From an uncultured Eubacteriales bacterium (GTDB lineage Bacteria; Bacillota; Clostridia; Peptostreptococcales; Anaerovoracaceae): a stretch of DNA of 64,000 nucleotides. Location of the stretch: contig OMXT01000019.1 in NCBI GenBank assembly GCA_900315125.1, positions 1,240 to 65,239 on the forward strand. Reading direction: 5' to 3'. The translations under genes and the position numbers were made by a program. Below, one piece after another: positions 1-64,000 of this stretch; within the stretch, counting starts at the first letter, position 1, and the number at the start of each line of letters is the position of its first letter. Under the pieces are notes generated by a model. The model was not told the DNA's origin and searched no databases. It was given only the letters and a program-made list of their open reading frames with translations.

Positions 1-1070
1 ACGGCCGGAAGGTCCAGGCCTATATCAAGAACGAAAACACCGGAAAATGGGTGAAGAAGAAGACATTTACCACGGAGAACAAGGCGAAGGCGACGGTTAA
101 GATCACCTATCCCTCCAACTGGAAGAATCACTACAGTTCCAGCTGGAAAATCGTGGCGCCTTCCGTGACCCAGAACCTGGACAGCAGCGGCAAAGTCACG
201 TCGGACCAGGGAAAAACAGTTAAGGTCCGCACCATGCCCAGCGCGACGGTGAAGACCATCAAACTGAAGAATTCCGTCGGCAATATGGGTGCAGGCATCG
301 TCATGGATGAGAATGGAAATGTGATTTACGACCGCAATGCGACTAAGAAAATGTCGCCGGCGTCCATGTCCAAGATGATGACGTCGATCCTGATCGAAGA
401 AAAAATCGCCGGCAAGAACGTGAAGATCACATCCGCGGCGAAAAAGGAGATTGACGGGCTGTGGCCCGGGGGCCACTATGACAGCTATTCCAGCGGCAAT
501 GTCATAAAAGGCGCCGACGTGCAGTACGCCATGATGCTGCCCAGCGCAAACATCGTGGCTATATCCGCGGGTCATAAGATAAGCAAAACAACAAAGGCTT
601 TTGCGTCCCTTATGAACGAAAAGGCGAAGGCCATTGGCTGCAGCAGCACGACGGTGTATAAAAATGCAAGCGGCCTGGAAGGGGACGGTACGAACAACGG
701 CAAGGGCAACTGGTCCACCGCCTATGATCAGGCTTTGATCGGCCGATATATTATGACAAAAAGCAGCCTGAAAAATATCCGGACGGTGGTCAAAGCGTCA
801 AGCCATACGGTTCACTACTATACAAGCTCCGGCGGAACGCTGCGGTCACGCACCGTATACAACACCAATCCCTGCCTCGGCGAGCGGGGATGCGTCGGCC
901 TTAAGACAGGGACAGAAATCGTTGCCGGCAACTGCTTCTGCGGGGCCTTTGAGTACAAAGGCAAGACTTACATTACGGTCGTCATGCAGGCGGGAAGCAA
1001 GCGGACGGACACGTTCGCGCTCTATGATTATATGAAGTACTCATTGGAGCACGGCATTAAGAATTACTGA
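1..1070 (+). CDS. D-alanyl-D-alanine carboxypeptidase (serine-type, PBP5/S11 family), 5' end outside window
   Basis: The frame is open from the window edge to TGA 1068-1070, so the track start at 51 is an internal GTG. The translation carries SxxK (SMSK), SxN (SAN) and KTG (GLKTGTE) in the canonical order of serine DD-peptidases. Confidence 0.8.
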   Translation, partial: GRKVQAYIKNENTGKWVKKKTFTTENKAKATVKITYPSNWKNHYSSSWKIVAPSVTQNLDSSGKVTSDQGKTVKVRTMPSATVKTIKLKNSVGNMGAGIVMDENGNVIYDRNATKKMSPASMSKMMTSILIEEKIAGKNVKITSAAKKEIDGLWPGGHYDSYSSGNVIKGADVQYAMMLPSANIVAISAGHKISKTTKAFASLMNEKAKAIGCSSTTVYKNASGLEGDGTNNGKGNWSTAYDQALIGRYIMTKSSLKNIRTVVKASSHTVHYYTSSGGTLRSRTVYNTNPCLGERGCVGLKTGTEIVAGNCFCGAFEYKGKTYITVVMQAGSKRTDTFALYDYMKYSLEHGIKNY

Positions 1071-1214
1071 TGCCTTCGCTGTTCCGGGCCAAACAGCAGT
1101 GTCAAGGACAACTGCTGTTCCGGGCCAACCGCGGCTCCGGGTCAAACCGCAGTTTCGGGCCAAATTGCAGTCTCCCGCGGGCAGCCAGGGCTTTGCTGCG
1201 AAACAGCGATTACC

Positions 1215-1628
1215 TTATTTGTATAACCGCGAGGGCATCTTCAGTATCACATCTGCCATGTCGTATTCTATGATCATGGTCTCCGTAAAGGGATCCAGGG
1301 CCATGCCTTCTGCGTCCTTCTGGGAATGGGCCAGATCCGCGCACTCAGCAAAGGACATGTATGCCAGGTCAAATTCATCGGCATAGTCCGGCGGGAGCTG
1401 CTCTTTCTGTGAGAAGAGGGGCAGGTATTTCCGCCCGTCTGGATCTTCCATCAGGTCCGGCTTATGGCTTATGGGGATCAGGGGCACAATGAGAAGAGAA
1501 TCGCGGATACAGGCGAAGAGCCAGTCCAGCTGCTCCTTGGTTTTCTTGGTCTGGAAGCGGTGCTTGAGATATACCAGCTCACTTCCGTCTTTCAGCATCT
1601 CCTGGGTGAATTTAATATCTTCTTTCAT
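1215..1628 (-). CDS. hypothetical protein, SseB-like (tentative)
   Basis: 137-aa ORF converging on the carboxypeptidase gene. Segments such as LLIVPL and PDGRKYLPLFSQKEQL recall SseB N-terminal-domain proteins, from memory only. No catalytic motif seen. Confidence 0.4.
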   Translation of the reverse strand: MKEDIKFTQEMLKDGSELVYLKHRFQTKKTKEQLDWLFACIRDSLLIVPLIPISHKPDLMEDPDGRKYLPLFSQKEQLPPDYADEFDLAYMSFAECADLAHSQKDAEGMALDPFTETMIIEYDMADVILKMPSRLYK

Positions 1629-1900
1629 GATACATTCCTTTCTTCCTCAAATCGGCTCGTATCTCGTTTTTATATGCTCATTTTACCATGGGTCGTGCAG
1701 CGTGAACAATAGAATTATGATAGACAGTTACTGACAACTCGTAGTATAATAATTCTGTAAATATCCGAATGGGAGGGAGACCATCCGGAACTTGCATGCG
1801 GCGTCGGAATATGGCAGCGCATGGAAAAGCGCAGTGCTGTGTTCGCTGCAGCATGCACAGCTGCAGAGATAATGTAAGCGATAATGAAAGAGGTAATGAA

Positions 1901-3121
1901 ATGGCAAGTGGAATCAGAATCTATTCCGAAATCGGCGGTCTGAAGAAGGTCATGCTCCACCGCATCGACCACGAGGTAGAAGGACTGGTGCCGGAGAACT
2001 TTGAGCGGCTGCTCTTTGACGATATTCCCTATCTCAAGGTAGCGCAGCGGGAGCACGACAGTTTCGCCCAGGTGCTCCGGGAGAGCGGAGCCGAGGTCGT
2101 ATATCTCGTAGACGAAGTGGCGAAGACGCTGACCGATGATGAGCGGAAAGCGCAGTTTGTACAGGACATGCTGGACGGAGCAGGCATCAAGTCCCCGGGC
2201 GTTCGTGAGGCGCTGAACGATTATCTGCTGGCGAAGGAGCCTGCTGACATGGTCGCTGCGGTGATCCGGGGCATAAAGAAGGAAGATATTCCGGAAGTCA
2301 AGGCCAAGACACTGGCGGATATGATCAGTTCCGCTTATCCGTTTTTCCTGGATCCGCTGCCCAACGCATATTTCACAAGGGACCCGGGCGCCGTCGTCGG
2401 AGACGCGGTGACCGTCCACCCCATGTGCACAGAGACAAGAAAACGGGAAGCCATCATGTACAAGTATTTGTACAACTATAACAAAGACCTGGCTCCCGAG
2501 GGCACGGCGCTTCTGTATGATTACGACGGACAGCCCAGTCTGGAGGGCGGAGACATTCATGTTCTCAGTGACAAAGTCCTGGCTGTGGGCCTCAGCTCCA
2601 GAACAACGGCCCGGGCGATCGAAGCCTTCGCGAACAGCGTCTTCAGCCAGACTGGCTTTGAAAAGATTCTGGTTCTGGATATCCCGAAGACCAGGGCGTA
2701 TATGCATCTTGACACCCTGTTCACCATGGTCGACTATGACAAGTTCGCCATCCACCCGGGCATCGAGACGATCCCCCAGAAATTCGAGATCAGGAAGGGC
2801 GCCGGAGGCAAACCGGAGCTGACGGCAGTTACGGACTCTCTGAAGGATATGCTGAAGTCCGCGCTGGGTCTGCCGGCGGTCAAGCTGATCTACTGCGGCG
2901 GCGCAGACGCTCTGGCTGCCCAGCGCGAGCAGTGGAGCGACGCTGCCAACGTTCTTGCGGTAGAGCCGGGCAAGGTCATCGCCTACCAGCGCAACCACAT
3001 CACCAACGATATGCTGGATATCAACGGCATCGATGTGATCACCATCTCCGGATCCGAACTTTCGAGAGGCCGGGGCGGCACCCGCTGCATGTGCTACCCA
3101 ATCTACAGAGAAGATCTGTAG
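1901..3121 (+). CDS. arcA: arginine deiminase
   Basis: ATG 1901 is preceded by AAAGAGG; the track start at 1769 only adds 44 unrelated residues. The N-terminus (IRIYSEIGGLKKVMLHR...LLFDDIPYLKVAQREHD) and the C-terminal GGTRCM catalytic-Cys motif are typical of ArcA. Confidence 0.9.
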   Translation: MASGIRIYSEIGGLKKVMLHRIDHEVEGLVPENFERLLFDDIPYLKVAQREHDSFAQVLRESGAEVVYLVDEVAKTLTDDERKAQFVQDMLDGAGIKSPGVREALNDYLLAKEPADMVAAVIRGIKKEDIPEVKAKTLADMISSAYPFFLDPLPNAYFTRDPGAVVGDAVTVHPMCTETRKREAIMYKYLYNYNKDLAPEGTALLYDYDGQPSLEGGDIHVLSDKVLAVGLSSRTTARAIEAFANSVFSQTGFEKILVLDIPKTRAYMHLDTLFTMVDYDKFAIHPGIETIPQKFEIRKGAGGKPELTAVTDSLKDMLKSALGLPAVKLIYCGGADALAAQREQWSDAANVLAVEPGKVIAYQRNHITNDMLDINGIDVITISGSELSRGRGGTRCMCYPIYREDL

Positions 3122-3348
3122 GCACGATCCGGGCTGCCTGTATGTTTGTATAAACAATGCATAAACGTACAGAAATATCCTTGTATTACATTTATTTACC
3201 CGATATGATATTTACCGGAAGCCTGCGATATGCTTCCGACAGGACCGTCTGCCAATGCTTCGGCACACAGGCGGCCCTTGTTTTTTTGCCATTTTTCGTA
3301 TCATCCGGTCGTTCTGGCACTTTCGTCACCCGTCTATCTACGTGAGGG

Positions 3349-3376
3349 TTGACAACGATGGACGGAAGTGTATAAT
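3349..3376 (+). promoter_or_regulatory. sigma-70-type promoter upstream of bioY
   Basis: TTGACA (3349-3354), 16-nt spacer, TATAAT (3371-3376), about 100 nt upstream of the bioY start. Confidence 0.6.
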
Positions 3377-3383
3377 GAAATTA

Positions 3384-3416
3384 CCGTCACCCAGAAACAA
3401 CGCAGTAGGTTGACGG
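3384..3416 (+). promoter_or_regulatory. putative BirA-type operator (inverted repeat)
   Basis: CCGTCACC (3384-3391) - N16 - GGTTGACGG (3408-3416) lies immediately downstream of the -10 box of a biotin-transporter gene. The half-sites look like a GC-shifted version of the Firmicute BirA site (TGTTAACC ... GGTTAACA, from memory). Confidence 0.35.
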
Positions 3417-3473
3417 GCACTCGCTTCACGCAGGCGGGCATTAAATAAAATTCTTTCGAGGAGGCTATAAACG

Positions 3474-4037
3474 ATGAGAGACAGTAAAGTGAGAGATATG
3501 ACATGCATTGCCCTGATGGCGGCAGTGATCTGCATCCTGGGACCCCTTTCCATACCCATTGGACCGGTGCCCATTTCGCTGACGAACCTGGCGATCTTCT
3601 TCACGCTGTATATTATAGGAATGCGAAGGGGTCTGTGGTCCCTGGCAATTTACCTGCTGCTGGGTCTGGTGGGCATGCCCGTATTCTCCGGTTTTGCCGG
3701 CGGACCTCAGAAGCTGTTCGGACCCACCGGCGGATACATCATTGGCTTTATCTTCATGGCGCTGATCGCCGGCGTGATCATCGACAAACATTATAAAAAC
3801 CGCGTACTCTGCATCATCGCAATGGTCGTGGCCACCATCGTCCTGTACATTCTGGGAACCGCATGGCTCGCCTATTCCGCTCACATGACATTCCAGGCGG
3901 CGCTGGCCGTCGGCGTCATTCCCTTCGCCGCAGAGGATTTCGTGAAGATCCTGATCTGCGCCATCCTGGGACCGGTCCTCCGGGAACGTCTGGAGAAGGC
4001 CGGCGTGCTGCAGTACCGTACGGCGGTATCCCGCTGA
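3474..4037 (+). CDS. bioY: biotin transporter BioY (ECF S-component)
   Basis: 187-aa polytopic membrane protein with GPLSIPIGPVPISLTNLAIFF...GFAGGPQKLFGPTGGYIIGF, typical of the BioY family. The RBS GAGGAGG precedes the ATG. Confidence 0.85.
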   Translation: MRDSKVRDMTCIALMAAVICILGPLSIPIGPVPISLTNLAIFFTLYIIGMRRGLWSLAIYLLLGLVGMPVFSGFAGGPQKLFGPTGGYIIGFIFMALIAGVIIDKHYKNRVLCIIAMVVATIVLYILGTAWLAYSAHMTFQAALAVGVIPFAAEDFVKILICAILGPVLRERLEKAGVLQYRTAVSR

Positions 4038-4112
4038 TTTTTATAACAAAGCCCTGACTGGCGGCTATGTAGACCTCTTCAAAACTCGAGCTAGTATAAA
4101 TCGGATCTAAAA

Positions 4113-4444
4113 GTATATTATTTTCGCGCTAACAGTGATTTTGATAGAACTTTTCTGCTTTCGGGATTCAACTTTTTATATCAGAATGCTTGTTTCACTA
4201 CGATTGATAGAACTCTGACCCTTCAGGACCATGCCTGACCGTTCCGATCCAGCTGAAAAGTATATTTTTATCCATCCAGTGCTGTGTTTGATAGAACATT
4301 CGTCCCTCGCCGACCGCATGTTAGACAGCTGCGGCCGGTGGGATTATATTTTTTTGCATGAAATTTGCATTTTGATAGAACTTTTGCCTCTGGCGGTTCG
4401 AACAAAGTATATTTTTTCTGGTTCGGTCAACTGTTTGATATAAC
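4113..4444. repeat. array of five phased 38-bp bipartite elements
   Basis: The element is (G)TATAT(T/C) - variable centre - TTGATAGAAC (last copy TTGATATAAC). TTGATAGAAC starts at 4141, 4204, 4288, 4372 and 4435, giving spacings of 63, 84, 84 and 63 bp. The TATAT-to-GAAC distance is identical in all five copies. Ends are conserved and centres are not. Confidence 0.7.
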
Positions 4445-4492
4445 TTATGCTTCCCGGCGGGCTAGAAGGGCTGCCCGATAGAATCCGCCACG

Positions 4493-4527
4493 CAAAAGGG
4501 ACCGCCTCCAAACGAGGAGGCGGTCCC
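4493..4527 (-). terminator. rho-independent terminator of hcp
   Basis: Perfect 12-bp stem GGGACCGCCTCC (4498-4509) / GGAGGCGGTCCC (4516-4527). On the minus strand it is followed by TTTT (4494-4497), about 25 nt past the hcp stop. Confidence 0.75.
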
Positions 4528-4551
4528 GGATAGTAGTTTATTGATGTGGAA

Positions 4552-6120
4552 CTAGCCCAGAATAGCCTTCAGATCTTCTTCCGGTGTGGTAGTCGGTCCG
4601 ATGTTGAAGTTCTCTACCAGGTAGTTCAGAACGTTGGGCGACAGGAATGCCGGCAGTGAGGGTCCGAGCTTGATGTTCTTGATGCCCAGGCTCAGCAGCG
4701 TCAGCAGGATACATACCGCTTTCTGCTCGTACCAGGAGAGGACGATGGAGAGAGGCAGGTCGTTTACGCCGCAGCCAAAGGCCTCTGCAAGGGCGATGGC
4801 GACTTTCAGTGCGCTGTACGCGTCGTTGCACTGTCCCATGTCCAGGATGCGGGGCAGTCCGCCGATGGTTCCCAGATCCAGGTCGTTGAAGCGGAACTTG
4901 CCGCAGGCCAGGGTGAGGACCAGGGTATCTGCCGGTGTCTGCTTAACGAACTCTGTGTAGTAATTTCTGCCCGGTTTGGCTCCGTCGCATCCGCCTACGA
5001 GGAAGATGTGCTTCAGGGCGCCGGATTTAACGGCGTCTACAACGACGCCGGCGTTTGCCAGAACGGCGTCATGACCGAATCCTGTGGTAACCTGTGTTCC
5101 TCCGTTGATACCTGTCATGGGGTGATCTTCCGGATAGCCGCCCAGCTCAATCGCCTTGTTGATCACGGGGGTGAAGTCTTTGTCCTCGCCGATGTGAACA
5201 AGTCCCGGGAAGGATACGACTTCTGTGGTGAATACGCGGTCCTTATAAGAATCCTTCGGGGGCATCAGGCAGTTTGTGGTGAAGAGGAACGCGCCGGGAA
5301 CGTCAGCGAACTCCTTCTGCTGATTCTGCCATGCGGTGCCGAAGTTGCCCTTCAGGTGGGGGTACTTCTTCAGCTCAGGATAAGCGTGGGCAGGGAGCAT
5401 CTCGCCGTGGGTGTAAACGTTGACGCCCTTGTCCTTGGTCTGCTCCAGCAGTGTCTTGAGGTCGGTCAGGTCGTGGCCGGTAACAACGATGAAGGGTCCC
5501 TTCTCGATGGTCAGGGAAACAGTCGTAGGCTCCGGTTTGCCGAAGGACTCGGTGTTCGCCGTGTCCAGCAGAGCCATGCATTTCAAGTTGACCTGACCGG
5601 TCTTCATGACCAGAGGCAGGAGAGAATCCATGGTTCCGTCGCTGCCCACAGCAGCCAGTGCTTCATAGAAGAAGGAATTGACTTCCTTATCGGTATAGCC
5701 CGCGATCATTGCGTGATAAGCGTAGGCGGCCATGCCGCGGATGCCGAACAGGATCAGGGACTTCAGTGAGCGGATGTCCTCGTCGCCGTCCCATACCTGG
5801 CTCATGTCGTAGTCAGCGCCGGATGCTCCGGGAGCGACCTTCTGTGTCTCAGCGTGGATGGAATCGATACACGCCTGAACAGTCTCCGCGTTAAAATCTA
5901 CATTGGTGATCGTGGTGAAAAGTCCGGAGATCACCTTCTTATCTGTTTCCGGTGTTGCCTGAGCGCCGCCCTGGACAGCGTTTGCCAGTCCGATCAGCGC
6001 GCCGGTCAGCTTGTCCTGGAGGTTTGCTACATCTGCCGGCTTGCCGCATACGCCGGCGCCGCCCATGCATCCTTTGCAGCCTGCGGTCTGCTCACACTGG
6101 AAGCAAAACATCTTATTCAT
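4552..6120 (-). CDS. hcp: hydroxylamine reductase / hybrid-cluster protein
   Basis: N-terminal Cys cluster MFCFQCEQTAGCKGCMGGAGVCGKPADVANLQD and full-length resemblance to Hcp. The start is taken at ATG 6120, 8 nt after AAAGGAGG; the track start at 6141 has no RBS. Confidence 0.9.
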   Translation of the reverse strand: MNKMFCFQCEQTAGCKGCMGGAGVCGKPADVANLQDKLTGALIGLANAVQGGAQATPETDKKVISGLFTTITNVDFNAETVQACIDSIHAETQKVAPGASGADYDMSQVWDGDEDIRSLKSLILFGIRGMAAYAYHAMIAGYTDKEVNSFFYEALAAVGSDGTMDSLLPLVMKTGQVNLKCMALLDTANTESFGKPEPTTVSLTIEKGPFIVVTGHDLTDLKTLLEQTKDKGVNVYTHGEMLPAHAYPELKKYPHLKGNFGTAWQNQQKEFADVPGAFLFTTNCLMPPKDSYKDRVFTTEVVSFPGLVHIGEDKDFTPVINKAIELGGYPEDHPMTGINGGTQVTTGFGHDAVLANAGVVVDAVKSGALKHIFLVGGCDGAKPGRNYYTEFVKQTPADTLVLTLACGKFRFNDLDLGTIGGLPRILDMGQCNDAYSALKVAIALAEAFGCGVNDLPLSIVLSWYEQKAVCILLTLLSLGIKNIKLGPSLPAFLSPNVLNYLVENFNIGPTTTPEEDLKAILG

Positions 6121-6304
6121 CTGGAATTCCTCCTTTATCAACAGGATTCAGAAGTCCGGGGACTTCCTTTACTTTACAAACAATGTTATTCTTGATTACA
6201 GGAATAATGTACACCAATACGGGGAAATGGTACGTTGTAATTGCAACGAAAATCGAGAATTATATTTTTTCACATTTGTTTTAAGAGGTATTTCAGGAGA
6301 TATT

Positions 6305-7447
6305 ATGAAAATCATACACATGTCCGATCTTCATCTGGGAAAGCGGATCAGCGAGATCTCCATGCTGGAAGATCAGCGCTATATACTGGAAGAGATTCTG
6401 CAGATCATCCGACGGGAGGACCCGGACGCGGTGATCATCGCCGGGGATATCTATGACCGTTCCATGCCTCCGGAAGAGGCGGTGGCCCTTTTCGATGAGT
6501 TCCTCAGCAGGCTGTCCCAGGGCAGGCAGCAGACCATGATCATCAGCGGCAATCACGACTCCGCCCAGCGCATCGCCTTTGGGGCAAGGCTCATGGAGGG
6601 CAGCGGCATCCACATATCCCGTGTATACCGGGGGCCCCGGGAGCCGGTGGCGCTGAGTGACGAATACGGTCCCGTTTATTTCTGGCTCCTGCCTTTTATC
6701 AAGCCGGTCCACGTTCGCCGGTTCCATCCGGAGCTCGCTGCGGATTCGGATCAGTATACGGAGGCACTGAGAGCAGCCGTGCAGGAGCTGGATACGGATT
6801 ACAGCAAACGCAACGTGCTGGTCTGCCACCAGTTCGTGACGGGCGCCGCAAGGAGCGACTCCGAGGAAGTGAGCGTGGGCGGTCTGGACAATGTGGACGC
6901 TTCCGTGTTCCAGGACTTTGATTACACAGCCCTCGGGCACATACACAGGCCCCAGACCCTGGGAGGCGGAAGGATTCGCTACAGCGGCACGCCCCTGAAA
7001 TATTCGTTTTCTGAAGCGGGCGATCAGAAAAGCCTGACCCGGGTCATTCTTCGGGAGAAAGGAGATGTGGAGATCACGGAGATCCCCCTGACGCCCCTGC
7101 GGGACATGCGTGAGATTCGGGGATCCTTCGCGTCGCTGACGTCCATGTCTTATTACAAAGGCACGGCTGCGGACGACTATCTCCATGTGACGCTGACGGA
7201 CGAGGAATATGTGCCCGACGCCATCGGCAAGATGCGCTCCATCTACCCGAATATCATGAAACTGGATTATGATAACAAACGCACCGGCAGCAGCGCGGAG
7301 ATCGAGGAACCTGCCGATGCGGAGGACCGCACGCCCCTGGATCTGCTGGATGAGCTGTATGAGACTCAGAATGGTCAGCCCATGGGCGGGGAGCAGCGGA
7401 AACTGGCGTCGGACCTGATAGAAGAAATATGGGGGAAAGAACTATGA
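6305..7447 (+). CDS. sbcD: exonuclease SbcCD, nuclease subunit D (Mre11-like)
   Basis: MKIIHMSDLHLG, GDIYD, GNHD and GHIH phosphoesterase motifs. ATG 6305 follows AGGAGA; the track ORF start at 6011 overlaps hcp and is rejected. Confidence 0.9.
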   Translation: MKIIHMSDLHLGKRISEISMLEDQRYILEEILQIIRREDPDAVIIAGDIYDRSMPPEEAVALFDEFLSRLSQGRQQTMIISGNHDSAQRIAFGARLMEGSGIHISRVYRGPREPVALSDEYGPVYFWLLPFIKPVHVRRFHPELAADSDQYTEALRAAVQELDTDYSKRNVLVCHQFVTGAARSDSEEVSVGGLDNVDASVFQDFDYTALGHIHRPQTLGGGRIRYSGTPLKYSFSEAGDQKSLTRVILREKGDVEITEIPLTPLRDMREIRGSFASLTSMSYYKGTAADDYLHVTLTDEEYVPDAIGKMRSIYPNIMKLDYDNKRTGSSAEIEEPADAEDRTPLDLLDELYETQNGQPMGGEQRKLASDLIEEIWGKEL

Positions 7448-10239
7448 GACCGCTGAAACTGACCATGTCCGCATTCGGACCGTATAAGGGAACAGAAACC
7501 ATAGATTTTACAGCGCTGGGACAGGGCGGCATCTACCTGATCACCGGGGATACGGGCGCAGGGAAGACAACGATATTCGACGGGATCACCTATGCCCTGT
7601 ACGGCCGGTCCAGCGGCGACAGGAGACAGGGATCCATGCTGCGGTCCCAGTATGCGGACCCGGAAACGAAGACCCAGGTAACATTCACCTTTGATTACCG
7701 GGGAAAGACATATACGGTGACCCGTTCGCCGGAATACATGCGTCCCAAGCTGCGGGGAACGGGGGAGACGAAACAGGCTGCCGCCGCGGAGCTCGTTTAC
7801 GGAGACGGGCGGCAGCCCGCATCCGGTCTCCGGGAAGTGGACGAAGCGGTAGAAGACATTCTCGGGGTGAACTACGACCAGTTCAGCCAGATCGCCATGA
7901 TCGCCCAGGGAGATTTTCAGAAGCTGCTGCTGGCGTCCACGGAGGAACGGCAGAAGATCTTCCGCAGGATCTTCCGGACGGATCCTTACCGGGAATTTCA
8001 GGACAGAGTCCGTCTTGCGGCGAAGGAAGCGGCGGATCAGTGCCGGGATATGGAGCAGAGCATTCGGCAGTATACCGGGAGCATCCGCTGGGGCGCGGAT
8101 TCTCTGTGGGCTGAGGAAATGGCGGAGCTGGCAGCGAATGGCGGCATGCTAGAGCAGATCCTTCAGACGGCAGGGAATATCATCGGGGAAGATGAACGGG
8201 AAGCAGAAGCGCTGTCGGAGATGCTGGAGAAACTGGATGCGGAGATTCAGCGGATCGCTGGAGAGAAAAAGAGGGGAGAGGAAAGGGAAAGGACAGAGCA
8301 GTCACTTTCTGTCGCCCGGGAGACACTTGTAGCTCAGGAGCCCCGGATGGCTGAACTGGAATCGGCCTGGAAAGCGGCAAAGGAAGGACAGAAAGAAAAC
8401 GAGTCTCTTGCAGCAAGGATCGCCGGGATCGATTCGGAATTGCCCGCCTATGATTCTCTGGAAGAGGAGAGGAATGAGCTCCGAAAGAAGAAAAAGGAGC
8501 TGGCGGGCATAGAATCGGATCTTGCAGAGAAAAAACAGACGCTCAGCGGCGAAAAAGATAAGCTGTCCGATATGAAAAAAGAGCAGGGGTCGCTGGCGGA
8601 TGCAGGAGAAAAGAAAGCTGCGCTGGCAGCGGAGAAGGCGTCGTTGAACGAACGCCTGGAAAGGCTCGCAGACCTTGAGGAAAACGCCGGAAAGCTGGAA
8701 AAGCTCGAGAGGAAACTGGCGAAGCAGCAGGCGGAGTATCTTAAGGCGAGTCGAAAGGCGGGGGAATCCGCGGAGCGGTTCCGCATCATGCGGAAGGGAT
8801 TCCTGGACGGTCAGGCGGGGATCATGGCGGCAGAACTTGCGGAAGGGCAGCCCTGTCCGGTCTGCGGGTCTCTGTCTCATCCTCACCCGGCCCAGACAAC
8901 GGAAGATGTGCCCACGGAACAGTCGGTGAAAGAGGCGGAAGAGACATGGGAAACGGACCGGAAGGCGGAACAGAAAGCAAGTGACCAGGCGGGTCAGCTG
9001 AAGGGCAGCAGGGACACGCTGCTGGAGCAGGTAAGGGATCAGATCGCCGGTTTGTTTGAAGATGGGGAAGGTCTGGAACCGGCGTCAGCCGGGGAGCGGT
9101 CTGCCTCCGAACAGGAGGCGATCCGCAGCAGGATGGCGGAGATCGACCGGGCGCTGAAGCTGGAGGATCGGCGGATTCAGAGGAAGGATGAGCTGGCCGA
9201 GGATGTCCCGGAGCAGGAAGAACTGCTGAGGTCGCTGGAAGAGGCGATCAGCGGACTGGCGGAACGCCTGTCCGCCGGGCAGGCCATGGCGGCGGCAGAG
9301 AGCGGGCGAATCCGGGAACGGATGAGCCGGCTCCGGTTTGAGTCGAAAGAGGAGGCAGAAGAGGCAAGGAAGGCTTTGATCGAAAAGAAAGAGGCGAACG
9401 ATGCGGCGGCAGAGAAGGCGGAGCAGGACTTTCGGAACTGTGAGAAGAAGGTCACGGAAGCCCGGGCGAATATCCGCAGCCTGACGGAGCTTCTGAGTCA
9501 GTCGGAACCGGTGGATATGGATCGCCTTGCAGAGGAGGAGCAGCAGGCGGCAGCGGCGAAGGCGGCTGCAGACCGGAAGCGTCAGGATGTGAATGCCAGG
9601 CTGACGGGCAACCGGAACGCGGTAACGGAAATAAAGAAAAACGCCGGGGATCTGGCAGAGCTTGAGAAGAAGCGGGCATGGATGACTTCTCTTTCGGATA
9701 CGGCGAACGGCACGGTCAGGGGTAAGGAAAAAGTCATGCTGGAGACCTACGTGCAGACTGCCTATTTCGACCGCATACTCATACGGGCGAATCAGCGGCT
9801 GAAGACCATGTCGGGTGGACAGTACGCCCTTGTCCGGGCGGGCAGCGGGAAGGAGACGGGCCGAAAGTCCCTGGTGCACCAGTCCGGACTGGATCTGGAC
9901 GTGATGGATAACGTCAGCGGAAGCACCAGGAATGTGCGGACGCTGTCGGGCGGGGAGATGTTTATGGCTTCCCTTTCTCTGGCTCTTGGACTTTCCGATG
10001 AGATCCAGTCCGCCGCCGGAGGCGTCCAGTTTGACACCATGTTCGTGGATGAGGGCTTCGGCACTCTGGACGAGGAGACGCTGCAGAAGGCTCTCGCCGC
10101 GCTGACCGGGCTGACGGAGAGCGGAAACCGGGCTGTCGGGATCATCTCCCACGTGGAGGAACTGAAGGAGCGGATTGACCGGCAGATCATCGTGACGAAG
10201 GATCTCAGCAGCGGAAGCCGCGTGCGGATCCAGGTCTGA
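7444..10239 (+). CDS. sbcC: exonuclease SbcCD, ATPase subunit C (Rad50-like)
   Basis: Walker A GDTGAGKTT, long coiled coil with zinc hook CPVCG, signature LSGGE, Walker B FVDEGFG. The ATG overlaps the sbcD stop (ATGA at 7444-7447). Confidence 0.9.
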   Translation: MRPLKLTMSAFGPYKGTETIDFTALGQGGIYLITGDTGAGKTTIFDGITYALYGRSSGDRRQGSMLRSQYADPETKTQVTFTFDYRGKTYTVTRSPEYMRPKLRGTGETKQAAAAELVYGDGRQPASGLREVDEAVEDILGVNYDQFSQIAMIAQGDFQKLLLASTEERQKIFRRIFRTDPYREFQDRVRLAAKEAADQCRDMEQSIRQYTGSIRWGADSLWAEEMAELAANGGMLEQILQTAGNIIGEDEREAEALSEMLEKLDAEIQRIAGEKKRGEERERTEQSLSVARETLVAQEPRMAELESAWKAAKEGQKENESLAARIAGIDSELPAYDSLEEERNELRKKKKELAGIESDLAEKKQTLSGEKDKLSDMKKEQGSLADAGEKKAALAAEKASLNERLERLADLEENAGKLEKLERKLAKQQAEYLKASRKAGESAERFRIMRKGFLDGQAGIMAAELAEGQPCPVCGSLSHPHPAQTTEDVPTEQSVKEAEETWETDRKAEQKASDQAGQLKGSRDTLLEQVRDQIAGLFEDGEGLEPASAGERSASEQEAIRSRMAEIDRALKLEDRRIQRKDELAEDVPEQEELLRSLEEAISGLAERLSAGQAMAAAESGRIRERMSRLRFESKEEAEEARKALIEKKEANDAAAEKAEQDFRNCEKKVTEARANIRSLTELLSQSEPVDMDRLAEEEQQAAAAKAAADRKRQDVNARLTGNRNAVTEIKKNAGDLAELEKKRAWMTSLSDTANGTVRGKEKVMLETYVQTAYFDRILIRANQRLKTMSGGQYALVRAGSGKETGRKSLVHQSGLDLDVMDNVSGSTRNVRTLSGGEMFMASLSLALGLSDEIQSAAGGVQFDTMFVDEGFGTLDEETLQKALAALTGLTESGNRAVGIISHVEELKERIDRQIIVTKDLSSGSRVRIQV

Positions 10240-10382
10240 TCCCGTTCTGGGGCAGACCCGGCGGGCAGCAGCGGCCGGGGAACGAGTGGAGATAACTACC
10301 CTGAATCAACAGAAAACGTTCACCTGATGCCCTTATTATAGTATATAATATTTTGGAAAAGGAAACAGGGAGGGGAGACGCA

Positions 10383-10997
10383 GTGACAGCGGAAATATAT
10401 AATCGCGGACAGGATTCTATATACGGCGGTCATCTTTCGGAGATGGAAGATGTGATGCAGGAGGTCGTGGATAACATTCAGAAACTGAGAGATGAAAAGA
10501 AAAGCGAGGACGCGGACCCGGTGGAGCATCTTCTGTACCGGATAAAATCCGAGGATAGTATGAGGGAAAAGTGCCGGCGCCGGGGCCTTCCGGAGACGAC
10601 AGAAAGCGCGCTGGGAGAACTGACGGATTCCATAGGGATCCGGGTGGTCTGCCCATTCCTCGATCAGGTGTATATGATCCGCGATTATCTCGTGGGCAGA
10701 ACGGAGGGCTGCTGCGGCTATGAACTGGTGGAAGAAAAAGACTATATCCGCCACGCCAAGCCCAACGGATACCGGAGTCTTCACATGATCCTGCGGGTGC
10801 GGGGCTATTATGTGGAAGCGCAGCTTAGGACGATATCCATGGATACGTGGGCGGCCCTGGAGCACCAGCTGAAATACAAGAAGGCCCTGGGCGGCAATCT
10901 GGAACTGATCACGAAGGAACTGAAACGCTGCGCCGACGAGCTGGCGTCCACGGACGTTTCCATGCAGACCATACGGAATATGGTGCAGAGAGGCTGA
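10383..10997 (+). CDS. small alarmone synthetase (RelA/SpoT-domain GTP pyrophosphokinase, RelP/RelQ-like)
   Basis: Single synthetase domain with YRIKSEDSMREK, DSIGIRVVC, KPNGYRSLHMIL and EAQLRTISMDTWAALEHQLKYK. GTG 10383 lies about 8 nt after GGGAGGGGAG; the TTG at 10353 given by the track has no RBS. Confidence 0.85.
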   Translation: MTAEIYNRGQDSIYGGHLSEMEDVMQEVVDNIQKLRDEKKSEDADPVEHLLYRIKSEDSMREKCRRRGLPETTESALGELTDSIGIRVVCPFLDQVYMIRDYLVGRTEGCCGYELVEEKDYIRHAKPNGYRSLHMILRVRGYYVEAQLRTISMDTWAALEHQLKYKKALGGNLELITKELKRCADELASTDVSMQTIRNMVQRG

Positions 10998-11009
10998 CGG
11001 GAGGAGAAC

Positions 11010-11681
11010 ATGAGAATATTACTGGCAGAGGATACGAAAGACATGAATCGGGCGGTCACGGTGATGCTGGAGCACGCGGGCTACGCGGTGGACCCGGTGT
11101 ATGACGGGGGCGCGGCGTGGGAGGCACTTCGGCAGAACGTCTATGACGGCGTCATACTGGATATCATGATGCCCGTCATGTCAGGCCTTGAAGTTCTGAA
11201 CGCGGCGCGGCAGTCCGGCATCGATACGCCGGTGCTGCTCCTGACGGCAAAAGCCGAGATCGATGACCGGGTAGACGGCCTGGACGCCGGGGCGAACGAT
11301 TACCTGACCAAGCCATTTGCCATGAAGGAACTGCTGGCCCGGGTGCGCACCATGCTCCGGACCTACGATACATATCACGAGCCGGCACTCACCTTCGCGG
11401 ATCTGAAGCTGGACGCGGAGGCCATGTCCCTGACAGCGGAAAATTCCATTCATCTCAGCCGCCGGGAGTGCGCGCTGCTGAAGGAGCTGATCGTGAACAG
11501 GGACCGGGAACTGTCTACGGAATATCTCCTGGAGCATAACTGGAGAGATGATCCGTCTGCCGGCGCCGACGAGGTGTGGCTCTATATTTCCTACCTGAAC
11601 GGGAAGCTTGAGTCCATCGCGTCATCTGTAAAGGTGGCGGGAGAACAGGGCGGCAGCTTTCACCTTATTACAAAGTCCTGA
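11010..11681 (+). CDS. OmpR-family response regulator
   Basis: Receiver domain (MRILLAEDTKD...DGVILDIMMP...LTAK) followed by a winged-helix C-terminus. Confidence 0.85.
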   Translation: MRILLAEDTKDMNRAVTVMLEHAGYAVDPVYDGGAAWEALRQNVYDGVILDIMMPVMSGLEVLNAARQSGIDTPVLLLTAKAEIDDRVDGLDAGANDYLTKPFAMKELLARVRTMLRTYDTYHEPALTFADLKLDAEAMSLTAENSIHLSRRECALLKELIVNRDRELSTEYLLEHNWRDDPSAGADEVWLYISYLNGKLESIASSVKVAGEQGGSFHLITKS

Positions 11682-11701
11682 CTGGCCGGAGGAACGGAGG
11701 A

Positions 11702-13039
11702 ATGAATTCCAGGGAGATCGAAAGATTATGCAAACGGTTCATTGCCATGACCATGATATCCATCCTGATCGTCATGGCGATATTCGGAACGGTGATCAAT
11801 GTAGCCCAGATCGTGACCACAAGGCACCAGGTGCGGGCTACGCTGGACGCGATCCTTGCTCAGTCGGAGAAAGGCATCGACTATGATGACAGCAAGCTGG
11901 ATGAGCGGAAGGATGAACAGGAGAGCAGGCTGTCCAATGAGGATCTGGAGCTGCTCCAGCGGGCGCTGAACCTGCTGCGCACAGACATTCTCCATAATGC
12001 CCAGTATTTTACTGTCGTATTCCCGTCGGGAACAGAGAATACAGAGGACGCCCAGATACACATGTTCCGCATGACGGACATAGAAAAAAAGGATGCGCTG
12101 GTCCTTGCCCGGTCCGTTACGGGAAGGAAGCAGACGTTTGGACGCTGGGGCATGTATTATTATGAGTACGAGAAGACGGAGGATGGAACATTCGTCGCCT
12201 GCATGAATTTTGAGAACGGGCTCTATACCCTGACGAGGCTCTCCAGCCTGACATTGTTCGTGATCCTTCTCGGCATTGCGATCACATACCTGCTGGTGCG
12301 GAAGTTCTCACGGAGGGCCGTGGGACCCATGATAGAAAACAGCCGCAGGCAGCAGAGCTTTATTACAAATGCCAGCCATGAGCTGAAGACGCCTCTTGCC
12401 GTGATCCGCTCCAATACGGAACTGATGGAGATGCTGGACGGACCGTCGGAGTGGACGGCTTCTACGCTGAAGCAGGTGGACCGGCTGGACAGCCTGATAC
12501 AGAATCTTGTCATGATCGCCCGTTCCCAGGAGCAGGAAAACAGCAGAGAAGCGGCAGAGATCGATGTATCTGCCCTTGTAAAGGACACGGCAGAGCCCTT
12601 TGCCGCCGTAGCGGCGAACGATCAGAAAGCATTCTCTATGGATCTGGAACCGGACGTCCGCATCGTAGCCAACGAGAGCAGTATTCAGACACTGACGGGG
12701 GTGCTGGTTGACAACGCGATAAAATACTGTGACGAGAACGGCAGTGTGACGGTACGGACATCCAGCGATAAGAAGGGCAGGACAGCGGTCATACAGGTCT
12801 CCAACTCCTACGCGGAGGGCAGGACGGTGGATTACAGCCGGTTCTTTGAGCGGTTTTACCGGGAGGATGAATCCCATCATACGGAAAGCGGAGAGAAGAA
12901 GGGATTCGGCATCGGTCTCTCCATCGCCCAGAATATATGCAGTCTCTATCACGGCGATATCGCGGCGGGATGGAAGGACGGACAGATCACGTTTACCTGC
13001 CGGCTGTCTTCGCTGAGACATGTGGAAAAGAGCCGGTAA
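11702..13039 (+). CDS. sensor histidine kinase
   Basis: Two TM segments, H-box SHELKTPLAVI, N-box LVDNAIKY, G-box GFGIGLSIA. Confidence 0.85.
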   Translation: MNSREIERLCKRFIAMTMISILIVMAIFGTVINVAQIVTTRHQVRATLDAILAQSEKGIDYDDSKLDERKDEQESRLSNEDLELLQRALNLLRTDILHNAQYFTVVFPSGTENTEDAQIHMFRMTDIEKKDALVLARSVTGRKQTFGRWGMYYYEYEKTEDGTFVACMNFENGLYTLTRLSSLTLFVILLGIAITYLLVRKFSRRAVGPMIENSRRQQSFITNASHELKTPLAVIRSNTELMEMLDGPSEWTASTLKQVDRLDSLIQNLVMIARSQEQENSREAAEIDVSALVKDTAEPFAAVAANDQKAFSMDLEPDVRIVANESSIQTLTGVLVDNAIKYCDENGSVTVRTSSDKKGRTAVIQVSNSYAEGRTVDYSRFFERFYREDESHHTESGEKKGFGIGLSIAQNICSLYHGDIAAGWKDGQITFTCRLSSLRHVEKSR

Positions 13040-13066
13040 GGGCTTTGTTTGAGAAAGGAAGCGGTC

Positions 13067-14266
13067 ATGATGAAGTACTTGGTTATGCCGGATTCGTTTA
13101 AGGGGACTATGAGCGCGGACACGGTATGCCGCGTGATCGAGCAGACTTTGGAGAAGAGGGATCCCGGAGTCCGGGTGGTATCCGCTCCTGTTGCCGACGG
13201 CGGCGAAGGGACCGTGGACTGTATTCTCCGGACGGTTCCGGGAAGGAAGGCGGAGGTTGAAGTCCTGGGGCCGGATGGAAAGGCGCTGGGGGCGTACTAC
13301 GGGGACTTCGGCGATTACGCGGTCATAGAGATGGCATCAGCGGCGGGGTTCCTGTCTGAGGATCAGCCCCGGGATCCGTCGCGGATGACGACATTCGGCG
13401 TCGGGAGCATGATCCGGGACGCCATAGAGACGGGGCACCGCCATATATATCTTGGCCTTGGGGGCAGCTGCACCAACGACGGCGGAGCCGGCATGGCTGC
13501 GGCTCTCGGAGCTCGGTTCCTGGATGAAGAGGACGAGGAGTTTCTTCCTGTGGGCAGGAGCCTGAACCGGATTCGCCGGATCGATGTATCGTCTCTGAAG
13601 CAGCGGATACAGGGCGTGAAATTTACGGTCATGAGCGATGTGACCAATCCGCTGTACGGGCCTAGGGGAGCGGCCCAGGTATTCGGACCCCAGAAGGGCG
13701 CGGATCCGGACATGGTGAAGCTGCTGGATGAGAACCTGGCGGACTACGCTGCGGTCCTGCAGAGAGAACTGGGCGTCGACGTCCGGGATCTTCCCGGAGG
13801 CGGAGCGGCGGGCGGCATGGGCGCGGGCTGCCGTGCTTTTCTGGACGCGGAGCTGAAGAACGGCATAGACGTTATATTAGATCTGATGAAGTTCGATGAA
13901 CTGGCGGCGGACGCGGATCTGGTCATCACCGGCGAGGGCAAGCTGGATTCCCAGAGTCTGGAGGGCAAGGTGATCAGCGGGATCCTGAAGAGGGCCGGTC
14001 GGCTGGGTATCCCGGTGGCAGCGGTCTGCGGCATCATAGACGGCAATATGGAAGTATTTGACCGGGCTGGGTTGAGTTACGCGGTCCAGGTCATGCCCTC
14101 CATAGGATACGGCAGCCATTACCGCAGGCCGGACGGTACGCCGGATTATGAGAAGGCGCTTGAGGCGGCGGTTTCCGGGCAGGCAGGAGCGTTCCGGGAA
14201 CTGTGCCGGCTGGGCGGCAGACGCAGGCAGATGAGAAAAGAGAAGGAAAAGGAGAATGACAGATGA
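13067..14266 (+). CDS. glycerate kinase
   Basis: MKYLVMPDSFKGTMSA...PVADGGEGTVD and GEGKLDSQSLEGK motifs. ATG 13067 lies 7 nt after GAAAGGAAG. Confidence 0.85.
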   Translation: MMKYLVMPDSFKGTMSADTVCRVIEQTLEKRDPGVRVVSAPVADGGEGTVDCILRTVPGRKAEVEVLGPDGKALGAYYGDFGDYAVIEMASAAGFLSEDQPRDPSRMTTFGVGSMIRDAIETGHRHIYLGLGGSCTNDGGAGMAAALGARFLDEEDEEFLPVGRSLNRIRRIDVSSLKQRIQGVKFTVMSDVTNPLYGPRGAAQVFGPQKGADPDMVKLLDENLADYAAVLQRELGVDVRDLPGGGAAGGMGAGCRAFLDAELKNGIDVILDLMKFDELAADADLVITGEGKLDSQSLEGKVISGILKRAGRLGIPVAAVCGIIDGNMEVFDRAGLSYAVQVMPSIGYGSHYRRPDGTPDYEKALEAAVSGQAGAFRELCRLGGRRRQMRKEKEKENDR

Positions 14267-15219
14267 TCCAGGATATCGCGCCGAAGAAGCTTCACAATGA
14301 ATATCATAATCTCCAGCCGGAGGACGGCGATCTGGTCCTGTTCTTCGACGGGAACCGGGCAGCGGTGCGGGCGTCAGGGAAGGACGTCAGCCGCGGCCAG
14401 GAACCGGCGCTCCGGGAGTCCGCGGAGGAGATCCGCGGCGTGATCGATGACCAAAGGGCAGAACATGACCGACAGGAGACGTCACTCCAGTTCCCGTCCT
14501 ACGGGGAAGTTAAGGATATGGACGGGTTTTCCCCGGCGGACTGCCAGTATCTCTTTGATATCAGCGGGGAAAAGTATTTCCTTTACCGCGGCGAACTGCC
14601 GGAGGGACTGCTGGCTAAAACGGGTGCGACGATGGAAAACGTCCGCATGCTCCGCTATTCGGATCCGGAGGCCAAGGCCCGGTGTTTCGCGGCGGCGACG
14701 GGCTATCACCTGGCCGTCTGGTACAGAGATAACCGGTTCTGCGGAAGGTGCGGCGGGGTGCTCCGCCACGACCGGCACCAGCGGATGCTGAAATGCCCAG
14801 TCTGCGGCAATGAAGTCTACCCGAAGATCGCCCCTGCGGTGATCGTTGCGGTGACAAGCGGGGAGAAACTGCTGCTTACGAAGTACAGCGGCAGGGTATA
14901 CAAGAGATACGCGCTGATTGCCGGCTTTACGGAAATCGGCGAGACGGCGGAGGAAACAGTAGAAAGAGAAGTCATGGAGGAAGTGGGGCTGCGGGTGAAG
15001 AACATCCGTTACTACGCCACTCAGCCATGGGGCACGGACAGCAATCTGCTGATCGGCTACTTCGCCGATCTGGACGGTGATCCGGACATCACGCTGGATC
15101 ACGATGAGCTGGCAGTGGCGGAATGGTTCGACCGGGAGGACATCCCCATAGGCAACGACCAGATTTCTCTGACACTGGACATGGTCCAGGCGTTCCGGGA
15201 GGGCAGGGAGCCGCGGTAA
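14263..15219 (+). CDS. nudC: NAD(+) diphosphatase (NADH pyrophosphatase)
   Basis: Zinc ribbon CGRCG...CPVCG followed by the Nudix box GFTEIGETAEETVEREVMEEVG. The start overlaps the glycerate kinase stop (ATGA). Confidence 0.8.
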   Translation: MIQDIAPKKLHNEYHNLQPEDGDLVLFFDGNRAAVRASGKDVSRGQEPALRESAEEIRGVIDDQRAEHDRQETSLQFPSYGEVKDMDGFSPADCQYLFDISGEKYFLYRGELPEGLLAKTGATMENVRMLRYSDPEAKARCFAAATGYHLAVWYRDNRFCGRCGGVLRHDRHQRMLKCPVCGNEVYPKIAPAVIVAVTSGEKLLLTKYSGRVYKRYALIAGFTEIGETAEETVEREVMEEVGLRVKNIRYYATQPWGTDSNLLIGYFADLDGDPDITLDHDELAVAEWFDREDIPIGNDQISLTLDMVQAFREGREPR

Positions 15220-15281
15220 AGCGCCTGCCTTCAGAAGACAACGGAAGGAGCCTATTACAGGAGACGATTAAGGGAGGAAAC

Positions 15282-16193
15282 ATGAAGGATATCATAATAA
15301 TCGGAGCAGGCCCGGCGGGCATGACAGCGGCGGTCTACGGTCTGCGTGCGGGCAAGTCCGTGCTGGTGCTTTCCGGCAGAGGCTACGGCGGTCAGATCGT
15401 CAATGCCGCCGAGATAGAAAATTATCCGGCGATTCCGAAGATCAGCGGCGTGGATTTCGCCCGGCAGCTCTATGACCAGGCGTCGGCGCTGGGCGCGGAG
15501 TTCGTCAGTGAGAAGGCGACGGGAATAGAAGACCAGGGCGATAAGAAGATCGTCCGTACAGAAAGCGGAGCCTATGAGGGCCGGGCAGTGGTCATCGCGG
15601 CGGGCGCCACCAACCGGACATTAGGCATAGAAGGGGAATCCCGGCTTACGGGCTCCGGCGTGTCCTACTGCGCCACCTGCGACGGAAACTTCTTCCGGGG
15701 CAGAGATGTAGCGGTGATCGGCGGCGGCAACACGGCATTGGAGGACGCGGAGGTTCTCAGCGGCATCGTGAACCGGGTCTATCTCGTTCACCGGCGCAGT
15801 GAGTTCCGGGGCGAGGCAGCGGCGGTCAAGCGGCTGGAATCCAAGGCGAATGTAGAGTTCGTCCTTGACAGTGTGCCGGAGGAGATCCGGGGGAAATTTG
15901 CCGTGGACACGCTGACAGTAAAGAATGTGAAAACCGGCGAAGAGAGAGAACTCCCGGTCAGCGGGGTCTTTGTTGCTGTAGGACAGGTACCGGAGAACGG
16001 GGATTTCGCCAATGTGATGGAACTGGACAGCAGCGGCTACGCAGCTGCCGATGAGTCCTGCGTCACCCGGACCCCCGGCGTTTTCGCGGCCGGCGACTGC
16101 CGGGCCAAGAAAGTCAGGCAGCTTTCTACCGCCACAGCGGATGGAGCAGTGGCAGCCCTGGCAGCGGTGGAGTATATCAACGGGCTTGGCTGA
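15282..16193 (+). CDS. trxB: thioredoxin-disulfide reductase
   Basis: GAGPAG FAD motif and redox CATCDG. ATG 15282 follows AGGGAGG; the track start at 15123 overlaps nudC. Confidence 0.9.
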   Translation: MKDIIIIGAGPAGMTAAVYGLRAGKSVLVLSGRGYGGQIVNAAEIENYPAIPKISGVDFARQLYDQASALGAEFVSEKATGIEDQGDKKIVRTESGAYEGRAVVIAAGATNRTLGIEGESRLTGSGVSYCATCDGNFFRGRDVAVIGGGNTALEDAEVLSGIVNRVYLVHRRSEFRGEAAAVKRLESKANVEFVLDSVPEEIRGKFAVDTLTVKNVKTGEERELPVSGVFVAVGQVPENGDFANVMELDSSGYAAADESCVTRTPGVFAAGDCRAKKVRQLSTATADGAVAALAAVEYINGLG

Positions 16194-16264
16194 TTTCACT
16201 TGTAGCCCTATGGTCTGATGTGGTACAATGTTCTGAGAAATTTACGAGAACATAAGGAGCGTAT

Positions 16265-16969
16265 ATGGAACCGAAATATAAGCGGGTCCTCCTGAAGATC
16301 AGCGGCGAGGCGCTGGCCGGAGACGGGAAGACCGGCATAAACGAGGACATGACGGACAAGGTAGCCCTTGAGATCAAGCAGCTCATCGATCTGGGCGTGG
16401 AAGTGGCTATCGTTGTGGGAGGCGGCAACTTCTGGAGAGGCCGCAGCAGTGAGAGGATGAACCGGGAGACAGCGGATTATATCGGCATGCTGGCTACGGT
16501 CATGAACAGTCTGGCGCTGCAGGACGCGCTGCAGGCCCGGGGCGTGCCCGCCAGGGTCCAGTCATCCATCACCATGCAGAAGGTGGCGGAGCCCTATATC
16601 TGGCGCCGCGCCATGAAGGAGCTGGGAGACGGCGAGGTCGTCATCTTCGGAGGCGGCATAGGCGAGCCTCATTTTTCCACGGACACAGCGGCAGCGCTGC
16701 GGGCGGTGAATATCCAGGCGGATATGATCCTGCTGGCCAAGAATATCGACGCGGTCTATTCTGCGGATCCGAAGGAAGATCCCAATGCGGTTCGATACGA
16801 TGAGCTTACCATGAAGGAGGTCATCGACCAGGGTCTGAAGGTCATGGATCTGACAGCCGCTACGATATGCATGGAAAATAACATGAAGATCCAGGTATTC
16901 GGTCTGGCGGAGGAGAATTCCATGGTCCGGGCCGTCTGCGGAGAGAAGATCGGAACACTGATCCGCTGA
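16265..16969 (+). CDS. pyrH: UMP kinase
   Basis: YKRVLLKISGEAL...VVGGGNFWRG; first gene of the conserved pyrH-frr-uppS-cdsA block. Confidence 0.95.
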   Translation: MEPKYKRVLLKISGEALAGDGKTGINEDMTDKVALEIKQLIDLGVEVAIVVGGGNFWRGRSSERMNRETADYIGMLATVMNSLALQDALQARGVPARVQSSITMQKVAEPYIWRRAMKELGDGEVVIFGGGIGEPHFSTDTAAALRAVNIQADMILLAKNIDAVYSADPKEDPNAVRYDELTMKEVIDQGLKVMDLTAATICMENNMKIQVFGLAEENSMVRAVCGEKIGTLIR

Positions 16970-17050
16970 GGCGGAATACGGCAGAAAGAATATTTCGGCC
17001 TGCGGGATACCGCGGGCTGAACGTTCGAAAAACAGCAGAGGAGGAGCATT

Positions 17051-17605
17051 ATGAGCCATTCAAGAAAGAGTTTGCAGGAGAGAATTGAGAAGACCAAGTC
17101 TGTACTGAAGGAAGATCTGAATACAGTAAGAGCGGGCAGAGCCAATCCGGCTCTGCTGGATAAGGTAAGCGTAGAGTACTATGGAACGCCGACGCCCCTG
17201 AAGAACCTGAGCCAGATCTCTGTTCCGGAGCCCAGAATGCTGATGGTCACACCCTTTGATCCCAAGTCTCTCGGAGATATCGAGCGTGCGATCAATATGG
17301 CAAATATCGGCGTAACGCCCAGCAATGACGGAAAGAACATCCGCCTGGAGATCCCTCAGCTCACGGAGGAGAGAAGAAAGGAACTGACCAAGACTACCAA
17401 GAAGATGGGTGAGGACGCTAAGGTCGCTGTCCGCAACCTCAGGAGAGAGTCCAATGACGCGCTGAAGAAGGCCCAGAAGGCGAAGGAGATCACAGAGGAC
17501 GACCTGAAGGAAGAGATGGAAGAGGTCCAGAAGGAGATCGACAAGGCCATCAAGGAGATCGACGAGATGGTCGCTGCCAAGGACAAGGAGATCATGGAAG
17601 TATAA
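17051..17605 (+). CDS. frr: ribosome recycling factor
   Basis: 184 aa with LNTVRAGRANPALLD and NIRLEIPQLTEERRKEL; position after pyrH. Confidence 0.95.
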   Translation: MSHSRKSLQERIEKTKSVLKEDLNTVRAGRANPALLDKVSVEYYGTPTPLKNLSQISVPEPRMLMVTPFDPKSLGDIERAINMANIGVTPSNDGKNIRLEIPQLTEERRKELTKTTKKMGEDAKVAVRNLRRESNDALKKAQKAKEITEDDLKEEMEEVQKEIDKAIKEIDEMVAAKDKEIMEV

Positions 17606-18312
17606 TGCTGGACAGAAACAGGATGCCCGGACACGTTGCCATCATCATGGATGGCAACGGCCGCTGGGCGGAAAGGAACGGCGTCTCCCGGCTCACCGGC
17701 CATAATGCCGGCATGGAATCCATGAAGGAGATCGTCCGCAGAGCTTCTGATCTGGGAATTCAATATCTTACGGTCTACGCATTTTCTACAGAAAACTGGA
17801 AGCGCTCCATGGAGGAGGTTTCCGGGATTTTTAAGTTGCTGGTAAAGTTTGTCCGGCTGGATCTGGATGAGCTGGACCGGGAGAATGTGAAGGTCTGCGC
17901 CCTGGGCGACTACAGTGTGATCCCGGATGCGGCGCGGAAGAGTCTGGAGAAGACGCTGGAGCAGACCAGGGATAATACGGGTCTGCAGTTTAATATTGCC
18001 ATTAATTACGGCAGCCGGGCGGAGATCGTCCGGGCAGTGAACCGCATGATCGCGGATGGAATAACGGAGGCGGACGAGGAGACGGTCAGCCGGTATCTCT
18101 ATACCGGAGATGAGAACGGGAATGTGCCGGATCCGGATCTGGTGATCCGCACCAGCGGGGAGGAACGGCTCTCCAATTTCCTGCTGTGGCAGTGCGCTTA
18201 CAGCGAGTTCGTATTTACCGACACGCTGTGGCCTGATTTTTCGCCGGAGAAGTTCGAGGAAATGATCGAGATCTATCAGGGGCGTGACCGGCGCTTCGGC
18301 GGAAGAAAATAA
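17605..18312 (+). CDS. uppS: isoprenyl transferase (undecaprenyl-diphosphate synthase)
   Basis: HVAIIMDGNGRWA, YAFSTENWKR and RTSGEERLSNFLLWQ motifs. Confidence 0.95.
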   Translation: MLDRNRMPGHVAIIMDGNGRWAERNGVSRLTGHNAGMESMKEIVRRASDLGIQYLTVYAFSTENWKRSMEEVSGIFKLLVKFVRLDLDELDRENVKVCALGDYSVIPDAARKSLEKTLEQTRDNTGLQFNIAINYGSRAEIVRAVNRMIADGITEADEETVSRYLYTGDENGNVPDPDLVIRTSGEERLSNFLLWQCAYSEFVFTDTLWPDFSPEKFEEMIEIYQGRDRRFGGRK

Positions 18313-18390
18313 AAGAGGTTTCAGAACAGACGGCGGCTCTTTATATTGGGGAAGAGCCGCCGCAGAATGAGAAAGAAGAGGTAAGGGGTC

Positions 18391-19194
18391 ATGAAGACGA
18401 GAATCATATCCGGTATCTGCATGGTGCCGCTGCTCATACTGGTATACCTGGGGAGTTACTGGCTGGCAGCGCTGTGCATATTTATCGGCTTCGTGGGTGT
18501 TCGGGAGTTTTTCCAGGGATTTGAGCACATGGGGATCCATCCTTCCTATAAGATCGCGTACATCTCCCTGTTCCTGCTCTACTTGATCCACGGCCTGTGG
18601 CCGGGAGAGAACATCCTGATCCTGGGATGGCTGGCGCTCTCGGTGATCCTCAGCAATCTCTATCTATTCAATATTGAGCACAGGGAGCCGGCGGACGCCA
18701 TGGCAACCATCACGGGCATCGTCTATATCATATTCTTCTCCTACCACTTCGTTCTGGTGGATACCTGCGGGGAGTACAGCGTCATGATCTGGATGGTGCT
18801 GCTGTGCGCTTTCGGATCGGATATCTTCGCCTACTTTACGGGTGTATTCCTGGGCAAACACAAGATGGCGCCCCATCTGAGCCCGAAGAAGACATGGGAG
18901 GGCGCTGTGGGCGGCGTCATCGGCAGTGCAGTATTATGCGGACTGTTCGGATGGTTCCTGATCAGGCCTTTGTTTATCCACTGTCTCATCATCGGACTCA
19001 TCGGGTCTCCCATTTCCATGTGCGGCGATTTGACCGCCTCTGCATATAAGAGGAAGATGGGCATCAAGGACTACGGCAATCTGATCCCGGGACACGGAGG
19101 CATCATGGACCGCTTTGACAGCTGCCTTTTCGTCGCGCCCTTCGTCTATTATTACATTGCCATCGTCCTGGTCCATTTCCAGCTCGGTGTATAA
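18391..19194 (+). CDS. cdsA: phosphatidate cytidylyltransferase
   Basis: Polytopic membrane protein with the CDS signature SAYKRKMGIKDYGNLIPGHGGIMDRFDS. Confidence 0.9.
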   Translation: MKTRIISGICMVPLLILVYLGSYWLAALCIFIGFVGVREFFQGFEHMGIHPSYKIAYISLFLLYLIHGLWPGENILILGWLALSVILSNLYLFNIEHREPADAMATITGIVYIIFFSYHFVLVDTCGEYSVMIWMVLLCAFGSDIFAYFTGVFLGKHKMAPHLSPKKTWEGAVGGVIGSAVLCGLFGWFLIRPLFIHCLIIGLIGSPISMCGDLTASAYKRKMGIKDYGNLIPGHGGIMDRFDSCLFVAPFVYYYIAIVLVHFQLGV

Positions 19195-19334
19195 GGGGAT
19201 TTTTTATGGGAAAACACGAAATAGAGAGCCGGCAGGGCCTGGTGCCCCGGCGGCTTGCAGATAAACTGGGCGCCTGGGAGCGGACGATCCTGGGGACCGG
19301 AAGCGGCGCTCAGGAGAAACGGGGGGATTCAGAG

Positions 19335-20492
19335 GTGAAAAGCATAGCCATACTTGGGAGCACGGGATCCATCGGCACCCAGACGCTGGATGTGATCCGC
19401 CGCCACCCGGACCGGTTCCGTGTGACGGCGCTGGCCTGCGGTCATAACGTGGAACTCCTGCGGGAACAGATCAGAGAATTTAAACCGAAACTCGCGGTAT
19501 GCGACCGGCCTGAGGACGCCTCAGAGCTGGCGTGGGAATTTCCGGGAGTTTCCTTTGCCTTTGGAGAGGAAGGCCTGGGGGAGGTAGCGACTGCCGGCGC
19601 GGACATGGTCGTCAGTGCCCTTTCCGGCATCCGGGGACTGCTGCCGACTTACCAGGCGATCCTTTCCGGCAGCGACATTGCCTTTGCTAATAAGGAAACG
19701 CTGGTCACCGGCGGCAGGCTTGTCATGGACGCGGTGAGAGAATCCGGCGTCCGCATGCTTCCTGTGGACAGTGAACACAGCGCCATTTTCCAGTGCCTGG
19801 AGGGGAACAGGGACCGGCAGGTCCGGCGGATCCTCCTGACCGCTTCCGGCGGCCCCTTCCGGGGCGCCAGCCTTTCTGATCTTGAGAAAGTCACGCCGGA
19901 GATGGCTCTGGCTCACCCGAACTGGAGCATGGGACGGAAAGTGACCATCGATTCTGCGACCATGATGAACAAGGGACTGGAGATGATCGAAGCCCGGTGG
20001 CTGTTCGACATCGATCTGGACCGCATCCAGGTGCTTGTTCATCCCCAGAGTGTGGTACACTCTGCCGTGGAGTTCATGGATACCTCGGTCATTGCCCAGA
20101 TGGCGTCGCCGGACATGCGGGTGCCCATCAGCCTTGCTCTTTCCTGGCCGGAACGGCTGGACGCAGGGGACCTGGCGCCGGAGCTCGCTCTGGATTTCTT
20201 CGGGGACAAAGCCCGGGCTCTCACATTTGAACCGGCAGATACCTCCGTGTTCCGCTGTCTGAAGATCGCGGCAGACGCAGGCAGAGCCGGCGGCAATGAA
20301 CCGGTGATCATGAACGCCGCAAACGAGGTGCTGGTTCAGGCGTTTCTGGACCGGCGCATCGGATTTACCGAGATCCCGGACCGCATAGAAGAAGCGCTGG
20401 AAGCCCACGGTCACGCAGAGGTTTCAGATGTAGAAGAGATCCTGGATATCGACCAGCGGACCCGGGCGGAAGTAGAAAGCAGGCTCCCATGA
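19335..20492 (+). CDS. dxr: 1-deoxy-D-xylulose-5-phosphate reductoisomerase
   Basis: KSIAILGSTGSIGTQTLDV NADPH motif, SEHSAIFQC, NKGLEMIEA. The start is taken at GTG 19335, giving about 385 aa. The ATG 19206 of the track adds 43 residues with no similarity, so the exact start is uncertain. Confidence 0.85.
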   Translation: MKSIAILGSTGSIGTQTLDVIRRHPDRFRVTALACGHNVELLREQIREFKPKLAVCDRPEDASELAWEFPGVSFAFGEEGLGEVATAGADMVVSALSGIRGLLPTYQAILSGSDIAFANKETLVTGGRLVMDAVRESGVRMLPVDSEHSAIFQCLEGNRDRQVRRILLTASGGPFRGASLSDLEKVTPEMALAHPNWSMGRKVTIDSATMMNKGLEMIEARWLFDIDLDRIQVLVHPQSVVHSAVEFMDTSVIAQMASPDMRVPISLALSWPERLDAGDLAPELALDFFGDKARALTFEPADTSVFRCLKIAADAGRAGGNEPVIMNAANEVLVQAFLDRRIGFTEIPDRIEEALEAHGHAEVSDVEEILDIDQRTRAEVESRLP

Positions 20493-21478
20493 TAACGGCG
20501 ATCCTGGCGGTATTTCTCTTCGTCGTATTGATATTTCCCCATGAACTGGGACATTTTATCGCTGCCAAATCCGTGGGTGTGCAGGTGAACGAGTTCGCCT
20601 TCGGCATGGGGCCTGCCCTGTGGAAAAAGCAGAGAGGGGAGACCCAGTACAGCATCCGGGCGTTTCCCATCGGCGGCTACTGCGCCATGGAAGGGGAGTC
20701 CGAGGATTCGGAGAATCCCCGGGCGCTGAACAACCAGTCCGCTGCCCACAAGTTGATCATCCTCTTCGCCGGTTCGGTGATGAACGTACTGATCGCTGTG
20801 CTCATCATGAGCATCCTCATGGGCGTTCTGGGAGAAGCGACGACGACGATTGGAAAGGTGAACAGCGGCTATCCGGCAGCGGAAGCCGGCGTCCGGGCCG
20901 GGGACCAGCTCGTTTCCGCTGACGGAAAAGCCATCAGTAAATGGTCCGAGCTTTCGGCGTCCCTGAACAGCAGTGACACGGTGCGCCTTGTCGTGAGCCG
21001 TGACGGACAGGAGAAGACATTCGACATCACCCCGGTGAAAGAAAATGACCGGTATCTGATCGGCGTATCGCCCCGGGTATCCCATAATCCGGTGATCGCG
21101 GTAAAGAACGGCTGCATTGCGTCCTGGAACATGACCATCAAGCTCTACGAGTCGCTGAAGATGCTCTTTACCGGCGAGGCAAAGGCGAAGGATCTTTCCG
21201 GGCCGGTGGGCATGGTGTCCCTGGTGCATCAGACCGTATCCATGGGACTGACGACGTTCTTCTATCTCATGGCGCTGATCAGCCTGAATCTGGCTGTGAT
21301 CAATCTGCTGCCCCTGCCCGCACTTGACGGGGGACGCATTCTGTTTGTTATAATCCGAATGTTTACAGGAAAGGCGATAACGGACCGGCAGGAAGCGGCG
21401 GTCCATGCGGCGGGCATGGGGCTTCTGCTGGCACTGATGGTCCTCGTCACCTGGAATGATATTACGAGGCTGTTTTAG
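20489..21478 (+). CDS. rseP: RIP metalloprotease RseP/RasP (site-2 protease, M50)
   Basis: HELGHF zinc motif, PDZ-like middle, NLLPLPALDGG motif. Confidence 0.9.
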   Translation: MITAILAVFLFVVLIFPHELGHFIAAKSVGVQVNEFAFGMGPALWKKQRGETQYSIRAFPIGGYCAMEGESEDSENPRALNNQSAAHKLIILFAGSVMNVLIAVLIMSILMGVLGEATTTIGKVNSGYPAAEAGVRAGDQLVSADGKAISKWSELSASLNSSDTVRLVVSRDGQEKTFDITPVKENDRYLIGVSPRVSHNPVIAVKNGCIASWNMTIKLYESLKMLFTGEAKAKDLSGPVGMVSLVHQTVSMGLTTFFYLMALISLNLAVINLLPLPALDGGRILFVIIRMFTGKAITDRQEAAVHAAGMGLLLALMVLVTWNDITRLF

Positions 21479-22540
21479 ATGAGTAAACAGGTAATGATAA
21501 GAGACGTAGCCGTGGGCGGTGGCGCTCCGGTGAGCATCCAGTCTATGACCAACGCAGATTCCCGGGACGAGAAGGGGATCATGGAGCAGATCGCGCGGCT
21601 GGGAGACGCGGGATGCCAGATCGTTCGCATCGCCGTTCCAGATCAGGAGGCATTGGATGTTTTCCGCAGCGTCCGGAAGAAGACGGATCTGCCCCTGGTG
21701 GCGGACATTCACTTCGACTACCGCCTGGCTATTGGAGCCATAGAAGCGGGCGCGGACAAGATCCGCATCAATCCTGGAAATATCGGATCCCGGGAACGGG
21801 TTCAGGCTGTGGTCAGCGCGGCGAAGGACCGGAACATTCCCATCAGAGTGGGCGTCAATTCCGGGTCTCTGGAGAAAGAGATCGTGGAGCGGGACGGAGG
21901 CGTCACCGCCCGGGGGCTTGCGGAGAGCGCCATACGCAGCGCTAAAATAATAGAGGATATGGACTATGACAACCTGGTCATATCCATAAAGGCTACGGAT
22001 GTGGCCATGAACTACCAGGCCCATCGGATCGCGTCGAAACTGACGGATCATCCTTTCCATATCGGAATCACGGAAGCGGGGACGCCCAGGCGGGGCAAAG
22101 TCCGCTCTGCTGTGGGCATCGGAGCGCTGCTGATGGCAGGCATCGGCGACACCATGCGGGTCTCCCTTACCGCGGATCCGGTGGAAGAAGTCTACTTCGC
22201 CCGGGAGATCCTGGAGGCGGCAGGACTGCGGGAGAGCCCCTATGAACTGGTGAGCTGTCCCACCTGCGGCAGGACCCGCATCGATCTGGAAGGACTGGCG
22301 GACGAGGTGGACCGCCGCCTGGCGGACATGAAGGATCTGCGGCCGGGGCTGAAGATCGCTGTCATGGGCTGCGTGGTCAACGGACCGGGGGAAGCGAAGG
22401 AAGCAGACTACGGCTGCGCGGGAGGCGACGGCAAGGGCGTCATCATCGCGAAGGGCGAGATCGTGAAAACCGTCCCGGAGGCGCAGCTTGCGGATGAACT
22501 GTTACGGGTGATCAAAGAGAATGAATCGTATACTGACTGA
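21479..22540 (+). CDS. ispG: 4-hydroxy-3-methylbut-2-enyl diphosphate synthase
   Basis: IQSMTN, INPGNIG and C-terminal CPTCGRT...GCVVNGPGE Fe-S motifs. Confidence 0.95.
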   Translation: MSKQVMIRDVAVGGGAPVSIQSMTNADSRDEKGIMEQIARLGDAGCQIVRIAVPDQEALDVFRSVRKKTDLPLVADIHFDYRLAIGAIEAGADKIRINPGNIGSRERVQAVVSAAKDRNIPIRVGVNSGSLEKEIVERDGGVTARGLAESAIRSAKIIEDMDYDNLVISIKATDVAMNYQAHRIASKLTDHPFHIGITEAGTPRRGKVRSAVGIGALLMAGIGDTMRVSLTADPVEEVYFAREILEAAGLRESPYELVSCPTCGRTRIDLEGLADEVDRRLADMKDLRPGLKIAVMGCVVNGPGEAKEADYGCAGGDGKGVIIAKGEIVKTVPEAQLADELLRVIKENESYTD

Positions 22541-25500
22541 GAATATAAACTGGGACGCGCTGGATCTCACAGACCGCAGCCAGGCGGTCTGTGAGATCCT
22601 GGACGCGTTTATACTGAAATCAAACAGGCTGCTCCATATACTGGTCAGCCTGAATTTCGTCATGCCCGAGGAAGCGGAGCAGAGAGCCAGAAAGCAGCTG
22701 ATGGACAGTATTCCGGGAATAGAAGGAGTGGAGATCGTCTATTCCTATGACCGGGAGCATCCGGCCATGGAGCCGGAGCGGTTCCTGTCGGACCTGGTAT
22801 TTCGCCTGGTGGACCGGTCGGACTGCCCCATGAAGGCGGCGGTCCGCCGGGGAAGCGCGGACGTGGAGGGGGACGAAATCCGGATCCACGCTCTGGGGGA
22901 TGTGGCGACGGAAGAGCTGAACCGGTGCCTTTCTCGGGATCTTTCGGCCAAGATCCACAGTCGGATCGGACGGCAGGTCAGGGTTTTGTTCCGAAGCGAC
23001 GAGGCAGATTATGATGAGGCAGAGAAGGCGAAGAAGGAGCATGACCGGAAGGTAGAGAAGGAGCAGGAAGAAACGGCGCGAAAGGCGGCGTCTGCTCCTA
23101 AAAAGAGGAAAAAAGAAAGCACTCAGAGCAGCGGCGGGTCCTTCGACGGATCAGCGGGGGGCGGCGGTTTCCGCAGACGGGAGCCGAAGGGGCCTCTCGC
23201 CCAGGGCGGCGCGATCCTGGGCCGGCCGATTCACGGGGATCCAGTGCCCCTTGTCAGCCTCAAGCCGGACTCCGGTCACGTTACCGTAGAGGGCATGCTC
23301 TTCAAGAAGGATACCCGGCCGGTGCGGAATGAGAAGCTGCTTGTTTCCCTGCTCATCACGGACAAGAAGACATCGGCATGCCTCAAGTTCTTTATCAGGG
23401 AAGAGCAGTGGGGCGAGGTAGAGGACAAGCTGAAGATCGGCAGCTCCATTGCAGCCAGCGGCGAGACGGAATGGAACCGTTTCGACAACTGTCTGGACAT
23501 CATGGTGAAGAACATCGATCCCAGGGAGACGCCCCGCCGGGTGGATACCTGGGAGGGGAAGAAGCGGGTGGAGCTCCACGCCCATACCAAGATGAGCGCT
23601 ATGGACGGGCTCAACGAGGTGGACCAGCTGGTGAAGGTCAGCGCGGGCTGGGGGCAGCCGGCGGTGGCGATCACGGATCACGGGGTGGTCCAGGGATTTC
23701 CGGACGCGGCGAACGCGGCGGGGAAATGCGCCAAGGCGGGGAACCCGATCAAAGTCCTGTTCGGCCTGGAAGGCTATGTGTTTGACGACGCGGACTGCAT
23801 CCGGGAGGACGGCTCCATAGACTATAAAAAGAAGGGGACGAACCACATCATTCTCCTGGCCCGGACCCAGGAAGGGCTGAAGAACATCTACAAGCTGGTG
23901 TCCGTCTCCCACCTGAACTATTTCTATAAACGGCCCCGGATCCCCTGGTCTGTCCTGGAGGAGCACCGGGAGGGCATCATCGTCGGCTCCGCCTGCGAGG
24001 CAGGCGAAGTGTACCGGTCGATCCGGGACGGACTCTCTGAGGAAGAGATTGAGCGGATCGCCAGTCGCTATGACTATCTGGAGATCCAGCCCCTGATCAA
24101 CGACCGGTTCATGGTAGAGAACGGACTGGTCTCCGGCTGGGAGGATCTGCGGAACATCAACCGGAAGATCCTGGCTCTGGGCGACAAGCTGGGCAAGCCG
24201 GTCTGCGCTACCACAGACGCTCACTACGATGAGCCGGAATCGGCCATTTACAGGAATATCCTCATGGCGGGCATGGGATTTAAGGACGCGGAGCAGGGAC
24301 AGGGTCTCTATCTGCGGACAACGGCGGAGATGATGGAGGAGTTCTCCTACCTTGGCGAAGACCGGGCTTACGAAGTGGTCGTAGAGAATACCAATAAGAT
24401 CGCGGACATGATAGACGACGGCATCCTGCCGGTGCCCAAGGGCAAGTTTCCGCCCCGGATCGAAGGCGCGGAGGAGACCCTGCGGACCACCTGCATGAAC
24501 CGGGCCCACGAGATTTACGGCGACCCCCTGCCGGACATCATCCAGGAGCGGCTGGACACGGAGCTGAACGCCATCATCGGCAACGGCTACGCGGTCATGT
24601 ATGTATCGGCTCAGATGCTGGTGCACAAGTCCAACGAAGACGGCTATCTGGTCGGCTCCCGGGGATCCGTAGGTTCCTCTCTGGCTGCCACCATGGCGGG
24701 CATTACGGAGGTCAATCCTCTGGATCCCCACTATATCTGCCCCAACTGCAAGCACCTGGAATGGGGGGATATGCAGAAATACGACTGCGGCGTGGACATG
24801 CCCGTGAAGAACTGCCCGGAGTGCGGGACGGAGATGAAGCGGGACGGCTTTACCATTCCGTTCGCTACGTTTCTGGGGTTCAAGGGCAATAAGGAACCGG
24901 ATATCGACCTGAATTTCGCCGGGGAGTACCAGCCCCGGGCCCATAAATATGTCGGCGAGATCTTCGGCGAGAAGAACGTGTTCAAGGCGGGTACCGTAGG
25001 CACGGTAGCGGATAAGACCGCCTACGGCTATGTCATGAAGTTCGCGGAGGAGACGGGACGGCCCATCAACAAGTTTGAGGCGGACCGGCTGGCTCAGGGA
25101 TGCACGGGCGTGAAGCGGACCACGGGGCAGCATCCCGGAGGCATCGTTATCGTGCCGGATGATCATGAGATCTATGAGTTCTGTCCGGTGCAGCACCCGG
25201 CAAACGATACCAAGTCGGACATCGTCACCACCCACTTTGATTACCATAAGATCGACCAGAACCTGCTGAAGCTGGATATCCTGGGTCACAACGTGCCCTC
25301 TCAGATCCGCCAGCTCCAGGACATGACGGGCATAGACCCCATGGATGTGGATCTGTCAGACCGGTCGGTGCTGACCATATTCAACGGTCTGGAAGCCCTG
25401 GATATAAAAGACCCTGATTACCGCTTCACTCACGGGAGCTACGCGATCCCCGAGTTCGGCACATCCTTCGTCCGCCAGATGCTGGACGACGCCAAACCGG

Positions 25501-26324
25501 ACAAGTTCGCGGACCTGGTCCGGATCTCCGGATTCTCCCACGGCACGGACGTATGGCTGGGCAACGCCCAGGAGTACATCCGAAACGGCACGGCGACCAT
25601 GAGCGAGGTGATCTCCACCCGTGACGACATCATGAACTACCTGATCCTGAAGGGCGTGGAGAATGAGACCGCCTTCCGGATCATGGAGGACGTCCGCAAG
25701 CCGAAGCTCGTTGTTACCGAGGAAGACGAGAGCGTCATGAAGGAGCACGGCGTTCCCGACTGGTACATCGATTCCTGTAAGAAGATAAAATACATGTTCC
25801 CCCGGGCCCACGCGGTGGCTTATGTCATGATGTCCTTCCGCCTGGCCTGGTACAAGGTATACTATCCGCCGGAGTTCTACGCCACGTTCTTCTCCACGGT
25901 GGTGAACAGTTTTAACGCGGACGTGATCCTGAAGGGCAAGCAGGCGGTGCTTGATCGGATGGATGAGATCGCCATGCTGGGCAATAACGCGACGGCGAAG
26001 GATAAGGATGAGCTGACGGTCCTGGAAGTGGCTTATGAGATGTACGCCCGGGGCTACGCGTTCACCGACGCGGAGCTGGGCGCGTCCCACGCCCTCAAGT
26101 TCTGGGTAAAGGACGGCAAAGTCCTGCTGCCCTTCGCGGCGTTCAGCGGCGTAGGCGAGACGGCTGCCCGGGCCCTGGCCGACGCCTACGAGGAGCATCC
26201 CTTCGATACCGTAGAGGACGCCATGAACCGAAGCCACATCAGCAAAGCCGTGGTGGACGTGCTCCGGGAGCACGGGGTGTTCCGGGGGCTGCCGGAGACG
26301 GATCAGCTGAGCTGGGTGCTTTGA
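22521..26324 (+). CDS. polC: PolC-type DNA polymerase III alpha subunit, apparently without the DEDDh exonuclease domain
   Basis: 1267 aa. It has an OB-fold segment, PHP motifs (VELHAHTKMSAMDG, AITDHGVVQ), a Zn module CPNC...CPECG, polymerase core (GSRGSVGSS, GVKRTTGQHPGGI, LKLDILGH) and a C-terminal tail. No FDVETTG-type exonuclease block is present between PHP-N and PHP-C (see findings). Confidence 0.9.
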   Translation: MNRILTENINWDALDLTDRSQAVCEILDAFILKSNRLLHILVSLNFVMPEEAEQRARKQLMDSIPGIEGVEIVYSYDREHPAMEPERFLSDLVFRLVDRSDCPMKAAVRRGSADVEGDEIRIHALGDVATEELNRCLSRDLSAKIHSRIGRQVRVLFRSDEADYDEAEKAKKEHDRKVEKEQEETARKAASAPKKRKKESTQSSGGSFDGSAGGGGFRRREPKGPLAQGGAILGRPIHGDPVPLVSLKPDSGHVTVEGMLFKKDTRPVRNEKLLVSLLITDKKTSACLKFFIREEQWGEVEDKLKIGSSIAASGETEWNRFDNCLDIMVKNIDPRETPRRVDTWEGKKRVELHAHTKMSAMDGLNEVDQLVKVSAGWGQPAVAITDHGVVQGFPDAANAAGKCAKAGNPIKVLFGLEGYVFDDADCIREDGSIDYKKKGTNHIILLARTQEGLKNIYKLVSVSHLNYFYKRPRIPWSVLEEHREGIIVGSACEAGEVYRSIRDGLSEEEIERIASRYDYLEIQPLINDRFMVENGLVSGWEDLRNINRKILALGDKLGKPVCATTDAHYDEPESAIYRNILMAGMGFKDAEQGQGLYLRTTAEMMEEFSYLGEDRAYEVVVENTNKIADMIDDGILPVPKGKFPPRIEGAEETLRTTCMNRAHEIYGDPLPDIIQERLDTELNAIIGNGYAVMYVSAQMLVHKSNEDGYLVGSRGSVGSSLAATMAGITEVNPLDPHYICPNCKHLEWGDMQKYDCGVDMPVKNCPECGTEMKRDGFTIPFATFLGFKGNKEPDIDLNFAGEYQPRAHKYVGEIFGEKNVFKAGTVGTVADKTAYGYVMKFAEETGRPINKFEADRLAQGCTGVKRTTGQHPGGIVIVPDDHEIYEFCPVQHPANDTKSDIVTTHFDYHKIDQNLLKLDILGHNVPSQIRQLQDMTGIDPMDVDLSDRSVLTIFNGLEALDIKDPDYRFTHGSYAIPEFGTSFVRQMLDDAKPDKFADLVRISGFSHGTDVWLGNAQEYIRNGTATMSEVISTRDDIMNYLILKGVENETAFRIMEDVRKPKLVVTEEDESVMKEHGVPDWYIDSCKKIKYMFPRAHAVAYVMMSFRLAWYKVYYPPEFYATFFSTVVNSFNADVILKGKQAVLDRMDEIAMLGNNATAKDKDELTVLEVAYEMYARGYAFTDAELGASHALKFWVKDGKVLLPFAAFSGVGETAARALADAYEEHPFDTVEDAMNRSHISKAVVDVLREHGVFRGLPETDQLSWVL

Positions 26325-26846
26325 ACAAAGCCCTGGCTCCGGCATGATCCGGCAAGTCGTGAATAATAAATGATGCTGTCAGCGGTAATAATAGGCCTTC
26401 TTTGAGTCTTCAATGATAAAAGGAATGAGATTGTAATGCAGGCATTCGTTTCGTCTCGAAGCTGCTGGAGAACCGGATTGTCCGAGATGACCCGGTATAG
26501 ATCTGTCGGTTCACAGGAAAGATAATCCGCTATACGAGTACACAGCCTTCTCCTTTTTGTTGCTTTACTTTATTCTATCAAAAACGAGAAAAAGTAAAGC
26601 GGATTGGAATGGTTATACTGAAAAAAGTAAAGCATCGACTGTCTGAGATCTTCAGGGGTCAATGTAACTGTACAATGACCCTCTTGACGCATATAAGCGA
26701 ATACGACATTATGCCGACAACATGCTTAGAAGATTGGATCCGCGTTTGAGGTCAGCTTGCCCTTGAGACGGTGGAAAAATGAGAAAACACTTGGAAAACC
26801 ATTTGCTCGACGATATAATTGAATTAACGAAGTTCGAGGAGTAGCC

Positions 26847-27105
26847 ATGCCAATAATATCAATTTTCCGTGGTATAAAAATAACCATGTATTACAGCGAT
26901 CATAACCCACCACATTTCCATGCGGAGTATGCAGGCAATAAGTGCATTGTAGATATACAGAATGGCTGTGTTATCGAAGGGGCATTATCTGCCCGTGCGC
27001 TATAATTAGTCCTTGCCTGGAACGAACTTCACCGCGATGAATTAATGCAGAATTGGGAACTCGCCAGGATGGCAAAGACATTAAACCAGATTTCCCCTCT
27101 GTAAG
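26847..27105 (+). pseudogene. DUF4160-family gene, disrupted (nonsense plus frameshift)
   Basis: MPIISIFRGIKITMYYSDHNPPHFHAEY... is a typical DUF4160 N-terminus. There is an in-frame TAA at 27003-27005. The family-like C-terminus (WELARMAKTLNQISPL*) is reached only after a +1 shift near 27060. No ORF of 60 aa or more survives in the track. Confidence 0.7.
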
Positions 27106-27209
27106 AATGCCATTTTGTTCTGACAGCTTTAGTCATGAGAGGGAACGGATACCTAACTGGATGTTAGATTATCTGTACCCTACAAATCTATTGTAGGAGG
27201 AGAGTGCGA

Positions 27210-27506
27210 ATGCAGTATTATCCAGAAGTAGTCCAAGTACTTGCGCTTGACAACAAGCATCTCGCCGTCTATTTCTCTGATGGTCATATTAAAGGATTTG
27301 ATGTCAATCCTCTGATCGAAAAAGGCGGCGTATTTCAACCGTTGAAAGACGATAAGATATTCCGTAATCGCCTGACGGTGATGAACGGTACAGCAGCATG
27401 GGACATTGATGGTAACCGAGATGAGACAAGATGCGTCGATATTGACCCCTTTGAACTATACAAGGCAAAGGATATCGACGATCCACTTTCAGAAAAGACA
27501 GCCTGA
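27210..27506 (+). CDS. DUF2442-family protein
   Basis: 98 aa (MQYYPEVVQVLALDNKHLAVYFSDGHIKGFDV...MNGTAAWDIDG...DIDPFELY). ATG 27210 lies 9 nt after AGGAGG. It sits in the usual partner position downstream of a DUF4160 gene. Confidence 0.7.
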   Translation: MQYYPEVVQVLALDNKHLAVYFSDGHIKGFDVNPLIEKGGVFQPLKDDKIFRNRLTVMNGTAAWDIDGNRDETRCVDIDPFELYKAKDIDDPLSEKTA

Positions 27507-27580
27507 ACTATTGTCTGTTATCATAAACAGCCGGTTTCCCCGCTGGTATTGATTGGCAGAGTAACTGGAGGTGGACTATT

Positions 27581-28265
27581 ATGAAGAAACTGATAAACGT
27601 CCGAACAATGTTTTTTGTGATCATTATAGCTGCTGCAGTTGTCATTATTTCTTTCGTGTTTTCTGCTGATACAGAGAATAGCAATGCAAAGACGCCAGAT
27701 CAAGAGGCAGCGCTCCAGTTGTCTATGGAAGTACAGAAGACAAGAGGAGATTTGCAAAGTAAAATGGGTAAGGACAGTATTTACCCACTTTATTATTCAA
27801 TGAAGTCAGAGGAAACAGTAATAATGCTGATATAGAGAAGAATTTGATAAAGGAAAGGGCACTGCGCTGGTATGCGGATAATCATGGGGTCACTGTTACG
27901 GACAAAGAACTCAGTGAATATCTCGATGATTTTTTAAGGATGCAAAAGACAGTGACGAATATGAGCAGTATCAGAAGGCAGCTGCGTCGCTGGGGACAAG
28001 TTTTGAAAATGTCGTACTAAGGGACAGAGAATCCTATCGAGATGTTCTTCTCCGCTCAAAGCTTTTCAGCCAAATCCAGGATGTTCCCGAGGGAGAAGTG
28101 TCGGAAGAGGAAGCGGAAAAGAAAAGACAGGATGATTATGCCAGGTGGGATGAATTCGTGGCGGATGCTGTGTCGGAATATAGAAAGTCTGATCAGTTTG
28201 CTGAGTTCAAAACAGAATATGCAGCCTGTGAAAAACAATATAATAAAGAGGTACGGAAACAGTAA
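27581..28265 (+). pseudogene. membrane-anchored protein gene broken by two frameshifts
   Basis: The signal-anchor N-terminus (MKKLINVRTMFFVIIIAAAVVIISFVF) ends at TAG 27833-27835. Coding-looking sequence continues in a second frame (EKNLIKERALRWYADNHGVTVTDKELSEYLDDF). After a T6 run at 27930-27935 it continues in the third frame (DSDEYEQYQKAAASLG...EKQYNKEVRKQ) to TAA 28263-28265. Confidence 0.6.
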
Positions 28266-28385
28266 TCTGCCGTGAAAGCGCACATGAAAGGGAGAATCCT
28301 GCAGACCTGCTGCAATCAGCGGTAAGCAGGATTTTTTCATGCACAGGGGCTACCGGGACTGACTGATTTGTGATATAGTAAAAGA

Positions 28386-28415
28386 AGTTACTAACTCTAG
28401 AGTTACTAACTCTAG
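28386..28415. repeat. 15-bp perfect tandem duplication containing a 14-bp palindrome, upstream of the ATPase gene
   Basis: AGTTACTAACTCTAG occurs twice (28386-28400 and 28401-28415). The junction forms the perfect palindrome TAACTCTAGAGTTA (28392-28405). It lies 35 nt upstream of ATG 28451. Confidence 0.8.
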
Positions 28416-28450
28416 AGTATACAATTAAACGGCAAAGAAGGGACAATAAT

Positions 28451-29818
28451 ATGTTTTATGGGAGGAACAGGGAACTAAAAGAGCTGGAACGTAGGTGTTC
28501 CAGCGGCCGGAAAGAGTTCGGCGTGATATACGGCAGACGAAGGATCGGCAAATCTGTACTGGTCAGACATTTCTTTGAAGGGAAAAGGGGAGTCTTTTTT
28601 CAGGCGAAGCAGGATACGTCCTATGGTAATCTCCGTTCCTTCTCCTACGAACTGAACAAAGTCATGGGTCTTCCGCTTTCCTTCGTTTATTCAAGCTGGC
28701 AGGAAGCTTTTGATGCAGTGCTGCAGGCGGCAGGAGACGAAAGATTCCTGTTTGTCATCGATGAATATCCGTATATTGTTTCCCAGGATCCATCTTTCCC
28801 TTCGACCTTACAAGAATACGTGGACCGGGCACCGAATAATATGTTTATGCTGATCCTTGGGAGTGACGTTTCTTTCTTAAAGAATGAGCTGGAGGATAAA
28901 AAATCCCCCCTGTATAAGAGACGCACTTTTGAGATGCGGATCGGTAAAATGCCTTTTGATGAAGCGGTTTTATTTCTGACAGGAATGCCGACAGAGGAGA
29001 AGTGTGCATATCTTTCCCTGATGTCCTCCTACCCGTATTATCTTGCGTCGATTGACAGGGCTGCCTCTTTTGAAGAGAACATGGAGCGGCTCTTTTTCAA
29101 TGAATTCGGTACATTCTTCAATCTGCCGGATCAGGTTCTTTCAAATTCCACAAAAGTTCAGGACGTGTATAACGCCATTCTTCGGTCGGTTGCTCACCGA
29201 CATTATACGGTAAAGGATATCAGCATGGATATCCATGAAGAGAGCAGCAAGGTCTCCAAATATATCAAGACCCTTTTGAAAAGTGAGATTCTGGAAAAGC
29301 GGTCGACGTTTATGGGAAATAAAAACAGCCACTATTATGTGATTTCCGACCCCATGCTGCGATTCTGGTATCTCTTTATCTATGACAGACAGGAACTGAT
29401 ACGGGTCAATGGAGAAAAGGTGCTTTCCAGCTTGTCAGTTATGATAAAAGATTTTCTGGACAGAGGCTTTGAAGATACGGTGCTGCTTTTTCTGGATCAG
29501 GAGAACAGAAAAGGAAATCTTCCAGGTGTATTTCCGGAAATTCAGAATTTCAGGGCTGATAAGACCACACTGGGGCGATCTGTGGAAATCGACGGTCTTT
29601 CCCGCTCCGGAGATACGCTTCTGGTAGTGGAATGCAAATACCGAAAGAAATATTTTTCGAATGCCATGCTGGAGCACCTCAGGGAAAGCGCTTCGATCTT
29701 TTCGGAAAAGCTCAGCAGGCAGTATTATATCTTCTCAAAATCCGGGTTTTCTTCAGATATAGAACAGGCGAACAATGTTCACTTGTATACCGCAGAGGAC
29801 ATGTTCGGATTTGAGTAG
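28451..29818 (+). CDS. ATP-binding protein (archaeal-type ATPase with DUF234-like C-terminus)
   Basis: MFYGRNRELKELE...YGRRRIGKS (Walker A) and FVIDEYPY (Walker B). The length and C-terminal region are typical of the Arch_ATPase/DUF234 family, recognised from memory. Confidence 0.65.
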   Translation: MFYGRNRELKELERRCSSGRKEFGVIYGRRRIGKSVLVRHFFEGKRGVFFQAKQDTSYGNLRSFSYELNKVMGLPLSFVYSSWQEAFDAVLQAAGDERFLFVIDEYPYIVSQDPSFPSTLQEYVDRAPNNMFMLILGSDVSFLKNELEDKKSPLYKRRTFEMRIGKMPFDEAVLFLTGMPTEEKCAYLSLMSSYPYYLASIDRAASFEENMERLFFNEFGTFFNLPDQVLSNSTKVQDVYNAILRSVAHRHYTVKDISMDIHEESSKVSKYIKTLLKSEILEKRSTFMGNKNSHYYVISDPMLRFWYLFIYDRQELIRVNGEKVLSSLSVMIKDFLDRGFEDTVLLFLDQENRKGNLPGVFPEIQNFRADKTTLGRSVEIDGLSRSGDTLLVVECKYRKKYFSNAMLEHLRESASIFSEKLSRQYYIFSKSGFSSDIEQANNVHLYTAEDMFGFE

Positions 29819-29876
29819 GCAGAGGATCAGCTAAATTCGGACGGAAGTACATCAGCTGCAATCTGAAAACTCAATG

Positions 29877-29905
29877 TTGACAGGGCGAATCACCTATGGT
29901 ACTAT
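29877..29905 (+). promoter_or_regulatory. sigma-70-type promoter upstream of rimP-nusA-infB operon
   Basis: TTGACA (29877-29882), 17-nt spacer, TACTAT (29900-29905). It is followed by the stem-loop AAGAGTGGG/CCCACTCTT (29940-29962) in the leader. Confidence 0.55.
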
Positions 29906-30049
29906 AGATGTGCTGGAATTTTAATACTGGCAGGCAAACAAGAGTGGGCATTACCCACTCTTGAATTATTGTAGGGGATGAATCACGTGCCGAAGATTGC
30001 ACTGCAATCGGAGTGAGATATCGTCCCGCGGGGTCAGGAGAACAGAAGC

Positions 30050-30520
30050 ATGGCCAAAATACAGGTAAAAGATATCGTATCCGGCATCCTCTCAGGATTT
30101 CTGGAGGAGCACGGGCTGGAACTTTATCATACGGAATTCAGGAAAGAAGGAAAGGAATGGTATCTGTCCGTATTCATCGACCGCAAGGACGGGGAATACG
30201 TCAGCACCGACGACTGTGAGACGGTCAGCCGGTATCTCAGTGAGGAGCTGGATAAGACGGATCCCATACCCCAGAACTATTATCTGATGGTCAGCTCACC
30301 GGGCATGGACCGGCAGCTGTACGAACAGAAGGATTACGACCGGTTTACCGGGGAGGTGGTGGACGTCCGCCTCTATAAGAGTTTTGAAGGAAGTAAGGAG
30401 TATCAGGGAACGCTGCTGGGACTCACCGGCGGCGAAGTGATAATCCGGACGGAAGATAACAGAGAACTGAAATTTCCGCTGGAGCAGGTATCCAAGACCT
30501 GCCTTGCAGTCATTTTTTAG
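30050..30520 (+). CDS. rimP: ribosome maturation factor RimP
   Basis: 156 aa with LEVSSPG-like SSPGMDRQL; position directly upstream of nusA. Confidence 0.9.
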   Translation: MAKIQVKDIVSGILSGFLEEHGLELYHTEFRKEGKEWYLSVFIDRKDGEYVSTDDCETVSRYLSEELDKTDPIPQNYYLMVSSPGMDRQLYEQKDYDRFTGEVVDVRLYKSFEGSKEYQGTLLGLTGGEVIIRTEDNRELKFPLEQVSKTCLAVIF

Positions 30521-30543
30521 CGCAACGGAGGGAGCCAAACAAG

Positions 30544-31893
30544 ATGAACAGAGAATTTATTGAAGCACTGGGAGAACTGGAGAAGGAAAAGCACATTTCC
30601 AGGGACATTCTTCTGGATGCCATCGAGTCTGCCCTGGTCTCTGCATACAAGAAGAACTACGGGACATCCCAGAATGTCCGCGTGGTCATTGATAAGGAGA
30701 CAGGCGACATTGCAGTACTGAGCAGGAAGGACATCGTTGCGGAAGAGGACATTGAGGATGATATGACCCAGATGAGCCTGGAAGAGGCTCACGAGATCGA
30801 CCCCCGTTATGAGATCGGCGACGCCATCGAGTTTGCCGTTACACCGAGAGACTTCGGACGGATCGCGGCGCAGACTGCCAAACAAGTCGTGGTCCAGAGA
30901 ATCAGGGAAGCTGAGCGGGGAATGGTCTATGATGACTTTGTTACCCGCCAGGGAGAGATCCTTACGGGTACCGTCCAGCGCAAGAGCGGACAGACCATGT
31001 TCATTAACGTGGGACGCACCGAGGGCATCCTTCCCGCCAACGAGCAGGTGCCGGGCGAGAGCTTCGACGTGCACCAGCGGCTCAAGGTCTACATTATGGA
31101 TGTAAAGAAGACGAACAAGGGACCTCAGGTGTTCCTGTCCCGTTCACATCCCGGGCTGGTCAAGCAGCTGTTTGAGCTGGAGGTTCCGGAGATCCAGGAC
31201 GGCATCGTAGAGATCCGCGGCATCGCAAGAGAAGCGGGATCCAGAACGAAGATGGCGGTCTGGTCGGAGGACGAGAATGTGGATCCGGTGGGTGCCTGCG
31301 TCGGAACGAGAGGCAGCCGCGTTCAGTCTATCGTGGACGAGCTCCACGGTGAGAAGATAGATATCATATTCTGGAGCGATGATCCCCAGGAGCTGATCAG
31401 CAATGTGCTGAGCCCCGCTTCTGTGGAAGAGGTCATCATCGACGATGAGGAAAACCGCATGGCGACAGCTGTCGTTCCTGATTATCAGCTTTCACTGGCC
31501 ATCGGCAAACAGGGACAGAATGTGCGCCTGGCAGCCAAGGTCAGCGGGTGGAAGATCGACATCAAGAGCCACACTCAGTATTTTGAGGAGCTGGAGAACC
31601 AGGAATATTACGAGGATGAGGATGTTCCTGAGGATGAGTATTACGATGAGTCTGAGCCGGCAGAAGAGGATGAGATCCTGACGGACGAGAAGCCGGAAAC
31701 GGAGGATGATCTGGCGACGGAAGAGCCGGAAGATGCGGAAGCCGATATCGACGAGGAACCAGCTGAGGAAGAACAGGAAGACGAAGAACCAGCGGACGAC
31801 GTGATCACAGAGGTCACAGAGGATGAAGAGGCTCAGGACGCCGAGGAGCCGGCGGAGCCTGAGGAGGAAACGGTTGAGTCTGAAGAAGAGTAA
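30544..31893 (+). CDS. nusA: transcription termination/antitermination factor NusA
   Basis: S1 and two KH domains (GACVGTRGSRVQ, AIGKQGQNVRLA) plus an acidic C-terminal tail of about 100 aa. Confidence 0.95.
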   Translation: MNREFIEALGELEKEKHISRDILLDAIESALVSAYKKNYGTSQNVRVVIDKETGDIAVLSRKDIVAEEDIEDDMTQMSLEEAHEIDPRYEIGDAIEFAVTPRDFGRIAAQTAKQVVVQRIREAERGMVYDDFVTRQGEILTGTVQRKSGQTMFINVGRTEGILPANEQVPGESFDVHQRLKVYIMDVKKTNKGPQVFLSRSHPGLVKQLFELEVPEIQDGIVEIRGIAREAGSRTKMAVWSEDENVDPVGACVGTRGSRVQSIVDELHGEKIDIIFWSDDPQELISNVLSPASVEEVIIDDEENRMATAVVPDYQLSLAIGKQGQNVRLAAKVSGWKIDIKSHTQYFEELENQEYYEDEDVPEDEYYDESEPAEEDEILTDEKPETEDDLATEEPEDAEADIDEEPAEEEQEDEEPADDVITEVTEDEEAQDAEEPAEPEEETVESEEE

Positions 31894-31915
31894 TAAAAAT
31901 CAATTCAAGGTGCCC

Positions 31916-32167
31916 ATGAGGCGCTGCATCGGATGCATGGAATCCAAACCCAAGGCGGAGCTCATACGCATCGCGTGCTATGAGGGCGAGCTGACGGTGG
32001 ACCGCACCGGCCGCGCCAAGGGAAGAGGCGTTTACCTTTGTAAGGGGAGCCCGGAGTGCGCTGCCCAGGCCAGAAAGAAGAAGGCCCTGCAGCGGAACTT
32101 CAAACAGAATTTTCCGGACGCTGAGATAGACAGAATATTTGAGGAGATATCAGATGACAGACAATAA
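31916..32167 (+). CDS. ylxR: YlxR-family RNA-binding protein (DUF448)
   Basis: MRRCIGCMESKPKAELIRI...GRGVYLC motif. The track start at 31823 lies inside the nusA tail. Confidence 0.85.
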   Translation: MRRCIGCMESKPKAELIRIACYEGELTVDRTGRAKGRGVYLCKGSPECAAQARKKKALQRNFKQNFPDAEIDRIFEEISDDRQ

Positions 32168-32489
32168 GCTGTCCGCCTATCTGGGATTCGCCGCCAGAGC
32201 GCGTCAGCTCCAGACAGGATACAATACGTGTCTGTCACTGATAGCAAGACATAGAGTCAGATTGCTGATTGTAGCGGGCGATTCATCAGAAAACACCGTC
32301 AAGAAAATGACTCAGAAATGTGCATCGCATGGGACGGACATCAGAGTTTTCGGAACGAAAGATGAGTTATCGAGAATGACCGGAAACAGCGACAACAGTG
32401 TATTCGCTGTGACCGACAGGAATTTTGCAAACGTAATAAAGAAAGAAATAGACCGCATACAATCGGGATCGGAAGGAGAGGTGTTATGA
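32154..32489 (+). CDS. L7Ae/L30e-family RNA-binding protein (YlxQ-like)
   Basis: 111 aa with [13 protein letters not shown] and [12 protein letters not shown]; conserved position between ylxR and infB. Confidence 0.8.
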
Positions 32490-35347
32490 CCAAGAAAGTA
32501 TTTGAGCTTGCCCGGGAAATGGGTGTTCCCAGCAAAGAGCTTGTCTCCAGAGCCTCTGCCATGGGCATCGATGTGAAGAATCACATGAGTGTCCTCTCAG
32601 AGCAGGATGCAGCGAAGCTCCGGGGGAACGGCGCCGGCCAGGATAATAGGAAACAGAAGACAGCAGGGCATAAGCCTCCTATTGGAGTTCCGATCGTCGA
32701 TGAGGAATTCCTCGCGAACCGCCACAGACCGCCTGCAGGGAGACCTGTGGTAGACGAGGATATGCTGGCGCGCCGCGAGGCGAAGAAGAATGGGACAAGC
32801 GGGGATGACAAAGCCCAGGCTGCCCCCCAGGCCGAAAAGAAGGTAGAGAAACCGGCTGCCGCGCCGGAGCCGAAGAAGGAGCCGGCAGCGGAGAAACCGG
32901 AGAGGAAGGCGGAAGGAAAGGCAGAAGCCAAAGCTTCTGAAAAGAAATCTGCAGAGAAGCCCGCTGACAAGAAGCCTGCGGACAAGCCGGCAGAGAAGAA
33001 AGCCGCAGAGAAGAAGTCCGCAGAGAAACCGTCAGATAAAGCACCGGAGAAAAAGACAGAGAAGAAACCGGAGGACCGTCCCATCAAGGCGCTGGAAAGC
33101 GAGCGCATCACAGGGATCAAGGTCATAAAGAGAGCTGCCCAGAATCCGGTAAAGAAGGAAGAGGGCGGACAGGACCGCAGAAAGAATAACGGCGGCGCCA
33201 AGGACAACCGCAGAGGCGGAAGAGATAACCGCGGCGGCGAGGGCAGAGGAAACGGCCGCGACAACCGCAGAGCCGGCGGCAGAAACGGACAGGGCGGCCA
33301 GAACGGCAGAAATGACCGTAATAATAACGACCGCAATAATAACGGCAGGCGCCGTCCCGGTGAGAGACCGGCTGCGCCCGGCGGAAACCGTCCCATGCAT
33401 GCCGATGCAGGCGCTTCCAGACCTTCCGGCGGCGGAAACGCTCATGGACGCAAGAACAACCGGAGAGGCAGAAACGACGACAGAAGCAAGTTCGCCAAGT
33501 TCGAGCAGAAGTCCCTGGAGAAGAAGGAACGGAAGAAATACAATAAGCCGAAGCAGGAGGCGGAGCCGGAGACAATGGAAGAAGCACTGCCCGAAGGCAC
33601 CATCCGCATCAACGTGCCCATCACCGTGGCAGGTTTCTGCGAGCAGGCAGAGGTTTCTACGTCCAGAGTCATCATGACACTGATGAAGATGGGCGTCATG
33701 GCCAATATCAACCAGAACATCGATGAGGATACCGTTCTGCTCCTGGCAGACGAACTGGGCATTCAGGTAGCCATCGGCAAGGTAGAAGAGGAAGAGGTAG
33801 AAGAAGGAATCGAAGATTTCAAGGATCGCGAGAAGGATCTGAAACCCCGTCCGCCGGTCATCACCGTCATGGGTCACGTTGACCACGGTAAGACATCCCT
33901 GCTGGACGCCATCAGAAATACAAACGTTACCGCTCAGGAGTCCGGCGGCATCACCCAGCACATCGGTGCTTCCGAGGTAGAGATCAACGGACAGAAGATC
34001 GTATTCCTGGATACGCCGGGCCATGAGGCATTCACGGCCATGCGTGCCCGCGGCGCCCACATCACCGATATCGCTGTACTGGTCGTAGCGGCAGACGACG
34101 GCGTCATGCCCCAGACCATAGAGTCCATCAGCCACGCCAAGGCTGCGGACGTGCCCATCATCGTTGCGATCAACAAGATGGATAAGCCGGGAGCCAATCC
34201 CGACCGGGTCAAGAAAGAACTGGCAGATCAGGGCGTCCTGGTAGAAGACTGGGGCGGCGACGTGATCAGCGTCCCTGTATCCGCCAAGACCGGCGAAGGC
34301 ATCACGAACCTGCTGGAGATGATCCTCCTTCAGGCAGAGGTGCTGGAACTGAAGGCGAACCCGAACCGTCTGGCGCTGGGATCCGTCATCGAGGCCAAGC
34401 TGGATAAGGCCAAGGGCCCTGTTGCATCCCTTCTCGTCATGAACGGAACGCTGCAGGCGGGCCAGTCCATCGTCGCAGGTACATGCCACGGACGTATCCG
34501 CCGCATGACCGATTTCCGCGGCAGAACGATCAAGAAAGCCGGACCGGCTACTGCCGTTGAGATCCTGGGACTGAACGATGTTCCCCAGGCCGGAGACGAG
34601 TTCAACGCAGTCAGAGACGAGAAAGTGGCAAGGGAGATCGCCGGACACCGTCAGGAGAAGCTGCGTGAGGAAGTACTGGCCAAGAATGCCAGCATGACGC
34701 TGGACAAGCTGTTCAGCCAGATCCAGGAGGGCGAGGTCAAGGAACTGAACCTGATCATCAAGGCAGACGTTCAGGGCTCCGTGGGAGCCATGATCTCCTC
34801 GCTGGAGAAACTGAACAACGACGAGGTCAAGGTAAACGTTGTCCATTCCGGCGTCGGTACAGTCACAGAATCTGATATCATGCTGGCGGAGACCGCGGGA
34901 GCCATTATCATCGGCTTCAACGTACGGCCCAGCACGGCAGTGACGAATATGGCCGACCAGCATGGCGTAGAGATCCGCCTCTACCGCGTCATCTACGATG
35001 TGATCAACGATGTAGAAGCAGCTATGAAGGGCATGCTCGATCCGGAATATAAAGAAGAAGTTCTGGGTAAGGCAGAGGTCAGAGATACATTTAAGGTACC
35101 TGGCGTAGGCATCATCGCCGGAGCATATATCACCGAGGGCAAAGTGGTCCGCAACGAGGAGATCCGCCTTGTCCGCGACGGCATCGTCATCCACGAGGGC
35201 AAGATCTCATCCCTCAAGCGTTTCAAGGATGACGCGAAGGAAGTCAATCAGGGCTATGAGTGCGGTATCGGCATAGAAGATTACAACGATATCAAGATCG
35301 GAGACGTGATCGAGTGCTTCACCATGGTTCAGATCGAGAGAAAATAA
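32486..35347 (+). CDS. infB: translation initiation factor IF-2
   Basis: [20 protein letters not shown] and NKMD GTPase motifs. The N-terminal third is low-complexity (K/A/E/P-rich and RGG/N-rich). Confidence 0.95.
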
Positions 35348-35413
35348 GCATTGCAAACAAGTCGCCTGCGCCGGCCGCAGACGACTTTTGCGCCATGCCG
35401 GGGAGGAAATATC

Positions 35414-36355
35414 ATGATATTCTATTTCAGCGGCACAGGTAATTCCCTGCACGTGGCTATGGCTGTGCGCCGCCGCTTCGGCGGGGTATGCGTTGACATG
35501 GCGAAGGCCACGGCGGATTCGGAATATACATATACATTTGAAAAAGGGGAGGCGGCAGTCTTTGTTTTCCCCGTATATTACGGCGGACTGCCCTATATTG
35601 TACGGGATTTTATCCGGGACATGGACATCCAGGGTGAAACGCCGGAGGTCGTGGGCATTGCGACCTGCGGAACATCGCCGGCGGCATGCGACCGCAGGTT
35701 TGCCAGGGCCTTTGGGGACAAAGGCATAACCGTCCGCGCGTTCTACGATGTGAAGATGCCGGCGAATTACATATGCCTCTACGATCCCCCGATCCGGGAA
35801 GCGGCGCTCATGACGCTGAAACGTTCGGACGAGAGGATCCGGGACGTACTGGATTCTATGGCCTATAACCACCGCAAGCCCTATCATTCCGCCATTGGGG
35901 CGGAAGTCCAGACCCGGGCTATGCAGGCGGCAATGGGCGCCATGAGCAGCACCAGGGCTTTCTGCGTGACGGATAAATGCATCAGCTGCGGACAGTGCCA
36001 GCGCATCTGCCCGACCCGGTCCATTTCCATGCAGGATGGCCGTCCCATCTGGACCAGTCCCACGTGCCTCAAATGCACCGCCTGCATCAACCGGTGCCCT
36101 GCAGAGGCAATAAACTATGGGAAAGTAACCGTAAAACGCCACAGATACGTCCATCCGGATCTTCACAAGCTGGATCAGGTCGCTCTTGCGAAGGAAGGAA
36201 AGATCAGCGAGGAGGAAGTCCGGCAGCCCGCGAGCAAGGTGCAGGCAGAGAGGGCTTCGGAAGCAGCGCTGCGGGAACTGGAAGAGGAAGCACGGAAAAC
36301 AGCGCCGGCGGCGGCAGCGGCTGCCCGCCTGGCAGAAGAAAAGGATAAGAGATAA
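35414..36355 (+). CDS. EFR1-family ferredoxin (flavodoxin-like domain plus 2x[4Fe-4S])
   Basis: MIFYFSGTGNSLHVA N-terminus, then CISCGQCQRICP and CLKCTACINRCP clusters. ATG 35414 follows GGGAGGAA. The C-terminal tail is K/A/E-rich. Confidence 0.8.
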   Translation: MIFYFSGTGNSLHVAMAVRRRFGGVCVDMAKATADSEYTYTFEKGEAAVFVFPVYYGGLPYIVRDFIRDMDIQGETPEVVGIATCGTSPAACDRRFARAFGDKGITVRAFYDVKMPANYICLYDPPIREAALMTLKRSDERIRDVLDSMAYNHRKPYHSAIGAEVQTRAMQAAMGAMSSTRAFCVTDKCISCGQCQRICPTRSISMQDGRPIWTSPTCLKCTACINRCPAEAINYGKVTVKRHRYVHPDLHKLDQVALAKEGKISEEEVRQPASKVQAERASEAALRELEEEARKTAPAAAAAARLAEEKDKR

Positions 36356-36368
36356 GAAGGAATATATC

Positions 36369-36770
36369 ATGGGAAAAGGATACAGACAGGGGCGTCTGGG
36401 AGAGGAAATAAAGAAACTCATCGCGGATATGCTCCAGAAAGAACTGAAGGACCCGCGCCTGGAGGGCATGATCAGCATAACCGGCGTGGATGTGACAAGA
36501 GATAACAGCTACGCCACCTGCTATGTCACCGTACTCGACATGGCAGACGACGAAAGTGAAGAAGCAAGAGAGCGGCAGGAGCAGGTGATCGAGGGCCTGA
36601 CAAGCGCCGCGGGTATGATCCGCAGGGAGATTGGAAAGAATATGCGTCTCCGCCGGGTGCCGGAGCTGACGTTTAAAATCGACCGCTCCATGGAATACGG
36701 GCGGCACATCGATGAGGTCATCCGCAGCCTGGATATCAAACCGGAAGATGAGGACGATCATGAAGAATGA
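36369..36770 (+). CDS. rbfA: ribosome-binding factor A
   Basis: RQGRLGEEIKKLIADMLQKELKDPRL...RRVPELTF. The track start at 36186 overlaps the previous gene. Confidence 0.9.
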   Translation: MGKGYRQGRLGEEIKKLIADMLQKELKDPRLEGMISITGVDVTRDNSYATCYVTVLDMADDESEEARERQEQVIEGLTSAAGMIRREIGKNMRLRRVPELTFKIDRSMEYGRHIDEVIRSLDIKPEDEDDHEE

Positions 36771-37725
36771 CAGCTTTAAGACCATAGGGGATCAGCTGAA
36801 GAAGGCGGACAGCGTCCTGATCGTCACCCATTACAATATGGACGGCGACGCCGTGGGATCTGCAGCCGCCATCTGCCATGTCCTGCGGCGCATGGGAAAG
36901 GAAAGCTGGATCCTCATAGAGGACGAAGTGCCCGGAAACCTGCAGTTTCTCGACCGGGACTATACCACATTCGACCAGGATGTGCTGGGCGAACCGGATG
37001 TGTCCATGTGCGTAGACTGCGGCGACCTGACCCGCTTCCCCAAACGGGCGGATCGGTTCATGACCGGAAAGGTCCATATTTGCGTGGACCATCATAAGAC
37101 CAGCGAACCATTTTGCGACTATAACTATATCGATCCCGGCGCGGCAGCCACGGGAGAGCTTGTCTATCAGCTCATCCGTGCTATGGGTGAAGAAGTGGAT
37201 AAAGAGGCAGGCGAGGCTTTGTTCGCGGCGATCACTACAGACACCGGGAATTTTCAGTATTCCAATACGACCCGCCAGAGCCATGACATCGCCGCGGATC
37301 TTTACGACTGCGGCATAGACGCGAACGGCGTGAGTGTAGAAATATACGAGACGGTCCATCTCGCCAAGCTGAAGGTCCAGGCCAGGGCCATGGAAAACCT
37401 GGAGCTTTTCGCGGACGGAAAAGTCGCTATGTCATATCTCACGCTTAAAATGCGGGAGGAATGCGGCGCTGCTCCCGATGAGACGGACGGCATCGTCTCC
37501 GAACTGCGGAGCATCGACGGCGTGGAGGTCGCCGTATTCATCAAGGAAACAGAGGACGAAGGCCGCATCCGCGTCAGCCTGCGGTCAAAGAAAGACTACG
37601 ATGTGGCAAGGGTGGCAGCGGCTTTTGAAGGCGGCGGCCATACCAAGGCAGCGGGCTGTACATACTACGGGACACTGGAAGACGCCCGGCGGGATCTGCT
37701 GGCCAAGGTGCTGGAGTACATGTAA
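36760..37725 (+). CDS. nrnA: DHH-family phosphoesterase (NrnA-like oligoribonuclease/pAp phosphatase)
   Basis: Motifs HYNMDGDAVGS, DCGD, VDHHKT and C-terminal GGGHTKAAG. The start overlaps the rbfA end. Confidence 0.85.
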   Translation: MKNDSFKTIGDQLKKADSVLIVTHYNMDGDAVGSAAAICHVLRRMGKESWILIEDEVPGNLQFLDRDYTTFDQDVLGEPDVSMCVDCGDLTRFPKRADRFMTGKVHICVDHHKTSEPFCDYNYIDPGAAATGELVYQLIRAMGEEVDKEAGEALFAAITTDTGNFQYSNTTRQSHDIAADLYDCGIDANGVSVEIYETVHLAKLKVQARAMENLELFADGKVAMSYLTLKMREECGAAPDETDGIVSELRSIDGVEVAVFIKETEDEGRIRVSLRSKKDYDVARVAAAFEGGGHTKAAGCTYYGTLEDARRDLLAKVLEYM

Positions 37726-37727
37726 AT

Positions 37728-38726
37728 ATGGTAAAAGACGGAATCATCAACATCAGCAAACCCCAGAACATGACGTCACGGGATGTGGTGAATATCGTGC
37801 GGCGAACGCTGGGAATCCGGAAAACGGGCCATACCGGCACCCTGGATCCCATGGCCACCGGCGTGCTCCCGGTCTGCCTCGGCAGGGCCACCCGGATCAT
37901 AGAATATCTGGACATGGATTTTAAGACCTACCGATGCACCATGGTCCTTGGCCGGCACACGGACACGGGGGATGTCTGGGGCACGGAGATCAGCCGCGTC
38001 CCGGAGGAGCAGGTAAATCAGGTGACGGAGCAGGATGTGATCCGCGCGTTCCGTCCGTTCCGCGGGGTGATCACCCAGACGCCGCCCATATATTCGGCGA
38101 TCCGGGTGAATGGGAAACGTCTTTACCAGTATGCCAGAGAAGGACAGACCGTGGAGATCCCGACCCGGCAGGTCTTTATCCGATCTCTGACCCTGGAGTC
38201 CGTAAATCTCGGACAGGGCTATGACAGCAGCGTGACGTTCCAGTGCCAGTGTTCCAAGGGCACGTACATCCGCTCCATCTGCCAGGAAGCGGGAGAAGCC
38301 CTGGGAACCGGGGGAGCCATGTCAGCGCTGACGCGGGAGGCCAGCGGCTTTTTTTCTTTGGAACAAAGCCTTGACCTGCCGGCTCTCGAATCCCTTTCCC
38401 CTTCAGAAAGGGATTCACATATTGTTCCGCCGGATGCGCCCCTGACGTCTTTCGGACGCATAGAGATCGCGGGGAAAGATATCTGGCGGATGACAAACGG
38501 ACTCACCGTATGGCGGAGTCACTGCCGCGTGACCCGGGAACCGGTCTATGCCTCCCGGGATTTTCCCCTGCCGGTACGGGATGAATTCCGCAGAGCCTAC
38601 GCTGTTTACGCGTCAGGACAGGGTTGGGAGGACTACTCCCCGGGCACATTCCTCGGGGTAGCCTTTATGGATCCGGAAGGACAGAACTTACACGCAGATA
38701 AAATTTTTAAAACGGAAGGTGCTTAA
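37728..38726 (+). CDS. truB: tRNA pseudouridine(55) synthase
   Basis: GIINISKPQNMTSRDVV and GHTGTLDPMATGVLPV (catalytic Asp) motifs. Confidence 0.95.
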   Translation: MVKDGIINISKPQNMTSRDVVNIVRRTLGIRKTGHTGTLDPMATGVLPVCLGRATRIIEYLDMDFKTYRCTMVLGRHTDTGDVWGTEISRVPEEQVNQVTEQDVIRAFRPFRGVITQTPPIYSAIRVNGKRLYQYAREGQTVEIPTRQVFIRSLTLESVNLGQGYDSSVTFQCQCSKGTYIRSICQEAGEALGTGGAMSALTREASGFFSLEQSLDLPALESLSPSERDSHIVPPDAPLTSFGRIEIAGKDIWRMTNGLTVWRSHCRVTREPVYASRDFPLPVRDEFRRAYAVYASGQGWEDYSPGTFLGVAFMDPEGQNLHADKIFKTEGA

Positions 38727-38729
38727 TCA

Positions 38730-39704
38730 ATGATCGTATATGAGGAACTTGAGCAGATCGAGGATATAGAGCCCACCGCGGTGGCGCTGGGCAATTTCGA
38801 CGGCGTTCATCTCGGACACCAGCAGCTGATAAAAAAGATGGTTCAGTGTGCAGAGGAGAGGGGACTGAAATCCGCGGTATTCACGTTTTCCAATCATCCG
38901 AAGGATCTGCTGCCCAAGGTGAAGAAGGTGAAGTCCATACTGTATAAGAACGAAAAGGAGGCTATTATTGAGTCCCTGGGCGTTGATTACATGTTCAATA
39001 TTCCATTTACGAAGGAGATCATGAACATGGATCCCGTGGATTTCATCAAGGATATCCTCCTTGCCCGGTTTAATATGAAAGCGGCGTTCTGCGGATTTAA
39101 CTTCCGGTTCGGAAAAGGAGCGGAGGGGAACCCCGACGTGCTCCGAAACATCGGGATCGACCGGGACTTTACGGTATACGAGATGCCGCCCTTCAAAATC
39201 AACGGCAACGTGGTCAGCTCATCCATGATCCGGACGATCATTGCCGCCGGTCAGGTGGAGCGGTGCATGACATATATGGGCCGGAATTACGAGATCGGCG
39301 GCGAGGTAGTCGTAGGCAACCGCCTGGGCCGTAAACTGGGCTTCCCGACATCTAACCTTGTTATCGACAACAGCATGGTCACGCCGCCCAACGGCGTATA
39401 TATCACGTACTGTGATTATAACGGCGTGCAGTATCCTTCCGTAACGAACGTGGGAAATAAGCCTACCATCGGAAAATACGATAAGAATGTGGAAACACAT
39501 ATCTTTAACTTTGATAAGGAACTTTACGGCAAGAAGATCGTTGTGGAATTCCTGAAGAAGACCAGGGACGAAGTAAAGTTTGACGACGTGCAGGAGCTGT
39601 CAGACCAGATCGTCCGGGACTGCCGGGAGGCGAAGGAGTACTTCGCTGCCATGAGCGGGGAGACGAAAACAGCGGAAGCGGTATCGGAAGGAGAGAACAG
39701 ATGA
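38730..39704 (+). CDS. ribF: bifunctional riboflavin kinase / FMN adenylyltransferase
   Basis: GNFDGVHLGHQ adenylyltransferase motif and a C-terminal riboflavin-kinase domain (PTSN, VETHIFNFD). Confidence 0.95.
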   Translation: MIVYEELEQIEDIEPTAVALGNFDGVHLGHQQLIKKMVQCAEERGLKSAVFTFSNHPKDLLPKVKKVKSILYKNEKEAIIESLGVDYMFNIPFTKEIMNMDPVDFIKDILLARFNMKAAFCGFNFRFGKGAEGNPDVLRNIGIDRDFTVYEMPPFKINGNVVSSSMIRTIIAAGQVERCMTYMGRNYEIGGEVVVGNRLGRKLGFPTSNLVIDNSMVTPPNGVYITYCDYNGVQYPSVTNVGNKPTIGKYDKNVETHIFNFDKELYGKKIVVEFLKKTRDEVKFDDVQELSDQIVRDCREAKEYFAAMSGETKTAEAVSEGENR

Positions 39705-41500
39705 AGGAATTGCTGATGGGCAATGAAGCCGTCGCGGTGGGCGCGCTGGCTGCCGGCGTACAGGTTGTCAGCGGCTACCCGGGAACGCCTTCGACGGAAG
39801 CTCTGGAGACTATTGCGAAGCGCAATCCCGGGGGCGTTTATGTGGAGTGGTCAGTGAACGAAAAGGCAGGGGCAGAAGTGGCTGCGGGCGCGTCCTACGC
39901 CGGCGCCCGCTCCATGGTCACCATGAAGCAGATGGGACTCAACGTGGCGTCGGATCCGGTCATGTGCCTGAGCTATGTAGGTGTCAGTGGCGGCATGGTC
40001 ATTTATGTGGCGGACGATCCGGGCCCCATATCCTCCCAGACAGAGCAGGATACCCGGACATTTGCCCGGTACAGCCGTCTGCCAGTGCTGGACGCGAACT
40101 CGCCGGAGGAAGCGTTCCGGCTGGTGCAGGTCGCCTTTGACCTTTCTGAGGAATACCGGACACCGGTGATCCTTCGCGCGACGACACGGGTATGCCACTC
40201 CTGTGCGGTGATCGACGTGCCGGAGATCCATTCCCCGGAGCCGGCTCCCGGCTTCCAGAAGGATCCGGGCTGGGTCATATTCCCCAGACTTTCTTATCAG
40301 AGAAAGCAGGAGATCACGCTGCGGGAGAAGAAGATCAGCGGCATATTCAGCGCGTCACAGGCGAACAGTGTCCGGGGCGAAGGGACAGTGGGCATAGCCT
40401 GCGGCGGCATCAGCTGTTCCTATGTTAAGGATGCGATCCTCGGTCACGAAGAGAATTTCCGGGTGCTGGACGTTCAGGCGCCCTATCCGGAGCCGAAGGA
40501 AAAGTACAGCGAATTTCTGCGCTCGGTAGATAAGGTCTTTGTCTTTGAAGAACTGGATCCATTCATAGAGGATTCTCTGATCACAGTGAAGGGCGAAGAA
40601 CTGATCGGAACGCCGGTGCTGGGCAAGAGAACGGGTACGGTACCCGTTGCCGGTGAGCTGAGCGCAGTGACGGTTGCGGGCATTCTGGCGGAGCAGACGG
40701 GCCTCGTCCCCATTCCGCAGATCACTGAGGCGGAGCATGCTCCCGAGCTTCCGGTTCGGCCGCCGGTCCTCTGCGCCGGGTGCCCCCACCGGGGCGCATT
40801 CTATGCGGTAAAGAAAGCCGCAGAAGGCCGGAAGGCCATATTCAGCGGCGATATCGGCTGCTATACGCTGGGCAACGCGGCGCCTCTGGATATGGTAGAT
40901 ACCTGTCTCTGCATGGGAGCAGGTATCACACTGGCAGAGGGCATGGGTCATGCGGACGAAAGCACACTGAATTTCGCCTTCATCGGCGATTCCACATTCT
41001 TTGCCAGCGGCATCACGGGCATCGTCAATGCCGTCTACAACCAGTCGGAGCTGATCGTCTGCATCCTTGATAATTCCACCACAGCCATGACTGGCCACCA
41101 GCCTCACCCGGGCATCGGCAGGACCATGATGGGCGAGAATGTAAAGCCAGTGGATATCGAGCAGGTGCTCCGGGGCATCGGTGTGGAAAGCGTCCAGACT
41201 GTGGATCCCCTGAACTTCCTGAAATCCCTTAGGGCGGTCCGGACAGCCATCAGCGAAAGCGGCGTCCGGGCGATCATATTCAAATCCCCCTGCATAGCGA
41301 TCGTTCCGCCGAGGGGTCAGGCTTTTGTTAACGAAGAAAAATGCGTTGGCTGCATGTACTGCATCAATGAGATCGGCTGCCCGGCACTTTCAACGGATGA
41401 AAATGGCAAAGTCAGGGTGGACGGATCTCTGTGCACCGGCTGCGGCCTCTGCGCCCAGCTCTGCCCTGCCAGGGCGTTTCGACTGGAGGTGTCACGATGA
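39701..41500 (+). CDS. iorA: indolepyruvate ferredoxin oxidoreductase, alpha subunit
   Basis: 599 aa. N-terminus MGNEAVAVGALAAGV..GYPGTPS, a TPP domain, and C-terminal CVGCMYCINEIGCP and CTGCGLCAQLCP clusters. Confidence 0.85.
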   Translation: MKELLMGNEAVAVGALAAGVQVVSGYPGTPSTEALETIAKRNPGGVYVEWSVNEKAGAEVAAGASYAGARSMVTMKQMGLNVASDPVMCLSYVGVSGGMVIYVADDPGPISSQTEQDTRTFARYSRLPVLDANSPEEAFRLVQVAFDLSEEYRTPVILRATTRVCHSCAVIDVPEIHSPEPAPGFQKDPGWVIFPRLSYQRKQEITLREKKISGIFSASQANSVRGEGTVGIACGGISCSYVKDAILGHEENFRVLDVQAPYPEPKEKYSEFLRSVDKVFVFEELDPFIEDSLITVKGEELIGTPVLGKRTGTVPVAGELSAVTVAGILAEQTGLVPIPQITEAEHAPELPVRPPVLCAGCPHRGAFYAVKKAAEGRKAIFSGDIGCYTLGNAAPLDMVDTCLCMGAGITLAEGMGHADESTLNFAFIGDSTFFASGITGIVNAVYNQSELIVCILDNSTTAMTGHQPHPGIGRTMMGENVKPVDIEQVLRGIGVESVQTVDPLNFLKSLRAVRTAISESGVRAIIFKSPCIAIVPPRGQAFVNEEKCVGCMYCINEIGCPALSTDENGKVRVDGSLCTGCGLCAQLCPARAFRLEVSR

Positions 41501-42090
41501 AGAACTGTTTATTATGCGGCGTGGGCGGCCAGGGTACGGTGCTGGCTTCCCGGATTATAGCCGCGGCTGCCATGCTCCGGGGCTGTGACGCCCGGACGGC
41601 GGAAACCATCGGCATGGCCCAGCGGGGCGGCTGCGTTGTCAGCCATGTGCGCATCGGCGAGGTGCCTTCGGAGAAAGTAACGTCGCCGCTGATCCCGGAA
41701 GGACAGGCAGATGTTCTGATCGGATTCGAGCCGGGAGAGGCGCTGCGGAATCTGCCTTATCTTAAGAAAGACGGCGCGCTGATCGTCTGCAGCCGGGAAG
41801 TCCGGCCGGTGACAGCGTCTCTGGGACAGAGCGGGTACCGGGGAGAAGATGCGGTAAATTTTCTGAAAGATCATATTCTTCGTTGCTATGTAATAGACCC
41901 CGATGATATAATTACCCAATGCGGTTCCCCGAAGGTGCTGAATGTGGCTCTTGTGGGAGCCATGGCCGGAGCCGGCGACATGGGCCTCGGTCTGGAAGAT
42001 ATAGAGAACGCGCTGGCCCTTCGGCTCAAGCCGAAACTGCTGGATATGAACCGCCGGGCACTGGCGCTGGGAGCCGCGGAAGTGAGGTAA
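41497..42090 (+). CDS. iorB: indolepyruvate ferredoxin oxidoreductase, beta subunit
   Basis: MKNCLLCGVGGQGTVLASRI N-terminus. ATG 41497 overlaps the iorA stop (ATGA). Confidence 0.85.
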   Translation: MKNCLLCGVGGQGTVLASRIIAAAAMLRGCDARTAETIGMAQRGGCVVSHVRIGEVPSEKVTSPLIPEGQADVLIGFEPGEALRNLPYLKKDGALIVCSREVRPVTASLGQSGYRGEDAVNFLKDHILRCYVIDPDDIITQCGSPKVLNVALVGAMAGAGDMGLGLEDIENALALRLKPKLLDMNRRALALGAAEVR

Positions 42091-42095
42091 AGAAC

Positions 42096-43337
42096 ATGAG
42101 AATGAAAGCAGAGCAGTTATACCAGATCCGGTACCAGATCGAGCGGGTCAAGGCGGCACACGGATTTTACGCGGAGCGCCTGAAGGGCGTGGAAGCCAGA
42201 GATATAAAGACAAAAGAAGACTTTGAGAAGCTGCCTTTCTCGGAGAAGGCGGATCTTCGCGATGCCTATCCCCTGGGTCTTTCTGCCGTGCCCGATGAGA
42301 AGATCGTCCGGATCCACTCATCCAGCGGCACCACAGGAACGCCGGTCATCATCCCCTATACCCAGCAGGATGTGCTGGACTGGGCGGAGCTCTTCAAACG
42401 CTGCTATGAGTTCGCCGGTGTAACACCCATGGACCGGGTACAGATCACACCGGGTTACGGACTGTGGACAGCGGGCATCGGTTTCCAGCTGGGAGCTGAG
42501 CGTCTGGGTGCCATGACCATTCCCATGGGACCGGGCAATACGGCTAAGCAGCTGAAGTTCATGCAGGATGTGAATACCACGGTGCTCTGTGCAACGTCGT
42601 CCTACGCGCTGCTGCTGGCAGAAGAAATCAACAAGAGGGGCATCCGGGACAAGCTGTCCCTCAGAAAGGGCATCATTGGCTCCGAGCGCTGGGGCGCCAA
42701 GATGAGGGCCCGCATCGCTGACGAACTGGGCGTAGAGCTCTATGATATCTATGGGCTGACGGAGGTCTACGGGCCGGGCATCGCCATAAACTGCGAATAC
42801 AATACGGGCATGCATTATTTCGACGACTATCTCTATTTCGAGATCATCGATCCCAAGACAGGCAAGGTGCTGCCCGACGGCGAACTGGGCGAGCTGGTCA
42901 TCACCACACTGCGCAAGGAGGGCGCGCCGCTGATCCGTTACCGGACCCACGACCTGACCCGCATCGTCCCGGAAGACGAGCCCTGCCCCTGCGGCCGGGA
43001 CCTGCCCCGAATCGACGTGATCCTGGGCCGTACGGACGACATGGTCAAGGTCCACGGCGTCAACATGTTCCCGGGACAGATGGAAGACGTGCTGAAGACC
43101 GTTCCGGGCACCAGCAGCGAATATCAGGTGTTCATCGACCACGTGAACAACAGAGACCAGGTCACTGTATTCGTGGAGACAGCGGAGCCGGAGGAGAACC
43201 GTCCCGCTCTGGAGAAGAAGATGAAGGAGCAGTTCAAGTCCATGATCGGCGTCACCATCATTCCCAAAGCAGTGAACATCGGGGATTTGCCCCGCAGCGA
43301 GAAGAAGACCACAAGGGTGTACGATTACAGATACTAA
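42096..43337 (+). CDS. paaK: phenylacetate-CoA ligase family protein
   Basis: SSGTTGTP AMP-binding motif, YGLTE, about 413 aa. This is the usual partner of iorAB. The track start at 41919 overlaps iorB. Confidence 0.85.
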   Translation: MRMKAEQLYQIRYQIERVKAAHGFYAERLKGVEARDIKTKEDFEKLPFSEKADLRDAYPLGLSAVPDEKIVRIHSSSGTTGTPVIIPYTQQDVLDWAELFKRCYEFAGVTPMDRVQITPGYGLWTAGIGFQLGAERLGAMTIPMGPGNTAKQLKFMQDVNTTVLCATSSYALLLAEEINKRGIRDKLSLRKGIIGSERWGAKMRARIADELGVELYDIYGLTEVYGPGIAINCEYNTGMHYFDDYLYFEIIDPKTGKVLPDGELGELVITTLRKEGAPLIRYRTHDLTRIVPEDEPCPCGRDLPRIDVILGRTDDMVKVHGVNMFPGQMEDVLKTVPGTSSEYQVFIDHVNNRDQVTVFVETAEPEENRPALEKKMKEQFKSMIGVTIIPKAVNIGDLPRSEKKTTRVYDYRY

Positions 43338-43342
43338 TATGA

Positions 43343-43376
43343 AGAGCCGCTCAACGTTACTATGAGCGGCTCTTTC
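43343..43376. terminator. bidirectional stem-loop between convergent paaK and the minus-strand operon
   Basis: 11-bp perfect stem AGAGCCGCTCA (43343-43353) / TGAGCGGCTCT (43363-43373) with T/A-rich flanks. Confidence 0.6.
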
Positions 43377-43396
43377 GATAATTTTATGTACAGCAG

Positions 43397-43690
43397 CTAT
43401 AACTGCTCCTCGATATATCCCAGTACATCTCCGACGCCAGCTTTGTCCCCGCTTTCAACGCAGATTTCGCAGAGCGTGCCGTCACAGGGCGATTTGAATT
43501 CCACAGTCTTCTTTTCGATCTCCCCGGTGCAGACGGTCTCGTCTTTTTCCACATGTTCACCCGGGTCTTTGTCCCAGAATATCTCCATTTTCTTGTAATA
43601 CAGCCGAAAAGGCCTGAATTGGCATGGACAGGGGTCCACAGGGTCCGGGGTTGGCATCATTTTATCAGGTACAGTGATGGCTGTTTTCAT
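43397..43690 (-). CDS. small lipoyl/biotinyl-attachment-like domain protein
   Basis: 97 aa. The C-terminal half (GEIEKKTVEFKSPCDGTLCEICVESGDKAGVGDVLGYIE) fits the hammerhead pattern E-x-x-K ... P-x-x-G ... G-D-x-V of lipoyl/biotinyl domains. The RBS GGAGG lies inside the end of the upstream gene. Confidence 0.55.
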   Translation of the reverse strand: MKTAITVPDKMMPTPDPVDPCPCQFRPFRLYYKKMEIFWDKDPGEHVEKDETVCTGEIEKKTVEFKSPCDGTLCEICVESGDKAGVGDVLGYIEEQL

Positions 43691-43693
43691 CGT

Positions 43694-44287
43694 CTACGCC
43701 TCCGGGTAAAAAGGGCATTCTTCTTTTTTGCATTCGTCGTTGCGCTCGTGGTATTTGCATTCTATATTCTCACTCAGATCGAGAACAAAGCCCAGCTTTT
43801 CACAGATGTACGGCACGGCTGCCTCCAGAGAAAGAAAACAGGTCCGCTTGCAGCATCTTGGACCGGGTACTCCGGATATTTTCTGCAGACAGATACCTGT
43901 GATCTCGTTTGACCACTGCCATGTTTCATCGGACATGGGCGAAGCATCCGTAAAGACGCTCATAAAGATCCCTGCGCCGACGCCGGCGCCGCAGGCGCCG
44001 TAATTCCCGCAGAATCCGCCCAGAATATTCTGGGAGCGGGCCATGGCAATATCCAGCATTTCGTCCAGTTCTTCTTCTGAACGCCCGGTTTGCAGGGATG
44101 CTGCGGTCAGCAGAACGGCAGGGAGCATAAAGTGATGGTAGGGGAAGTGCATGGGAACGCCTTCAATATCCATCAGGCTCATGATAAATCCTGAGAGTTC
44201 CGGCTGTACGCCTTTTTTGTACACATCCATGCACTGCTTTTTTATCTTATCAAAAATTTCCTGACTTAATATGATTTCATGTGCCAC
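43694..44287 (-). CDS. Cys-rich hypothetical protein (possibly redox-active, C_GCAxxG-like motif)
   Basis: GTG 44287 lies 6 nt after AAAGGAGA. The protein contains GGFCGNYGACGAGVGAG, PRCCKRTC and C-terminal CKYHERNDECKKEECP clusters. No confident family assignment. Confidence 0.5.
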   Translation of the reverse strand: MAHEIILSQEIFDKIKKQCMDVYKKGVQPELSGFIMSLMDIEGVPMHFPYHHFMLPAVLLTAASLQTGRSEEELDEMLDIAMARSQNILGGFCGNYGACGAGVGAGIFMSVFTDASPMSDETWQWSNEITGICLQKISGVPGPRCCKRTCFLSLEAAVPYICEKLGFVLDLSENIECKYHERNDECKKEECPFYPEA

Positions 44288-44307
44288 GTTTGTTCTCCTT
44301 TCTGGTT

Positions 44308-45234
44308 TTATTGCAGTCTGAGACAGCCCTGTACATGATGTTCTGCGGATTTTGTTATCGTACTGACGATCCGTATTCCAACAGCGGAAATGATTACAAG
44401 TTCCGTTTGTTCTACGGGTTCTTTCCATTCACTGATGGTGATATTTGTTCCTGCAGCGCTGACTTCCACGGTTCCTTCTGAGGTGCGGACGAATCCCTTG
44501 ATTCGATAGGTGTCCGGTGCGATCTCGAAAAGAAAAGCCTGAAGAGCATCACGGCTGACCAGGTCTTTGTCGTCTGTGACAATAAAGCTGGCAGCCCTGT
44601 TTCTAATGCTGTTGGAAGATTCCCTTGCCTGAGGCTTCAGTATGGCGCCCATGTTCTTTATGATATTCAGGATATCCACATTGCAGTAAGTGGATGGATA
44701 TATTGCTGCCCTATCGTTAACAGAACGGATTTGATCCTTTATTTCCTGAAGGGCGGCGTCATCGGCAAGATCCGTCTTGTTCAGGATCACTGCGCTGCAG
44801 TATTCGATCTGAGACTCCGCGGAAGTCAGGACCTGGCTGAGATCCAGATATCTGGACGCATCCACAACGCAGATAGAACCCCGGTAAGTGTAAACGCCGC
44901 CGGTTTCGCCGGCAATCCCTGCAAGAACTGTTTCCATACTGGAGGGATCGGCCAGGCCGGAGGCTTCGATGAAAAGATTGTCAAGGCCGAGCCGGGACAT
45001 GTCAATCAGACTGTCTACGAATTTATCTTTTAGGCAGGCGCAGAACACGGAGCCGTTGGACAGCAGTGCCGTCTGTACACCCTGCTTGCTGAGCAGGCGG
45101 CCATCCACGTTTACCGGTCCGAACTCATTGACGATCAGTCCGTTTTTCTGGCTGCAATACTGCTTCAGAATGTTCTGAAGCAGTGTTGTCTTGCCGGATC
45201 CCAGGAATCCGGTCAGTAATATCAGGTTTGTCAC
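44308..45234 (-). CDS. CobW/HypB/UreG-family (G3E) GTPase, CobW-like
   Basis: P-loop LLTGFLGSGKTTLL, LIVNEFG, and NKTDL (NKxD). The canonical CxCC metal motif is degenerate (FCAC). The GTG start follows GGAGGAA. Confidence 0.75.
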   Translation of the reverse strand: MTNLILLTGFLGSGKTTLLQNILKQYCSQKNGLIVNEFGPVNVDGRLLSKQGVQTALLSNGSVFCACLKDKFVDSLIDMSRLGLDNLFIEASGLADPSSMETVLAGIAGETGGVYTYRGSICVVDASRYLDLSQVLTSAESQIEYCSAVILNKTDLADDAALQEIKDQIRSVNDRAAIYPSTYCNVDILNIIKNMGAILKPQARESSNSIRNRAASFIVTDDKDLVSRDALQAFLFEIAPDTYRIKGFVRTSEGTVEVSAAGTNITISEWKEPVEQTELVIISAVGIRIVSTITKSAEHHVQGCLRLQ

Positions 45235-45306
45235 GATCCTGTTCCTCCGGAAAAGTACCTGCCGTGAAAGGAACGCGGCAGGTAACGATAATAATCAGCA
45301 GACGGT

Positions 45307-46680
45307 TTACTGGTGCTTTTTATCATAAGCGGCATGAACAGCATCGATCAGTTCCTCCCGGGGCGGGATGATGGAACTCCATGCGCATTCGCCGTCTATA
45401 TACAGCGAGGGCAGCTGAGCGACGCCCATTTTCTGGGTACGGGCAATATCTTCTTTTATAAAGTACTTATATTCTCGTACTTCTGCGATATCGCTGATTT
45501 CAGGAAGAGAATCCATTGCCGATGCCTTCATGTACTGACATGCTGCGCACTGGTTAGGATCCAGCAGGAACAGTTCCACAATGACCTTGTCGGAGCCGGC
45601 ATAGTCCGGGATGTCTACCTCGATGTCATCAAAGGAACTTGAGTAGTTTTTGACCAGTTCCCTGGAGCTTTCCGGATTCTTTACTGCCTGGGAGCAGGCG
45701 ATGGTGTTTTCTCTCGGTGTAGCATAAGGCATGTCGCATCCCGGTGAAATGATGAAATTCCGGCTCGTATCTTCTATGCTGTCGATCTCGTCCAGAACGC
45801 ATTTGATATTGTCCTGCTGTGTCCCATGGAGCATGGTCGTTGTCAGTGGAATATTTCCGGCGATGCAGATGTTGAATTCGTCCGAGATTTTCTTTGCCTC
45901 CGGAAGATTAACATTTTCATCGACGGAGATGCCATCTGGTTCCATCTCGCACATCACGCGGATCTGTTTAGACGCGTTGCCGCAGACGAAAAAGCAGGAC
46001 AGCGCACCCCGGGAACGGATATAATCGAAGACACTGGTATATGCGTCGTGCATCAGTTTGCTGATCATCTTCGGGGATACCTGAGAAATCAGCGGGTCTA
46101 CAACGGCGATGACATCCATACCCGCATCGATGTAGTATTCGGCCATCTTAATGGCGACCTGGGCGCAGAAGTCAAGGAGCTCTACAACATACTCCTTGTC
46201 CTTCATCATATCAGTGAAGAGTTCCGTGCCTCTCAGATGAGAAGCCAGGGTCAGCGGTCCGCAGATCAGCCCATAGAGAGCAACCTTGTCGCCGATTTCT
46301 TTCTTGACCCGCTCCATCGCGTCCAGAATAACGGGGATCCGTCCGTCTTCCTTCGTGGGAATTTTACAGGTGCAGGGGATCCCTTTATTCTCTCCTTCCA
46401 GCGGATGGCTGTGGACCGATGGCGGATTGTCCTTTGCCCAGAGAAGATCGCAGCCCAGTATTTCCGCCTCAACCTGCAGATCGAACAGAACCGGCATTCC
46501 ATCAGGCATATACAGTTTCTGGACTTCTATCAGAGATTCTACGATATTATCGGAATTCTTCAGCATCTGTTCGGCTGTATATCCTTTGAGCTGGCCTGCA
46601 TGCACTCCTGCGAAGGGAACCCAGGGGATGCTGTCAGTCTTCTCGTGTCTCAGCGCTTTATAAATCAGTTCTTTTCCCAT
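45307..46680 (-). CDS. uroporphyrinogen-decarboxylase (URO-D/MtaA-like) family protein fused to a C-terminal thioredoxin-fold domain
   Basis: ATG 46680 follows AGGAGG. The URO-D-family body includes PWVPFAGVH, FFVCGNAS and ISPGCDMPYATP. The last ~94 aa (VIVELFLLDPNQCAACQYMK...LPSLYIDGE) look like a small thioredoxin/glutaredoxin-like fold. Confidence 0.65.
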   Translation of the reverse strand: MGKELIYKALRHEKTDSIPWVPFAGVHAGQLKGYTAEQMLKNSDNIVESLIEVQKLYMPDGMPVLFDLQVEAEILGCDLLWAKDNPPSVHSHPLEGENKGIPCTCKIPTKEDGRIPVILDAMERVKKEIGDKVALYGLICGPLTLASHLRGTELFTDMMKDKEYVVELLDFCAQVAIKMAEYYIDAGMDVIAVVDPLISQVSPKMISKLMHDAYTSVFDYIRSRGALSCFFVCGNASKQIRVMCEMEPDGISVDENVNLPEAKKISDEFNICIAGNIPLTTTMLHGTQQDNIKCVLDEIDSIEDTSRNFIISPGCDMPYATPRENTIACSQAVKNPESSRELVKNYSSSFDDIEVDIPDYAGSDKVIVELFLLDPNQCAACQYMKASAMDSLPEISDIAEVREYKYFIKEDIARTQKMGVAQLPSLYIDGECAWSSIIPPREELIDAVHAAYDKKHQ

Positions 46681-46988
46681 TTCTGTATACCTCCTGTGTA
46701 TCAGAATGAACGGTAATCTATACCAAAACGAATATAGATAAAGTTTATTACCGACCATAAAATGAATCTATAATGATATCAGATTGCCGGCGAAAAAATT
46801 TTCAGAATTTGTGCGGGCAAAATTTTGAATAAAACAAGAGAGAATCACGGAACAGAAAATAATTATAACTAATAGAATGATATTTGTTTTTGAACAAAGG
46901 CATTTCTGCCTGTTTCCAGGAATAAGCGGGTGTCCTGCACCACTTAGGTATCTGAGCCCCGGCCGAGAAGCCTTTGTGCAAAAATTGC

Positions 46989-47017
46989 TTGCACCGGCTC
47001 CCGCGCTGTGCTAAAAT
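46989..47017 (+). promoter_or_regulatory. sigma-70-type promoter upstream of rpsO
   Basis: TTGCAC (46989-46994), 17-nt spacer, TAAAAT (47012-47017). A leader of about 95 nt precedes the rpsO start. Confidence 0.5.
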
Positions 47018-47112
47018 ATTGATTCGGAAATATGGTTACCGCAGCCTGGCTGTGCGAGACTCCGTCGGCGGCCCGGTTTCGGTGAATAGCATTGGAAGGA
47101 GAATTATTTATT

Positions 47113-47379
47113 ATGATCACTAAGGAAAAGAAACAGGAAATTATTAAAGAGTACGCAACCAAAGAGGGAGACACCGGTTCCCCGGAAGTACAGGTTGCCA
47201 TCCTGACCTACAGAATCAATGAGCTGAACGAGCATCTCAAGGCCAACAAGCACGACTATCATTCCAGAAGAGGTCTGCTGAAGATGGTAGGTAAGAGAAG
47301 AAATCTGCTGAACTACCTGAAGAGAGTTGACATCGAGAGATACAGAACACTGATTGCACGGTTAGGACTCAGAAAATAA
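47113..47379 (+). CDS. rpsO: 30S ribosomal protein S15
   Basis: [14 protein letters not shown]...[27 protein letters not shown], 88 aa. Confidence 0.95.
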
Positions 47380-47392
47380 GATGGAAAATTTT

Positions 47393-47425
47393 GGCGGGGT
47401 ACCTTTTTACCCCGCCTCTTTTTTA
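47393..47425 (+). terminator. rho-independent terminator after rpsO
   Basis: GGCGGGGTA (47393-47401) / TACCCCGCC (47408-47416) followed by TCTTTTTT. Confidence 0.8.
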
Positions 47426-47594
47426 CGGAACGCTCAGAGCATGGCAATACAGAAAGACAGAACAGGGCGGGCCGACAGGGGCTGCAGCAGGGCCGACCGA
47501 TTCGGAGCAGCGGCATCTCCGCCAGCGGAAGCGCGAAAATCGTCCGCTTCCGTCTTGAAGAACCAAATAAACAGGAAGGAGTTGTTTATTTAGA

Positions 47595-49706
47595 ATGGCA
47601 AGATTTACAGATTACAGAACATTTAAGACCGCAGTAGGAGGGAGACTCCTCCAGTTAGAGATCGGCAAGGTCTGCGAGCAGGCAAACGGCCAGGTCTGGG
47701 TGCGTTACGGCGATTCCGTAGTTAACGTAACCGTATGCGCGTCCAAGCAGCCAAGAGAGGGAGCGGATTTCTTCCCCCTGACCTGCGACTATGAAGAGAA
47801 GATGTATGCTGCAGGCAAGATGCCCGGCGGCTTCATCAGAAGAGAAGGAAGACCCAGTGAGAAGGCCATACTGAGCTGCCGCCTCATGGACCGTCCTCTC
47901 CGTCCGCTGTTCCCCAAGGGATTCTATAACGACGTCAGCGTTGTAGCCACCGTCATGTCCGTAGATCCGGACTGTGAGACTGACATCATGGCCATGATCG
48001 GATCTTCCGTAGCCATCGCGATTTCTGACATTCCCTGGGATGGTCCCACCGGTTCCGTCCGTGTCGGCAGAGTGGACGGCGAGTTCGTCATCAACCCGAC
48101 GCTGGAGCAGAGAGCACAGTCTGACATCAACCTGACCGTAGCAGGCACCAAGGAAGCCATCATGATGGTAGAAGCCGGCGCCAACGAGGTTCCGGAAGTT
48201 GAGATGCTGGACGCTATCTGGTTTGCCCACGAGGAGATCAAGAAGATCGTAGAATTCATCGACGAGGTCGTTGCAGAAGTCGGCAAGCCCAAGATGGATA
48301 TCGAGCTCTATAAGATCGACGAGGATCTGGAGGCTCAGGTCAGAGCATTTGCCACAGATAAGATGAAAGAGGCGATCCACACCAAGGATAAGATGGAGCG
48401 TCTGGACAATATGGACGCAGTAGAGGTAGAGACCCAGGAGCACTTCGCGGAGATCTTCCCGGAGAGCGAGGCGGACATCTCCAGCCTGCTGTTCACTATC
48501 ACCAAGGAGACCATGAGAGCCATGGTCCTGGACGAGGGCGTCCGTGTAGACGACCGCAAGCTGGACGAGATCCGTCCGGTATGGTGCGAGACCGGGCTGC
48601 TGCCCAGAGTACACGGTACAGGCCTCTTCAAGAGAGGGCAGACTCAGGCTTTGTCCTCCGTCACCCTTGCTCCTCTCAGCGAGGTGCAGCGCATCGACGG
48701 ACTGACAGAGCAGACAGAGAAACGATACATCCATCACTATAACTTCCCCGGATACTGCACCGGCGAGCCCAAGCCGCCCCGCAGCCCCGGACGCCGTGAG
48801 ATCGGTCACGGCGCGCTGGCAGAGCGTGCGCTGCTGCCGGTGATCCCCAGCAAGGAAGAATTCCCCTATGCCATCCGCGTGGTATCGGATATCCTTTCAT
48901 CCAACGGATCTTCTTCCATGGCATCCACATGCGGATCCACGCTGGCTCTGATGGACGCCGGCGTTCCCATCAAGCGCCCGGTAGCCGGTATCGCCATGGG
49001 CCTGATCGAGAGAGTCAACGAGGACGGAACGAGCAAGATGGCCATCCTCAGCGATATTCAGGGCATGGAAGACTTCATGGGCGACATGGACTTTAAGGTC
49101 ACCGGAACAGAAAAAGGCGTTACCGCCATGCAGATGGACATCAAGGTCCACGGCCTGTCCCGCGAGATCATGGAGGACGCGCTCCGCCAGGCGAGAGAAG
49201 GCCGCATGAAGATTATGGACGTCATGCTGGAGGAGATCCCCGAGCCCCGCAAGGAAATGTCCAAATGGGCTCCCCGCTGCATTTCCATGCGCATCGATCC
49301 GGATAAGATCCGCATCGTCATCGGGCCGGGAGGCAAGACCATCAACAAGATCGTGGATGAGACGGGCGTCAAGATCGACATCTCTGAAGAAGATCTGGGT
49401 CTCGTTACCATTTACTCTGACAACCTGGAGGGCGCAGAGGCTGCCCGCCGTCAGGTAGAGCTTCTGACCAAGGATGTAGAGGTCGGCGAGGTTTACCTGG
49501 GCGAAGTCAAGCGCATCATGAACTTCGGCGCGTTTATCGAAGTGCTGCCGGGCAAGGAAGGCCTGCTGCACATCTCCAAGATGGCTAAGGGCCGCGTGGA
49601 CAAGGTAGAAGATGTGATGAACATCGGAGACAAGGTCTGGGTCAAGGTCGCAGAGATCGACAAGCAGAACCGCATCAACTTGCTCAGGGCCAAACCGCAG
49701 GAGTAA
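47595..49706 (+). CDS. pnp: polyribonucleotide nucleotidyltransferase (PNPase)
   Basis: 703 aa with two RNase PH domains (FMGDMDFKV), then KH ([11 protein letters not shown]) and S1 ([20 protein letters not shown]) domains. Confidence 0.95.
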
Positions 49707-49718
49707 TAGAGATTACAG

Positions 49719-49760
49719 GAACGTCGGTCCCGCAGTTCGCGGAGCCGGCGGTTCTTTTTT
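49719..49760 (+). terminator. rho-independent terminator after pnp
   Basis: Imperfect GC-rich stem (GAACGTCGGTCCCGC ... GCGGAGCCGGCGGTTC) followed by TTTTTT (49755-49760). Confidence 0.6.
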
Positions 49761-49806
49761 AGGGAACAAAGTCCTGACCGGCCTTTGTTTCGGAAAGGAG
49801 AGGGAC

Positions 49807-50898
49807 ATGGTCAAACAGCTTTACCCGAGACTGGAAATAAACCTCCAGTACCTGAGGGAAAACGTGGAGCAGATGGTGAAACGGGCCGAGGAAAGGGGCA
49901 TAGAGATCATCGGCGTGGTCAAAGGGACAACGGGCCTTGTGCCCTGCGTGCAGCAGTTCCTTGCCGGGGGATGCACCAAGCTGGCTTCGTCCAGGCTGGA
50001 GCAGATCGAGGACTGCCAGACCGCAGGGCTGGACGTGCCTTACCTGCTGCTCCGGGTGCCCATGCTGACGGAAGTGCCGGAGGTCATCCGCCTCTGTGAC
50101 TACAGCCTGAACAGCGAGATCAGGGTGCTCCGGGCGCTGAACGAGGAAGCGGGACGTCAGGGCAAGATCCATCGCCCCATCATCATGGCGGACCTGGGCG
50201 ACCTTCGGGAAGGATATTGGGATCACGATGAGATGGTGGACGTCTGCTGCCAGGTAGAAAATGAGATGGATAATCTTGAGCTTGCGGGCGTGGGCGTCAA
50301 TCTGGGATGCTACGGATCCATCCTTGCTACAGCGGACAAGCTCCAGGAGCTGGTGGATATTGCCCGCCGGGTGGAGGAGAGGATCGGGCGGAAGCTGGAG
50401 TACGTTTCCGGCGGCGCCACGTCGAGCCTCATGCGGATCCTGGACGGGGACATGCCGGAGGGGGTCAACATGCTCCGCTGCGGCGAAGGGATCCTGCTGT
50501 CTCAGGATCTGGACCGGTTCTACGGCTATGATGTGAGCTACATGCACGAGGACGTCTATACACTGAAGGCGGAGGTCATCGAGGTGAAGACCAAGCCCAC
50601 CCATCCCGTGGGGACAATCACCGTGGATGCCTTCGGCCATAAGCCGGTCTATGAGGACCGGGGCATGCGCCGCAGAGCACTGCTGGGCATTGGCAATGTG
50701 GACTGCGGCAATTACCAGGAGCTCACCCCAAGAGATGCGGGAATCGATATGGTAGGAGCCTCCAGCGACCATACGATCATTGATGTGGAGGACGCGGAAC
50801 GGTCCGTTGAGGTAGGAGATATTCTTTCCTTCGATGTGGACTACGCTTCCCTTTGTTACCTGACAAACTGCAGAAATGTGCATATAGTATATGTATAA
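49807..50898 (+). CDS. alanine/ornithine racemase-family PLP-dependent enzyme
   Basis: Ala-racemase N-terminal barrel pattern with GVVKGTTG (putative PLP Lys), 363 aa. Substrate cannot be assigned from sequence. Confidence 0.65.
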   Translation: MVKQLYPRLEINLQYLRENVEQMVKRAEERGIEIIGVVKGTTGLVPCVQQFLAGGCTKLASSRLEQIEDCQTAGLDVPYLLLRVPMLTEVPEVIRLCDYSLNSEIRVLRALNEEAGRQGKIHRPIIMADLGDLREGYWDHDEMVDVCCQVENEMDNLELAGVGVNLGCYGSILATADKLQELVDIARRVEERIGRKLEYVSGGATSSLMRILDGDMPEGVNMLRCGEGILLSQDLDRFYGYDVSYMHEDVYTLKAEVIEVKTKPTHPVGTITVDAFGHKPVYEDRGMRRRALLGIGNVDCGNYQELTPRDAGIDMVGASSDHTIIDVEDAERSVEVGDILSFDVDYASLCYLTNCRNVHIVYV

Positions 50899-51020
50899 AT
50901 TCATACCGATCCGGCCTGGCGATGGCCGGATCGGTGCATTAAGGAGGAATCAGTGGATATTCCGCCGCGGTTCTGGTACCGCTGCTGATCGGAGCATAGG
51001 TTTTCCGGAAAGGATAAGTA

Positions 51021-51902
51021 ATGAAGAAGTTTACAGGAAGTGATAACTATGTGGCGTCCAAGGAGCTGATGAACGCCGTAAATGTAGCCATGGCGCTGGA
51101 GAAGCCTTTGCTTATCAAAGGCGAGCCCGGCACGGGCAAGACCATGCTGGCGGAGTCTATCGCTGAGGCTCTCGACATGCCCCTGATCATCTGGGGAATC
51201 AAATCCACTACCAAGGCCCAGGAAGGCCTGTATGTCTACGATACGGTTCAGCGCCTCTATGACTCCCAGTTCGGCGAAGGCAACGTGGCAGATATCGCCC
51301 AGTATATCAAGCTGGGGAAACTGGGAGAGGCGTTTACGTCTGACCAGCAGGTCGTACTGCTTATCGATGAGATCGACAAGGCGGACCTGGAGTTCCCCAA
51401 CGACCTGCTCTGGGAGCTGGACCGCATGGAGTTTTATATCAATGAAACAAAGGAAACGGTCACCGCGAAGCACCGCCCGGTGACCATCATCACGTCCAAC
51501 GCGGAGAAGGAACTGCCGGACGCGTTCCTGCGCCGCTGTATTTTCCACTATATTGAGTTCCCGGATGAAGAGAAGATGCGGGAGATCATTCGCGTTCACT
51601 TCGGGGACATCAATAAACGGCTGGTGGACTCTGCCCTCGGCGCCTTCTATTCTATCCGTCAGATGAATGAGATCCAGAAGAAGCCCAGCACATCGGAGCT
51701 GCTGGACTGGATCCAGGCCCTGAAGATCAGCGGTATGGATACGTCCCGGATCGAATCGGAGATTCCTTATGTCGGCGTGCTTCTGAAGAAAAATCAGGAT
51801 ATCGACCGGCTCCGTGAGAGCCAGGGAAAGACGGTGACTGGCTCCGGCAGCTCCGGAAGAAACTCTCGCAGAAACGGCTATGGTTACGGAAACCGCTGGT
51901 GA
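51021..51902 (+). CDS. MoxR-like AAA+ ATPase
   Basis: Walker A GEPGTGKT and Walker B LLIDEIDKA; the size and layout match single-AAA MoxR/AAA_5 proteins. Confidence 0.8.
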   Translation: MKKFTGSDNYVASKELMNAVNVAMALEKPLLIKGEPGTGKTMLAESIAEALDMPLIIWGIKSTTKAQEGLYVYDTVQRLYDSQFGEGNVADIAQYIKLGKLGEAFTSDQQVVLLIDEIDKADLEFPNDLLWELDRMEFYINETKETVTAKHRPVTIITSNAEKELPDAFLRRCIFHYIEFPDEEKMREIIRVHFGDINKRLVDSALGAFYSIRQMNEIQKKPSTSELLDWIQALKISGMDTSRIESEIPYVGVLLKKNQDIDRLRESQGKTVTGSGSSGRNSRRNGYGYGNRW

Positions 51903-51908
51903 TGCCTT

Positions 51909-53102
51909 ATGTTTATTGATTTTTTCTATACGCTGAGAGCTTACGGACTGGACGTGTCCCTGGATGAATGGCTTTGTCTCATGGATGCGCTGGATCAGGG
52001 ACTGGCGGAGAATTCTTTGCTGGAGTTTTATTATCTCTGCCGCAACGTGCTGGTCAAGTCCGAGTCGGACTACGATACGCTGGACCAGGCATTCGGCGCT
52101 TATTTTCAGGGAATCGAGACCATCGATGATATCCCCGATGAGCTGAAACAGTGGCTGGCGGAAGATGGTCTGGAACGGGACCTGGAGGATATGCCCGACT
52201 GGGCGAAAGAATACGATATGGACACCCTGCGGAAGATGTTCGCTGAGCGTCTTGCGGAGCAGAACGAACGGCACAACGGCGGGAACTACTGGGTAGGGAC
52301 CGGCGGTACGTCGCCCTTCGGAAACGGAGGATGGAATCCGGCGGGGATACGGGTGGGCGGCGCCAGCCGCCATAGATCTGCGGTGCAGGTGGCAGCAGAC
52401 CGGAACTTCCGGGATTTCCGCGAAGACAACGAGCTGGACACCCGTCAGTTTCAGATGGCCTTCCGCAAGCTCCGTCAGTTTTCTTCCCTCATCGACGCGG
52501 CGCCCACGGAGCTGGATGTGGATGAGACCATCGACGCCACATGCGATAACGCAGGTCTCCTGACCCTGGTCTACGAAAAGCCTCGGCGCAACACGGTCAA
52601 GCTGCTGATGCTTATGGACTCCGACGGCTCCATGCAGGAGTACAGCGAGCTGTGCAGCCATCTGTTCCAGGCGGCTGACCAGTCCTCCCATTTCAAGGAC
52701 TTCCGGACTTATTATTTTCACAACTGCATATACGATCACGTCTACACGGACCCGTACTGCGTGAACGGCCGGTGGATCGATACCCAGTGGCTCTTTGGGA
52801 ACCTGGACTCCGAGTACAAAGTCATCCTTGTTGGGGATGCGGCGATGTCGCCCTATGAGCTCTACTCTCCCGGAGGCAACCTGGACTGGTACGCCTATAA
52901 CGAGGAACCGGGCATCGACTGGCTCTGGAAGTTCCGCCGCCGCTACCGCAATTCCGTCTGGCTGAACCCCATCCCCGCCCGCCGCTGGGAGCATGCCTGG
53001 GGCGCCCGCACCATCTCCATGGTCCGGGACGTCTTTCCCATGTTCGAACTGACCCTGGACGGCTTGGACGCCGCCATCCGCAAGCTGATGAGCGGCAGGT
53101 AA
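51909..53102 (+). CDS. VWA-domain protein, CoxE-like (MoxR partner)
   Basis: The N-terminus FFYTLRAYGLDVSLDEW is typical of CoxE-like proteins. The C-terminal VWA-like region starts LLMLMDSDGSM. It lies 6 nt downstream of the MoxR gene. Confidence 0.7.
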   Translation: MFIDFFYTLRAYGLDVSLDEWLCLMDALDQGLAENSLLEFYYLCRNVLVKSESDYDTLDQAFGAYFQGIETIDDIPDELKQWLAEDGLERDLEDMPDWAKEYDMDTLRKMFAERLAEQNERHNGGNYWVGTGGTSPFGNGGWNPAGIRVGGASRHRSAVQVAADRNFRDFREDNELDTRQFQMAFRKLRQFSSLIDAAPTELDVDETIDATCDNAGLLTLVYEKPRRNTVKLLMLMDSDGSMQEYSELCSHLFQAADQSSHFKDFRTYYFHNCIYDHVYTDPYCVNGRWIDTQWLFGNLDSEYKVILVGDAAMSPYELYSPGGNLDWYAYNEEPGIDWLWKFRRRYRNSVWLNPIPARRWEHAWGARTISMVRDVFPMFELTLDGLDAAIRKLMSGR

Positions 53103-53184
53103 TCCCGCGTCCGCAAGCTGATGAGCGGCCGGCAGTCCCGCGTCCCGGACCTGTCTGGTAACTTTGGGCTTGTCGGACTGCAGC

Positions 53185-54033
53185 TTAATCAATAGTGTGA
53201 ACAAGAGGAAGAACTACGCCGCGGATAATCTGATCTATCAGCGCTGTATTTATTCCGCCGTCCCTGCTGTCGCCGGTGACTATCAGATTATAACCCGGTG
53301 TGATGCCGTTCTGCTGATAGAGTTTCATCTTTTCTGAAGTCGATATGCGGTAGCCTTCTTTGTTAAGAAGTCCAAGGTGCTCCCAGTACAGTTTCGTTCC
53401 GTCACGAAGCAATATCGTAAAGTCAGGGTACCGCAGCACTTTTTCCCGATCGCCGTTTATCAGCACCAGGCGTTCATCGTAGCGGAATGGGATTTTGTAG
53501 CGCTTTAAAAGATTGTAAATTATCAGATCGCCCTTAGATCGGACCTTTGTTCCATCCACGGCGATACTGTCCATGTCCGGAAATGTCATAGGGTTCTTCT
53601 TGTATTCTGCCAGAGCCCATTCTTTGATTTCCTGCTTGCTGAAATCTGTCTGAAGTGCTGCAGGAAGCAGTCGATAAGAATCCGGGAGAGACTGCGTTAC
53701 GGATTCGGGGTCATATTTTTGGTATGCGCTCAGCATCTCAGTCAGGAGCTGCTGGTTTTCAACGAGACGTTTGCGTATCTCGCGGTAGACCTTTGCTTTC
53801 TTGAGCGACTGCACCTGAGTGTTTCCAGGTCCTCCAAGATATTTCCATTGTCGTTTGCGCTTGCCGTCAACCTGTTTCGAATTCACATGATAATATTTGA
53901 GCTTATTATTTTCTATGCGGCAAGCCAGGCATCCATCTTCGTTTTCACTGGAGAATGGAATCTTGTCGACTATTTGAATTAAAGCTTTAATGCGATCCAG
54001 CTCGAGGTGAGCTTCCGTAATGAATGAGTTCAT
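53185..54033 (-). CDS. hypothetical protein with PD-(D/E)xK / Vsr-like nuclease signature in the C-terminal half
   Basis: ATG 54033 follows AAAGGAA. The C-terminal pattern VRSKGDLIIYNLLKRYKIPFRYDE ... RYPDFTIL ... KLYWEHLG resembles restriction-endonuclease-fold cores. The gene is visibly AT-richer than its neighbours. No family name recognised. Confidence 0.5.
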   Translation of the reverse strand: MNSFITEAHLELDRIKALIQIVDKIPFSSENEDGCLACRIENNKLKYYHVNSKQVDGKRKRQWKYLGGPGNTQVQSLKKAKVYREIRKRLVENQQLLTEMLSAYQKYDPESVTQSLPDSYRLLPAALQTDFSKQEIKEWALAEYKKNPMTFPDMDSIAVDGTKVRSKGDLIIYNLLKRYKIPFRYDERLVLINGDREKVLRYPDFTILLRDGTKLYWEHLGLLNKEGYRISTSEKMKLYQQNGITPGYNLIVTGDSRDGGINTALIDQIIRGVVLPLVHTID

Positions 54034-54265
54034 AGGCGATTTCCTTTCACAGATAAGTAATGACGATAAGTAACAGCTTATGCTATGCATCTTTAGCGTT
54101 TTCACCACCTTAGCACACGAAAACTGTTATGAAAAGGTTTTTCTTGTATATTTTTAAAAGAATACAGAATTATAAGGTAAAATTATCATTACCAAATTAG
54201 ATAAATCGCAATTTCTTAGCGTTACCATACAAGTGTTTTTTACCAAACTATGGAGAAGCAGCCGC

Positions 54266-54760
54266 GGTAGACAACCCTGGCCGTAATTTGACGCGATGGT
54301 AGACCCAGGAGGGCGGTATAGGTCTACCATCGCGTCCGAGGCAGGCCGCGGTAGACAACCCTGGCCGTGATTTGATGTTAGGGTAGACCCAGTAGGGTCG
54401 TTTAGGTCTACCATCGGGTCTGAGACAGGCTGCGGTAGACAACCCTGGCCGTGATTTGATGTTAGGGTAGACCCAGGAGGGTCGTTAGGTCTACCATCGG
54501 GTCTGAGACAGGCTGCGGTAGACAACCCTGGCCGTGATTTGACGTTAGGGTAGACCCAGGAGGGTCGTTTAGGTCTACCATCGCGACCAAGACAGGCTGC
54601 GGTAGACAACCCTCGCTGCAATTTGACGTCAGGGTAGACCCAAGAGGGCAGTATAGGTTTACCATCGCGTCCGAGGCAGGCCGCGGTAGACAATCCTCGT
54701 TGCAATATAGAGCAAGGGTAGACTCAGAGCCCGATATGGTGGGAGAAAGTTCGGACCATC
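54266..54760 (+). repeat. tandem array, ~5.9 copies of an 84-bp unit (left array)
   Basis: The GGTAGACAACC register is at 54266, 54350, 54434, 54517, 54601 and 54685, so the period is 84 with one 83-bp copy. Each unit is GGTAGACAACC - 21 nt - GGTAGAC - 16 nt - GGTCTACC - 21 nt. The last copy is degenerate. Confidence 0.9.
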
Positions 54761-54761
54761 G

Positions 54762-54790
54762 TTGTTTTTTCTCGTATTCTGCGGTACAAT
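54762..54790 (+). promoter_or_regulatory. candidate promoter of the Nudix-jetABCD operon
   Basis: TTGTTT (54762-54767), 17-nt spacer, TACAAT (54785-54790). It lies just after the array and 50 nt upstream of ATG 54841. Confidence 0.4.
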
Positions 54791-54840
54791 GACGGGAGAA
54801 AGTTTGTGAAGGTTAGAACGCAAAAATCGCAGGAGAAACA

Positions 54841-55845
54841 ATGTGCGCGCAGAATGACAGAAAAACAGACGGGTCCAGCAGAGGCCTGAAAATAGAGAAG
54901 TCCATGGCCAAACAGGTCTTTGATGAGAAATTCCTTAAGGTGTATGATCTGCAGTATGAACCGGGCCGGCATTATTTTGACGCTACCCGGCGCAGCGCCG
55001 AAGACCTGGTGGCGCTGAAGGAGGACGGAGAATTCCGGAGCATGCTCCCGGATGCGGTCAGCTGTTTCGTGATCATTGATAACGGCAGCGAGAATAGTGA
55101 CGGCGCGAGCAACGGCGCAGCAAGAGCTGCAGGCGCACTGTCACCGGACATGATGTCGCCGGATGAGATCGCGTCAGCGTGCGCGGCGAACCGTGCGTCA
55201 GCGTCAGCGAGCGCGGCAAACCGTGCGTCAGCGTCAGTGAGTGCAGTAAATCGCGCGGCAGACGGTGTAGCAGACAGCGCGGCAAACCATGCGGCAGACG
55301 GCCCTTTGCTGCTGCTGGCTCGGGAGTACAGGTATCCGGCGGGCCGGTATCTTCTCAGCGTGCCCGCGGGGCTCCTCGATCCGGAGGATCAGCAGGAGAA
55401 GGATCCGCTGGTGAACGCGGCTGCCCGGGAGATCCACGAGGAAACGGGGATCGTCATCGGGGAGCATGACCGGATCTGGGCAGTGGATTCTTTCGTATTC
55501 AGTACGCCGGGCATGACCGATGAGAGCAATGCGCTGATGTGCGCTGTGATCAACGGGAACGCGAGAGCAGCGGAGGATCCAGGGGCTGCGGCGGAAGCGG
55601 GAGCAGGAACGCCGGGAACAAAGCCCGGGCAGATCTTTGTTTCCGGACACAGAGATACGGCAGAAGCCATCGGCCTGACCCAGTCCGGAGCCGTCGGATC
55701 AGAGAAGTTCGACGGCTTCGTGCTGCTGAACCGGGATGAGGCGAAGCAGGTCCTGGAAGAGGGCAGAGATTCCGAGGGCAACCCTTATCCGGTCTACACA
55801 TGGGCAGCCCTGATGTATTTCCTTTCGGACATGTGGAAACGGTAA
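54841..55845 (+). CDS. Nudix hydrolase (ADP-ribose-pyrophosphatase-like) with low-complexity insertions
   Basis: Nudix box GLLDPEDQQEKDPLVNAAAREIHEETGI. ATG 54841 follows AGGAGA (alternative ATG 54904). The stop lies 4 nt before the jetA ATG. An in-frame 30-bp tandem repeat at 55171-55296 encodes AANRASASAS-type segments. Confidence 0.75.
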   Translation: MCAQNDRKTDGSSRGLKIEKSMAKQVFDEKFLKVYDLQYEPGRHYFDATRRSAEDLVALKEDGEFRSMLPDAVSCFVIIDNGSENSDGASNGAARAAGALSPDMMSPDEIASACAANRASASASAANRASASVSAVNRAADGVADSAANHAADGPLLLLAREYRYPAGRYLLSVPAGLLDPEDQQEKDPLVNAAAREIHEETGIVIGEHDRIWAVDSFVFSTPGMTDESNALMCAVINGNARAAEDPGAAAEAGAGTPGTKPGQIFVSGHRDTAEAIGLTQSGAVGSEKFDGFVLLNRDEAKQVLEEGRDSEGNPYPVYTWAALMYFLSDMWKR

Positions 55846-55849
55846 TCAT

Positions 55850-57337
55850 ATGACGAACCTTTTTGACATGATCCCGGAAGGGTTCTTTAATCTGCTGAGC
55901 AGCGGGAGCAACAGCAGGGTATATGCAGACTGCCTGGAGCTGATCTATGACGAGTTCAGCCATGAAATATCTTACAGAGCCAGAAGGGAACGGATCAGGG
56001 ACATTCTGGCTTCTTATTTTCTTGAGCACAGGCTGGAGCCGGCAGACCAACTGGAACCGGCAGACGCATCGGGCGACGGTACTTCCGCGTCTGCCGCTCC
56101 CGCGGGTCTCAGCCCTCAGGATACCGCCAATGCCGTGCTGCGCCGCTTTACGGATCCCAGGATCGGTTGGTTAGAGGAGGACAATGACGACGAGACCTAC
56201 GAACGCCACATCGTCATGACCGAGTCCGGCATTCGGCTGGCGGAGCTGATGATCACGCTGAAAAAGCCAGAAAAAGAAGAATACACATCCTATATATTCG
56301 CTATCAGAAACTCCCTTTTGAGCCGGGAGCAGTGGGAGGCTGATCCCTATGTCAATGTGCTGAGGGATGTTTACCGGAACGCCCGCCTCCTGTCCAAATC
56401 CCTTAAACGTCTGTCTACATTTATCAAGAACATCATACAGGACATGGTCCAGGAACAGAGCCTGGAGAGCCTGACGGAGAACCTGCTGTCCTATTGCGAG
56501 GGCGATTTCATCCGGGAATACGCCCGTCTTTCCAAACAGCAGAACATCCGCATATACCGGCGTATGATCCAGGAAAAGCTGGATCATTTCCGGGATGACG
56601 AGGACACGCTGGAGCAGCTGACCAGTGCCTGCGCGGCAGAAGAAGAGCTGAGCGAAGAAGGAGCGCGGGAGCATGTGCTGGACATGATCCAGGGAACGCG
56701 TCAGTTCCTGAGTGATGATTATGACCAGATCATGAGGGATATAAAGCACAAAATCAATCTCTACCTGACCATCGCTATCGGGCGGGCAAGATTTCTGCGC
56801 AGCCGCTCCGCTGACGCCCGAGGCAGCGTGGAACAGGCGGTCCGTCTGCTGGTGAGCGAAACAGAGGCAACAGGACTGATGGACGAACTGCCCGAAGAAC
56901 AGCGAGCCATGTTTTTGTTCGATCAGAATGACTTTCTCGATGAAGGATCTTTGCGATACCCGGGACGCCAGCTTGCCATACGGAAAAGTGTATCACAGGT
57001 CTACCAGGAAATGACGGAGGAGGACATCGCTGAGGCGCGCAGAGCTCAGGAGAAAGCAGCAGCCAATCCCTATTCCCTTAAGCGGGTGGGAGAATATATT
57101 GAAGAGCAAATGGGCGACGTACGCCAGATCGAAGCGGAGCAGCTGCCGATGAACAGCCGGCGGGAACTGCTCATGGCTCTGGCTGCCGCTGTATACGGGC
57201 AGGAGCTGGGCTATGAGGTCATACCGGAGGAAGGCTATGTAGAGTCGCAGCAGCTGATGATCCGCAATTTCGCGATTCGAAGGAGAACGATGCAGAGAAG
57301 TGATATAGTGGAGGGGACGCAAACGCATGAATTTTGA
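55850..57337 (+). CDS. jetA: Wadjet JetA (kleisin-like, DUF3375-type)
   Basis: 495 aa, first of four overlapping genes whose sizes and order (about 495/245/1088/518 aa) match JetABCD. Assigned mainly by operon architecture. Confidence 0.7.
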   Translation: MTNLFDMIPEGFFNLLSSGSNSRVYADCLELIYDEFSHEISYRARRERIRDILASYFLEHRLEPADQLEPADASGDGTSASAAPAGLSPQDTANAVLRRFTDPRIGWLEEDNDDETYERHIVMTESGIRLAELMITLKKPEKEEYTSYIFAIRNSLLSREQWEADPYVNVLRDVYRNARLLSKSLKRLSTFIKNIIQDMVQEQSLESLTENLLSYCEGDFIREYARLSKQQNIRIYRRMIQEKLDHFRDDEDTLEQLTSACAAEEELSEEGAREHVLDMIQGTRQFLSDDYDQIMRDIKHKINLYLTIAIGRARFLRSRSADARGSVEQAVRLLVSETEATGLMDELPEEQRAMFLFDQNDFLDEGSLRYPGRQLAIRKSVSQVYQEMTEEDIAEARRAQEKAAANPYSLKRVGEYIEEQMGDVRQIEAEQLPMNSRRELLMALAAAVYGQELGYEVIPEEGYVESQQLMIRNFAIRRRTMQRSDIVEGTQTHEF

Positions 57338-58064
57338 AGAATACTGGGACAGCTGCACGGCGTCGGAGCGGGATCAGTTCCAGCGGACGGTCCGCCGGCT
57401 CCTGAAAACCACGTTTATTGTCCGTGACAAAGACGAGATCAGCAAGTCCGCTTATTTTTTCGTGTCGAAGCGGCAGGAAATGTTCACGGAATACCTGAAA
57501 TACATAGGTTTCGACGTAGCATTGGACAGGGACAACGGTGTAGTCATGCTCCGCAATGCAGCTGACTCTGCCGAATTTGGCAGGATCCAGTCCAACCGGG
57601 TGGCGCTGAAAAAGATCGACAGCATCATTCTCTGCAGCCTGTGGACCATCTATGCAGGGAAGATGAGGGACGGACTGGTAAAGAACGTCATGGTTTCTGT
57701 GGCTGAGCTGCGCTTTGAGCTGGAGAAGTTCGGCGTAAGAGAACAGGTGAACCGGAAGGTTCTGGAGTCATCTCTTAAACTGTTTTCCAAGTTCAATCTG
57801 CTGAAGATACACGGTGCTGTAGGAGAACCGGACTGCATGATACAGCTGTACCCCTCCATGCAGTTTGCCCTGGATACGGAAGCATTCCGAAAGTTCGTGA
57901 AGTCTGCGGCAGAACGCATGAACGAGAACCGGGAAGAGATCAGCTGGGTAATGTCTTCGGAGGAGTCATTGGAGGACGATGGGGCTGACCCGGATACGGA
58001 TAGTGAAGAGTCTGATCCTGAGGATGAGTTCTCAGAAAACGAATCGGAGGAGGAACGCCCATGA
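57327..58064 (+). CDS. jetB: Wadjet JetB (KITE-like, DUF4194-type)
   Basis: 245 aa with an acidic C-terminal tail; overlaps jetA by 11 nt. The segment LLKTTFIVRDKDE...YLKYIGFDVALDRDNGVVMLRN fits the DUF4194 pattern from memory. Confidence 0.7.
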   Translation: MNFEEYWDSCTASERDQFQRTVRRLLKTTFIVRDKDEISKSAYFFVSKRQEMFTEYLKYIGFDVALDRDNGVVMLRNAADSAEFGRIQSNRVALKKIDSIILCSLWTIYAGKMRDGLVKNVMVSVAELRFELEKFGVREQVNRKVLESSLKLFSKFNLLKIHGAVGEPDCMIQLYPSMQFALDTEAFRKFVKSAAERMNENREEISWVMSSEESLEDDGADPDTDSEESDPEDEFSENESEEERP

Positions 58065-61000
58065 AGGTCGTAAGCCGCAAGACAGCTACGAGAATGCAGA
58101 TCATAAACTGGTCTCGCTTTCAGAACGTAACATTCCGCATGGAAGGCTCCGTGCTGCTGACGGGAGCGAACGGCAGCGGGAAATCGACGATCCTGGACGC
58201 TGTCACATACCTGCTGACTGGAAATACTCAATTCAACAAGGCGGCAAAAGACAGAGACCGCACCGTGCTTTCCTACGTCCGTGGCGACACCAACAGCAAC
58301 GGTGCCCAGCGTTTTCTGCGGCAGGGCAGCGTCATATCCTATCTGGCTATGGAGTTCCGCTCGCCAACAGAGAAGGAAGTCTTCGTCTGCGGCGTATGCA
58401 TCGAGTCCGCCACAGAAGCGGATTACCGACCGAATTGGTTCGTGCTTCATGACACATCGCTTGAGGATGTCAATTTCGCCCGGGTGGAAGAGGGAAGGCT
58501 GATCGTCACGCCCAGGAATGAGCTGACCGCAGGCGGGCGCCCTGTCAATGCCCGTGCGTTCATGGCCAGAGATACGGGCGTCCGGCAGGTCATGCGTGCC
58601 ATGGGACTGCGCTACGATCCCCGGAAATACCGTTCCAAGCTCATCCGCATGCTGGCATTCAATCCGGAAAATAATATTGACCGGTTCATCCAGGACTGTG
58701 TGCTGGATCCGGGCAAAGTCGATTCTCTGAAGGAAGTCCGGGAACAGCGGGAGAAGTTCGAGGAGCTGAAGCGCCTTTACGACAATCTGCGGGGTTGCAG
58801 GGATAAACTGGAGATCTGCGAGCAGCGCGCCCGGGATTACGAAGGGCGGCGGAGGCGCCTGCGCATCGATGAGATGATGCTGGATCATCAGGAGCTCTGC
58901 GCCCTGAAGCAGGAGACAGAAGAGAGCCAGCGCCGGGAGGCCTTTCTGGAACAAAGGCTTGTTCGCCTGGGTGACCAGATCCTGTCCGCGGAAAGCGATC
59001 TGAAAGATGCGGAGCAGCGCCTTATCGTCGCCAGGACCAATGACGTTTATTCCGGCATGAAGAATACGATCAGCGAACTGGAACGCCAGAAGGATCGAAT
59101 GGAAGGGGAGCAGCAGCGGTACCGGGAGCAGATCCGGGAGCTTACTGCGCTCAGAAAGAAACTGGAGTCATTCCTGCAGATGAAGGCGGAAGGTCCAGAA
59201 GAGAATTCCATGAGACTCAGTCCTCAGGACTCCCAGGCGATCACAGAGATGGACCAGGCGGGAAACATGACTGAAGAGCAGAAGGAAGGCTCTTTCCGCC
59301 GCATTGCGGAGGAGGGGAGCAGACTCACACGTTATCTGGGACGGCAGGTCTGGTCCCTGGAAAATCAGTGTGAAGAATATCGGCAGAGACGGGAAGAGCT
59401 CAGCAAACAGATCCACTCTCTGGAAGCGAATATTCAGGTGTTTCCAAAGGAGGCGGAGTCCGTCCGGCAGACACTGGCGTCCGAACTGGAGAAAAGAGGC
59501 ATTCATACTGACGTGCGCTTCGTCGCTGAGCTCGTTCAGGAGGTAAAAGACCCGGGATGGAGAAAGGCGATAGAGACGTTCCTGGGACGGCGCCGGTTCA
59601 ATATCATCATCGACGGAAAATACTGCGGGGACGCGCTGGAGATCGTGAGGGAGAAGTCCCTAAACGGTACAGGCGTCATCATTACGGATCAGCTCCCCGA
59701 CCGGGAGGAAGAACCGGGATCCGCGGCGGAGCAGCTGACGGTTCCCAATATCTTTGCCCGCCGCTACCTGAATTATCTGCTGAACGGGATCCATCTCTGT
59801 GATACGCTGGACGAGCTCCATGAGCATCCGGCAGGAGCGCTTATGAAGGACGGCATGCTGGCAAAGAGCTATGCGGCGTCCCGGATGAATATGAGAAAGA
59901 CCGTTGTCTACTTCGGCAAAGACGCGATCCGCCTGCAGCTCCGGTCTGCCCGGGAGGAAATGAAGCAGCTGGAACAGGAGATGGAAACGGCAGAGAAGGC
60001 TTTGTCCCAGAACCGCAGCAGAGCAGATGCGCTGCGCCGCATCGATTTTTCCGCGGACCGCTATCACATGGATGCTCCGGAGCGCAGCAGGGACACCGCT
60101 GCCCGTATAGACCGGACAGAAAATGAAATCCGCGAGATCCAGGATAACCCGGACTTTCTGGCCGTAATACAGGAAGTGGAGAATGCGGAAGAGGCAAGGA
60201 AACGTGCGGAGCAGGAGCGGAACCGGATCCAGAAGGACCAGATGACATGCCAGCTGAAAGCGGAGGAAGAACGGGCGAAGCAGCAGGAGCTGTCGGAGCA
60301 GATCTGCGCTGCACAGGAAGCCTGCCGGCAGTCCCAGAGCCAGTATCCGGAGCTGGTGGATGTCATGAAAAAGGAATACGAAGAACGGCGCAGGCGCCTT
60401 GGACGGCCAAGAGTCCTGCAGCAGCAGACGGTACAGAAACTGAGGGGCGAACTCAGTGAAAAATACGAGAATGCGCTGATCTCTGCCCAGCTGGACTACT
60501 GCCGGCTGGCGGGTGCGGATATGAATCGGTTCGGTCCGTCCTATATCAGCTTTTACCGAGATGAGTACCGGGATGTAGCGAATGTCAGGATCGAGGAAGC
60601 TCAGAGCCGCCTGGACAGTCAGGGCGACCGGCTGGAGAGCGCGTTTATGACGGACTTCGTGGCGGAGCTGAATGAGAAGATCCGCGCTGCCCGTGGGGAG
60701 CTCAGCGCCATAAACAGGGAACTTCGGGAACTGCCCTTTGGGCAGGATACCTATCGGTTCGTCGTCAGGGAAAAGGCGGACCGGGCGCCCTTCTTCCGGA
60801 TCTGCCGCGGGCTGGAGAAGTATATGGACAATGCGGAAGCCTACATGAATTCTGACCGCAGCGACGAAGCCATGGAGACGGATATCCGTGAGTTTATGAA
60901 CATGATCCTCGATGAAGAGGACGAGTCAGAATATACGGATTACCGAAAATACTTTACATATGATATGGAGATCACCAGCCGCCAGGGCGGGGAAGAAGTC

Positions 61001-61327
61001 CAGGCGGAGCTCTCGCGGAAGCAGGGCTCGGCCAGCGGCGGCGAAAAACAAACGCCCTATTTTATCATTCTTGCGGCGAGTCTGATGCAGTGCTATCCCA
61101 GAAACGTCTGCTGCGCCCGTCTGGCCTTTATCGACGAAGCCTTCTCCGCCATGTCGCCGGAACGGATCGAGCAGATGGTTCGTTACTTTAACGACAACGG
61201 ATTCCAGGTCATCTACTCCGCGCCTCCGGAGAAGATCGGGAGCATCGGGGAGCACGTGGGTTCCATCGTGAGCCTCGTCATGACCGGAAGGTACACCAAT
61301 GTGGTAGAGGGGCTGATTGAAGTATGA
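58061..61327 (+). CDS. jetC: Wadjet JetC (SMC/MukB-like ATPase)
   Basis: Walker A GANGSGKST at the N-terminus, about 700 aa of coiled coil, then C-terminal ASGGEKQ signature and Walker B LAFIDEAF. ATGA overlap with jetB. Confidence 0.85.
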   Translation: MKVVSRKTATRMQIINWSRFQNVTFRMEGSVLLTGANGSGKSTILDAVTYLLTGNTQFNKAAKDRDRTVLSYVRGDTNSNGAQRFLRQGSVISYLAMEFRSPTEKEVFVCGVCIESATEADYRPNWFVLHDTSLEDVNFARVEEGRLIVTPRNELTAGGRPVNARAFMARDTGVRQVMRAMGLRYDPRKYRSKLIRMLAFNPENNIDRFIQDCVLDPGKVDSLKEVREQREKFEELKRLYDNLRGCRDKLEICEQRARDYEGRRRRLRIDEMMLDHQELCALKQETEESQRREAFLEQRLVRLGDQILSAESDLKDAEQRLIVARTNDVYSGMKNTISELERQKDRMEGEQQRYREQIRELTALRKKLESFLQMKAEGPEENSMRLSPQDSQAITEMDQAGNMTEEQKEGSFRRIAEEGSRLTRYLGRQVWSLENQCEEYRQRREELSKQIHSLEANIQVFPKEAESVRQTLASELEKRGIHTDVRFVAELVQEVKDPGWRKAIETFLGRRRFNIIIDGKYCGDALEIVREKSLNGTGVIITDQLPDREEEPGSAAEQLTVPNIFARRYLNYLLNGIHLCDTLDELHEHPAGALMKDGMLAKSYAASRMNMRKTVVYFGKDAIRLQLRSAREEMKQLEQEMETAEKALSQNRSRADALRRIDFSADRYHMDAPERSRDTAARIDRTENEIREIQDNPDFLAVIQEVENAEEARKRAEQERNRIQKDQMTCQLKAEEERAKQQELSEQICAAQEACRQSQSQYPELVDVMKKEYEERRRRLGRPRVLQQQTVQKLRGELSEKYENALISAQLDYCRLAGADMNRFGPSYISFYRDEYRDVANVRIEEAQSRLDSQGDRLESAFMTDFVAELNEKIRAARGELSAINRELRELPFGQDTYRFVVREKADRAPFFRICRGLEKYMDNAEAYMNSDRSDEAMETDIREFMNMILDEEDESEYTDYRKYFTYDMEITSRQGGEEVQAELSRKQGSASGGEKQTPYFIILAASLMQCYPRNVCCARLAFIDEAFSAMSPERIEQMVRYFNDNGFQVIYSAPPEKIGSIGEHVGSIVSLVMTGRYTNVVEGLIEV

Positions 61328-62880
61328 GTAATAAATTGCAGCCAGGCACAGCATCCTCCCCGGACGAGAACATGCTGACCGCCCGCGAACAGGACGCAGC
61401 GATGCCCCTCAGCAAAAGACAGAAAACAATCTTATCCCTCCTGCTGAATAAATACGAGTCAAGCCGCACGTACCGGGGCGAAAACCAGGTCCGCCAGACA
61501 TTCGCCATTACGCCGGAGCAGGTGATGCCGGATTACCATTCCGATTTTGCCGATGTGGCCGACGTCGAAATATTCGAGCGGGAGCTGCGGGATCTGGAGC
61601 GGACCGGGCTGATCACAACTGAAGAAAAAAGCGGAGAAACAGCCCGTATTGTCGCTGCCGCCGGAAAATTTTCTGACTATTACAGTCTGCTCGGTCGCCG
61701 GGAACTGAGGGATCAGGAGAACCAGGAACTCGCTTACTACAAAGGCCTGCTCGGCCGTCATCCGGTGATGGACGGGTTCTGTGAGGAGCAGATCCGGCGC
61801 CTCTCTGATGGGAAGAAAGCCAGATATCCGCTGGATGAAGCGAGGGATATCCTGAAGGCCATGGAATATATTCTGACTAATGAGGAGGACATCCTGGAAA
61901 GGGAGCTTTCCATCGAGCTCTATAGAGATTCCAAGCTGTTTGCCGCCAGGTACCGGAGCAGAGTCGTCCGGCTGCTGGAACGCTACGGCGACGGGGCGGT
62001 CAGGGCTTTGTCAGAGGAGCAGATGTCCCCTCGGGAGCGGGAGGAACAGATCCTGGAAGCCCACGGCATCTATGCTAATCCCACGTATATTTATATGAAA
62101 GGGTCCGGGCGGCTGTATTTCTGCAGCGATCCGCATGTTCTCGGTGATTCGCATATCCATAGCGATTCGTCCGCGCCTGCAGGAGACGACGGGCTGTCAA
62201 AAAGTGGGGGAGCGGCTGCGGACACTGTAATGACCGTGCAGCCGGATTTCGCTGTGGCGTTGTCCTCCGAAGCGCTCCGCCGACTCGTTAGAGTGGAGAT
62301 CGATTCGGATACGGTGATCACTGTGGAAAACCTGACATCCTTCAGCCGGATGAAGCCGGAGGTGGTTCTGCCTGAGACAGCAGTTCCCAGCGAAGCATCT
62401 GGCGATGTTTCGACCCAGCCCGCTTTCCTTATTTATCTCAGCGGGTACCATAATCTGGACAAGCAGAAGTTTCTTCAGCTGATCCGCAGGCGGGATCCTG
62501 CCTGCGCCGGTGCCGCCGAGAAGGATCCCGCCGGGACTGCTCCTGCCCGCGCAGTCCCGAATTGTTCGATTCCGAGCCTTTCAGATGACAGAGCTCCGGA
62601 TCTCACCGATATTCGCTGGCTGCACTTCGGCGATCTGGATCCGGATGGATTCGACATCCTTGAGAATCTGAAGAGCCGGACAGGTCTGCCATTTCAGCCT
62701 TATCGGATGGACGCGTCTCTGCTCCAGAAGTACGAGAACTATGGACGCCCTTTGAATGCCAACGACCGTACCAAGGCCGAAAACCTGATCGAGCAGGGAA
62801 TGTATGTGCTCCAGCTGTCCTACATGCTTGAGCACGACTGCAAGCTGGAGCAGGAAATCATAAGCTGGAAAGAATTGTGA
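61324..62880 (+). CDS. jetD: Wadjet JetD (Toprim-domain nuclease subunit)
   Basis: C-terminal Toprim-like HFGDLDPDGFDILENLK. ATGA overlap with jetC. At 518 aa it is longer than typical JetD because of low-complexity inserts. Confidence 0.75.
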   Translation: MSNKLQPGTASSPDENMLTAREQDAAMPLSKRQKTILSLLLNKYESSRTYRGENQVRQTFAITPEQVMPDYHSDFADVADVEIFERELRDLERTGLITTEEKSGETARIVAAAGKFSDYYSLLGRRELRDQENQELAYYKGLLGRHPVMDGFCEEQIRRLSDGKKARYPLDEARDILKAMEYILTNEEDILERELSIELYRDSKLFAARYRSRVVRLLERYGDGAVRALSEEQMSPREREEQILEAHGIYANPTYIYMKGSGRLYFCSDPHVLGDSHIHSDSSAPAGDDGLSKSGGAAADTVMTVQPDFAVALSSEALRRLVRVEIDSDTVITVENLTSFSRMKPEVVLPETAVPSEASGDVSTQPAFLIYLSGYHNLDKQKFLQLIRRRDPACAGAAEKDPAGTAPARAVPNCSIPSLSDDRAPDLTDIRWLHFGDLDPDGFDILENLKSRTGLPFQPYRMDASLLQKYENYGRPLNANDRTKAENLIEQGMYVLQLSYMLEHDCKLEQEIISWKEL

Positions 62881-62973
62881 GTTGATTCCCTGCTCGAAAG
62901 AGCTTTGGTCAGACTCCGCGAATCGTCTTGCCGTCCTCGTTTTGCTGTCTGTGCATTGCTGTTCTCGACTTGC

Positions 62974-63385
62974 CGTCTACCCGATGGCGTATAGTAGCCG
63001 AGGGTAGATAACCATCGGTCTGTAAACTGCCCATGATAGAGTAAAACCGGGCGTATAGGTCTACCCGCCGGCGTTTAGCGGTCGCGGGTAGACAACCATC
63101 GGTCAGTAAATGGCTCATGGTAGACTAAATCAGGGCCTACAGGTCTACCCGTTGGCGTATAGCGGCCGAGGGTAGACAACCATCGGTCAGTAAATGGCTC
63201 ATGGTAGACTAAATCAGGGCTTACAGGTCTACCCGCCGGCGTATAGCAGCCGAGGGTAGATAACCATCGGCCAGTAAACTGCCCATGGTAGAGTAAAACA
63301 GGGCGTATAGGTCTACCCGATGGCGTATAGCAGCCGCGGGTAGATAACCGGCAGCCGGCAAACGGTATGTGGTAGATGGCCCAGA
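62974..63385 (+). repeat. tandem array, ~4.9 copies of an 84-bp unit (right array)
   Basis: The GGTAGA(C/T)AACC register is at 63003, 63087, 63171, 63255 and 63339, an exact 84-bp period. The motif layout matches the left array (GGTAGAYAACC - 21 - GGTAGAC/G - 16 - GGTCTACC - 21). Copies 2 and 3 are nearly identical. Confidence 0.9.
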
Positions 63386-63432
63386 AGAATCGGTTATCAA
63401 ACGAGAGCAAGTCAATCACTAAGTAACCGCTA

Positions 63433-64000
63433 TTAGCCAAGCAATTGTAAGAATTTTTTATAGGCGGAAGGAATGGCGTATATACGGGAAATGTCGGAAA
63501 CAGGGACCCAAAGCAAGCGGGCGCCCGAGGAGCTTTCCGAATCAGCAATATCAGAAGCATCCGCGGAAACTTCTGCATCTGCAGACTGCGTGATTGCCGC
63601 CTGCCAGTCTGCTGCCCATCCGCCCGCTTCCTGCCTGTCTGCGGACAAGGCGTCTGCAGCCCGCCTGCCTGCATTCCAGCCATCGACAATGATCTGGTAA
63701 CCGGTCATGTGCCACTCGATATGTGAAAATATGTGTTTCGCCGGCGCAGTCTTCTGGATGCTGCCGACGTGAAAACCCAGGGACTCCACCCATTGGCACG
63801 CCTCCGCTTCAGTAAGTGTTCCCACTAGATTAGGAAATTCGAACATGCCCGCAAGGAGACCTTCCGGCGGACGATGCCTGAGCAGGACATATTCATCGCA
63901 AATAGGCGATGCGGCTGCCGTGTCAGTGAACTGCGGCGATTCCGGCTTTACTGCTGTCATCCCGGCCCGCACGTGCCCCCGGACCACAAGCACCGTCCGG
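63433..64000 (-). CDS. mutY: A/G-specific adenine glycosylase MutY, C-terminal (Nudix-like) part; 5' end outside window
   Basis: EGLLAGMFEFPN and KHIFSHIEWHM motifs of the MutY C-terminal domain. The frame stays open to the window edge. It contains an A/D/S-rich insertion of about 50 aa. Confidence 0.75.
   Translation of the reverse strand, partial: RTVLVVRGHVRAGMTAVKPESPQFTDTAAASPICDEYVLLRHRPPEGLLAGMFEFPNLVGTLTEAEACQWVESLGFHVGSIQKTAPAKHIFSHIEWHMTGYQIIVDGWNAGRRAADALSADRQEAGGWAADWQAAITQSADAEVSADASDIADSESSSGARLLWVPVSDISRIYAIPSAYKKFLQLLG

Follow-up and report, generated by a model that had tools for sequence, protein, structure and literature searches.

A tandem array of GGTAGAC motifs next to a Wadjet operon most likely belongs to the adjacent nuclease-family gene

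Between a nuclease-like gene and a divergently transcribed Nudix-jetABCD (Wadjet) operon lies a tandem array of 84-bp units, and the locus raises the question of which neighbor the array belongs to and how it might act. The stretch of DNA analyzed, called the window here, is 64 kb long, and Pfam scans of its main ORFs returned only housekeeping genes, Nudix-jetABCD and the nuclease-family gene. The relevant features are as follows.

53185..54033, minus strand: 282-aa nuclease-family gene, a gene call in L055, transcribed away from the left array
54034..54260, minus strand: AT-rich spacer (31% GC) from the array to the nuclease-family gene
54261..54760, no strand: left tandem array of about 5.5-6 units in head-to-tail order, 84 bp each except for one of 83 bp
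54762..54790, plus strand: weak candidate promoter of Nudix-jetABCD, 2 nt after the left array
54841..62880, plus strand: Nudix-jetABCD operon (Pfam, PADLOC, gene calls), bracketed by both arrays
54841-55845, plus strand: Nudix
55850-57337, plus strand: jetA
57327-58064, plus strand: jetB
58061-61327, plus strand: jetC
61324-62880, plus strand: jetD
62975..63394, no strand: right tandem array, five units of 84 bp, flanked by the stops of jetD and mutY (63433)

The left 84-bp tandem array is confirmed as real. TRF assigned it a period of 84 with 5.2 copies, 89% matches and a score of 643 at 54261-54697, from where a degenerate last unit extends it to about 54760; because the start-to-start spacings given by a repeat search are 84, 84, 83 and 84, one unit is 83 bp long. 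Each unit carries GGTAGAC at offsets 0 and +32 and GGTCTACC at +55 (+55/56). The plus-strand heptamers start at 54266, 54298, 54350, 54382, 54434, 54466, 54517, 54549, 54601, 54633, 54685 and 54717, and those of the minus strand lie at 54322, 54406, 54489 and 54573, together with a GGTTTACC variant at 54656. In the whole window GGTAGAC occurs 31 times against 3.9 +/- 2.2 expected, a number reached by none of 100 shuffles. The edge units are degenerate, the central ones share 93-98% identity with each other, and the copy number is 6, 5 or 2 units depending on which metagenome assembly of the species is taken. The first-pass annotation, made from the sequence, had described almost six 84-bp copies with one of 83 bp and motif offsets of 0, +32 and +55, and both descriptions agree with the repeat spacings and heptamer positions above. 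Its statements that the array fills most of the divergent region and is not a CRISPR also hold, as the array occupies about 500 bp of the 807-bp interval from the start codon of the nuclease-like gene (54033) to that of Nudix (54841), the whole unit repeats at 80-98% identity and unique spacers are absent. Furthermore, the Pfam scans of the main ORFs found no cas genes near the array.

The right-hand array that the word "left" in that annotation implied is present at 62975-63394. TRF located it at 62975-63349 (period 84, 4.5 copies), a degenerate fifth unit reaches 63394, and its length is constant in all assemblies. Its edge is sharp on the jet-proximal side and degenerate on the mutY-proximal side. 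The three-heptamer layout, orientation and spacing (-, +28, +60) match those of the left array, and the two arrays enclose Nudix-jetABCD, one on each side, in the same orientation. Units are 77-80% identical within each array (77% in the right one) and about 49% identical between the arrays, where identity is concentrated in the three heptamer blocks, essentially only these blocks and their spacing being conserved.

On the strand of the nuclease-family gene, a consensus scan found a sole promoter-like site (TTGCGA, 18 nt, GATAAT at 54211->54182), located between array and gene, and no terminator-like site in 53900-54900. In two other lineages of the gene family (L071 and L081, introduced below) promoter-like sites between array and gene were read from the sequence by eye; the scan of L071 gave only a different site, and the L081 site rests on reading by eye. 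Because promoter-like sites sit between array and gene, the array would lie upstream of the promoter and not in the mRNA. The units of L071, and also those of L064, contain promoter-like hexamers, and those of the window contain none. On the other side, the candidate promoter that had been placed 2 nt after the array can be traced as a site, with TTGTTT (54762-54767), a 17-nt spacer and TACAAT (54785-54790), but it is weak, with 8/12 matches and under the scan threshold, and is best called plausible.

The 282-aa gene lies in a core chromosomal context and has a GC content of 46% compared with 55% for the window. Its product comprises an N-terminal domain made of a helix, a three-stranded β-meander and a long helix, followed by a C-terminal domain of the PD-(D/E)xK nuclease fold, of the Vsr/DUF559/TnsA/T7 endonuclease I type. 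PADLOC matched it to the PDC-S68 C-terminal domain (E 2e-26), Foldseek against BFVD gave probabilities of about 1.0 to endonuclease I, TnsA_N and DUF559, and pLDDT values from AF2 are 86.7 for the whole protein and 93.5 for its N-domain. An alignment of 16 sequences shows no or hardly any variation at R165-S166..E169, P203-D204-F205 and E218-H219; the C-terminal domain has the PD-(D/E)xK core, and the protein is predicted to be a nuclease from its fold and conserved residues. No Pfam, NCBIfam or PHROG family covers the protein, and a single-sequence search returned 22 matches only; the family becomes visible only with a profile, which reveals a large, unannotated Bacillota family of at least 3,740 clusters at 50% identity, throughout which the two-domain architecture is conserved. 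A sequence search of the PDB gave nothing, and PDB Foldseek gave no significant match for either the full protein or the N-domain. The best structural matches of the N-domain, which are not significant, are PUR-alpha (E 0.19) and PC4/Sub1, both binders of single-stranded nucleic acid, and its identification as an AP2 or integrase arm-type domain is unsupported, the arm-type appearing only at rank 48 with probability 0.10. No full-length family members were found on plasmids or phages, searches with single family proteins gave no viral relatives, and literature searches yielded no description of such arrays or of the nuclease family. Minus-strand ORFs at 49759-53204 are not genes according to the assembly gene calls, which place plus-strand Orr-like racemase, MoxR ATPase and VWA genes there.

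The linkage of gene and array recurs across this family. Eleven family loci out of thousands were inspected, and in nine of the 11 lineages an array of a lineage-specific 6-8-bp motif, present in both orientations, lies directly upstream of the family gene, with periods of about 53-107 bp and a motif that often has a GTA(G) core. Only weaker or dispersed repeats are found in lineages L067 and L086. The upstream arrays outside the window are these.

L064: TTTGTAA, 91 bp x 6.7
L071/L072: GTATCG, 72 bp x 5 or x 4
L075/L076: 90-107-bp sub-repeats
L077: GTAGCGG, 62-73 bp x 5
L078: TACCCAG, alternating orientation
L081: TAGACAA, 53 bp x 9
L084: GTTACG, 64 bp x 3.4
L088: TGGTAGC, 92 bp x 2

Every lineage motif tested was more frequent than in all 200 shuffles, and an unbiased scan of 7-mer density placed the densest 500 bp of the locus directly upstream of the gene at six of 10 loci, with 5-16 copies in those six segments against a background median of 3. 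Within +/-10 kb, the motif is restricted to the upstream region of the gene in L064 (14/14 copies), L078 (5/5) and L077 (4/4). In three lineages, strains differ in array copy number. L077 and L078 conserve the short motifs but not the whole units, and L084 has almost only direct motif copies. A GTA or GTAG core is common to the motifs of eight lineages, and TAGACAA is found in the GGTAGACAAC sites of the window and again in L081, where the protein identity is only 32%. Read toward the gene, the sites of the window and of L088 follow the same order (forward, reverse, reverse), with spacings of 24/32/28 and 27/32/33, respectively, and the order in L071 is only loosely similar. Unit periods are often near whole helical turns (84, 53, 63, 64 and 72-73 bp), which is no more than suggestive, and the periods of 91-92 bp in some lineages are not whole turns. 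The position of the family gene is kept between some lineages (next to pta, near pnp), suggesting vertical inheritance, and even at a kept position the array sequence is fully replaced between lineages, for example in L067 and L088, both beside pta.

Jet genes are near the family gene in none of the 10 lineages other than the window. Because relatives in the Clostridia almost always have a lineage-specific array upstream, the array most likely belongs to the left-hand nuclease gene rather than to the right-hand Wadjet operon, and Nudix-jetABCD is context, not a conserved partner of this type of array. The original assignment to the Nudix-jetABCD operon was therefore probably wrong, as arrays of the same type stand upstream of nuclease-like homologues with no jet genes nearby.

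What the array does for this gene can be answered tentatively: the leading explanation is a set of iteron-like binding sites for the adjacent protein, upstream of the protein's own promoter and, here, of the jet promoter as well. The core idea of the first-pass annotation, phased sites for a putative GGTAGAC-binding protein, thus survives as the best-supported reading, in that only the heptamer blocks and their spacing are conserved between left and right arrays. From the co-occurrence of gene and array and from the motif-only conservation, we infer that the neighboring protein is the binder, and we take the sites to act as duplex DNA with a regulatory consequence. The array would then be cis-acting DNA whose phased GGTAGAC sites, with their GTAG core, are recognized by the protein that the divergent 282-aa gene encodes; this protein would join a small β-sheet N-domain of nucleic-acid-binding type to a Vsr/DUF559/TnsA-like nuclease domain. 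Many protomers could load side by side, given three sites per 84 bp (8 helical turns), and the resulting nucleoprotein block just upstream of the gene's own promoter might provide autoregulation and/or parking of the nuclease. In this genome the same block would abut the weak Nudix-jetABCD promoter, the right array, with the same heptamers, would bind the same protein beyond the jet operon, and unequal recombination between units would change the number of sites.

Plasmids offer some of the closest precedents, namely, the iteron and centromere arrays with their binders P1 incC/incA-RepA, R1 parC-ParR and F sopC-SopB, and the pAD1 TAGTARRR iterons. The locus shares their anatomy, that is, tandem phased short motifs beside, and sometimes flanking, the gene of the (here putative) binder; the arrays overlap or abut the promoter of that gene, are lineage-specific and in some cases contain inverted repeats (sopC, with 43-bp units). 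The resemblance is one of anatomy. Unlike these arrays, the element described here is chromosomal, in a core Firmicute region and without its own replicon, blastn of the array against plasmids and phages gave nothing, and the protein has no Rep, ParR, ParB or ParG-type domain, possessing instead a nuclease domain with conserved catalytic residues. Its units are also long (53-107 bp) with 2-3 sites each, at which binding is postulated from sequence comparison.

Several observations speak against the binding-site reading. The number of sites (15-18) far exceeds the needs of ordinary autoregulation, an active nuclease that spares sites beside its own gene would need explaining, and under a simple operator model one would not expect the right array, which is 9 kb away from the gene. 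To these are added the N-domain, which has no significant structural match, the weak or dispersed repeats of L067 and L086, and the off-phase periods of 91-92 bp.

A broader version of the binding-site reading, which we consider doubtful, is that of a family-wide Bacillota module, an "array-docked nuclease", in which the two-domain protein recognizes its own fast-evolving array with a GTAG core. Here the array might be a parking or sensing platform, for instance with release upon DNA damage or infection, or else a programmed substrate, and protein bridging between the two cognate arrays could loop, insulate or co-regulate the Wadjet operon. In a variant of this proposal, the RNA of the array would neutralize a PD-(D/E)xK toxin as a type III-like antitoxin of a new kind.

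The possibility that the array is transcribed and that its hairpin-bearing 84-nt repeats act as RNA, either as the antitoxin of a type III toxin-antitoxin-like system or as another protein-bound RNA, is unlikely. As in ToxIN, CptIN and TenpIN, a few tandem repeats (about 5-7 here) lie immediately upstream of a small, toxin-like nuclease gene, and the repeats are lineage-specific, with the genes forming single modules; ToxIN, in the work of Blower et al., reportedly has 5.5 repeats upstream of the toxin gene. An inverted repeat is present in each unit, both strands of the array fold better than shuffles (z -5.5 and -6.4), four C>T stem changes preserve G.U pairing on the plus strand, and the proteins that the N-domain weakly resembles in structure bind nucleic acid in single-stranded form. 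However, the scan found no promoter-like site distal to the array on the gene's strand and no terminator between array and gene in the window, which type III systems would require in these places, and promoter-like sites lie instead between array and gene (in the window by scan, in L071 and L081 by eye). Unit 1 of the left array forms a perfect 16-bp stem, but its outer 8 bp are lost in the other units, and there are no compensatory changes in the left-array stems. The antisense strand is the more stable one in 7/9 arrays, so that no strand is consistently favored, and the conservation of motifs but not units in L077 and L078, like the almost exclusively direct copies of L084, does not suit a folded repeat. 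Rfam 15 gave 0 matches at the gathering threshold in the whole window, which also contains no tRNAs. In addition, the repeats are 84 nt long versus 34-45 nt in type III systems, and the protein, with its PD-(D/E)xK fold, is unrelated to ToxN, AbiQ, CptN and TenpN (PADLOC, Pfam). The same data bear on the alternative hairpins proposed earlier: the inverted copy can indeed pair with either neighbor, but the idea finds no support in the stem, folding or L084 data.

It is also improbable that the arrays are a non-functional by-product, namely, local tandem duplications that arise repeatedly as the nuclease nicks or cuts close to its own gene or as replication slips, with the motifs being chance palindromic parts. 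The copy-number variation between strains of three lineages and the complete turnover of the array at a kept gene position (L067 and L088) would fit such an origin, as would the small tandem repeats that L081 and L084 also have downstream of the family gene; furthermore, a homing endonuclease is reported to drive segmental amplification (PMC13096335). Neutral duplication nevertheless leaves unexplained why only heptamers and spacing survive between the left and right arrays, why the GTA(G) core and, in the window and L088, the forward-reverse-reverse order are shared, and why the degenerate arrays of L077 and L078 keep the motif but not the unit.

The chances are poor that the unit is a generic dispersed repeat of the REP/BIME kind, with a structural, gyrase-binding or transcript-stabilizing role and untied to either neighboring gene. 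GTAG is the tetranucleotide conserved in REPs, and each unit contains an imperfect palindrome with GTAG; the arrays form two distinct clusters 8 kb from each other, and one of these occupies a convergent gene end, a typical place for REPs. As in REP-RAYT pairs, palindromic repeats go with an enzyme gene present in one copy; these repeats are lineage-specific, co-vary with the enzyme lineage and cluster in alternating orientation. REP/BIME elements are dispersed in hundreds of copies, whereas the repeats here appear local (one or two clusters) with a strict tandem period, and occupy two sites only within 64 kb that hold dozens of intergenic regions. Scans for the exact three-heptamer pattern found no multi-unit match in 185,579 species-representative genomes (GTDB), JGI metagenomes and IMG/VR. 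The single pattern matches that turned up, in Chloroflexota and sediment contigs, are 8-bp GGTAGACN microsatellite blocks; the family gene is absent from their vicinity, and they were rejected as relatives. The confinement of the motif, within +/-10 kb, to the upstream region in L064, L078 and L077 also argues against this explanation, the window has no RAYT (HUH/Y1) gene, and the link to a nuclease family speaks against the word "generic".

That both arrays are instead parts of the Wadjet locus, whether as boundary, loading or self-marking sites of JetABCD, as jet operators or as recombination sites of a mobile cassette, is very unlikely. The arrays do bracket Nudix-jetABCD exactly and in the same orientation, the left one stops 2 nt short of the candidate jet promoter, and the sharp jet-proximal edge of the right one is compatible with insertion or truncation. 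However, the same type of array accompanies the family gene in jet-free surroundings in ten other lineages (two with weaker repeats), the closest Nudix homologue is a stand-alone gene, and the jet literature found makes no mention of such arrays. A cassette is countered by the lack of recombinase or transposase in the window, of a target-site duplication and of any shared junction sequence, and by the 49% identity, at which the arrays have diverged too far for homologous excision. An origin by insertion of the jet operon into a single ancestral array is conceivable but gains no support, as junction homology, a target duplication and a gradient in left-right unit identity were looked for and not found. 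Subterminal transposase-binding repeats (Tn7 ends with TnsB sites and the TnsA nuclease, Ac/Ds, En/Spm) also have short motifs in both orientations, and the nuclease fold here is TnsA-like. Unlike transposon ends, the two arrays are in direct and not inverted orientation, a TnsB-type or DDE partner is absent, the gene lies outside the bracketed segment, and its position is conserved between some lineages.

Finally, an array coding for a 28-aa repeat protein (minus-strand ORF 54154-54705), to which the period divisible by 3 (84 bp = 28 codons) and one minus-strand frame with a single stop per array might point, is effectively refuted by the frame shift of the 83-bp unit, the copy-number variation and the lack of a gene call there in any assembly, all the more as stops abound on the plus strand, the occurrence of a single TAG per unit accounts for the open frames, and the periods of other lineages (91, 53 and 64 bp) are not multiples of 3.

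If the linkage of gene and array holds family-wide, a large Bacillota family with no Pfam or NCBIfam model and at least 3,740 clusters at 50% identity would gain its first functional handle, in the form of cognate DNA, or possibly RNA, that can be read from genomes. Under the same condition, the recognition code of a new nucleic-acid-binding domain could be deciphered from motifs and proteins that are paired in nature, and these pairs would supply orthogonal, programmable site arrays and binders for the poorly tractable Clostridia of gut and rumen. As to Wadjet regulation at this locus, the array at the jet promoter probably answers to the neighboring nuclease-family protein. The module has probably been under-seen because copy-number-variable arrays break short-read assemblies, and many members of the family come from contigs only 1-3 kb long.

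The window is part of a core Firmicute chromosome, in which pyrH-frr-uppS-cdsA-dxr-rseP-ispG-polC is followed by nusA-infB-truB-ribF and then by rpsO-pnp. The names of homologous proteins suggest Lachnospiraceae (Butyrivibrio). The genes 3′ of pnp, all on the + strand, encode an Orr-like racemase, a MoxR-type ATPase and a VWA protein; these are real genes, and the minus-strand ORFs that overlap them were rejected. No cas gene, recombinase or transposase was found in the window, nor any tRNA or Rfam match. Beyond the VWA gene the order is as follows:

53185-54033, − strand: gene for a 282-aa protein with a nuclease-family C-domain, 46% GC against 55% for the window
between this gene and the left array: spacer, 31% GC
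54261-54760: left array
54841-62880: Nudix-jetABCD, the Wadjet genes jetA-D preceded by a Nudix gene
62975-63394: right array, a second 84-bp array
last, − strand: mutY

TRF assigned the left array a period of 84, with 5.2 copies, 89% matches and a score of 643 (54261-54697), and gap-free extension gave start-to-start spacings of 84, 84, 83 and 84, as the first-pass annotation had described; a degenerate extra unit carries the array to about 54760. The 64-kb window contains 31 copies of the heptamer GGTAGAC (inverse GTCTACC) where 3.9 ± 2.2 would be expected, a count that none of 100 shuffles reached, and 16 of these copies lie in the left array. There the + strand copies have offsets 0 and +32, and the − strand copy is at +56 (GGTCTACC starting at +55), again as annotated. 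The left array has 6, 5 or 2 units in independent metagenome assemblies of the window's species (the 2-unit case may be an assembly collapse), while the length of the right array is constant.

Read in register, the right array shares the left array's orientation and heptamer spacing (−, +28, +60, +84), and the two bracket Nudix-jetABCD. Within-array identity of the units is about 80% on the left and 77% on the right, and identity between the arrays is only 49%, with a background of about 24%; the columns conserved between them are essentially three blocks, GGTCTACC, GGTAGAYAAYC and GGTAGA. By this comparison, selection has retained three short motifs with a fixed spacing, and neither the unit sequence nor an extended hairpin. 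The perfect 16-bp stem of unit 1 shrinks to its 8-bp core in the other left-array units without compensatory changes, and folding of the arrays gave no consistent strand preference. The right array sits between the stop codons of jetD and mutY and is 9 kb away from the nuclease-family gene, with a sharp jet-proximal and a degenerate mutY-proximal edge; directly before it, at 62923-62977, a 14-bp repeat, TCGNNTTGCYGTC, is present about four times, and its last copy merges into the first GTCTACC.

The neighbourhoods of related genes were compared in ten further lineages, making 11 with the window. In all ten, the gene is on its own, flanked by unrelated housekeeping genes, and no jet genes were found nearby. 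The intergenic region upstream of the gene is unusually long (360-1,220 bp), and in nine of the 11 lineages, the window included, it carries a lineage-specific short-motif array in both orientations.

Arrays upstream of the nuclease-family gene in further lineages (L, database locus; P, family protein; identities are to the window protein)
L064 (P0123, 42% identity): GTTTGTAA / TTACAAAC; 91 bp × 6.7; 134 bp before the ATG
L071 and L072 (P0137): GAGTATCG / CGATAC; 72 bp; five against four units in two strains
L075 and L076 (P0125): 90-107-bp sub-repeats; a 215-bp block present once in one assembly and 1.8 times in the other
L077 (P0134): AGTAGCGG and inverted CCGCTA; 62-73 bp × 5; 4 copies against 0.48 expected
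L078 (P0135): TACCCAG / CTGGGTA, strictly alternating; 5 against 1.0 expected
L081 (P0172, 32% identity; 1-Mb contig of GCA_900198705.1): TAGACAA; 14 against 0.71 expected
L084 (Butyrivibrio sp. XPD2002): GTTACG; 64 bp × 3.4
L088 (P0146, 37% identity): TGGTAGC forward and GCTACCA twice; two units of about 92 bp; 6 against 0.74 expected

All 14 copies of the L064 motif in its 20.8-kb locus lie inside the array, and in L081 nine forward copies of TAGACAA at 52-53 bp are interleaved with reverse ones; the copies in L084 are almost all direct, so hairpins are not universal. The two weaker lineages have ATGATGA motifs flanking the gene on either side (L067) or only 19-21-bp repeats (L086). In an unbiased scan of canonical 7-mers, the densest 500-bp stretch of the whole locus was directly upstream of the gene in the window, L064, L081, L084, L071 and L078, with counts of 5-16 against a background median of 3. 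Furthermore, the gene adjoins pta in both L067 and L088 (37% identity between their two proteins), and in the window and L075 it lies beside pnp or close to it. Between some lineages, its position is kept while the motif changes completely, and thus the gene is largely vertically inherited and array turnover is fast. The owner of the left array is probably the nuclease family, not jet.

Repeats are also present downstream of the gene in L081 (3988-4073, 29 bp × 3), L084 (4533-4691, 33 bp × 4.8) and L067 (10980-11200, the ATGATGA motifs); therefore, the gene can have repeats on both sides. In the related lineages L064 (9889-9935) and L075 (2917-2962, the same in L076), array and gene have between them a conserved noncoding stretch of about 45 nt, AAAGCCCTGAAAT(A)TGA(A)CATTAAAGTRYTAAATTTCAACATTTC, which could be a promoter/operator or a leader.

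For the 282-aa protein, no Pfam, NCBIfam or PHROG family was found. Two matches were found for its C-terminal 120 residues: the C-terminus of the PADLOC candidate PDC-S68 (E 2e-26) and a HEAT_CxxC_PD-DEXK model. Residues R165, S166, P203-D204-F205 and E218-H219 are invariant in a 16-member alignment, with E169 nearly so, in the order (S-x-x-E / Y-P-D-F / W-E-H) found in TnsA and Vsr/DUF559-type nucleases. The AlphaFold model is confident (pLDDT 86.7), and comparison of its C-domain with viral models returned T7-type endonuclease I, the TnsA N-terminal domain, DUF559 and Holliday-junction resolvases, with a probability of about 1.0. The N-terminal 112 residues, modelled alone (pLDDT 93.5), are predicted to form a helix, a three-stranded beta-meander with a basic hairpin (DGKRKR) and a long helix. 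This model had no significant match in the PDB (PUR-alpha, E 0.19; PC4/Sub1; an integrase arm-type domain only at rank 48), and it looks like a small nucleic-acid binder that is not assignable to a known domain.

The family is large and uniform: in a profile search, the candidates that were scored formed 3,729 clusters at 90% identity, and a full profile scan gave 8,782, 6,149 and 3,740 clusters at 50% identity (E ≤ 1e-3, 1e-10 and 1e-30, respectively). Nearly all of the best 150 matches listed are 255-290 aa long and were matched over their full length. The source names shown for family proteins all read 'hypothetical protein', and come from Bacillota, Clostridia included. Searches of 72,556 plasmids, 50,697 phage records and IMG/VR gave no full-length member; there, it is the nuclease domain alone that recurs, forming the C-terminus of AAA or RecD-like helicases. 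A literature search found no description of the family or of such arrays.

Between the left array and the 282-aa gene, scanning detected a promoter-like site (TTGCGA, 18 nt, GATAAT at 54211→54182; consensus scan) and no terminator. TTGACG, 17 nt and TATAAT, about 50 bp before the ATG of L081, were read by eye from the sequence, as was TATAAT 28 nt before the ATG of L071, where the scan gave only a different site, inside the array. In L064 and L071, the upstream genes' own terminator-like sites precede the array. By these placements, the array therefore resembles upstream DNA, not leader RNA. On its other side, TTGTTT, 17 nt, TACAAT at 54762-54790 is a weak candidate promoter for Nudix-jetABCD; an 11-bp direct repeat, GGGAGAAAGTT, lies on either side of it (54741-54751 and 54794-54804), the first copy breaking the would-be last inverted heptamer of the left array.

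Toward the gene, the sites run forward, reverse, reverse in both the window (spacings 24/32/28) and L088 (27/32/33), and L071 is only loosely similar. GTA occurs within the motifs of eight lineages and GTAG in four (GGTAGAC, TGGTAGC, RTAGACAA and AGTAGCGG). The extended form of the window's first heptamer, GGTAGACAAC, contains the TAGACAA of L081, although the two proteins are only 32% identical. These post hoc observations point to a conserved contact with lineage-specific flanks. The periods correspond to 8.0 (84 bp, as annotated), 5.05 (53 bp), 6.0-6.1 (63-64 bp) and 6.9 (72-73 bp) helical turns, and 91-92 bp is not a whole number; that many periods in the nine lineages are near whole turns is only suggestive.

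Plasmid iteron and centromere arrays act with cognate proteins, such as P1 incC/incA with RepA, R1 parC with ParR and F sopC with SopB. They would be the closest in working to the array and its nuclease-family gene, which differ from them in a chromosomal context, in having no Rep or Par protein and in a partner that is a nuclease, and so fall outside that class. The best, still tentative, reading is an iteron-like one: the heptamers would be duplex-DNA recognition sites, rather than RNA elements, for the neighbouring 282-aa protein, read presumably by its beta-sheet N-domain. Many protomers would load on the phased array directly upstream of the gene's own promoter, the complex would autoregulate and/or sequester a potentially dangerous nuclease, and unequal crossing-over between units would tune the number of sites. 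In the window genome, the protein-bound left array would also abut the weak Nudix-jetABCD promoter. A simple operator model does not account for the right array, nor do the other hypotheses considered; with this second cognate array beyond jetD, the protein could in principle bridge both. The array would then be a cognate binding-site array beside its binder's gene, here attached to a very large uncharacterised nuclease family, of which 11 loci were inspected; this offers a concrete, testable lead and opens an unannotated protein family.

A type III toxin-antitoxin-like RNA array would likewise place few repeats upstream of a nuclease, and the N-domain has a single-strand-binder flavour; this is nevertheless unlikely given the promoter placement, the lack of a terminator between array and gene, stems that are not maintained, units that are degenerate in some lineages and an unrelated toxin fold. 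Equally doubtful is a neutral by-product of duplication, nuclease-induced or slippage-driven, which accounts for array turnover and copy-number variation but not for the motif-only conservation between left and right arrays, the common GTA(G) core or the site order. A generic REP-like repeat is quite improbable, as the window has only two sites and no arrays were found in 185,579 representative genomes, JGI metagenomes or IMG/VR. The first-pass annotation had suggested looking for a GGTAGAC-binding protein and for an effect on jet operon expression, and its interpretation is partly supported: protein sites are the best reading, but a jet-specific role is very improbable, since arrays of this type accompany the nuclease-family gene where jet is absent and since junction signatures were not found. 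A coding repeat can be dismissed, with an 83-bp unit, copy-number variation, no gene calls and periods elsewhere that are not multiples of 3.

The array is also not a CRISPR (as annotated, and with no cas gene in the window), and the defining features examined speak against a type III toxin-antitoxin system, a REP-RAYT system (for want of a RAYT gene) and a Wadjet component. In Chloroflexota and sediment contigs (L003, L004, L007, L008, L013, L024 and other pattern-matched loci), an 8-bp unit, GGTAGACN, the same octamer as in the window, forms blocks of 5-12 copies, and these often precede an inverted block made up of GTCTACC units; the architecture differs, and no family gene is nearby.

The Nudix protein is 334 aa long, and all its homologues, of about 220 aa, align over only about 54% of it. 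Its gene contains four copies of a 30-bp in-frame tandem repeat (55171-55296, 70-100% identical) and stops 4 bp before jetA, and therefore the two are probably co-transcribed. Past mutY, beyond the window's right end, the same contig (L055, 19057-20562) encodes a DDE transposase (IS66/IS240-type matches) and a GIY-YIG protein; a mobile element is therefore near the jet island. A perfect 15-bp tandem repeat, AGTTACTAACTCTAG × 2.2, at 28386-28418 lies just upstream of an ATPase_2/DUF234 gene (28451-29818), within a 2-kb region after polC that has no ORF of at least 150 aa among the ORFs listed there. At 53060-53145, 2-3 copies of a 33-bp tandem repeat occupy the 3′ terminus of the VWA gene, a little short of where the convergent nuclease-family gene ends. 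The MoxR-like AAA ATPase and VWA_CoxE protein (51021-53102) directly adjoin the latter; the ATPase has weak IetA/IteA-type matches over its N-terminal 45 or so residues and a MadB-family match over residues 101-266, and the two could be another defence-like pair or simply housekeeping genes.

What the first reader, a model, noticed from the sequence alone, without database searches (positions are those of the whole stretch)
54266..63385. Nudix-JetABCD module bracketed by two arrays sharing motif geometry but not linker sequence
Both arrays are in the same orientation and have the same 84-bp period. Both place the three heptamers at the same offsets: 0, +32 and inverted +55. When I align consensus units by hand, the motifs match but the three linkers match at only 5/21, 6/16 and 6/21 positions, which is chance level. 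Within each array the linkers are nearly identical. This pattern means motifs and spacing are under constraint while the rest drifts. It is what is expected for arrays of protein-binding sites (iterons, centromere-like or nucleation sites) maintained independently at the two borders. Simple duplicated junk or recent direct repeats of an insertion would not give it. Possible roles are insulation or boundary elements for an SMC-type loop extruder, self-marking of the chromosomal locus, regulation of the operon, or recombination borders of a mobile defence cassette. No recombinase is present. I know of no description of such arrays flanking Wadjet loci.
Basis: partly seen in the sequence, partly recalled or inferred. 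Interest (0 to 1): 0.85.

Follow-up and report, generated by a model that had tools for sequence, protein, structure and literature searches.

The report
Heptamer repeat arrays bracketing Wadjet operon
Two variable-copy 84-bp repeat arrays lie on either side of an anti-plasmid Wadjet operon in an uncultured rumen bacterium and share only three precisely spaced GGTAGAC sites; they look like protein-docking platforms, but a link to Wadjet is unproven, and the same genome has a similar-sized unrelated array at a non-defence locus.

Summary
Array A (54261-54727) and array B (62975-63377) have an 84-bp period and the same orientation. Both place GGTAGA(C) sites at offsets 0, +32 and inverted +55. 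Linkers between the arrays match at chance level (17-18 of 58). Within arrays, motif columns vary less than linkers (Fisher p=0.0013). The arrays bracket a NudF-like Nudix gene plus a type I jetABCD operon. Sites and spacing therefore appear to be selected, most plausibly as a docking platform for an unidentified DNA-binding protein. Array A fills the gap between two divergent candidate promoters. The Wadjet-specific reading is weak. Three nearest JetA lineages (55-56% identity) have neither arrays nor Nudix. Array A varies between strains (1.5, 4.5 or 5.5 units). A third array with an 83-bp period, also variable in copy number and unrelated in sequence, lies about 56 kb away beside a peptidase gene. 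Arrays of about 84 bp are thus a habit of this genome. Tri-heptamer pattern scans of species-representative genomes, metagenome and viral contigs, and blastn of both arrays against plasmid and phage records, found no relatives. I could not obtain the genome-wide distribution in the source organism. Verdict: a real, selected, orphan repeat element of unknown reader. It is moderately interesting.

The parts
54261..54727 (+). Array A: five full units (84, 84, 83, 84, 84 bp) plus a degenerate 3' partial unit that keeps sites 1 and 2 but lacks site 3. It holds 17 GGTAGA-type sites. Copy number varies between strains (1.5, 4.5 or 5.5 units).
62975..63377 (+). Array B: starts with a lone inverted site, followed by four full 84-bp units and a degenerate 3' partial unit. 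It holds 15 sites. It is identical in all five conspecific loci that cover it.
54266..54276 (+). Example of site class 1: GGTAGAYAACC, preceded by C at -4. The class is identical in both arrays. GGT and ACC can pair around an AGAYA loop.
54382..54388 (+). Example of site class 2: (A)(G/T)GGTAGA(C/G), at offset +32.
54400..54412 (-). Example of site class 3: inverted site, read on + as GT(A/T)TAGGTCTACC (GTTTAGGTCTACC in this unit), at offset +55. With site 2 it forms a 7-8 bp inverted repeat with a spacer of about 15-17 nt.
54130..54260 (.). AT-rich segment between the 282-aa gene and array A. It holds a candidate minus-strand promoter (54211-54182) for the 282-aa gene and a weaker plus-strand match (54154-54183).
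54762..54790 (+). Candidate promoter of nudix-jet: TTGTTT, 17 nt, TACAAT (8 of 12, below the scan threshold, read by eye). It begins 39 bp after the last site of array A.
   Evidence: sequence; inference
53185..54033 (-). Divergent 282-aa gene. Its C-terminal part resembles a PD-(D/E)xK nuclease domain (PADLOC PDC-S68 C-terminus, HEAT_CxxC_PDDEXK). There are no Pfam, NCBIfam or PHROG hits.
54841..55845 (+). NudF-like Nudix hydrolase with an Ala/Ser-rich insertion encoded by 30-bp repeats. The true start is probably ATG 54904. Its stop lies 4 nt before the jetA start.
55850..57337 (+). jetA
   Evidence: PF18982, E=2.7e-98
57327..58064 (+). jetB
58061..61327 (+). jetC (SMC-type ATPase)
61324..62880 (+). 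jetD (518 aa, with low-complexity insertions)
63433..64000 (-). 3' part of the convergent mutY gene. Its stop lies about 55 bp from the end of array B.

Best explanation
A and B are intergenic repeat arrays that vary in copy number. Their 84-bp unit is a fixed-geometry set of three GGTAGA(C) sites: two direct and one inverted, about 32, 24 and 28 bp apart centre to centre. The period of 84 bp equals eight helical turns at 10.5 bp per turn. SHOWN: the sites, their class-specific flanks and their offsets are the same in both arrays, while all other positions are at chance identity. Within arrays the sites vary less than the linkers. Array A gains and loses whole units between strains that are otherwise 99.6-100% identical. 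INFERRED: the sites are read by an unidentified sequence-specific DNA-binding protein that binds cooperatively as an oligomer. Linkers drift and are homogenised within each array by unit gain and loss. Array A exactly fills the space between two divergent candidate promoters (the 282-aa nuclease-like gene and nudix-jetABCD). Array B fills the convergent jetD/mutY gap. The most likely effect is therefore cis-regulation or insulation of this operon: multi-site occupancy upstream, and possibly in-register bridging of A and B into a loop. Bridging would explain why period and offsets must match while linkers need not. The arrays are not a general Wadjet feature. Building arrays of about 84 bp is a wider habit of this genome.
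For: Arrays, period and site enrichment. Offsets and site classes. Linkers at chance and motif columns protected (p=0.0013). Copy-number variation in array A. Position between promoters. The family occurs nowhere else in the 64-kb window or in about 10 kb of flanking sequence. There is no Rfam family. Folding energy is no better than with shuffled linkers (z -0.5 to -1.3 on the + strand; -1.1 to +1.0 on the - strand), which argues against a structure-only element. As an analogy only: clusters of the same heptamer in both orientations flank a promoter upstream of ParA-type partition cassettes in Chloroflexota contigs. This shows such sites do act as protein operators or centromeres elsewhere.
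Against: No binder is identified, and no transcription-factor gene adjoins either array. The single-sequence model of the 282-aa protein was too poor to use (pLDDT 48). One strain keeps only 1.5 units of array A. A third array with an 83-bp period and an unrelated sequence lies at a non-defence locus, so the period may be generic. The nearest jet loci lack arrays. All evidence comes from one species. I estimate adjacency to a single operon has p of about 0.04-0.09 if arrays were scattered at random, given about 23 intergenic gaps of at least 100 bp.
Confidence: 0.4

Rival explanations
1. The arrays belong to a dispersed repeat class of this genome, comparable to REP/BIME elements or MIRU-type variable-copy repeats. 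The heptamers would be recognition sites of a repeat-propagating or structural protein, and the position next to Wadjet would be incidental.
For: A third variable-copy array with nearly the same period (83 bp) lies at a peptidase gene: three arrays in about 74 kb surveyed. All three arrays end in a degenerate 3' partial unit. Every site contains GTAG, the tetranucleotide at REP 5' ends (own knowledge). Site 1 is followed by a hairpin-prone linker. Contigs often break in array A.
Against: No solitary unit or further GGTAGAC array occurs in the window or its flanks. Array C shares no sequence with A or B. The pattern scan of 185,579 species-representative genomes gave only 14 singleton hits, all unrelated. 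Sites run direct, direct, inverted, whereas BIMEs alternate. No RAYT or transposase gene lies in the window.
Confidence: 0.3
2. The arrays act as RNA. They would be transcribed on the + strand as 5' leader and 3' trailer of the nudix-jet mRNA, or as a separate repeat RNA like the toxI antitoxin arrays of type III toxin-antitoxin systems. The heptamers would form alternative stems or protein-binding sites that control stability, termination or a protein of the operon.
For: Both arrays are co-oriented with the operon. Linker 1 forms a hairpin closed by ACC and GGT in core units of both arrays, with p of about 0.01-0.02 each against shuffled linkers. The hairpin forms on the + strand only and needs G:U pairs. 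In that stem 96% of cells pair, with two compensatory pairs. A weak + strand promoter match lies upstream of A. A weak hairpin plus a T-run follows A. Array A has 5.5 units, the same count as toxI (own knowledge).
Against: Only two independent lineages contribute, so the covariation is thin. Edge units break the hairpin. Whole-unit folding energy is not better than with shuffled linkers. The post-array hairpin is not better than shuffles. No Rfam hit was found. No ToxN-like gene is present.
Confidence: 0.1
3. The arrays are cis sites for the Wadjet SMC machine itself: boundary or anchor elements for loop extrusion, loading sites, or self-marking of the locus.
For: The evidence is position only: the only two arrays of this family in the surveyed sequence bracket the operon in the same orientation.
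Against: The three nearest JetA lineages have no arrays. The current model of Wadjet is independent of DNA sequence (PMC10586767). Array A copy number is unconstrained. JetD's extra length is low-complexity sequence, not a DNA-binding domain.
Confidence: 0.05
4. The arrays are borders or recombination sites of a mobile defence cassette, or remnants of a plasmid's iteron or centromere region, possibly acting as an incompatibility decoy.
For: The arrays are in direct orientation on both flanks. Similar layouts are known: iteron arrays flank rep genes in F and P1, and attC sites keep structure but not sequence (own knowledge). The same heptamer forms ParA-associated clusters in other phyla. An AT-rich block adjoins A. 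A transposase gene lies beyond mutY.
Against: No recombinase, Rep, ParA or ParB gene was found in or beside the bracket. GC content of the operon equals that of its flanks. All 22 contigs read that carry the 282-aa gene show the operon next to it or break in array A; none shows an empty site. No plasmid, phage or viral match was found. The arrays share only 7-13 bp blocks.
Confidence: 0.07

Closest known systems
Iteron arrays that bracket the initiator gene in F (incB/incC around repE) and P1 (incC/incA around repA) (own knowledge)
   Same: Two arrays of one short protein-binding motif lie on either side of a gene block. The motif is conserved while spacers differ between arrays. An AT-rich block lies next to one array.
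   Different: Iterons are 17-22 bp at a period of about 22 bp and lie next to a Rep gene and DnaA boxes. Here the unit is 84 bp with three sites in mixed orientation, no Rep gene is present, and the setting is chromosomal core (polC-nusA-infB-pnp neighbourhood).
Plasmid or phage partition centromeres built from short repeats: F sopC (12 x 43 bp), pSM19035 heptads, P1 parS heptamer boxes (own knowledge). The GGGTAGACC clusters upstream of ParA in Chloroflexota contigs seen here belong with these.
   Same: Heptamer-scale sites occur in direct and inverted orientation, repeated many times, and are read by a small dimeric protein. The sites overlap or adjoin promoters.
   Different: No parA or parB gene lies nearby. 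The sites here are 23-32 bp apart inside a long unit. The Chloroflexota loci were retrieved because they contain the heptamer, so the resemblance is selected for.
REP/BIME elements with RAYT transposases (own knowledge)
   Same: Intergenic position, tandem clusters, a GTAG core, hairpin potential, location between convergent genes (array B), and contig breaks.
   Different: No dispersed copies were seen in 74 kb. The orientation pattern is direct, direct, inverted. No RAYT gene was seen. The host is a Clostridia-like Firmicute.
MIRU-type variable-copy intergenic repeats of mycobacteria (own knowledge)
   Same: Tandem intergenic units of 40-100 bp, whole-unit copy-number differences between strains, and several loci per genome (A, B and C here).
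   Different: MIRU loci share the unit sequence. Here A and B share only three short sites, and C shares nothing.
toxI-type repeat arrays of type III toxin-antitoxin systems (own knowledge)
   Same: About 5.5 direct repeats lie immediately upstream of, and co-oriented with, a defence gene.
   Different: toxI units are about 36 nt and near-identical, and they are followed by a ToxN endoRNase gene. Neither is true here.

Membership tests
Type I Wadjet (JetABCD) | jetA, jetB, jetC and jetD present in one operon | tested here: met
   Pfam hits: JetA E=2.7e-98, JetB/DUF4194, JetC SMC-type, JetD_C. PADLOC hits: JetA1, JetB1, JetC1, JetD1.
Iteron replication origin | Adjacent Rep initiator gene | tested here: not met
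   No Rep family hit in flanking ORFs.
Iteron replication origin | Iterons of 17-22 bp at a period of about 22 bp, next to an AT-rich unwinding element | tested here: not met
   The period is 84 bp with three 7-11 bp sites. An AT-rich block is present next to A only.
Partition centromere (parS, parC, sopC) | Linked parA/parB-type genes | tested here: not met
   No ParA or ParB hit among the ORFs scanned with Pfam around the bracket and elsewhere in the window, and no homologue of the Chloroflexota partition proteins.
REP/BIME | Many dispersed copies per genome | tested here: inconclusive
   None occurs outside the two arrays in the 64-kb window or about 10 kb of flanks. The rest of the genome could not be reached.
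REP/BIME | GTAG followed by an imperfect palindrome, with units in alternating orientation | tested here: inconclusive
   GTAG is present in every site. A hairpin follows site 1 only. Orientation is direct, direct, inverted.
MIRU-like variable-copy repeat | Whole-unit copy-number polymorphism between strains | tested here: met
   Array A has 1.5, 4.5 or 5.5 units. Array C has 1 or 4 units.
MIRU-like variable-copy repeat | Unit sequence shared between loci | tested here: not met
   A and B share only the sites. C is unrelated.
CRISPR array | Conserved repeats separated by unique spacers | tested here: not met
   All segments between sites are near-identical within an array.
Integron attC / CALIN | R''/R' cores RYYYAAC and GTTRRRY, plus an integrase | tested here: not met
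   The cores are absent from the units (sequence). No integrase hit was found among the flanking genes or the other window ORFs scanned.
Type III toxin-antitoxin (toxIN-like) | ToxN, AbiQ, CptN or TenpN endoRNase gene directly downstream of the repeats | tested here: not met
   The downstream gene is a Nudix hydrolase. PADLOC gave no hit for it.
Any Rfam RNA family | Match at the gathering threshold | tested here: not met
   There were 0 hits in the window at the gathering threshold, and only sub-threshold chance hits on the arrays.

The most novel reading that the evidence does not exclude
The two arrays are sequence-specific cis elements that work with the genes they bracket. One version: a platform bridged in register into a loop that isolates or silences the Wadjet operon. 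Another: anchors or boundaries read by the SMC complex. Either would be the first cis-acting DNA element tied to a Wadjet system, which is otherwise regarded as independent of DNA sequence.
Probability: 0.08. Interest if true: 0.85.

Novelty: new variant of a known kind. Interest (0 to 1): 0.42.

Why it matters
If the sites are a protein-docking platform that controls or insulates a Wadjet operon, this would be a rare view of how an SMC-type defence system is regulated. It would also provide a defined DNA element for pull-down of the regulator. If instead this genome scatters arrays of about 84 bp across many intergenic regions, the finding points to a repeat class in rumen Clostridia that I found no description of and that has a fixed unit length. 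Such a class would be relevant to strain typing and to assembly breaks. In either case, the pattern of conserved short sites at fixed offsets with randomised linkers is a clear natural signature of selection on geometry.

Tried and rejected
1. Pattern scan GGTAGAC-N20-30-GGTAGAC-N12-20-GGTCTACC. Species-representative genomes gave 14 singleton hits, metagenome contigs 53 and viral contigs 0. By BLAST and nhmmer none is related to the arrays. TRF on two of the genome hits showed unrelated short-period repeats.
2. blastn of both arrays against plasmid and phage records found nothing.
3. I translated the open minus-strand frame of array A and searched 1.84 billion protein representatives for arrays miscalled as genes. 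The only hit was an unrelated repeat protein.
4. Synteny through VWA homologues failed. Relatives at 70-79% identity do not share the VWA-to-mutY neighbourhood, so no empty site could be defined.
5. All 22 contigs read that carry the 282-aa gene show the operon next to it or break in array A; none shows an empty site.
6. The closest Nudix homologue (58% identity) lies in a context without jet genes.
7. Structure prediction of the 282-aa protein gave pLDDT 48 and was not usable for fold search. Its PDB sequence search gave nothing.
8. Literature searches for Wadjet with tandem repeats, Wadjet with Nudix, the heptamer alone, and 84-bp repeats found nothing relevant.
9. A coding reading of the arrays is rejected. 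The period 84 is a multiple of 3, but one unit is 83 bp, gene callers skip the region, and no protein homologues exist.
10. CRISPR, attC, tRNA-like and type III antitoxin readings are rejected on defining features (see the membership table).


Full report
OBSERVATION. Tandem Repeats Finder reports two arrays with an 84-bp period: A at 54261-54697 (5.2 copies, 89% matches) and B at 62975-63349 (4.5 copies, 86% matches). No other repeat in the window has a period above 33 bp. GGTAGAC occurs 31 times in the window against 3.9 +/- 2.2 expected, and 25 of those are in the arrays. The longer form GGTAGAYAACC gives 12 hits against 0.99 expected, 11 of them in the arrays. Cutting the units in register shows three sites per unit in both arrays: offset 0, offset +32, and inverted at +55. 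Both arrays are in + orientation. The invariant core is GGTAGA (30 of 32 sites perfect). Each site class keeps its own flank in both arrays: C-N3-GGTAGAY-AACC for class 1, GGTAGAC-CT on the inverted strand for class 3, and A at -2 for class 2. Consensus linkers match at 4/21, 8/16 and 5/21. In total 17-18 of 58 positions are identical, which is chance level. Within arrays, 4 of 52 motif columns vary against 35 of 116 linker columns (Fisher p=0.0013).

CONTEXT. The bracketed genes are a NudF-like Nudix hydrolase carrying a repeat-encoded Ala/Ser-rich insertion, followed by jetA, jetB, jetC and jetD of a type I Wadjet system. Upstream and divergent lies a 282-aa gene whose C-terminal part resembles PD-(D/E)xK domains of candidate defence proteins. 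Downstream and convergent lies mutY. The window is chromosomal core sequence (polC, nusA, infB, pnp). Named proteins among relatives are from Clostridiales, Firmicutes or Anaerovoracaceae metagenome-assembled genomes. Samples are rumen or gut metagenomes. Array A runs from about 50 bp upstream of a minus-strand promoter match for the 282-aa gene to 39 bp upstream of a TTGTTT-17-TACAAT candidate promoter for nudix-jet, which I read by eye in the sequence. It therefore fills the space between the two promoters. Array B fills the convergent jetD/mutY gap. No intrinsic terminator was found there.

REALITY AND DYNAMICS. The same locus occurs in more than 20 independent assemblies. Array B is identical in all five loci that cover it. 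Array A has 5.5 units in the window, L016 and L019. It has 4.5 units in L015, L021, L022 and L086, and 1.5 units in L088. Flanks in these loci are 99.0-100% identical, and part of the mismatch count reflects array A aligned out of register. The extra unit is a hybrid of its neighbours, and the short allele joins unit 1 to the terminal partial unit. Both are what unequal recombination would produce. Many contigs end inside array A.

IS IT LINKED TO WADJET? The heptamer triplet pattern was scanned across three collections. It gave 14 hits in 185,579 species-representative genomes, 53 in metagenome contigs and none in viral contigs. All are single occurrences or pairs with no similarity to the arrays by BLAST or nhmmer. 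TRF on two of the genome hits showed unrelated short-period repeats. Plasmid and phage records gave no match. The nearest JetA relatives are only 55-56% identical. Three such lineages have jetA close behind an unrelated gene (gaps of about 25 to 180 bp), with no Nudix gene and no arrays. The nearest Nudix homologue (58% identity) lies in a context without jet genes. No conspecific contig lacks the operon. Relatives at 70-79% VWA identity do not share the neighbourhood. The gain-and-loss test was therefore uninformative. Within the window and about 10 kb of fetched flanks the family occurs only at the two borders. With about 23 usable intergenic gaps, I estimate that two randomly placed arrays would flank one operon with p of about 0.04-0.09.

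A THIRD ARRAY. I fetched about 8 kb upstream of the window through the arginine deiminase gene. This revealed array C (L102 6766-7097): period 83 bp, four units plus a degenerate partial unit, 89% matches. It lies between a 128-aa ORF and the peptidase S11 gene whose 3' part opens the window, roughly 160 bp upstream of a TTGACG-17-TATTAT promoter. It has no GGTAGAC and no similarity to A or B beyond chance: the best rotation gives 34 of 83 identical against a null of 32.7 +/- 1.8. Its copy number also varies, with 4 units in L102 and L103 and 1 unit in L104. It has its own inverted heptamer pair, TCGCCAC-N17-GTGGCGA. Arrays with a period of about 84 bp are therefore a habit of this genome and are not confined to defence loci. 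This weakens the argument from the shared period. The shared sites and offsets of A and B still stand.

DNA SITES OR RNA STRUCTURE? No Rfam family matches. RNAalifold and partition-function folding pick out one element common to both arrays: a + strand hairpin across linker 1, closed by ACC (tail of site 1) and GGT (head of site 2). It has two compensatory pairs and uses G:U pairs, so it does not form on the minus strand. Against shuffled linkers it is unusual in core units (p of about 0.01-0.02) but is lost in edge units. Only two lineages contribute to the covariation. Whole-unit folding energies are not better than with shuffled linkers (z -0.5 to -1.3 on the + strand; -1.1 to +1.0 on the - strand). 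A hairpin plus T-run after array A is no better than shuffles. An RNA role is a minority possibility.

AN ANALOGY FOUND BY ACCIDENT. Several pattern-hit loci from Chloroflexota carry GGGTAGACC/GGGTCTACC clusters around a TTGACA-17-TATAAT promoter. These lie directly upstream of a ParA-type ATPase gene and a small basic protein, next to antirepressor genes. That is a partition cassette whose operator or centromere uses the same heptamer. No homologue of those proteins is encoded in the window. The loci were selected by the heptamer, so this shows what such sites can be, not what they are here.

CONCLUSION. The best reading (confidence about 0.4) is that A and B are variable-copy platforms of fixed-geometry binding sites for an unidentified DNA-binding protein. 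The linkers are free to drift and are homogenised by unit turnover. Placement suggests cis-regulation or insulation of nudix-jetABCD and the divergent nuclease-like gene, possibly by bridging A and B in register. The main rival (about 0.3) is a genome-wide repeat class with no functional tie to Wadjet. Roles in SMC loop extrusion, self-marking or cassette mobility have no support beyond position. The current model of Wadjet needs no DNA sequence element (PMC10586767). The element is real, selected and without relatives in the collections searched, and its reader and purpose remain unknown.

Noticed in passing
L102 6766-7097 (about 1.0-1.3 kb before window position 1; same species): Third tandem array, 'C': 83-bp period, 4 units plus a degenerate partial unit, unrelated in sequence to A and B. 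It has its own inverted heptamer TCGCCAC-N17-GTGGCGA. Copy number varies (4 units in L102/L103, 1 in L104). It lies upstream of the peptidase S11 gene promoter.
   Followed up: yes
L007 3469-3560 and L028 2225-2315 (Chloroflexota contigs retrieved by the pattern scan): Clusters of GGGTAGACC/GGGTCTACC in alternating orientation around a consensus promoter. They lie directly upstream of a ParA-like ATPase gene and a basic protein of about 152 aa with no Pfam hit, next to P22_AR_N antirepressor genes. This is probably a partition cassette of a mobile element that uses the same heptamer.
   Followed up: partly
window 54736-54751 and 54789-54804: Two copies of a 16-mer (ATGGTGGGAGAAAGTT and ATGACGGGAGAAAGTT), 53 bp apart, bracket the candidate nudix-jet promoter. 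They may form an operator pair distinct from the heptamer sites.
   Followed up: no
window 62923-62977: Pyrimidine-rich stretch with a period of about 14 bp (TCGTCTTGCCGTCC-like, 3.9 copies), lying between the jetD stop and the first site of array B.
   Followed up: no
window 55171-55296: 30-bp in-frame tandem repeats inside the Nudix gene encode an Ala/Ser/Asn-rich insertion that is absent from homologues of about 220 aa. JetD (518 aa, against profile lengths of about 410) also carries several low-complexity insertions.
   Followed up: partly
window 53077-53145: 33-bp tandem duplication spanning the stop codon of the VWA (CoxE-like) gene. The last 23-26 bp of the coding end are repeated just downstream.
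   Followed up: partly
L016 7616-8364 and L018 3303-6571: In two conspecific assemblies jetB is split (97 + 154 aa) and jetC is split (504 + 560 aa). These are either inactivating mutations of Wadjet in some strains or assembly errors.
   Followed up: no
L015 20066-21005 (just beyond mutY, outside the window): A DDE transposase gene (IS66/IS240-like Pfam hits) lies where several contigs end, so an insertion sequence sits immediately right of the locus.
   Followed up: no
window 26300-30500: Low-GC segment (0.42-0.45 against about 0.57) between polC and nusA. It holds an ATPase_2/DUF234 gene (28451-29818) and a perfect 15-bp tandem repeat (28386-28418). It may be an insertion.
   Followed up: no
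window 53185-54033 (-): 282-aa protein with no Pfam, NCBIfam or PHROG family. Residues of about 180-300 match the C-terminal PD-(D/E)xK-like region of PADLOC candidates PDC-S68 and HEAT_CxxC_PDDEXK. It is always found next to array A in this species.
   Followed up: partly
L102 7303-7339: Perfect 17-bp tandem repeat (CCGCTTAGCAAGGTGAG x 2.2) in the leader of the peptidase S11 gene, downstream of array C.
   Followed up: no

Follow-up and report, generated by a model that had tools for sequence, protein, structure and literature searches.

The described systems closest to the locus considered here join arrays of intergenic repeats to a particular gene or operon in their neighborhood. Iterons are tandem direct repeats of 17–22 bp bound by a winged-helix Rep protein at an origin, and they adjoin the gene of their binder, as exemplified by incC/incA of P1 around repA and ori2/incC of F around repE; in some loci they are placed on both sides, their sequences are lineage-specific, and two arrays may pair with each other (“handcuffing”). 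In type III toxin-antitoxin modules (ToxIN, CptIN, and TenpIN), an array of 34–45-nt repeats immediately precedes a nuclease gene and shares its strand, the promoter being situated upstream of the array and the terminator before the toxin gene; the toxins have the ToxN/AbiQ/CptN/TenpN fold, and the whole is a small stand-alone unit met in variable genomic contexts. REP/BIME elements are extragenic imperfect GTAG palindromes alternating in orientation with a period of about 80–90 bp, often situated where convergent genes end, and they occur as hundreds of scattered copies together with a RAYT gene. Finally, parC1/parC2 around parAB of pB171 and the Ter sites of Bacillus subtilis rtp bracket or precede the operon of their binder and double as autoregulatory sites, the binders, which function in partition or fork arrest, being of the ribbon-helix-helix or winged-helix type. 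Literature searches for the motif described below, for Wadjet together with repeats, and for PD-(D/E)XK proteins together with tandem repeats gave nothing relevant, and no described system found there combines a PD-(D/E)XK homing-type protein with a private array of 84–94-bp three-core units.

Here, we addressed two arrays of this kind that flank a plus-strand NUDIX–jetABCD operon (Wadjet, an anti-plasmid system) in a 64,000-nucleotide window (the whole stretch of DNA that was analyzed) belonging to a poorly sampled lineage of rumen Clostridia, the best mutY match of which is 57% identical (RUG420). The features concerned are as follows.

53185..54033, minus strand: 282-aa gene preceded by the left array, a possible trans-acting partner of both arrays
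54034..54237, minus strand: AT-rich leader between the left array and the 282-aa gene
54238..54740, no strand assigned: left sister array, its orientation and core layout being those of the right array
54741..62974, plus strand: interrupting segment of 8,234 bp (NUDIX, jetABCD, and a 94-nt tail), which appears to break an array in phase
54785-54790, plus strand: −10-like TACAAT inside the 8,234-bp segment
54841-55845, plus strand: NUDIX gene, first gene of the Wadjet operon
55850-57337, plus strand: jetA of type I Wadjet
57327-58064, plus strand: jetB of type I Wadjet
58061-61327, plus strand: jetC of type I Wadjet
61324-62880, plus strand: jetD of type I Wadjet
62923..62977, no strand assigned: about 3.9 copies of a degenerate 14-bp repeat, TCGTCTTGCCGTCC, at the right-hand boundary of the 8,234-bp segment
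62975..63385, no strand assigned: right array with a period of 84 and the core order C, (A B C) four times, degenerate A B
63433..64000, minus strand: 3′ part of mutY, which borders the right array, is convergent with jetD and lies on the strand of the 282-aa gene

The tandem array behind jetD, proposed originally from a reading of the letters alone, is real: TRF reports 4.5 copies at 62975-63349 with 86% matches, no indels, and a score of 526, and a degenerate last unit extends this call to about 63385, the array comprising approximately 4.5 in-phase units. Its borders were placed correctly, the start being GTCTACC at 62975 (95 nt past the jetD stop at 62880) and the end lying 48–84 nt short of the stop of the convergent mutY (63433); the 14-bp repeats run into the first core. 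The layout proposed for the unit is exact (11+21+7+16+8+21 = 84) and consists of an A core GGTAGAYAACC, 21 nt, a B core GGTAGAS, 16 nt, an inverted C core GGTCTACC, and 21 nt. In terms of the asymmetric 7-bp core GGTAGAC, each 84-bp unit contains three of them, two direct at a distance of 32 bp and one inverted. The window contains 31 copies of GGTAGAC against 3.9 expected, a count reached in 0 of 100 shuffles, and 25 of the 31 fall inside the two arrays. Recent homogenization of the second and third units, suggested from their similarity, is supported by their identity of 93–95%.

Several known kinds of element were compared with the arrays and rejected. A coding repeat is incompatible with a stop in the only long frame of the right array (the open minus-strand frame) and with the 83-nt unit that shifts the frame of the left array, and gene callers call no gene in the arrays on ten contigs. 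ARAGORN finds no tRNA-like unit; the only Rfam match is a sub-threshold chance one (ar7, 24.5 bits vs. a gathering score of 60), six related loci being likewise without a match. A CRISPR array is excluded by whole units repeating at 81–96% identity with no unique spacers, and VIPR repeat RNAs, built of pentanucleotide repeats, are unrelated to the 84-bp arrays. The pattern GGTAGAYAACC-N19-23-GGTAGA-N14-18-GGTCTACC gave zero matches in GTDB species genomes, JGI metagenomes, and IMG/VR, blastn of the array against plasmid and phage collections gave no match, and 80 mutY loci of distant Clostridia contain no related arrays. Identical units at unrelated loci, which the original prediction had named as a refuting outcome, were found in none of the collections searched, and the 73 kb covered by the window and L001 contain no array besides these two and not a single isolated unit.

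The left array (TRF 54261-54697) has 5.2 copies with a partial last unit to 54740 and reads as a degenerate C core at about 54240, (A B C) five times, A B, and a degenerate B–C spacer ending in ..TATGGT; one of its units is 83 nt long. Units are 81–96% identical within an array and only 48–55% identical between the left and the right one. Nevertheless, 33 of the 84 columns are invariant over all nine full units, being clustered in the three cores, and the spacers have equal lengths in both arrays (21, 16, and 21 nt) while their sequences are near random to each other. Conserved cores and spacing amid near-random spacers therefore argue for selection on short sequence-specific sites and on the distances between them, under which both, as judged from this alignment, are maintained. 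With 10.5 bp per turn, 32 bp make about three helical turns and 84 bp about eight. Copy number, whose free variation among close strains had been named as the other refuting outcome, behaves differently on the two sides, so that the result of this check is mixed: the contigs found all stem from near-clonal assemblies of rumen metagenomes, and 10 of 10 carry an identical right array, whereas the left one has three length alleles of about 6, 5, and 2 units, which need long-read confirmation because short-read assemblies can collapse repeats.

Homology to the left array persists to about 54740 (..TATGGT), and the right array commences at 62975 (GTCTACC). Joining 54740 to 62975 yields an uninterrupted in-register array with unit starts at 1, 85, 169, 253, 337, and 421, in which the hybrid unit at the joined junction scores 33.9 bits (E 8.6e-12), and GT is present at both segment junctions, inside the C core. 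By this register, the Wadjet cassette is shown to sit in phase inside the array, and the operon appears to have been inserted into an array of the 282-aa gene; given the degenerate edge of the left array, the probability that the phases match by chance at the junction was put at roughly 5–10%. The ancestral order on the minus strand would be mutY, array, and 282-aa gene, all codirectional. The divergence of the halves by about 50% needs either long independent homogenization or acquisition of the right half from another array or together with the cassette. An insertion-free contig was sought among 22, all of which carry the cassette, and neither a second gene of the 282-aa family nor its remnant was found near the right array, and on the minus strand it has neither a gene nor a remnant of one downstream. 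The chance of a phase match, the divergence of the halves, and the lack of an insertion-free contig among the 22 are counted against the split.

The original prediction considered the right array as a feature of the jet operon, supplying a series of stem-loops to read-through jetD transcripts, and this framing is not supported. JetD of this operon measures 518 aa, some 100 more than usual; none of its homologues falls in the identity range of 40–100%, and six loci with its closest homologues (36–40% identity, short flanks) possess neither 84-bp nor GGTAGAC arrays. At the same time, arrays in the same period range recur beside homologues of the 282-aa gene in genomes that have no Wadjet operon close by. 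As far as comparative evidence goes, the array type is thus shown to go with the 282-aa gene family rather than with Wadjet. The NUDIX protein was considered as an NrtR-like DNA-binding protein and rejected: it resembles ADP-ribose pyrophosphatase with a low-complexity insert. An in-frame 30-bp repeat within its gene (55171-55241, 2.4 copies) encodes an AANRASAS stretch of low complexity, located between the N-terminal part and the Nudix fold.

In its AlphaFold model (pLDDT 86.7), the 282-aa protein starts with a helix, continues through a three-stranded beta-meander and a long helix, and ends in a PD-(D/E)XK domain with the motifs VRSKGE, IPFRYE, RYPDFTI, and YWEHLG. Foldseek aligns the C-terminal domain with phage endonuclease I, TnsA_N, DUF559, and restriction enzymes, and, lower in the ranking, a phage endonuclease and a phage group I intron protein match over most of the alignment; weak PDB matches are Pur-alpha and PC4 for the N-terminal domain and cap-snatching endonuclease, Card1, and Cas4 for the C-terminal one. 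The modeled protein resembles phage homing-type endonucleases, its C-terminal half being of the Vsr, TnsA, or endonuclease-I kind. It has no Pfam, PHROG, or useful NCBIfam match, and PADLOC matches it only to the C-terminal region of the candidate PDC-S68. A family profile search collected 8,782 representatives at E ≤ 1e-3 (3,740 at E ≤ 1e-30); almost all measure 260–290 aa, and the only name given is “hypothetical.” From genome to genome, the gene has unrelated housekeeping genes as neighbors. Identity to the window protein across the family is 17–36% in the N-terminal domain and 39–55% in the C-terminal one; according to this alignment, the former evolves much faster than the nuclease domain. 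In the AT-rich leader, the minus strand contains a promoter-like site TTGCGA-18-GATAAT (54211 to 54182) between the array and the gene, and a weak promoter-like site is present on the plus strand at 54154-54183.

Periodicity of 80–95 bp was detected upstream of 9 of the 19 non-redundant family genes and in 6 of the 1341 control windows (900 nt each, taken from control loci), making the association of arrays with this gene family about 100-fold above background. The loci concerned are as follows.

L098: upstream array of 91 bp x 6.7
L105: upstream array of 91 bp x 5.0, the related L106 having one unit
L107: upstream array of 91 bp x 5.7
L117, L124, and L127: upstream arrays of 84 bp x 2; three-core layout with the core CAAYGGAA
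L110: upstream array of 92 bp x 2; three-core layout with the core GGTAGC
L114: upstream array of 94 bp x 2; core AATCAAGAA, direct cores 33 bp apart upstream of the gene and both orientations downstream
L103 and L109: upstream arrays of 215 bp x 1.8
L126: upstream array of 73 bp x 3
L100: three-core layout with the core AATGATGA, a single unit on each side of the gene

The layout with two direct cores 32–33 bp apart and one inverted core recurs in several loci with lineage-specific cores, and 32 bp is the commonest distance between direct 6-mers across loci (9 of 19). According to sequence predictions, in L105, L117, L124, and L127 the array starts directly after the terminator of the upstream gene; this, together with the promoter-like site that in the window lies between array and gene, argues against sense transcription. 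The correspondence is incomplete: the loci of the closest proteins (L098, L105, and L107; 42–45% identity) have 91-bp long-hairpin units with no obvious three-core layout, the core of L110 is similar to that of the window, yet the N-terminal domains are only 22% identical, and one family member (L170) has no array. As a separate feature of a sub-clade, a conserved non-coding leader of about 110 nt (CCCTGAAAT..ACATTAAAGTATTAAAT..TGCTTTCTTTCCCCATAC..GTAGTCTAC) without Rfam match is situated between the array and the family gene (L098 7890-8000, L105 4795-4905, L106, L107 4895-5000, L109, L115, and L121 4900-5000).

The explanation that we prefer, and regard as evenly poised between right and wrong, is composite: an iteron-like array of protein-binding sites belonging to the 282-aa nuclease family and split at a core by the Wadjet cassette. 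Accordingly worded, the right array would be the distal half of one tandem array owned by the 282-aa gene, the cores of which would be recognized on double-stranded DNA, most likely by the N-terminal domain of the protein. The array may regulate or organize divergent promoters, by autoregulation or nucleoprotein assembly, or else pair with its other half. A break at a core would have captured the 8.2-kb cassette with its own promoter region, NUDIX, and jetABCD, leaving Wadjet bracketed by direct repeats of the same putative binding sites. By analogy, such an array resembles in kind iterons or operator arrays: it adjoins the gene of the presumed binder, occupies both sides of the gene in some family loci, has lineage-specific sequences, and allows one to conceive of pairing between its two parts. 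It differs from iterons in its three-core units of 84–94 bp, in its putative PD-(D/E)XK nuclease-like partner and in its chromosomal position among housekeeping genes, where no origin features are seen. With parC1/parC2 and rtp/Ter it shares the arrangement of arrays bracketing or preceding the operon of the presumed binder, but unlike them no role in partition or fork arrest is indicated. Against binding sites stand the periods of 91–94 bp, which are not whole numbers of helical turns, and the hairpin units of L098, L105, and L107, the N-terminal divergence of L110, and the array-less L170 are counted on the same side.

The pairing potential noted originally does exist, GTCTACC being able to pair with the next GGTAGAC and ACCAT with ATGGT, and it opens the way to an alternative that we find unlikely, in which the arrays function as structured RNA: either as a plus-strand leader (left) and a 3′ series of stem-loops (right) stabilizing or terminating jet transcripts, or as a minus-strand repeat RNA that, like a type III antitoxin, controls the nuclease gene lying downstream. 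Folding is strong (z = −6.2 for the plus strand and −4.2 for the minus strand), stem cells are 98% paired across the arrays, the A–B spacer is a hairpin in both of them, and every one-sided stem change (three or four events in total) leaves a G-U pair on the plus strand, a weak indication that slightly favors single-stranded structure of this strand. The weak plus-strand promoter-like site and the lack of a canonical terminator between jetD and mutY (no G+C-rich hairpin with a T run is predicted in 62700-63600) also agree with the plus-strand version. However, the only covarying base pair, C-G in the left array and A-U in the right one, is a single event, inner stems are out of register between unit types, and the RNAalifold consensus over both arrays did not recover local hairpins. 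The cores are sequence-invariant between arrays whereas other stem positions are free, and two of the three are co-oriented, so only one at a time can pair with the inverted core. Invariant inverted cores amid unrelated-like spacers fit sequence-specific recognition better than simple stem formation, and this invariance, along with the solitary covarying pair, also speaks against stem-loops serving jetD. For the minus-strand version, the position immediately before a co-oriented nuclease-like gene, which the left array and those of many homologous loci have, and the occurrence as a small stand-alone unit in variable contexts are the same as in ToxIN; but the right array has no downstream minus-strand gene, the arrays abut upstream terminators with a promoter-like element between array and gene instead of the opposite order, Rfam provides no match, and both the PD-(D/E)XK fold and the repeat length of 84–94 bp are unlike every known type III family.

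Two further readings concern DNA rather than RNA. One of them, which overlaps the preferred binding-site reading and which on its own we consider quite unlikely, takes the cores for cleavage or crossover points of recombination or mobility sites and the direct arrays for the ends of an exchangeable cassette, permitting capture, excision, or swap of Wadjet. The cassette does lie between direct arrays, with the break inside a core and GT on both sides; core units occur on both sides of the family gene itself in L100 and L114; the protein resembles homing-type and TnsA-like endonucleases, its gene occurs among unrelated housekeeping neighbors in different genomes, and the copy number of the left array differs among near-clonal contigs. 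Yet neither an empty site nor an alternative cargo was found in the 22 contigs, the arrays share identical stretches of only 7–11 bp, no recombinase or transposase is present at the locus, and most family loci have a single array and no cargo. The other, in our opinion very unlikely, assumes lineage-specific REP/BIME-like or slippage-generated intergenic repeats of no dedicated function, accumulated at tolerant island borders. A 35-nt palindrome between the C core and the next A core (GTCTACCCGNNGGC-N8-GCCGNGGGTAGAC) contains GTAG, as REPs do, and lies in their size range of 20–40 nt; the arrays are extragenic, variable in copy number, comparable to REP/BIME in period and alternating orientation, and, on the right, placed at the 3′ ends of convergent genes, and tandem intergenic arrays are known in other rumen Clostridia, e.g., L091. 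In contrast to dispersed REPs, just two arrays and no solitary units are found in 73 kb, no RAYT (Y1 transposase) domain is encoded by about 25 window proteins scanned, and searches for the three-site pattern in GTDB species representatives, JGI metagenomes, IMG/VR, plasmids, and phages found no occurrence. Moreover, the retention of cores and spacing against near-random spacers implies selection, and a single and different protein family is associated with the arrays about 100-fold above background.

Extending the preferred binding-site reading, one may tentatively suppose, although we deem it doubtful, that the locus exemplifies a widespread undescribed two-part module of Clostridia, consisting of a homing-endonuclease-like protein (about 270–285 aa) and its private core array, which acts as a programmed landing pad or exchange site or as paired half-arrays. 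By nicking or breaking the array at a core, the nuclease would capture and bracket defense cassettes, here a complete Wadjet operon; alternatively, the half-arrays would pair, looping out and controlling the cassette. The protein family of such a module comprises thousands of clusters at 50% identity and has no Pfam family. If the preferred reading holds, a very large uncharacterized family (3,740 representative clusters at E ≤ 1e-30) would gain a cis-element partner, and the locus would provide a concrete case of a defense operon inside a repeat array at a recognition core, which bears on gain, loss, and insulation of defense cassettes in gut and rumen Firmicutes and for which one purified protein and a 7-bp site suffice as a direct test. 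It would also correct the natural assumption about ownership: repeats flanking a defense operon need not be that operon’s.

Some other repeats and genes were observed in the vicinity and in related loci. Beyond the 282-aa gene, a MoxR-like AAA ATPase gene (weak NCBIfam matches to MadB and IteA/IetA) and a VWA CoxE-like gene occupy 51021-53102 and may be another defense-type pair. A 33-bp unit TCCGCAAGCTGATGAGCGGCAGGCAATCCCGCG repeated 2.1 times at 53077-53145, before the 3′ end of the 282-aa gene, copies the 3′ end of the VWA (CoxE-like) gene, and this duplication may be the scar of an insertion at that border. On the other side, the gene directly beyond mutY (L001 13583-15088) encodes a DDE transposase with matches to IS66, IS240, and rve; its distance to the right array is about 1.5 kb. 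A perfect 15-bp tandem repeat AGTTACTAACTCTAG x 2.2 occupies window positions 28386-28418, in the gap upstream of the gene at 28451. In Oribacterium, a 91-bp repeat at the jetC–jetD junction was considered as a relative of the 84-bp arrays and rejected, since it consists of the jetC 3′ end in triplicate. Between jetC and jetD, L091 (9753-10001, Oribacterium sp. KHPX15) and L093 (6238-6470) repeat the final 91 bp of jetC 2.6–2.7 times, and the jet operons of these two loci have unusual gaps of 150–200 bp between jet genes. L091 also contains two intergenic tandem arrays, at 13426-13625 (53 bp x 3.8) and 16328-16667 (108 bp x 3.1), which share TTTGGGTCATC and TGACTTAATTTCA and flank a two-gene segment beside the Oribacterium Wadjet locus.
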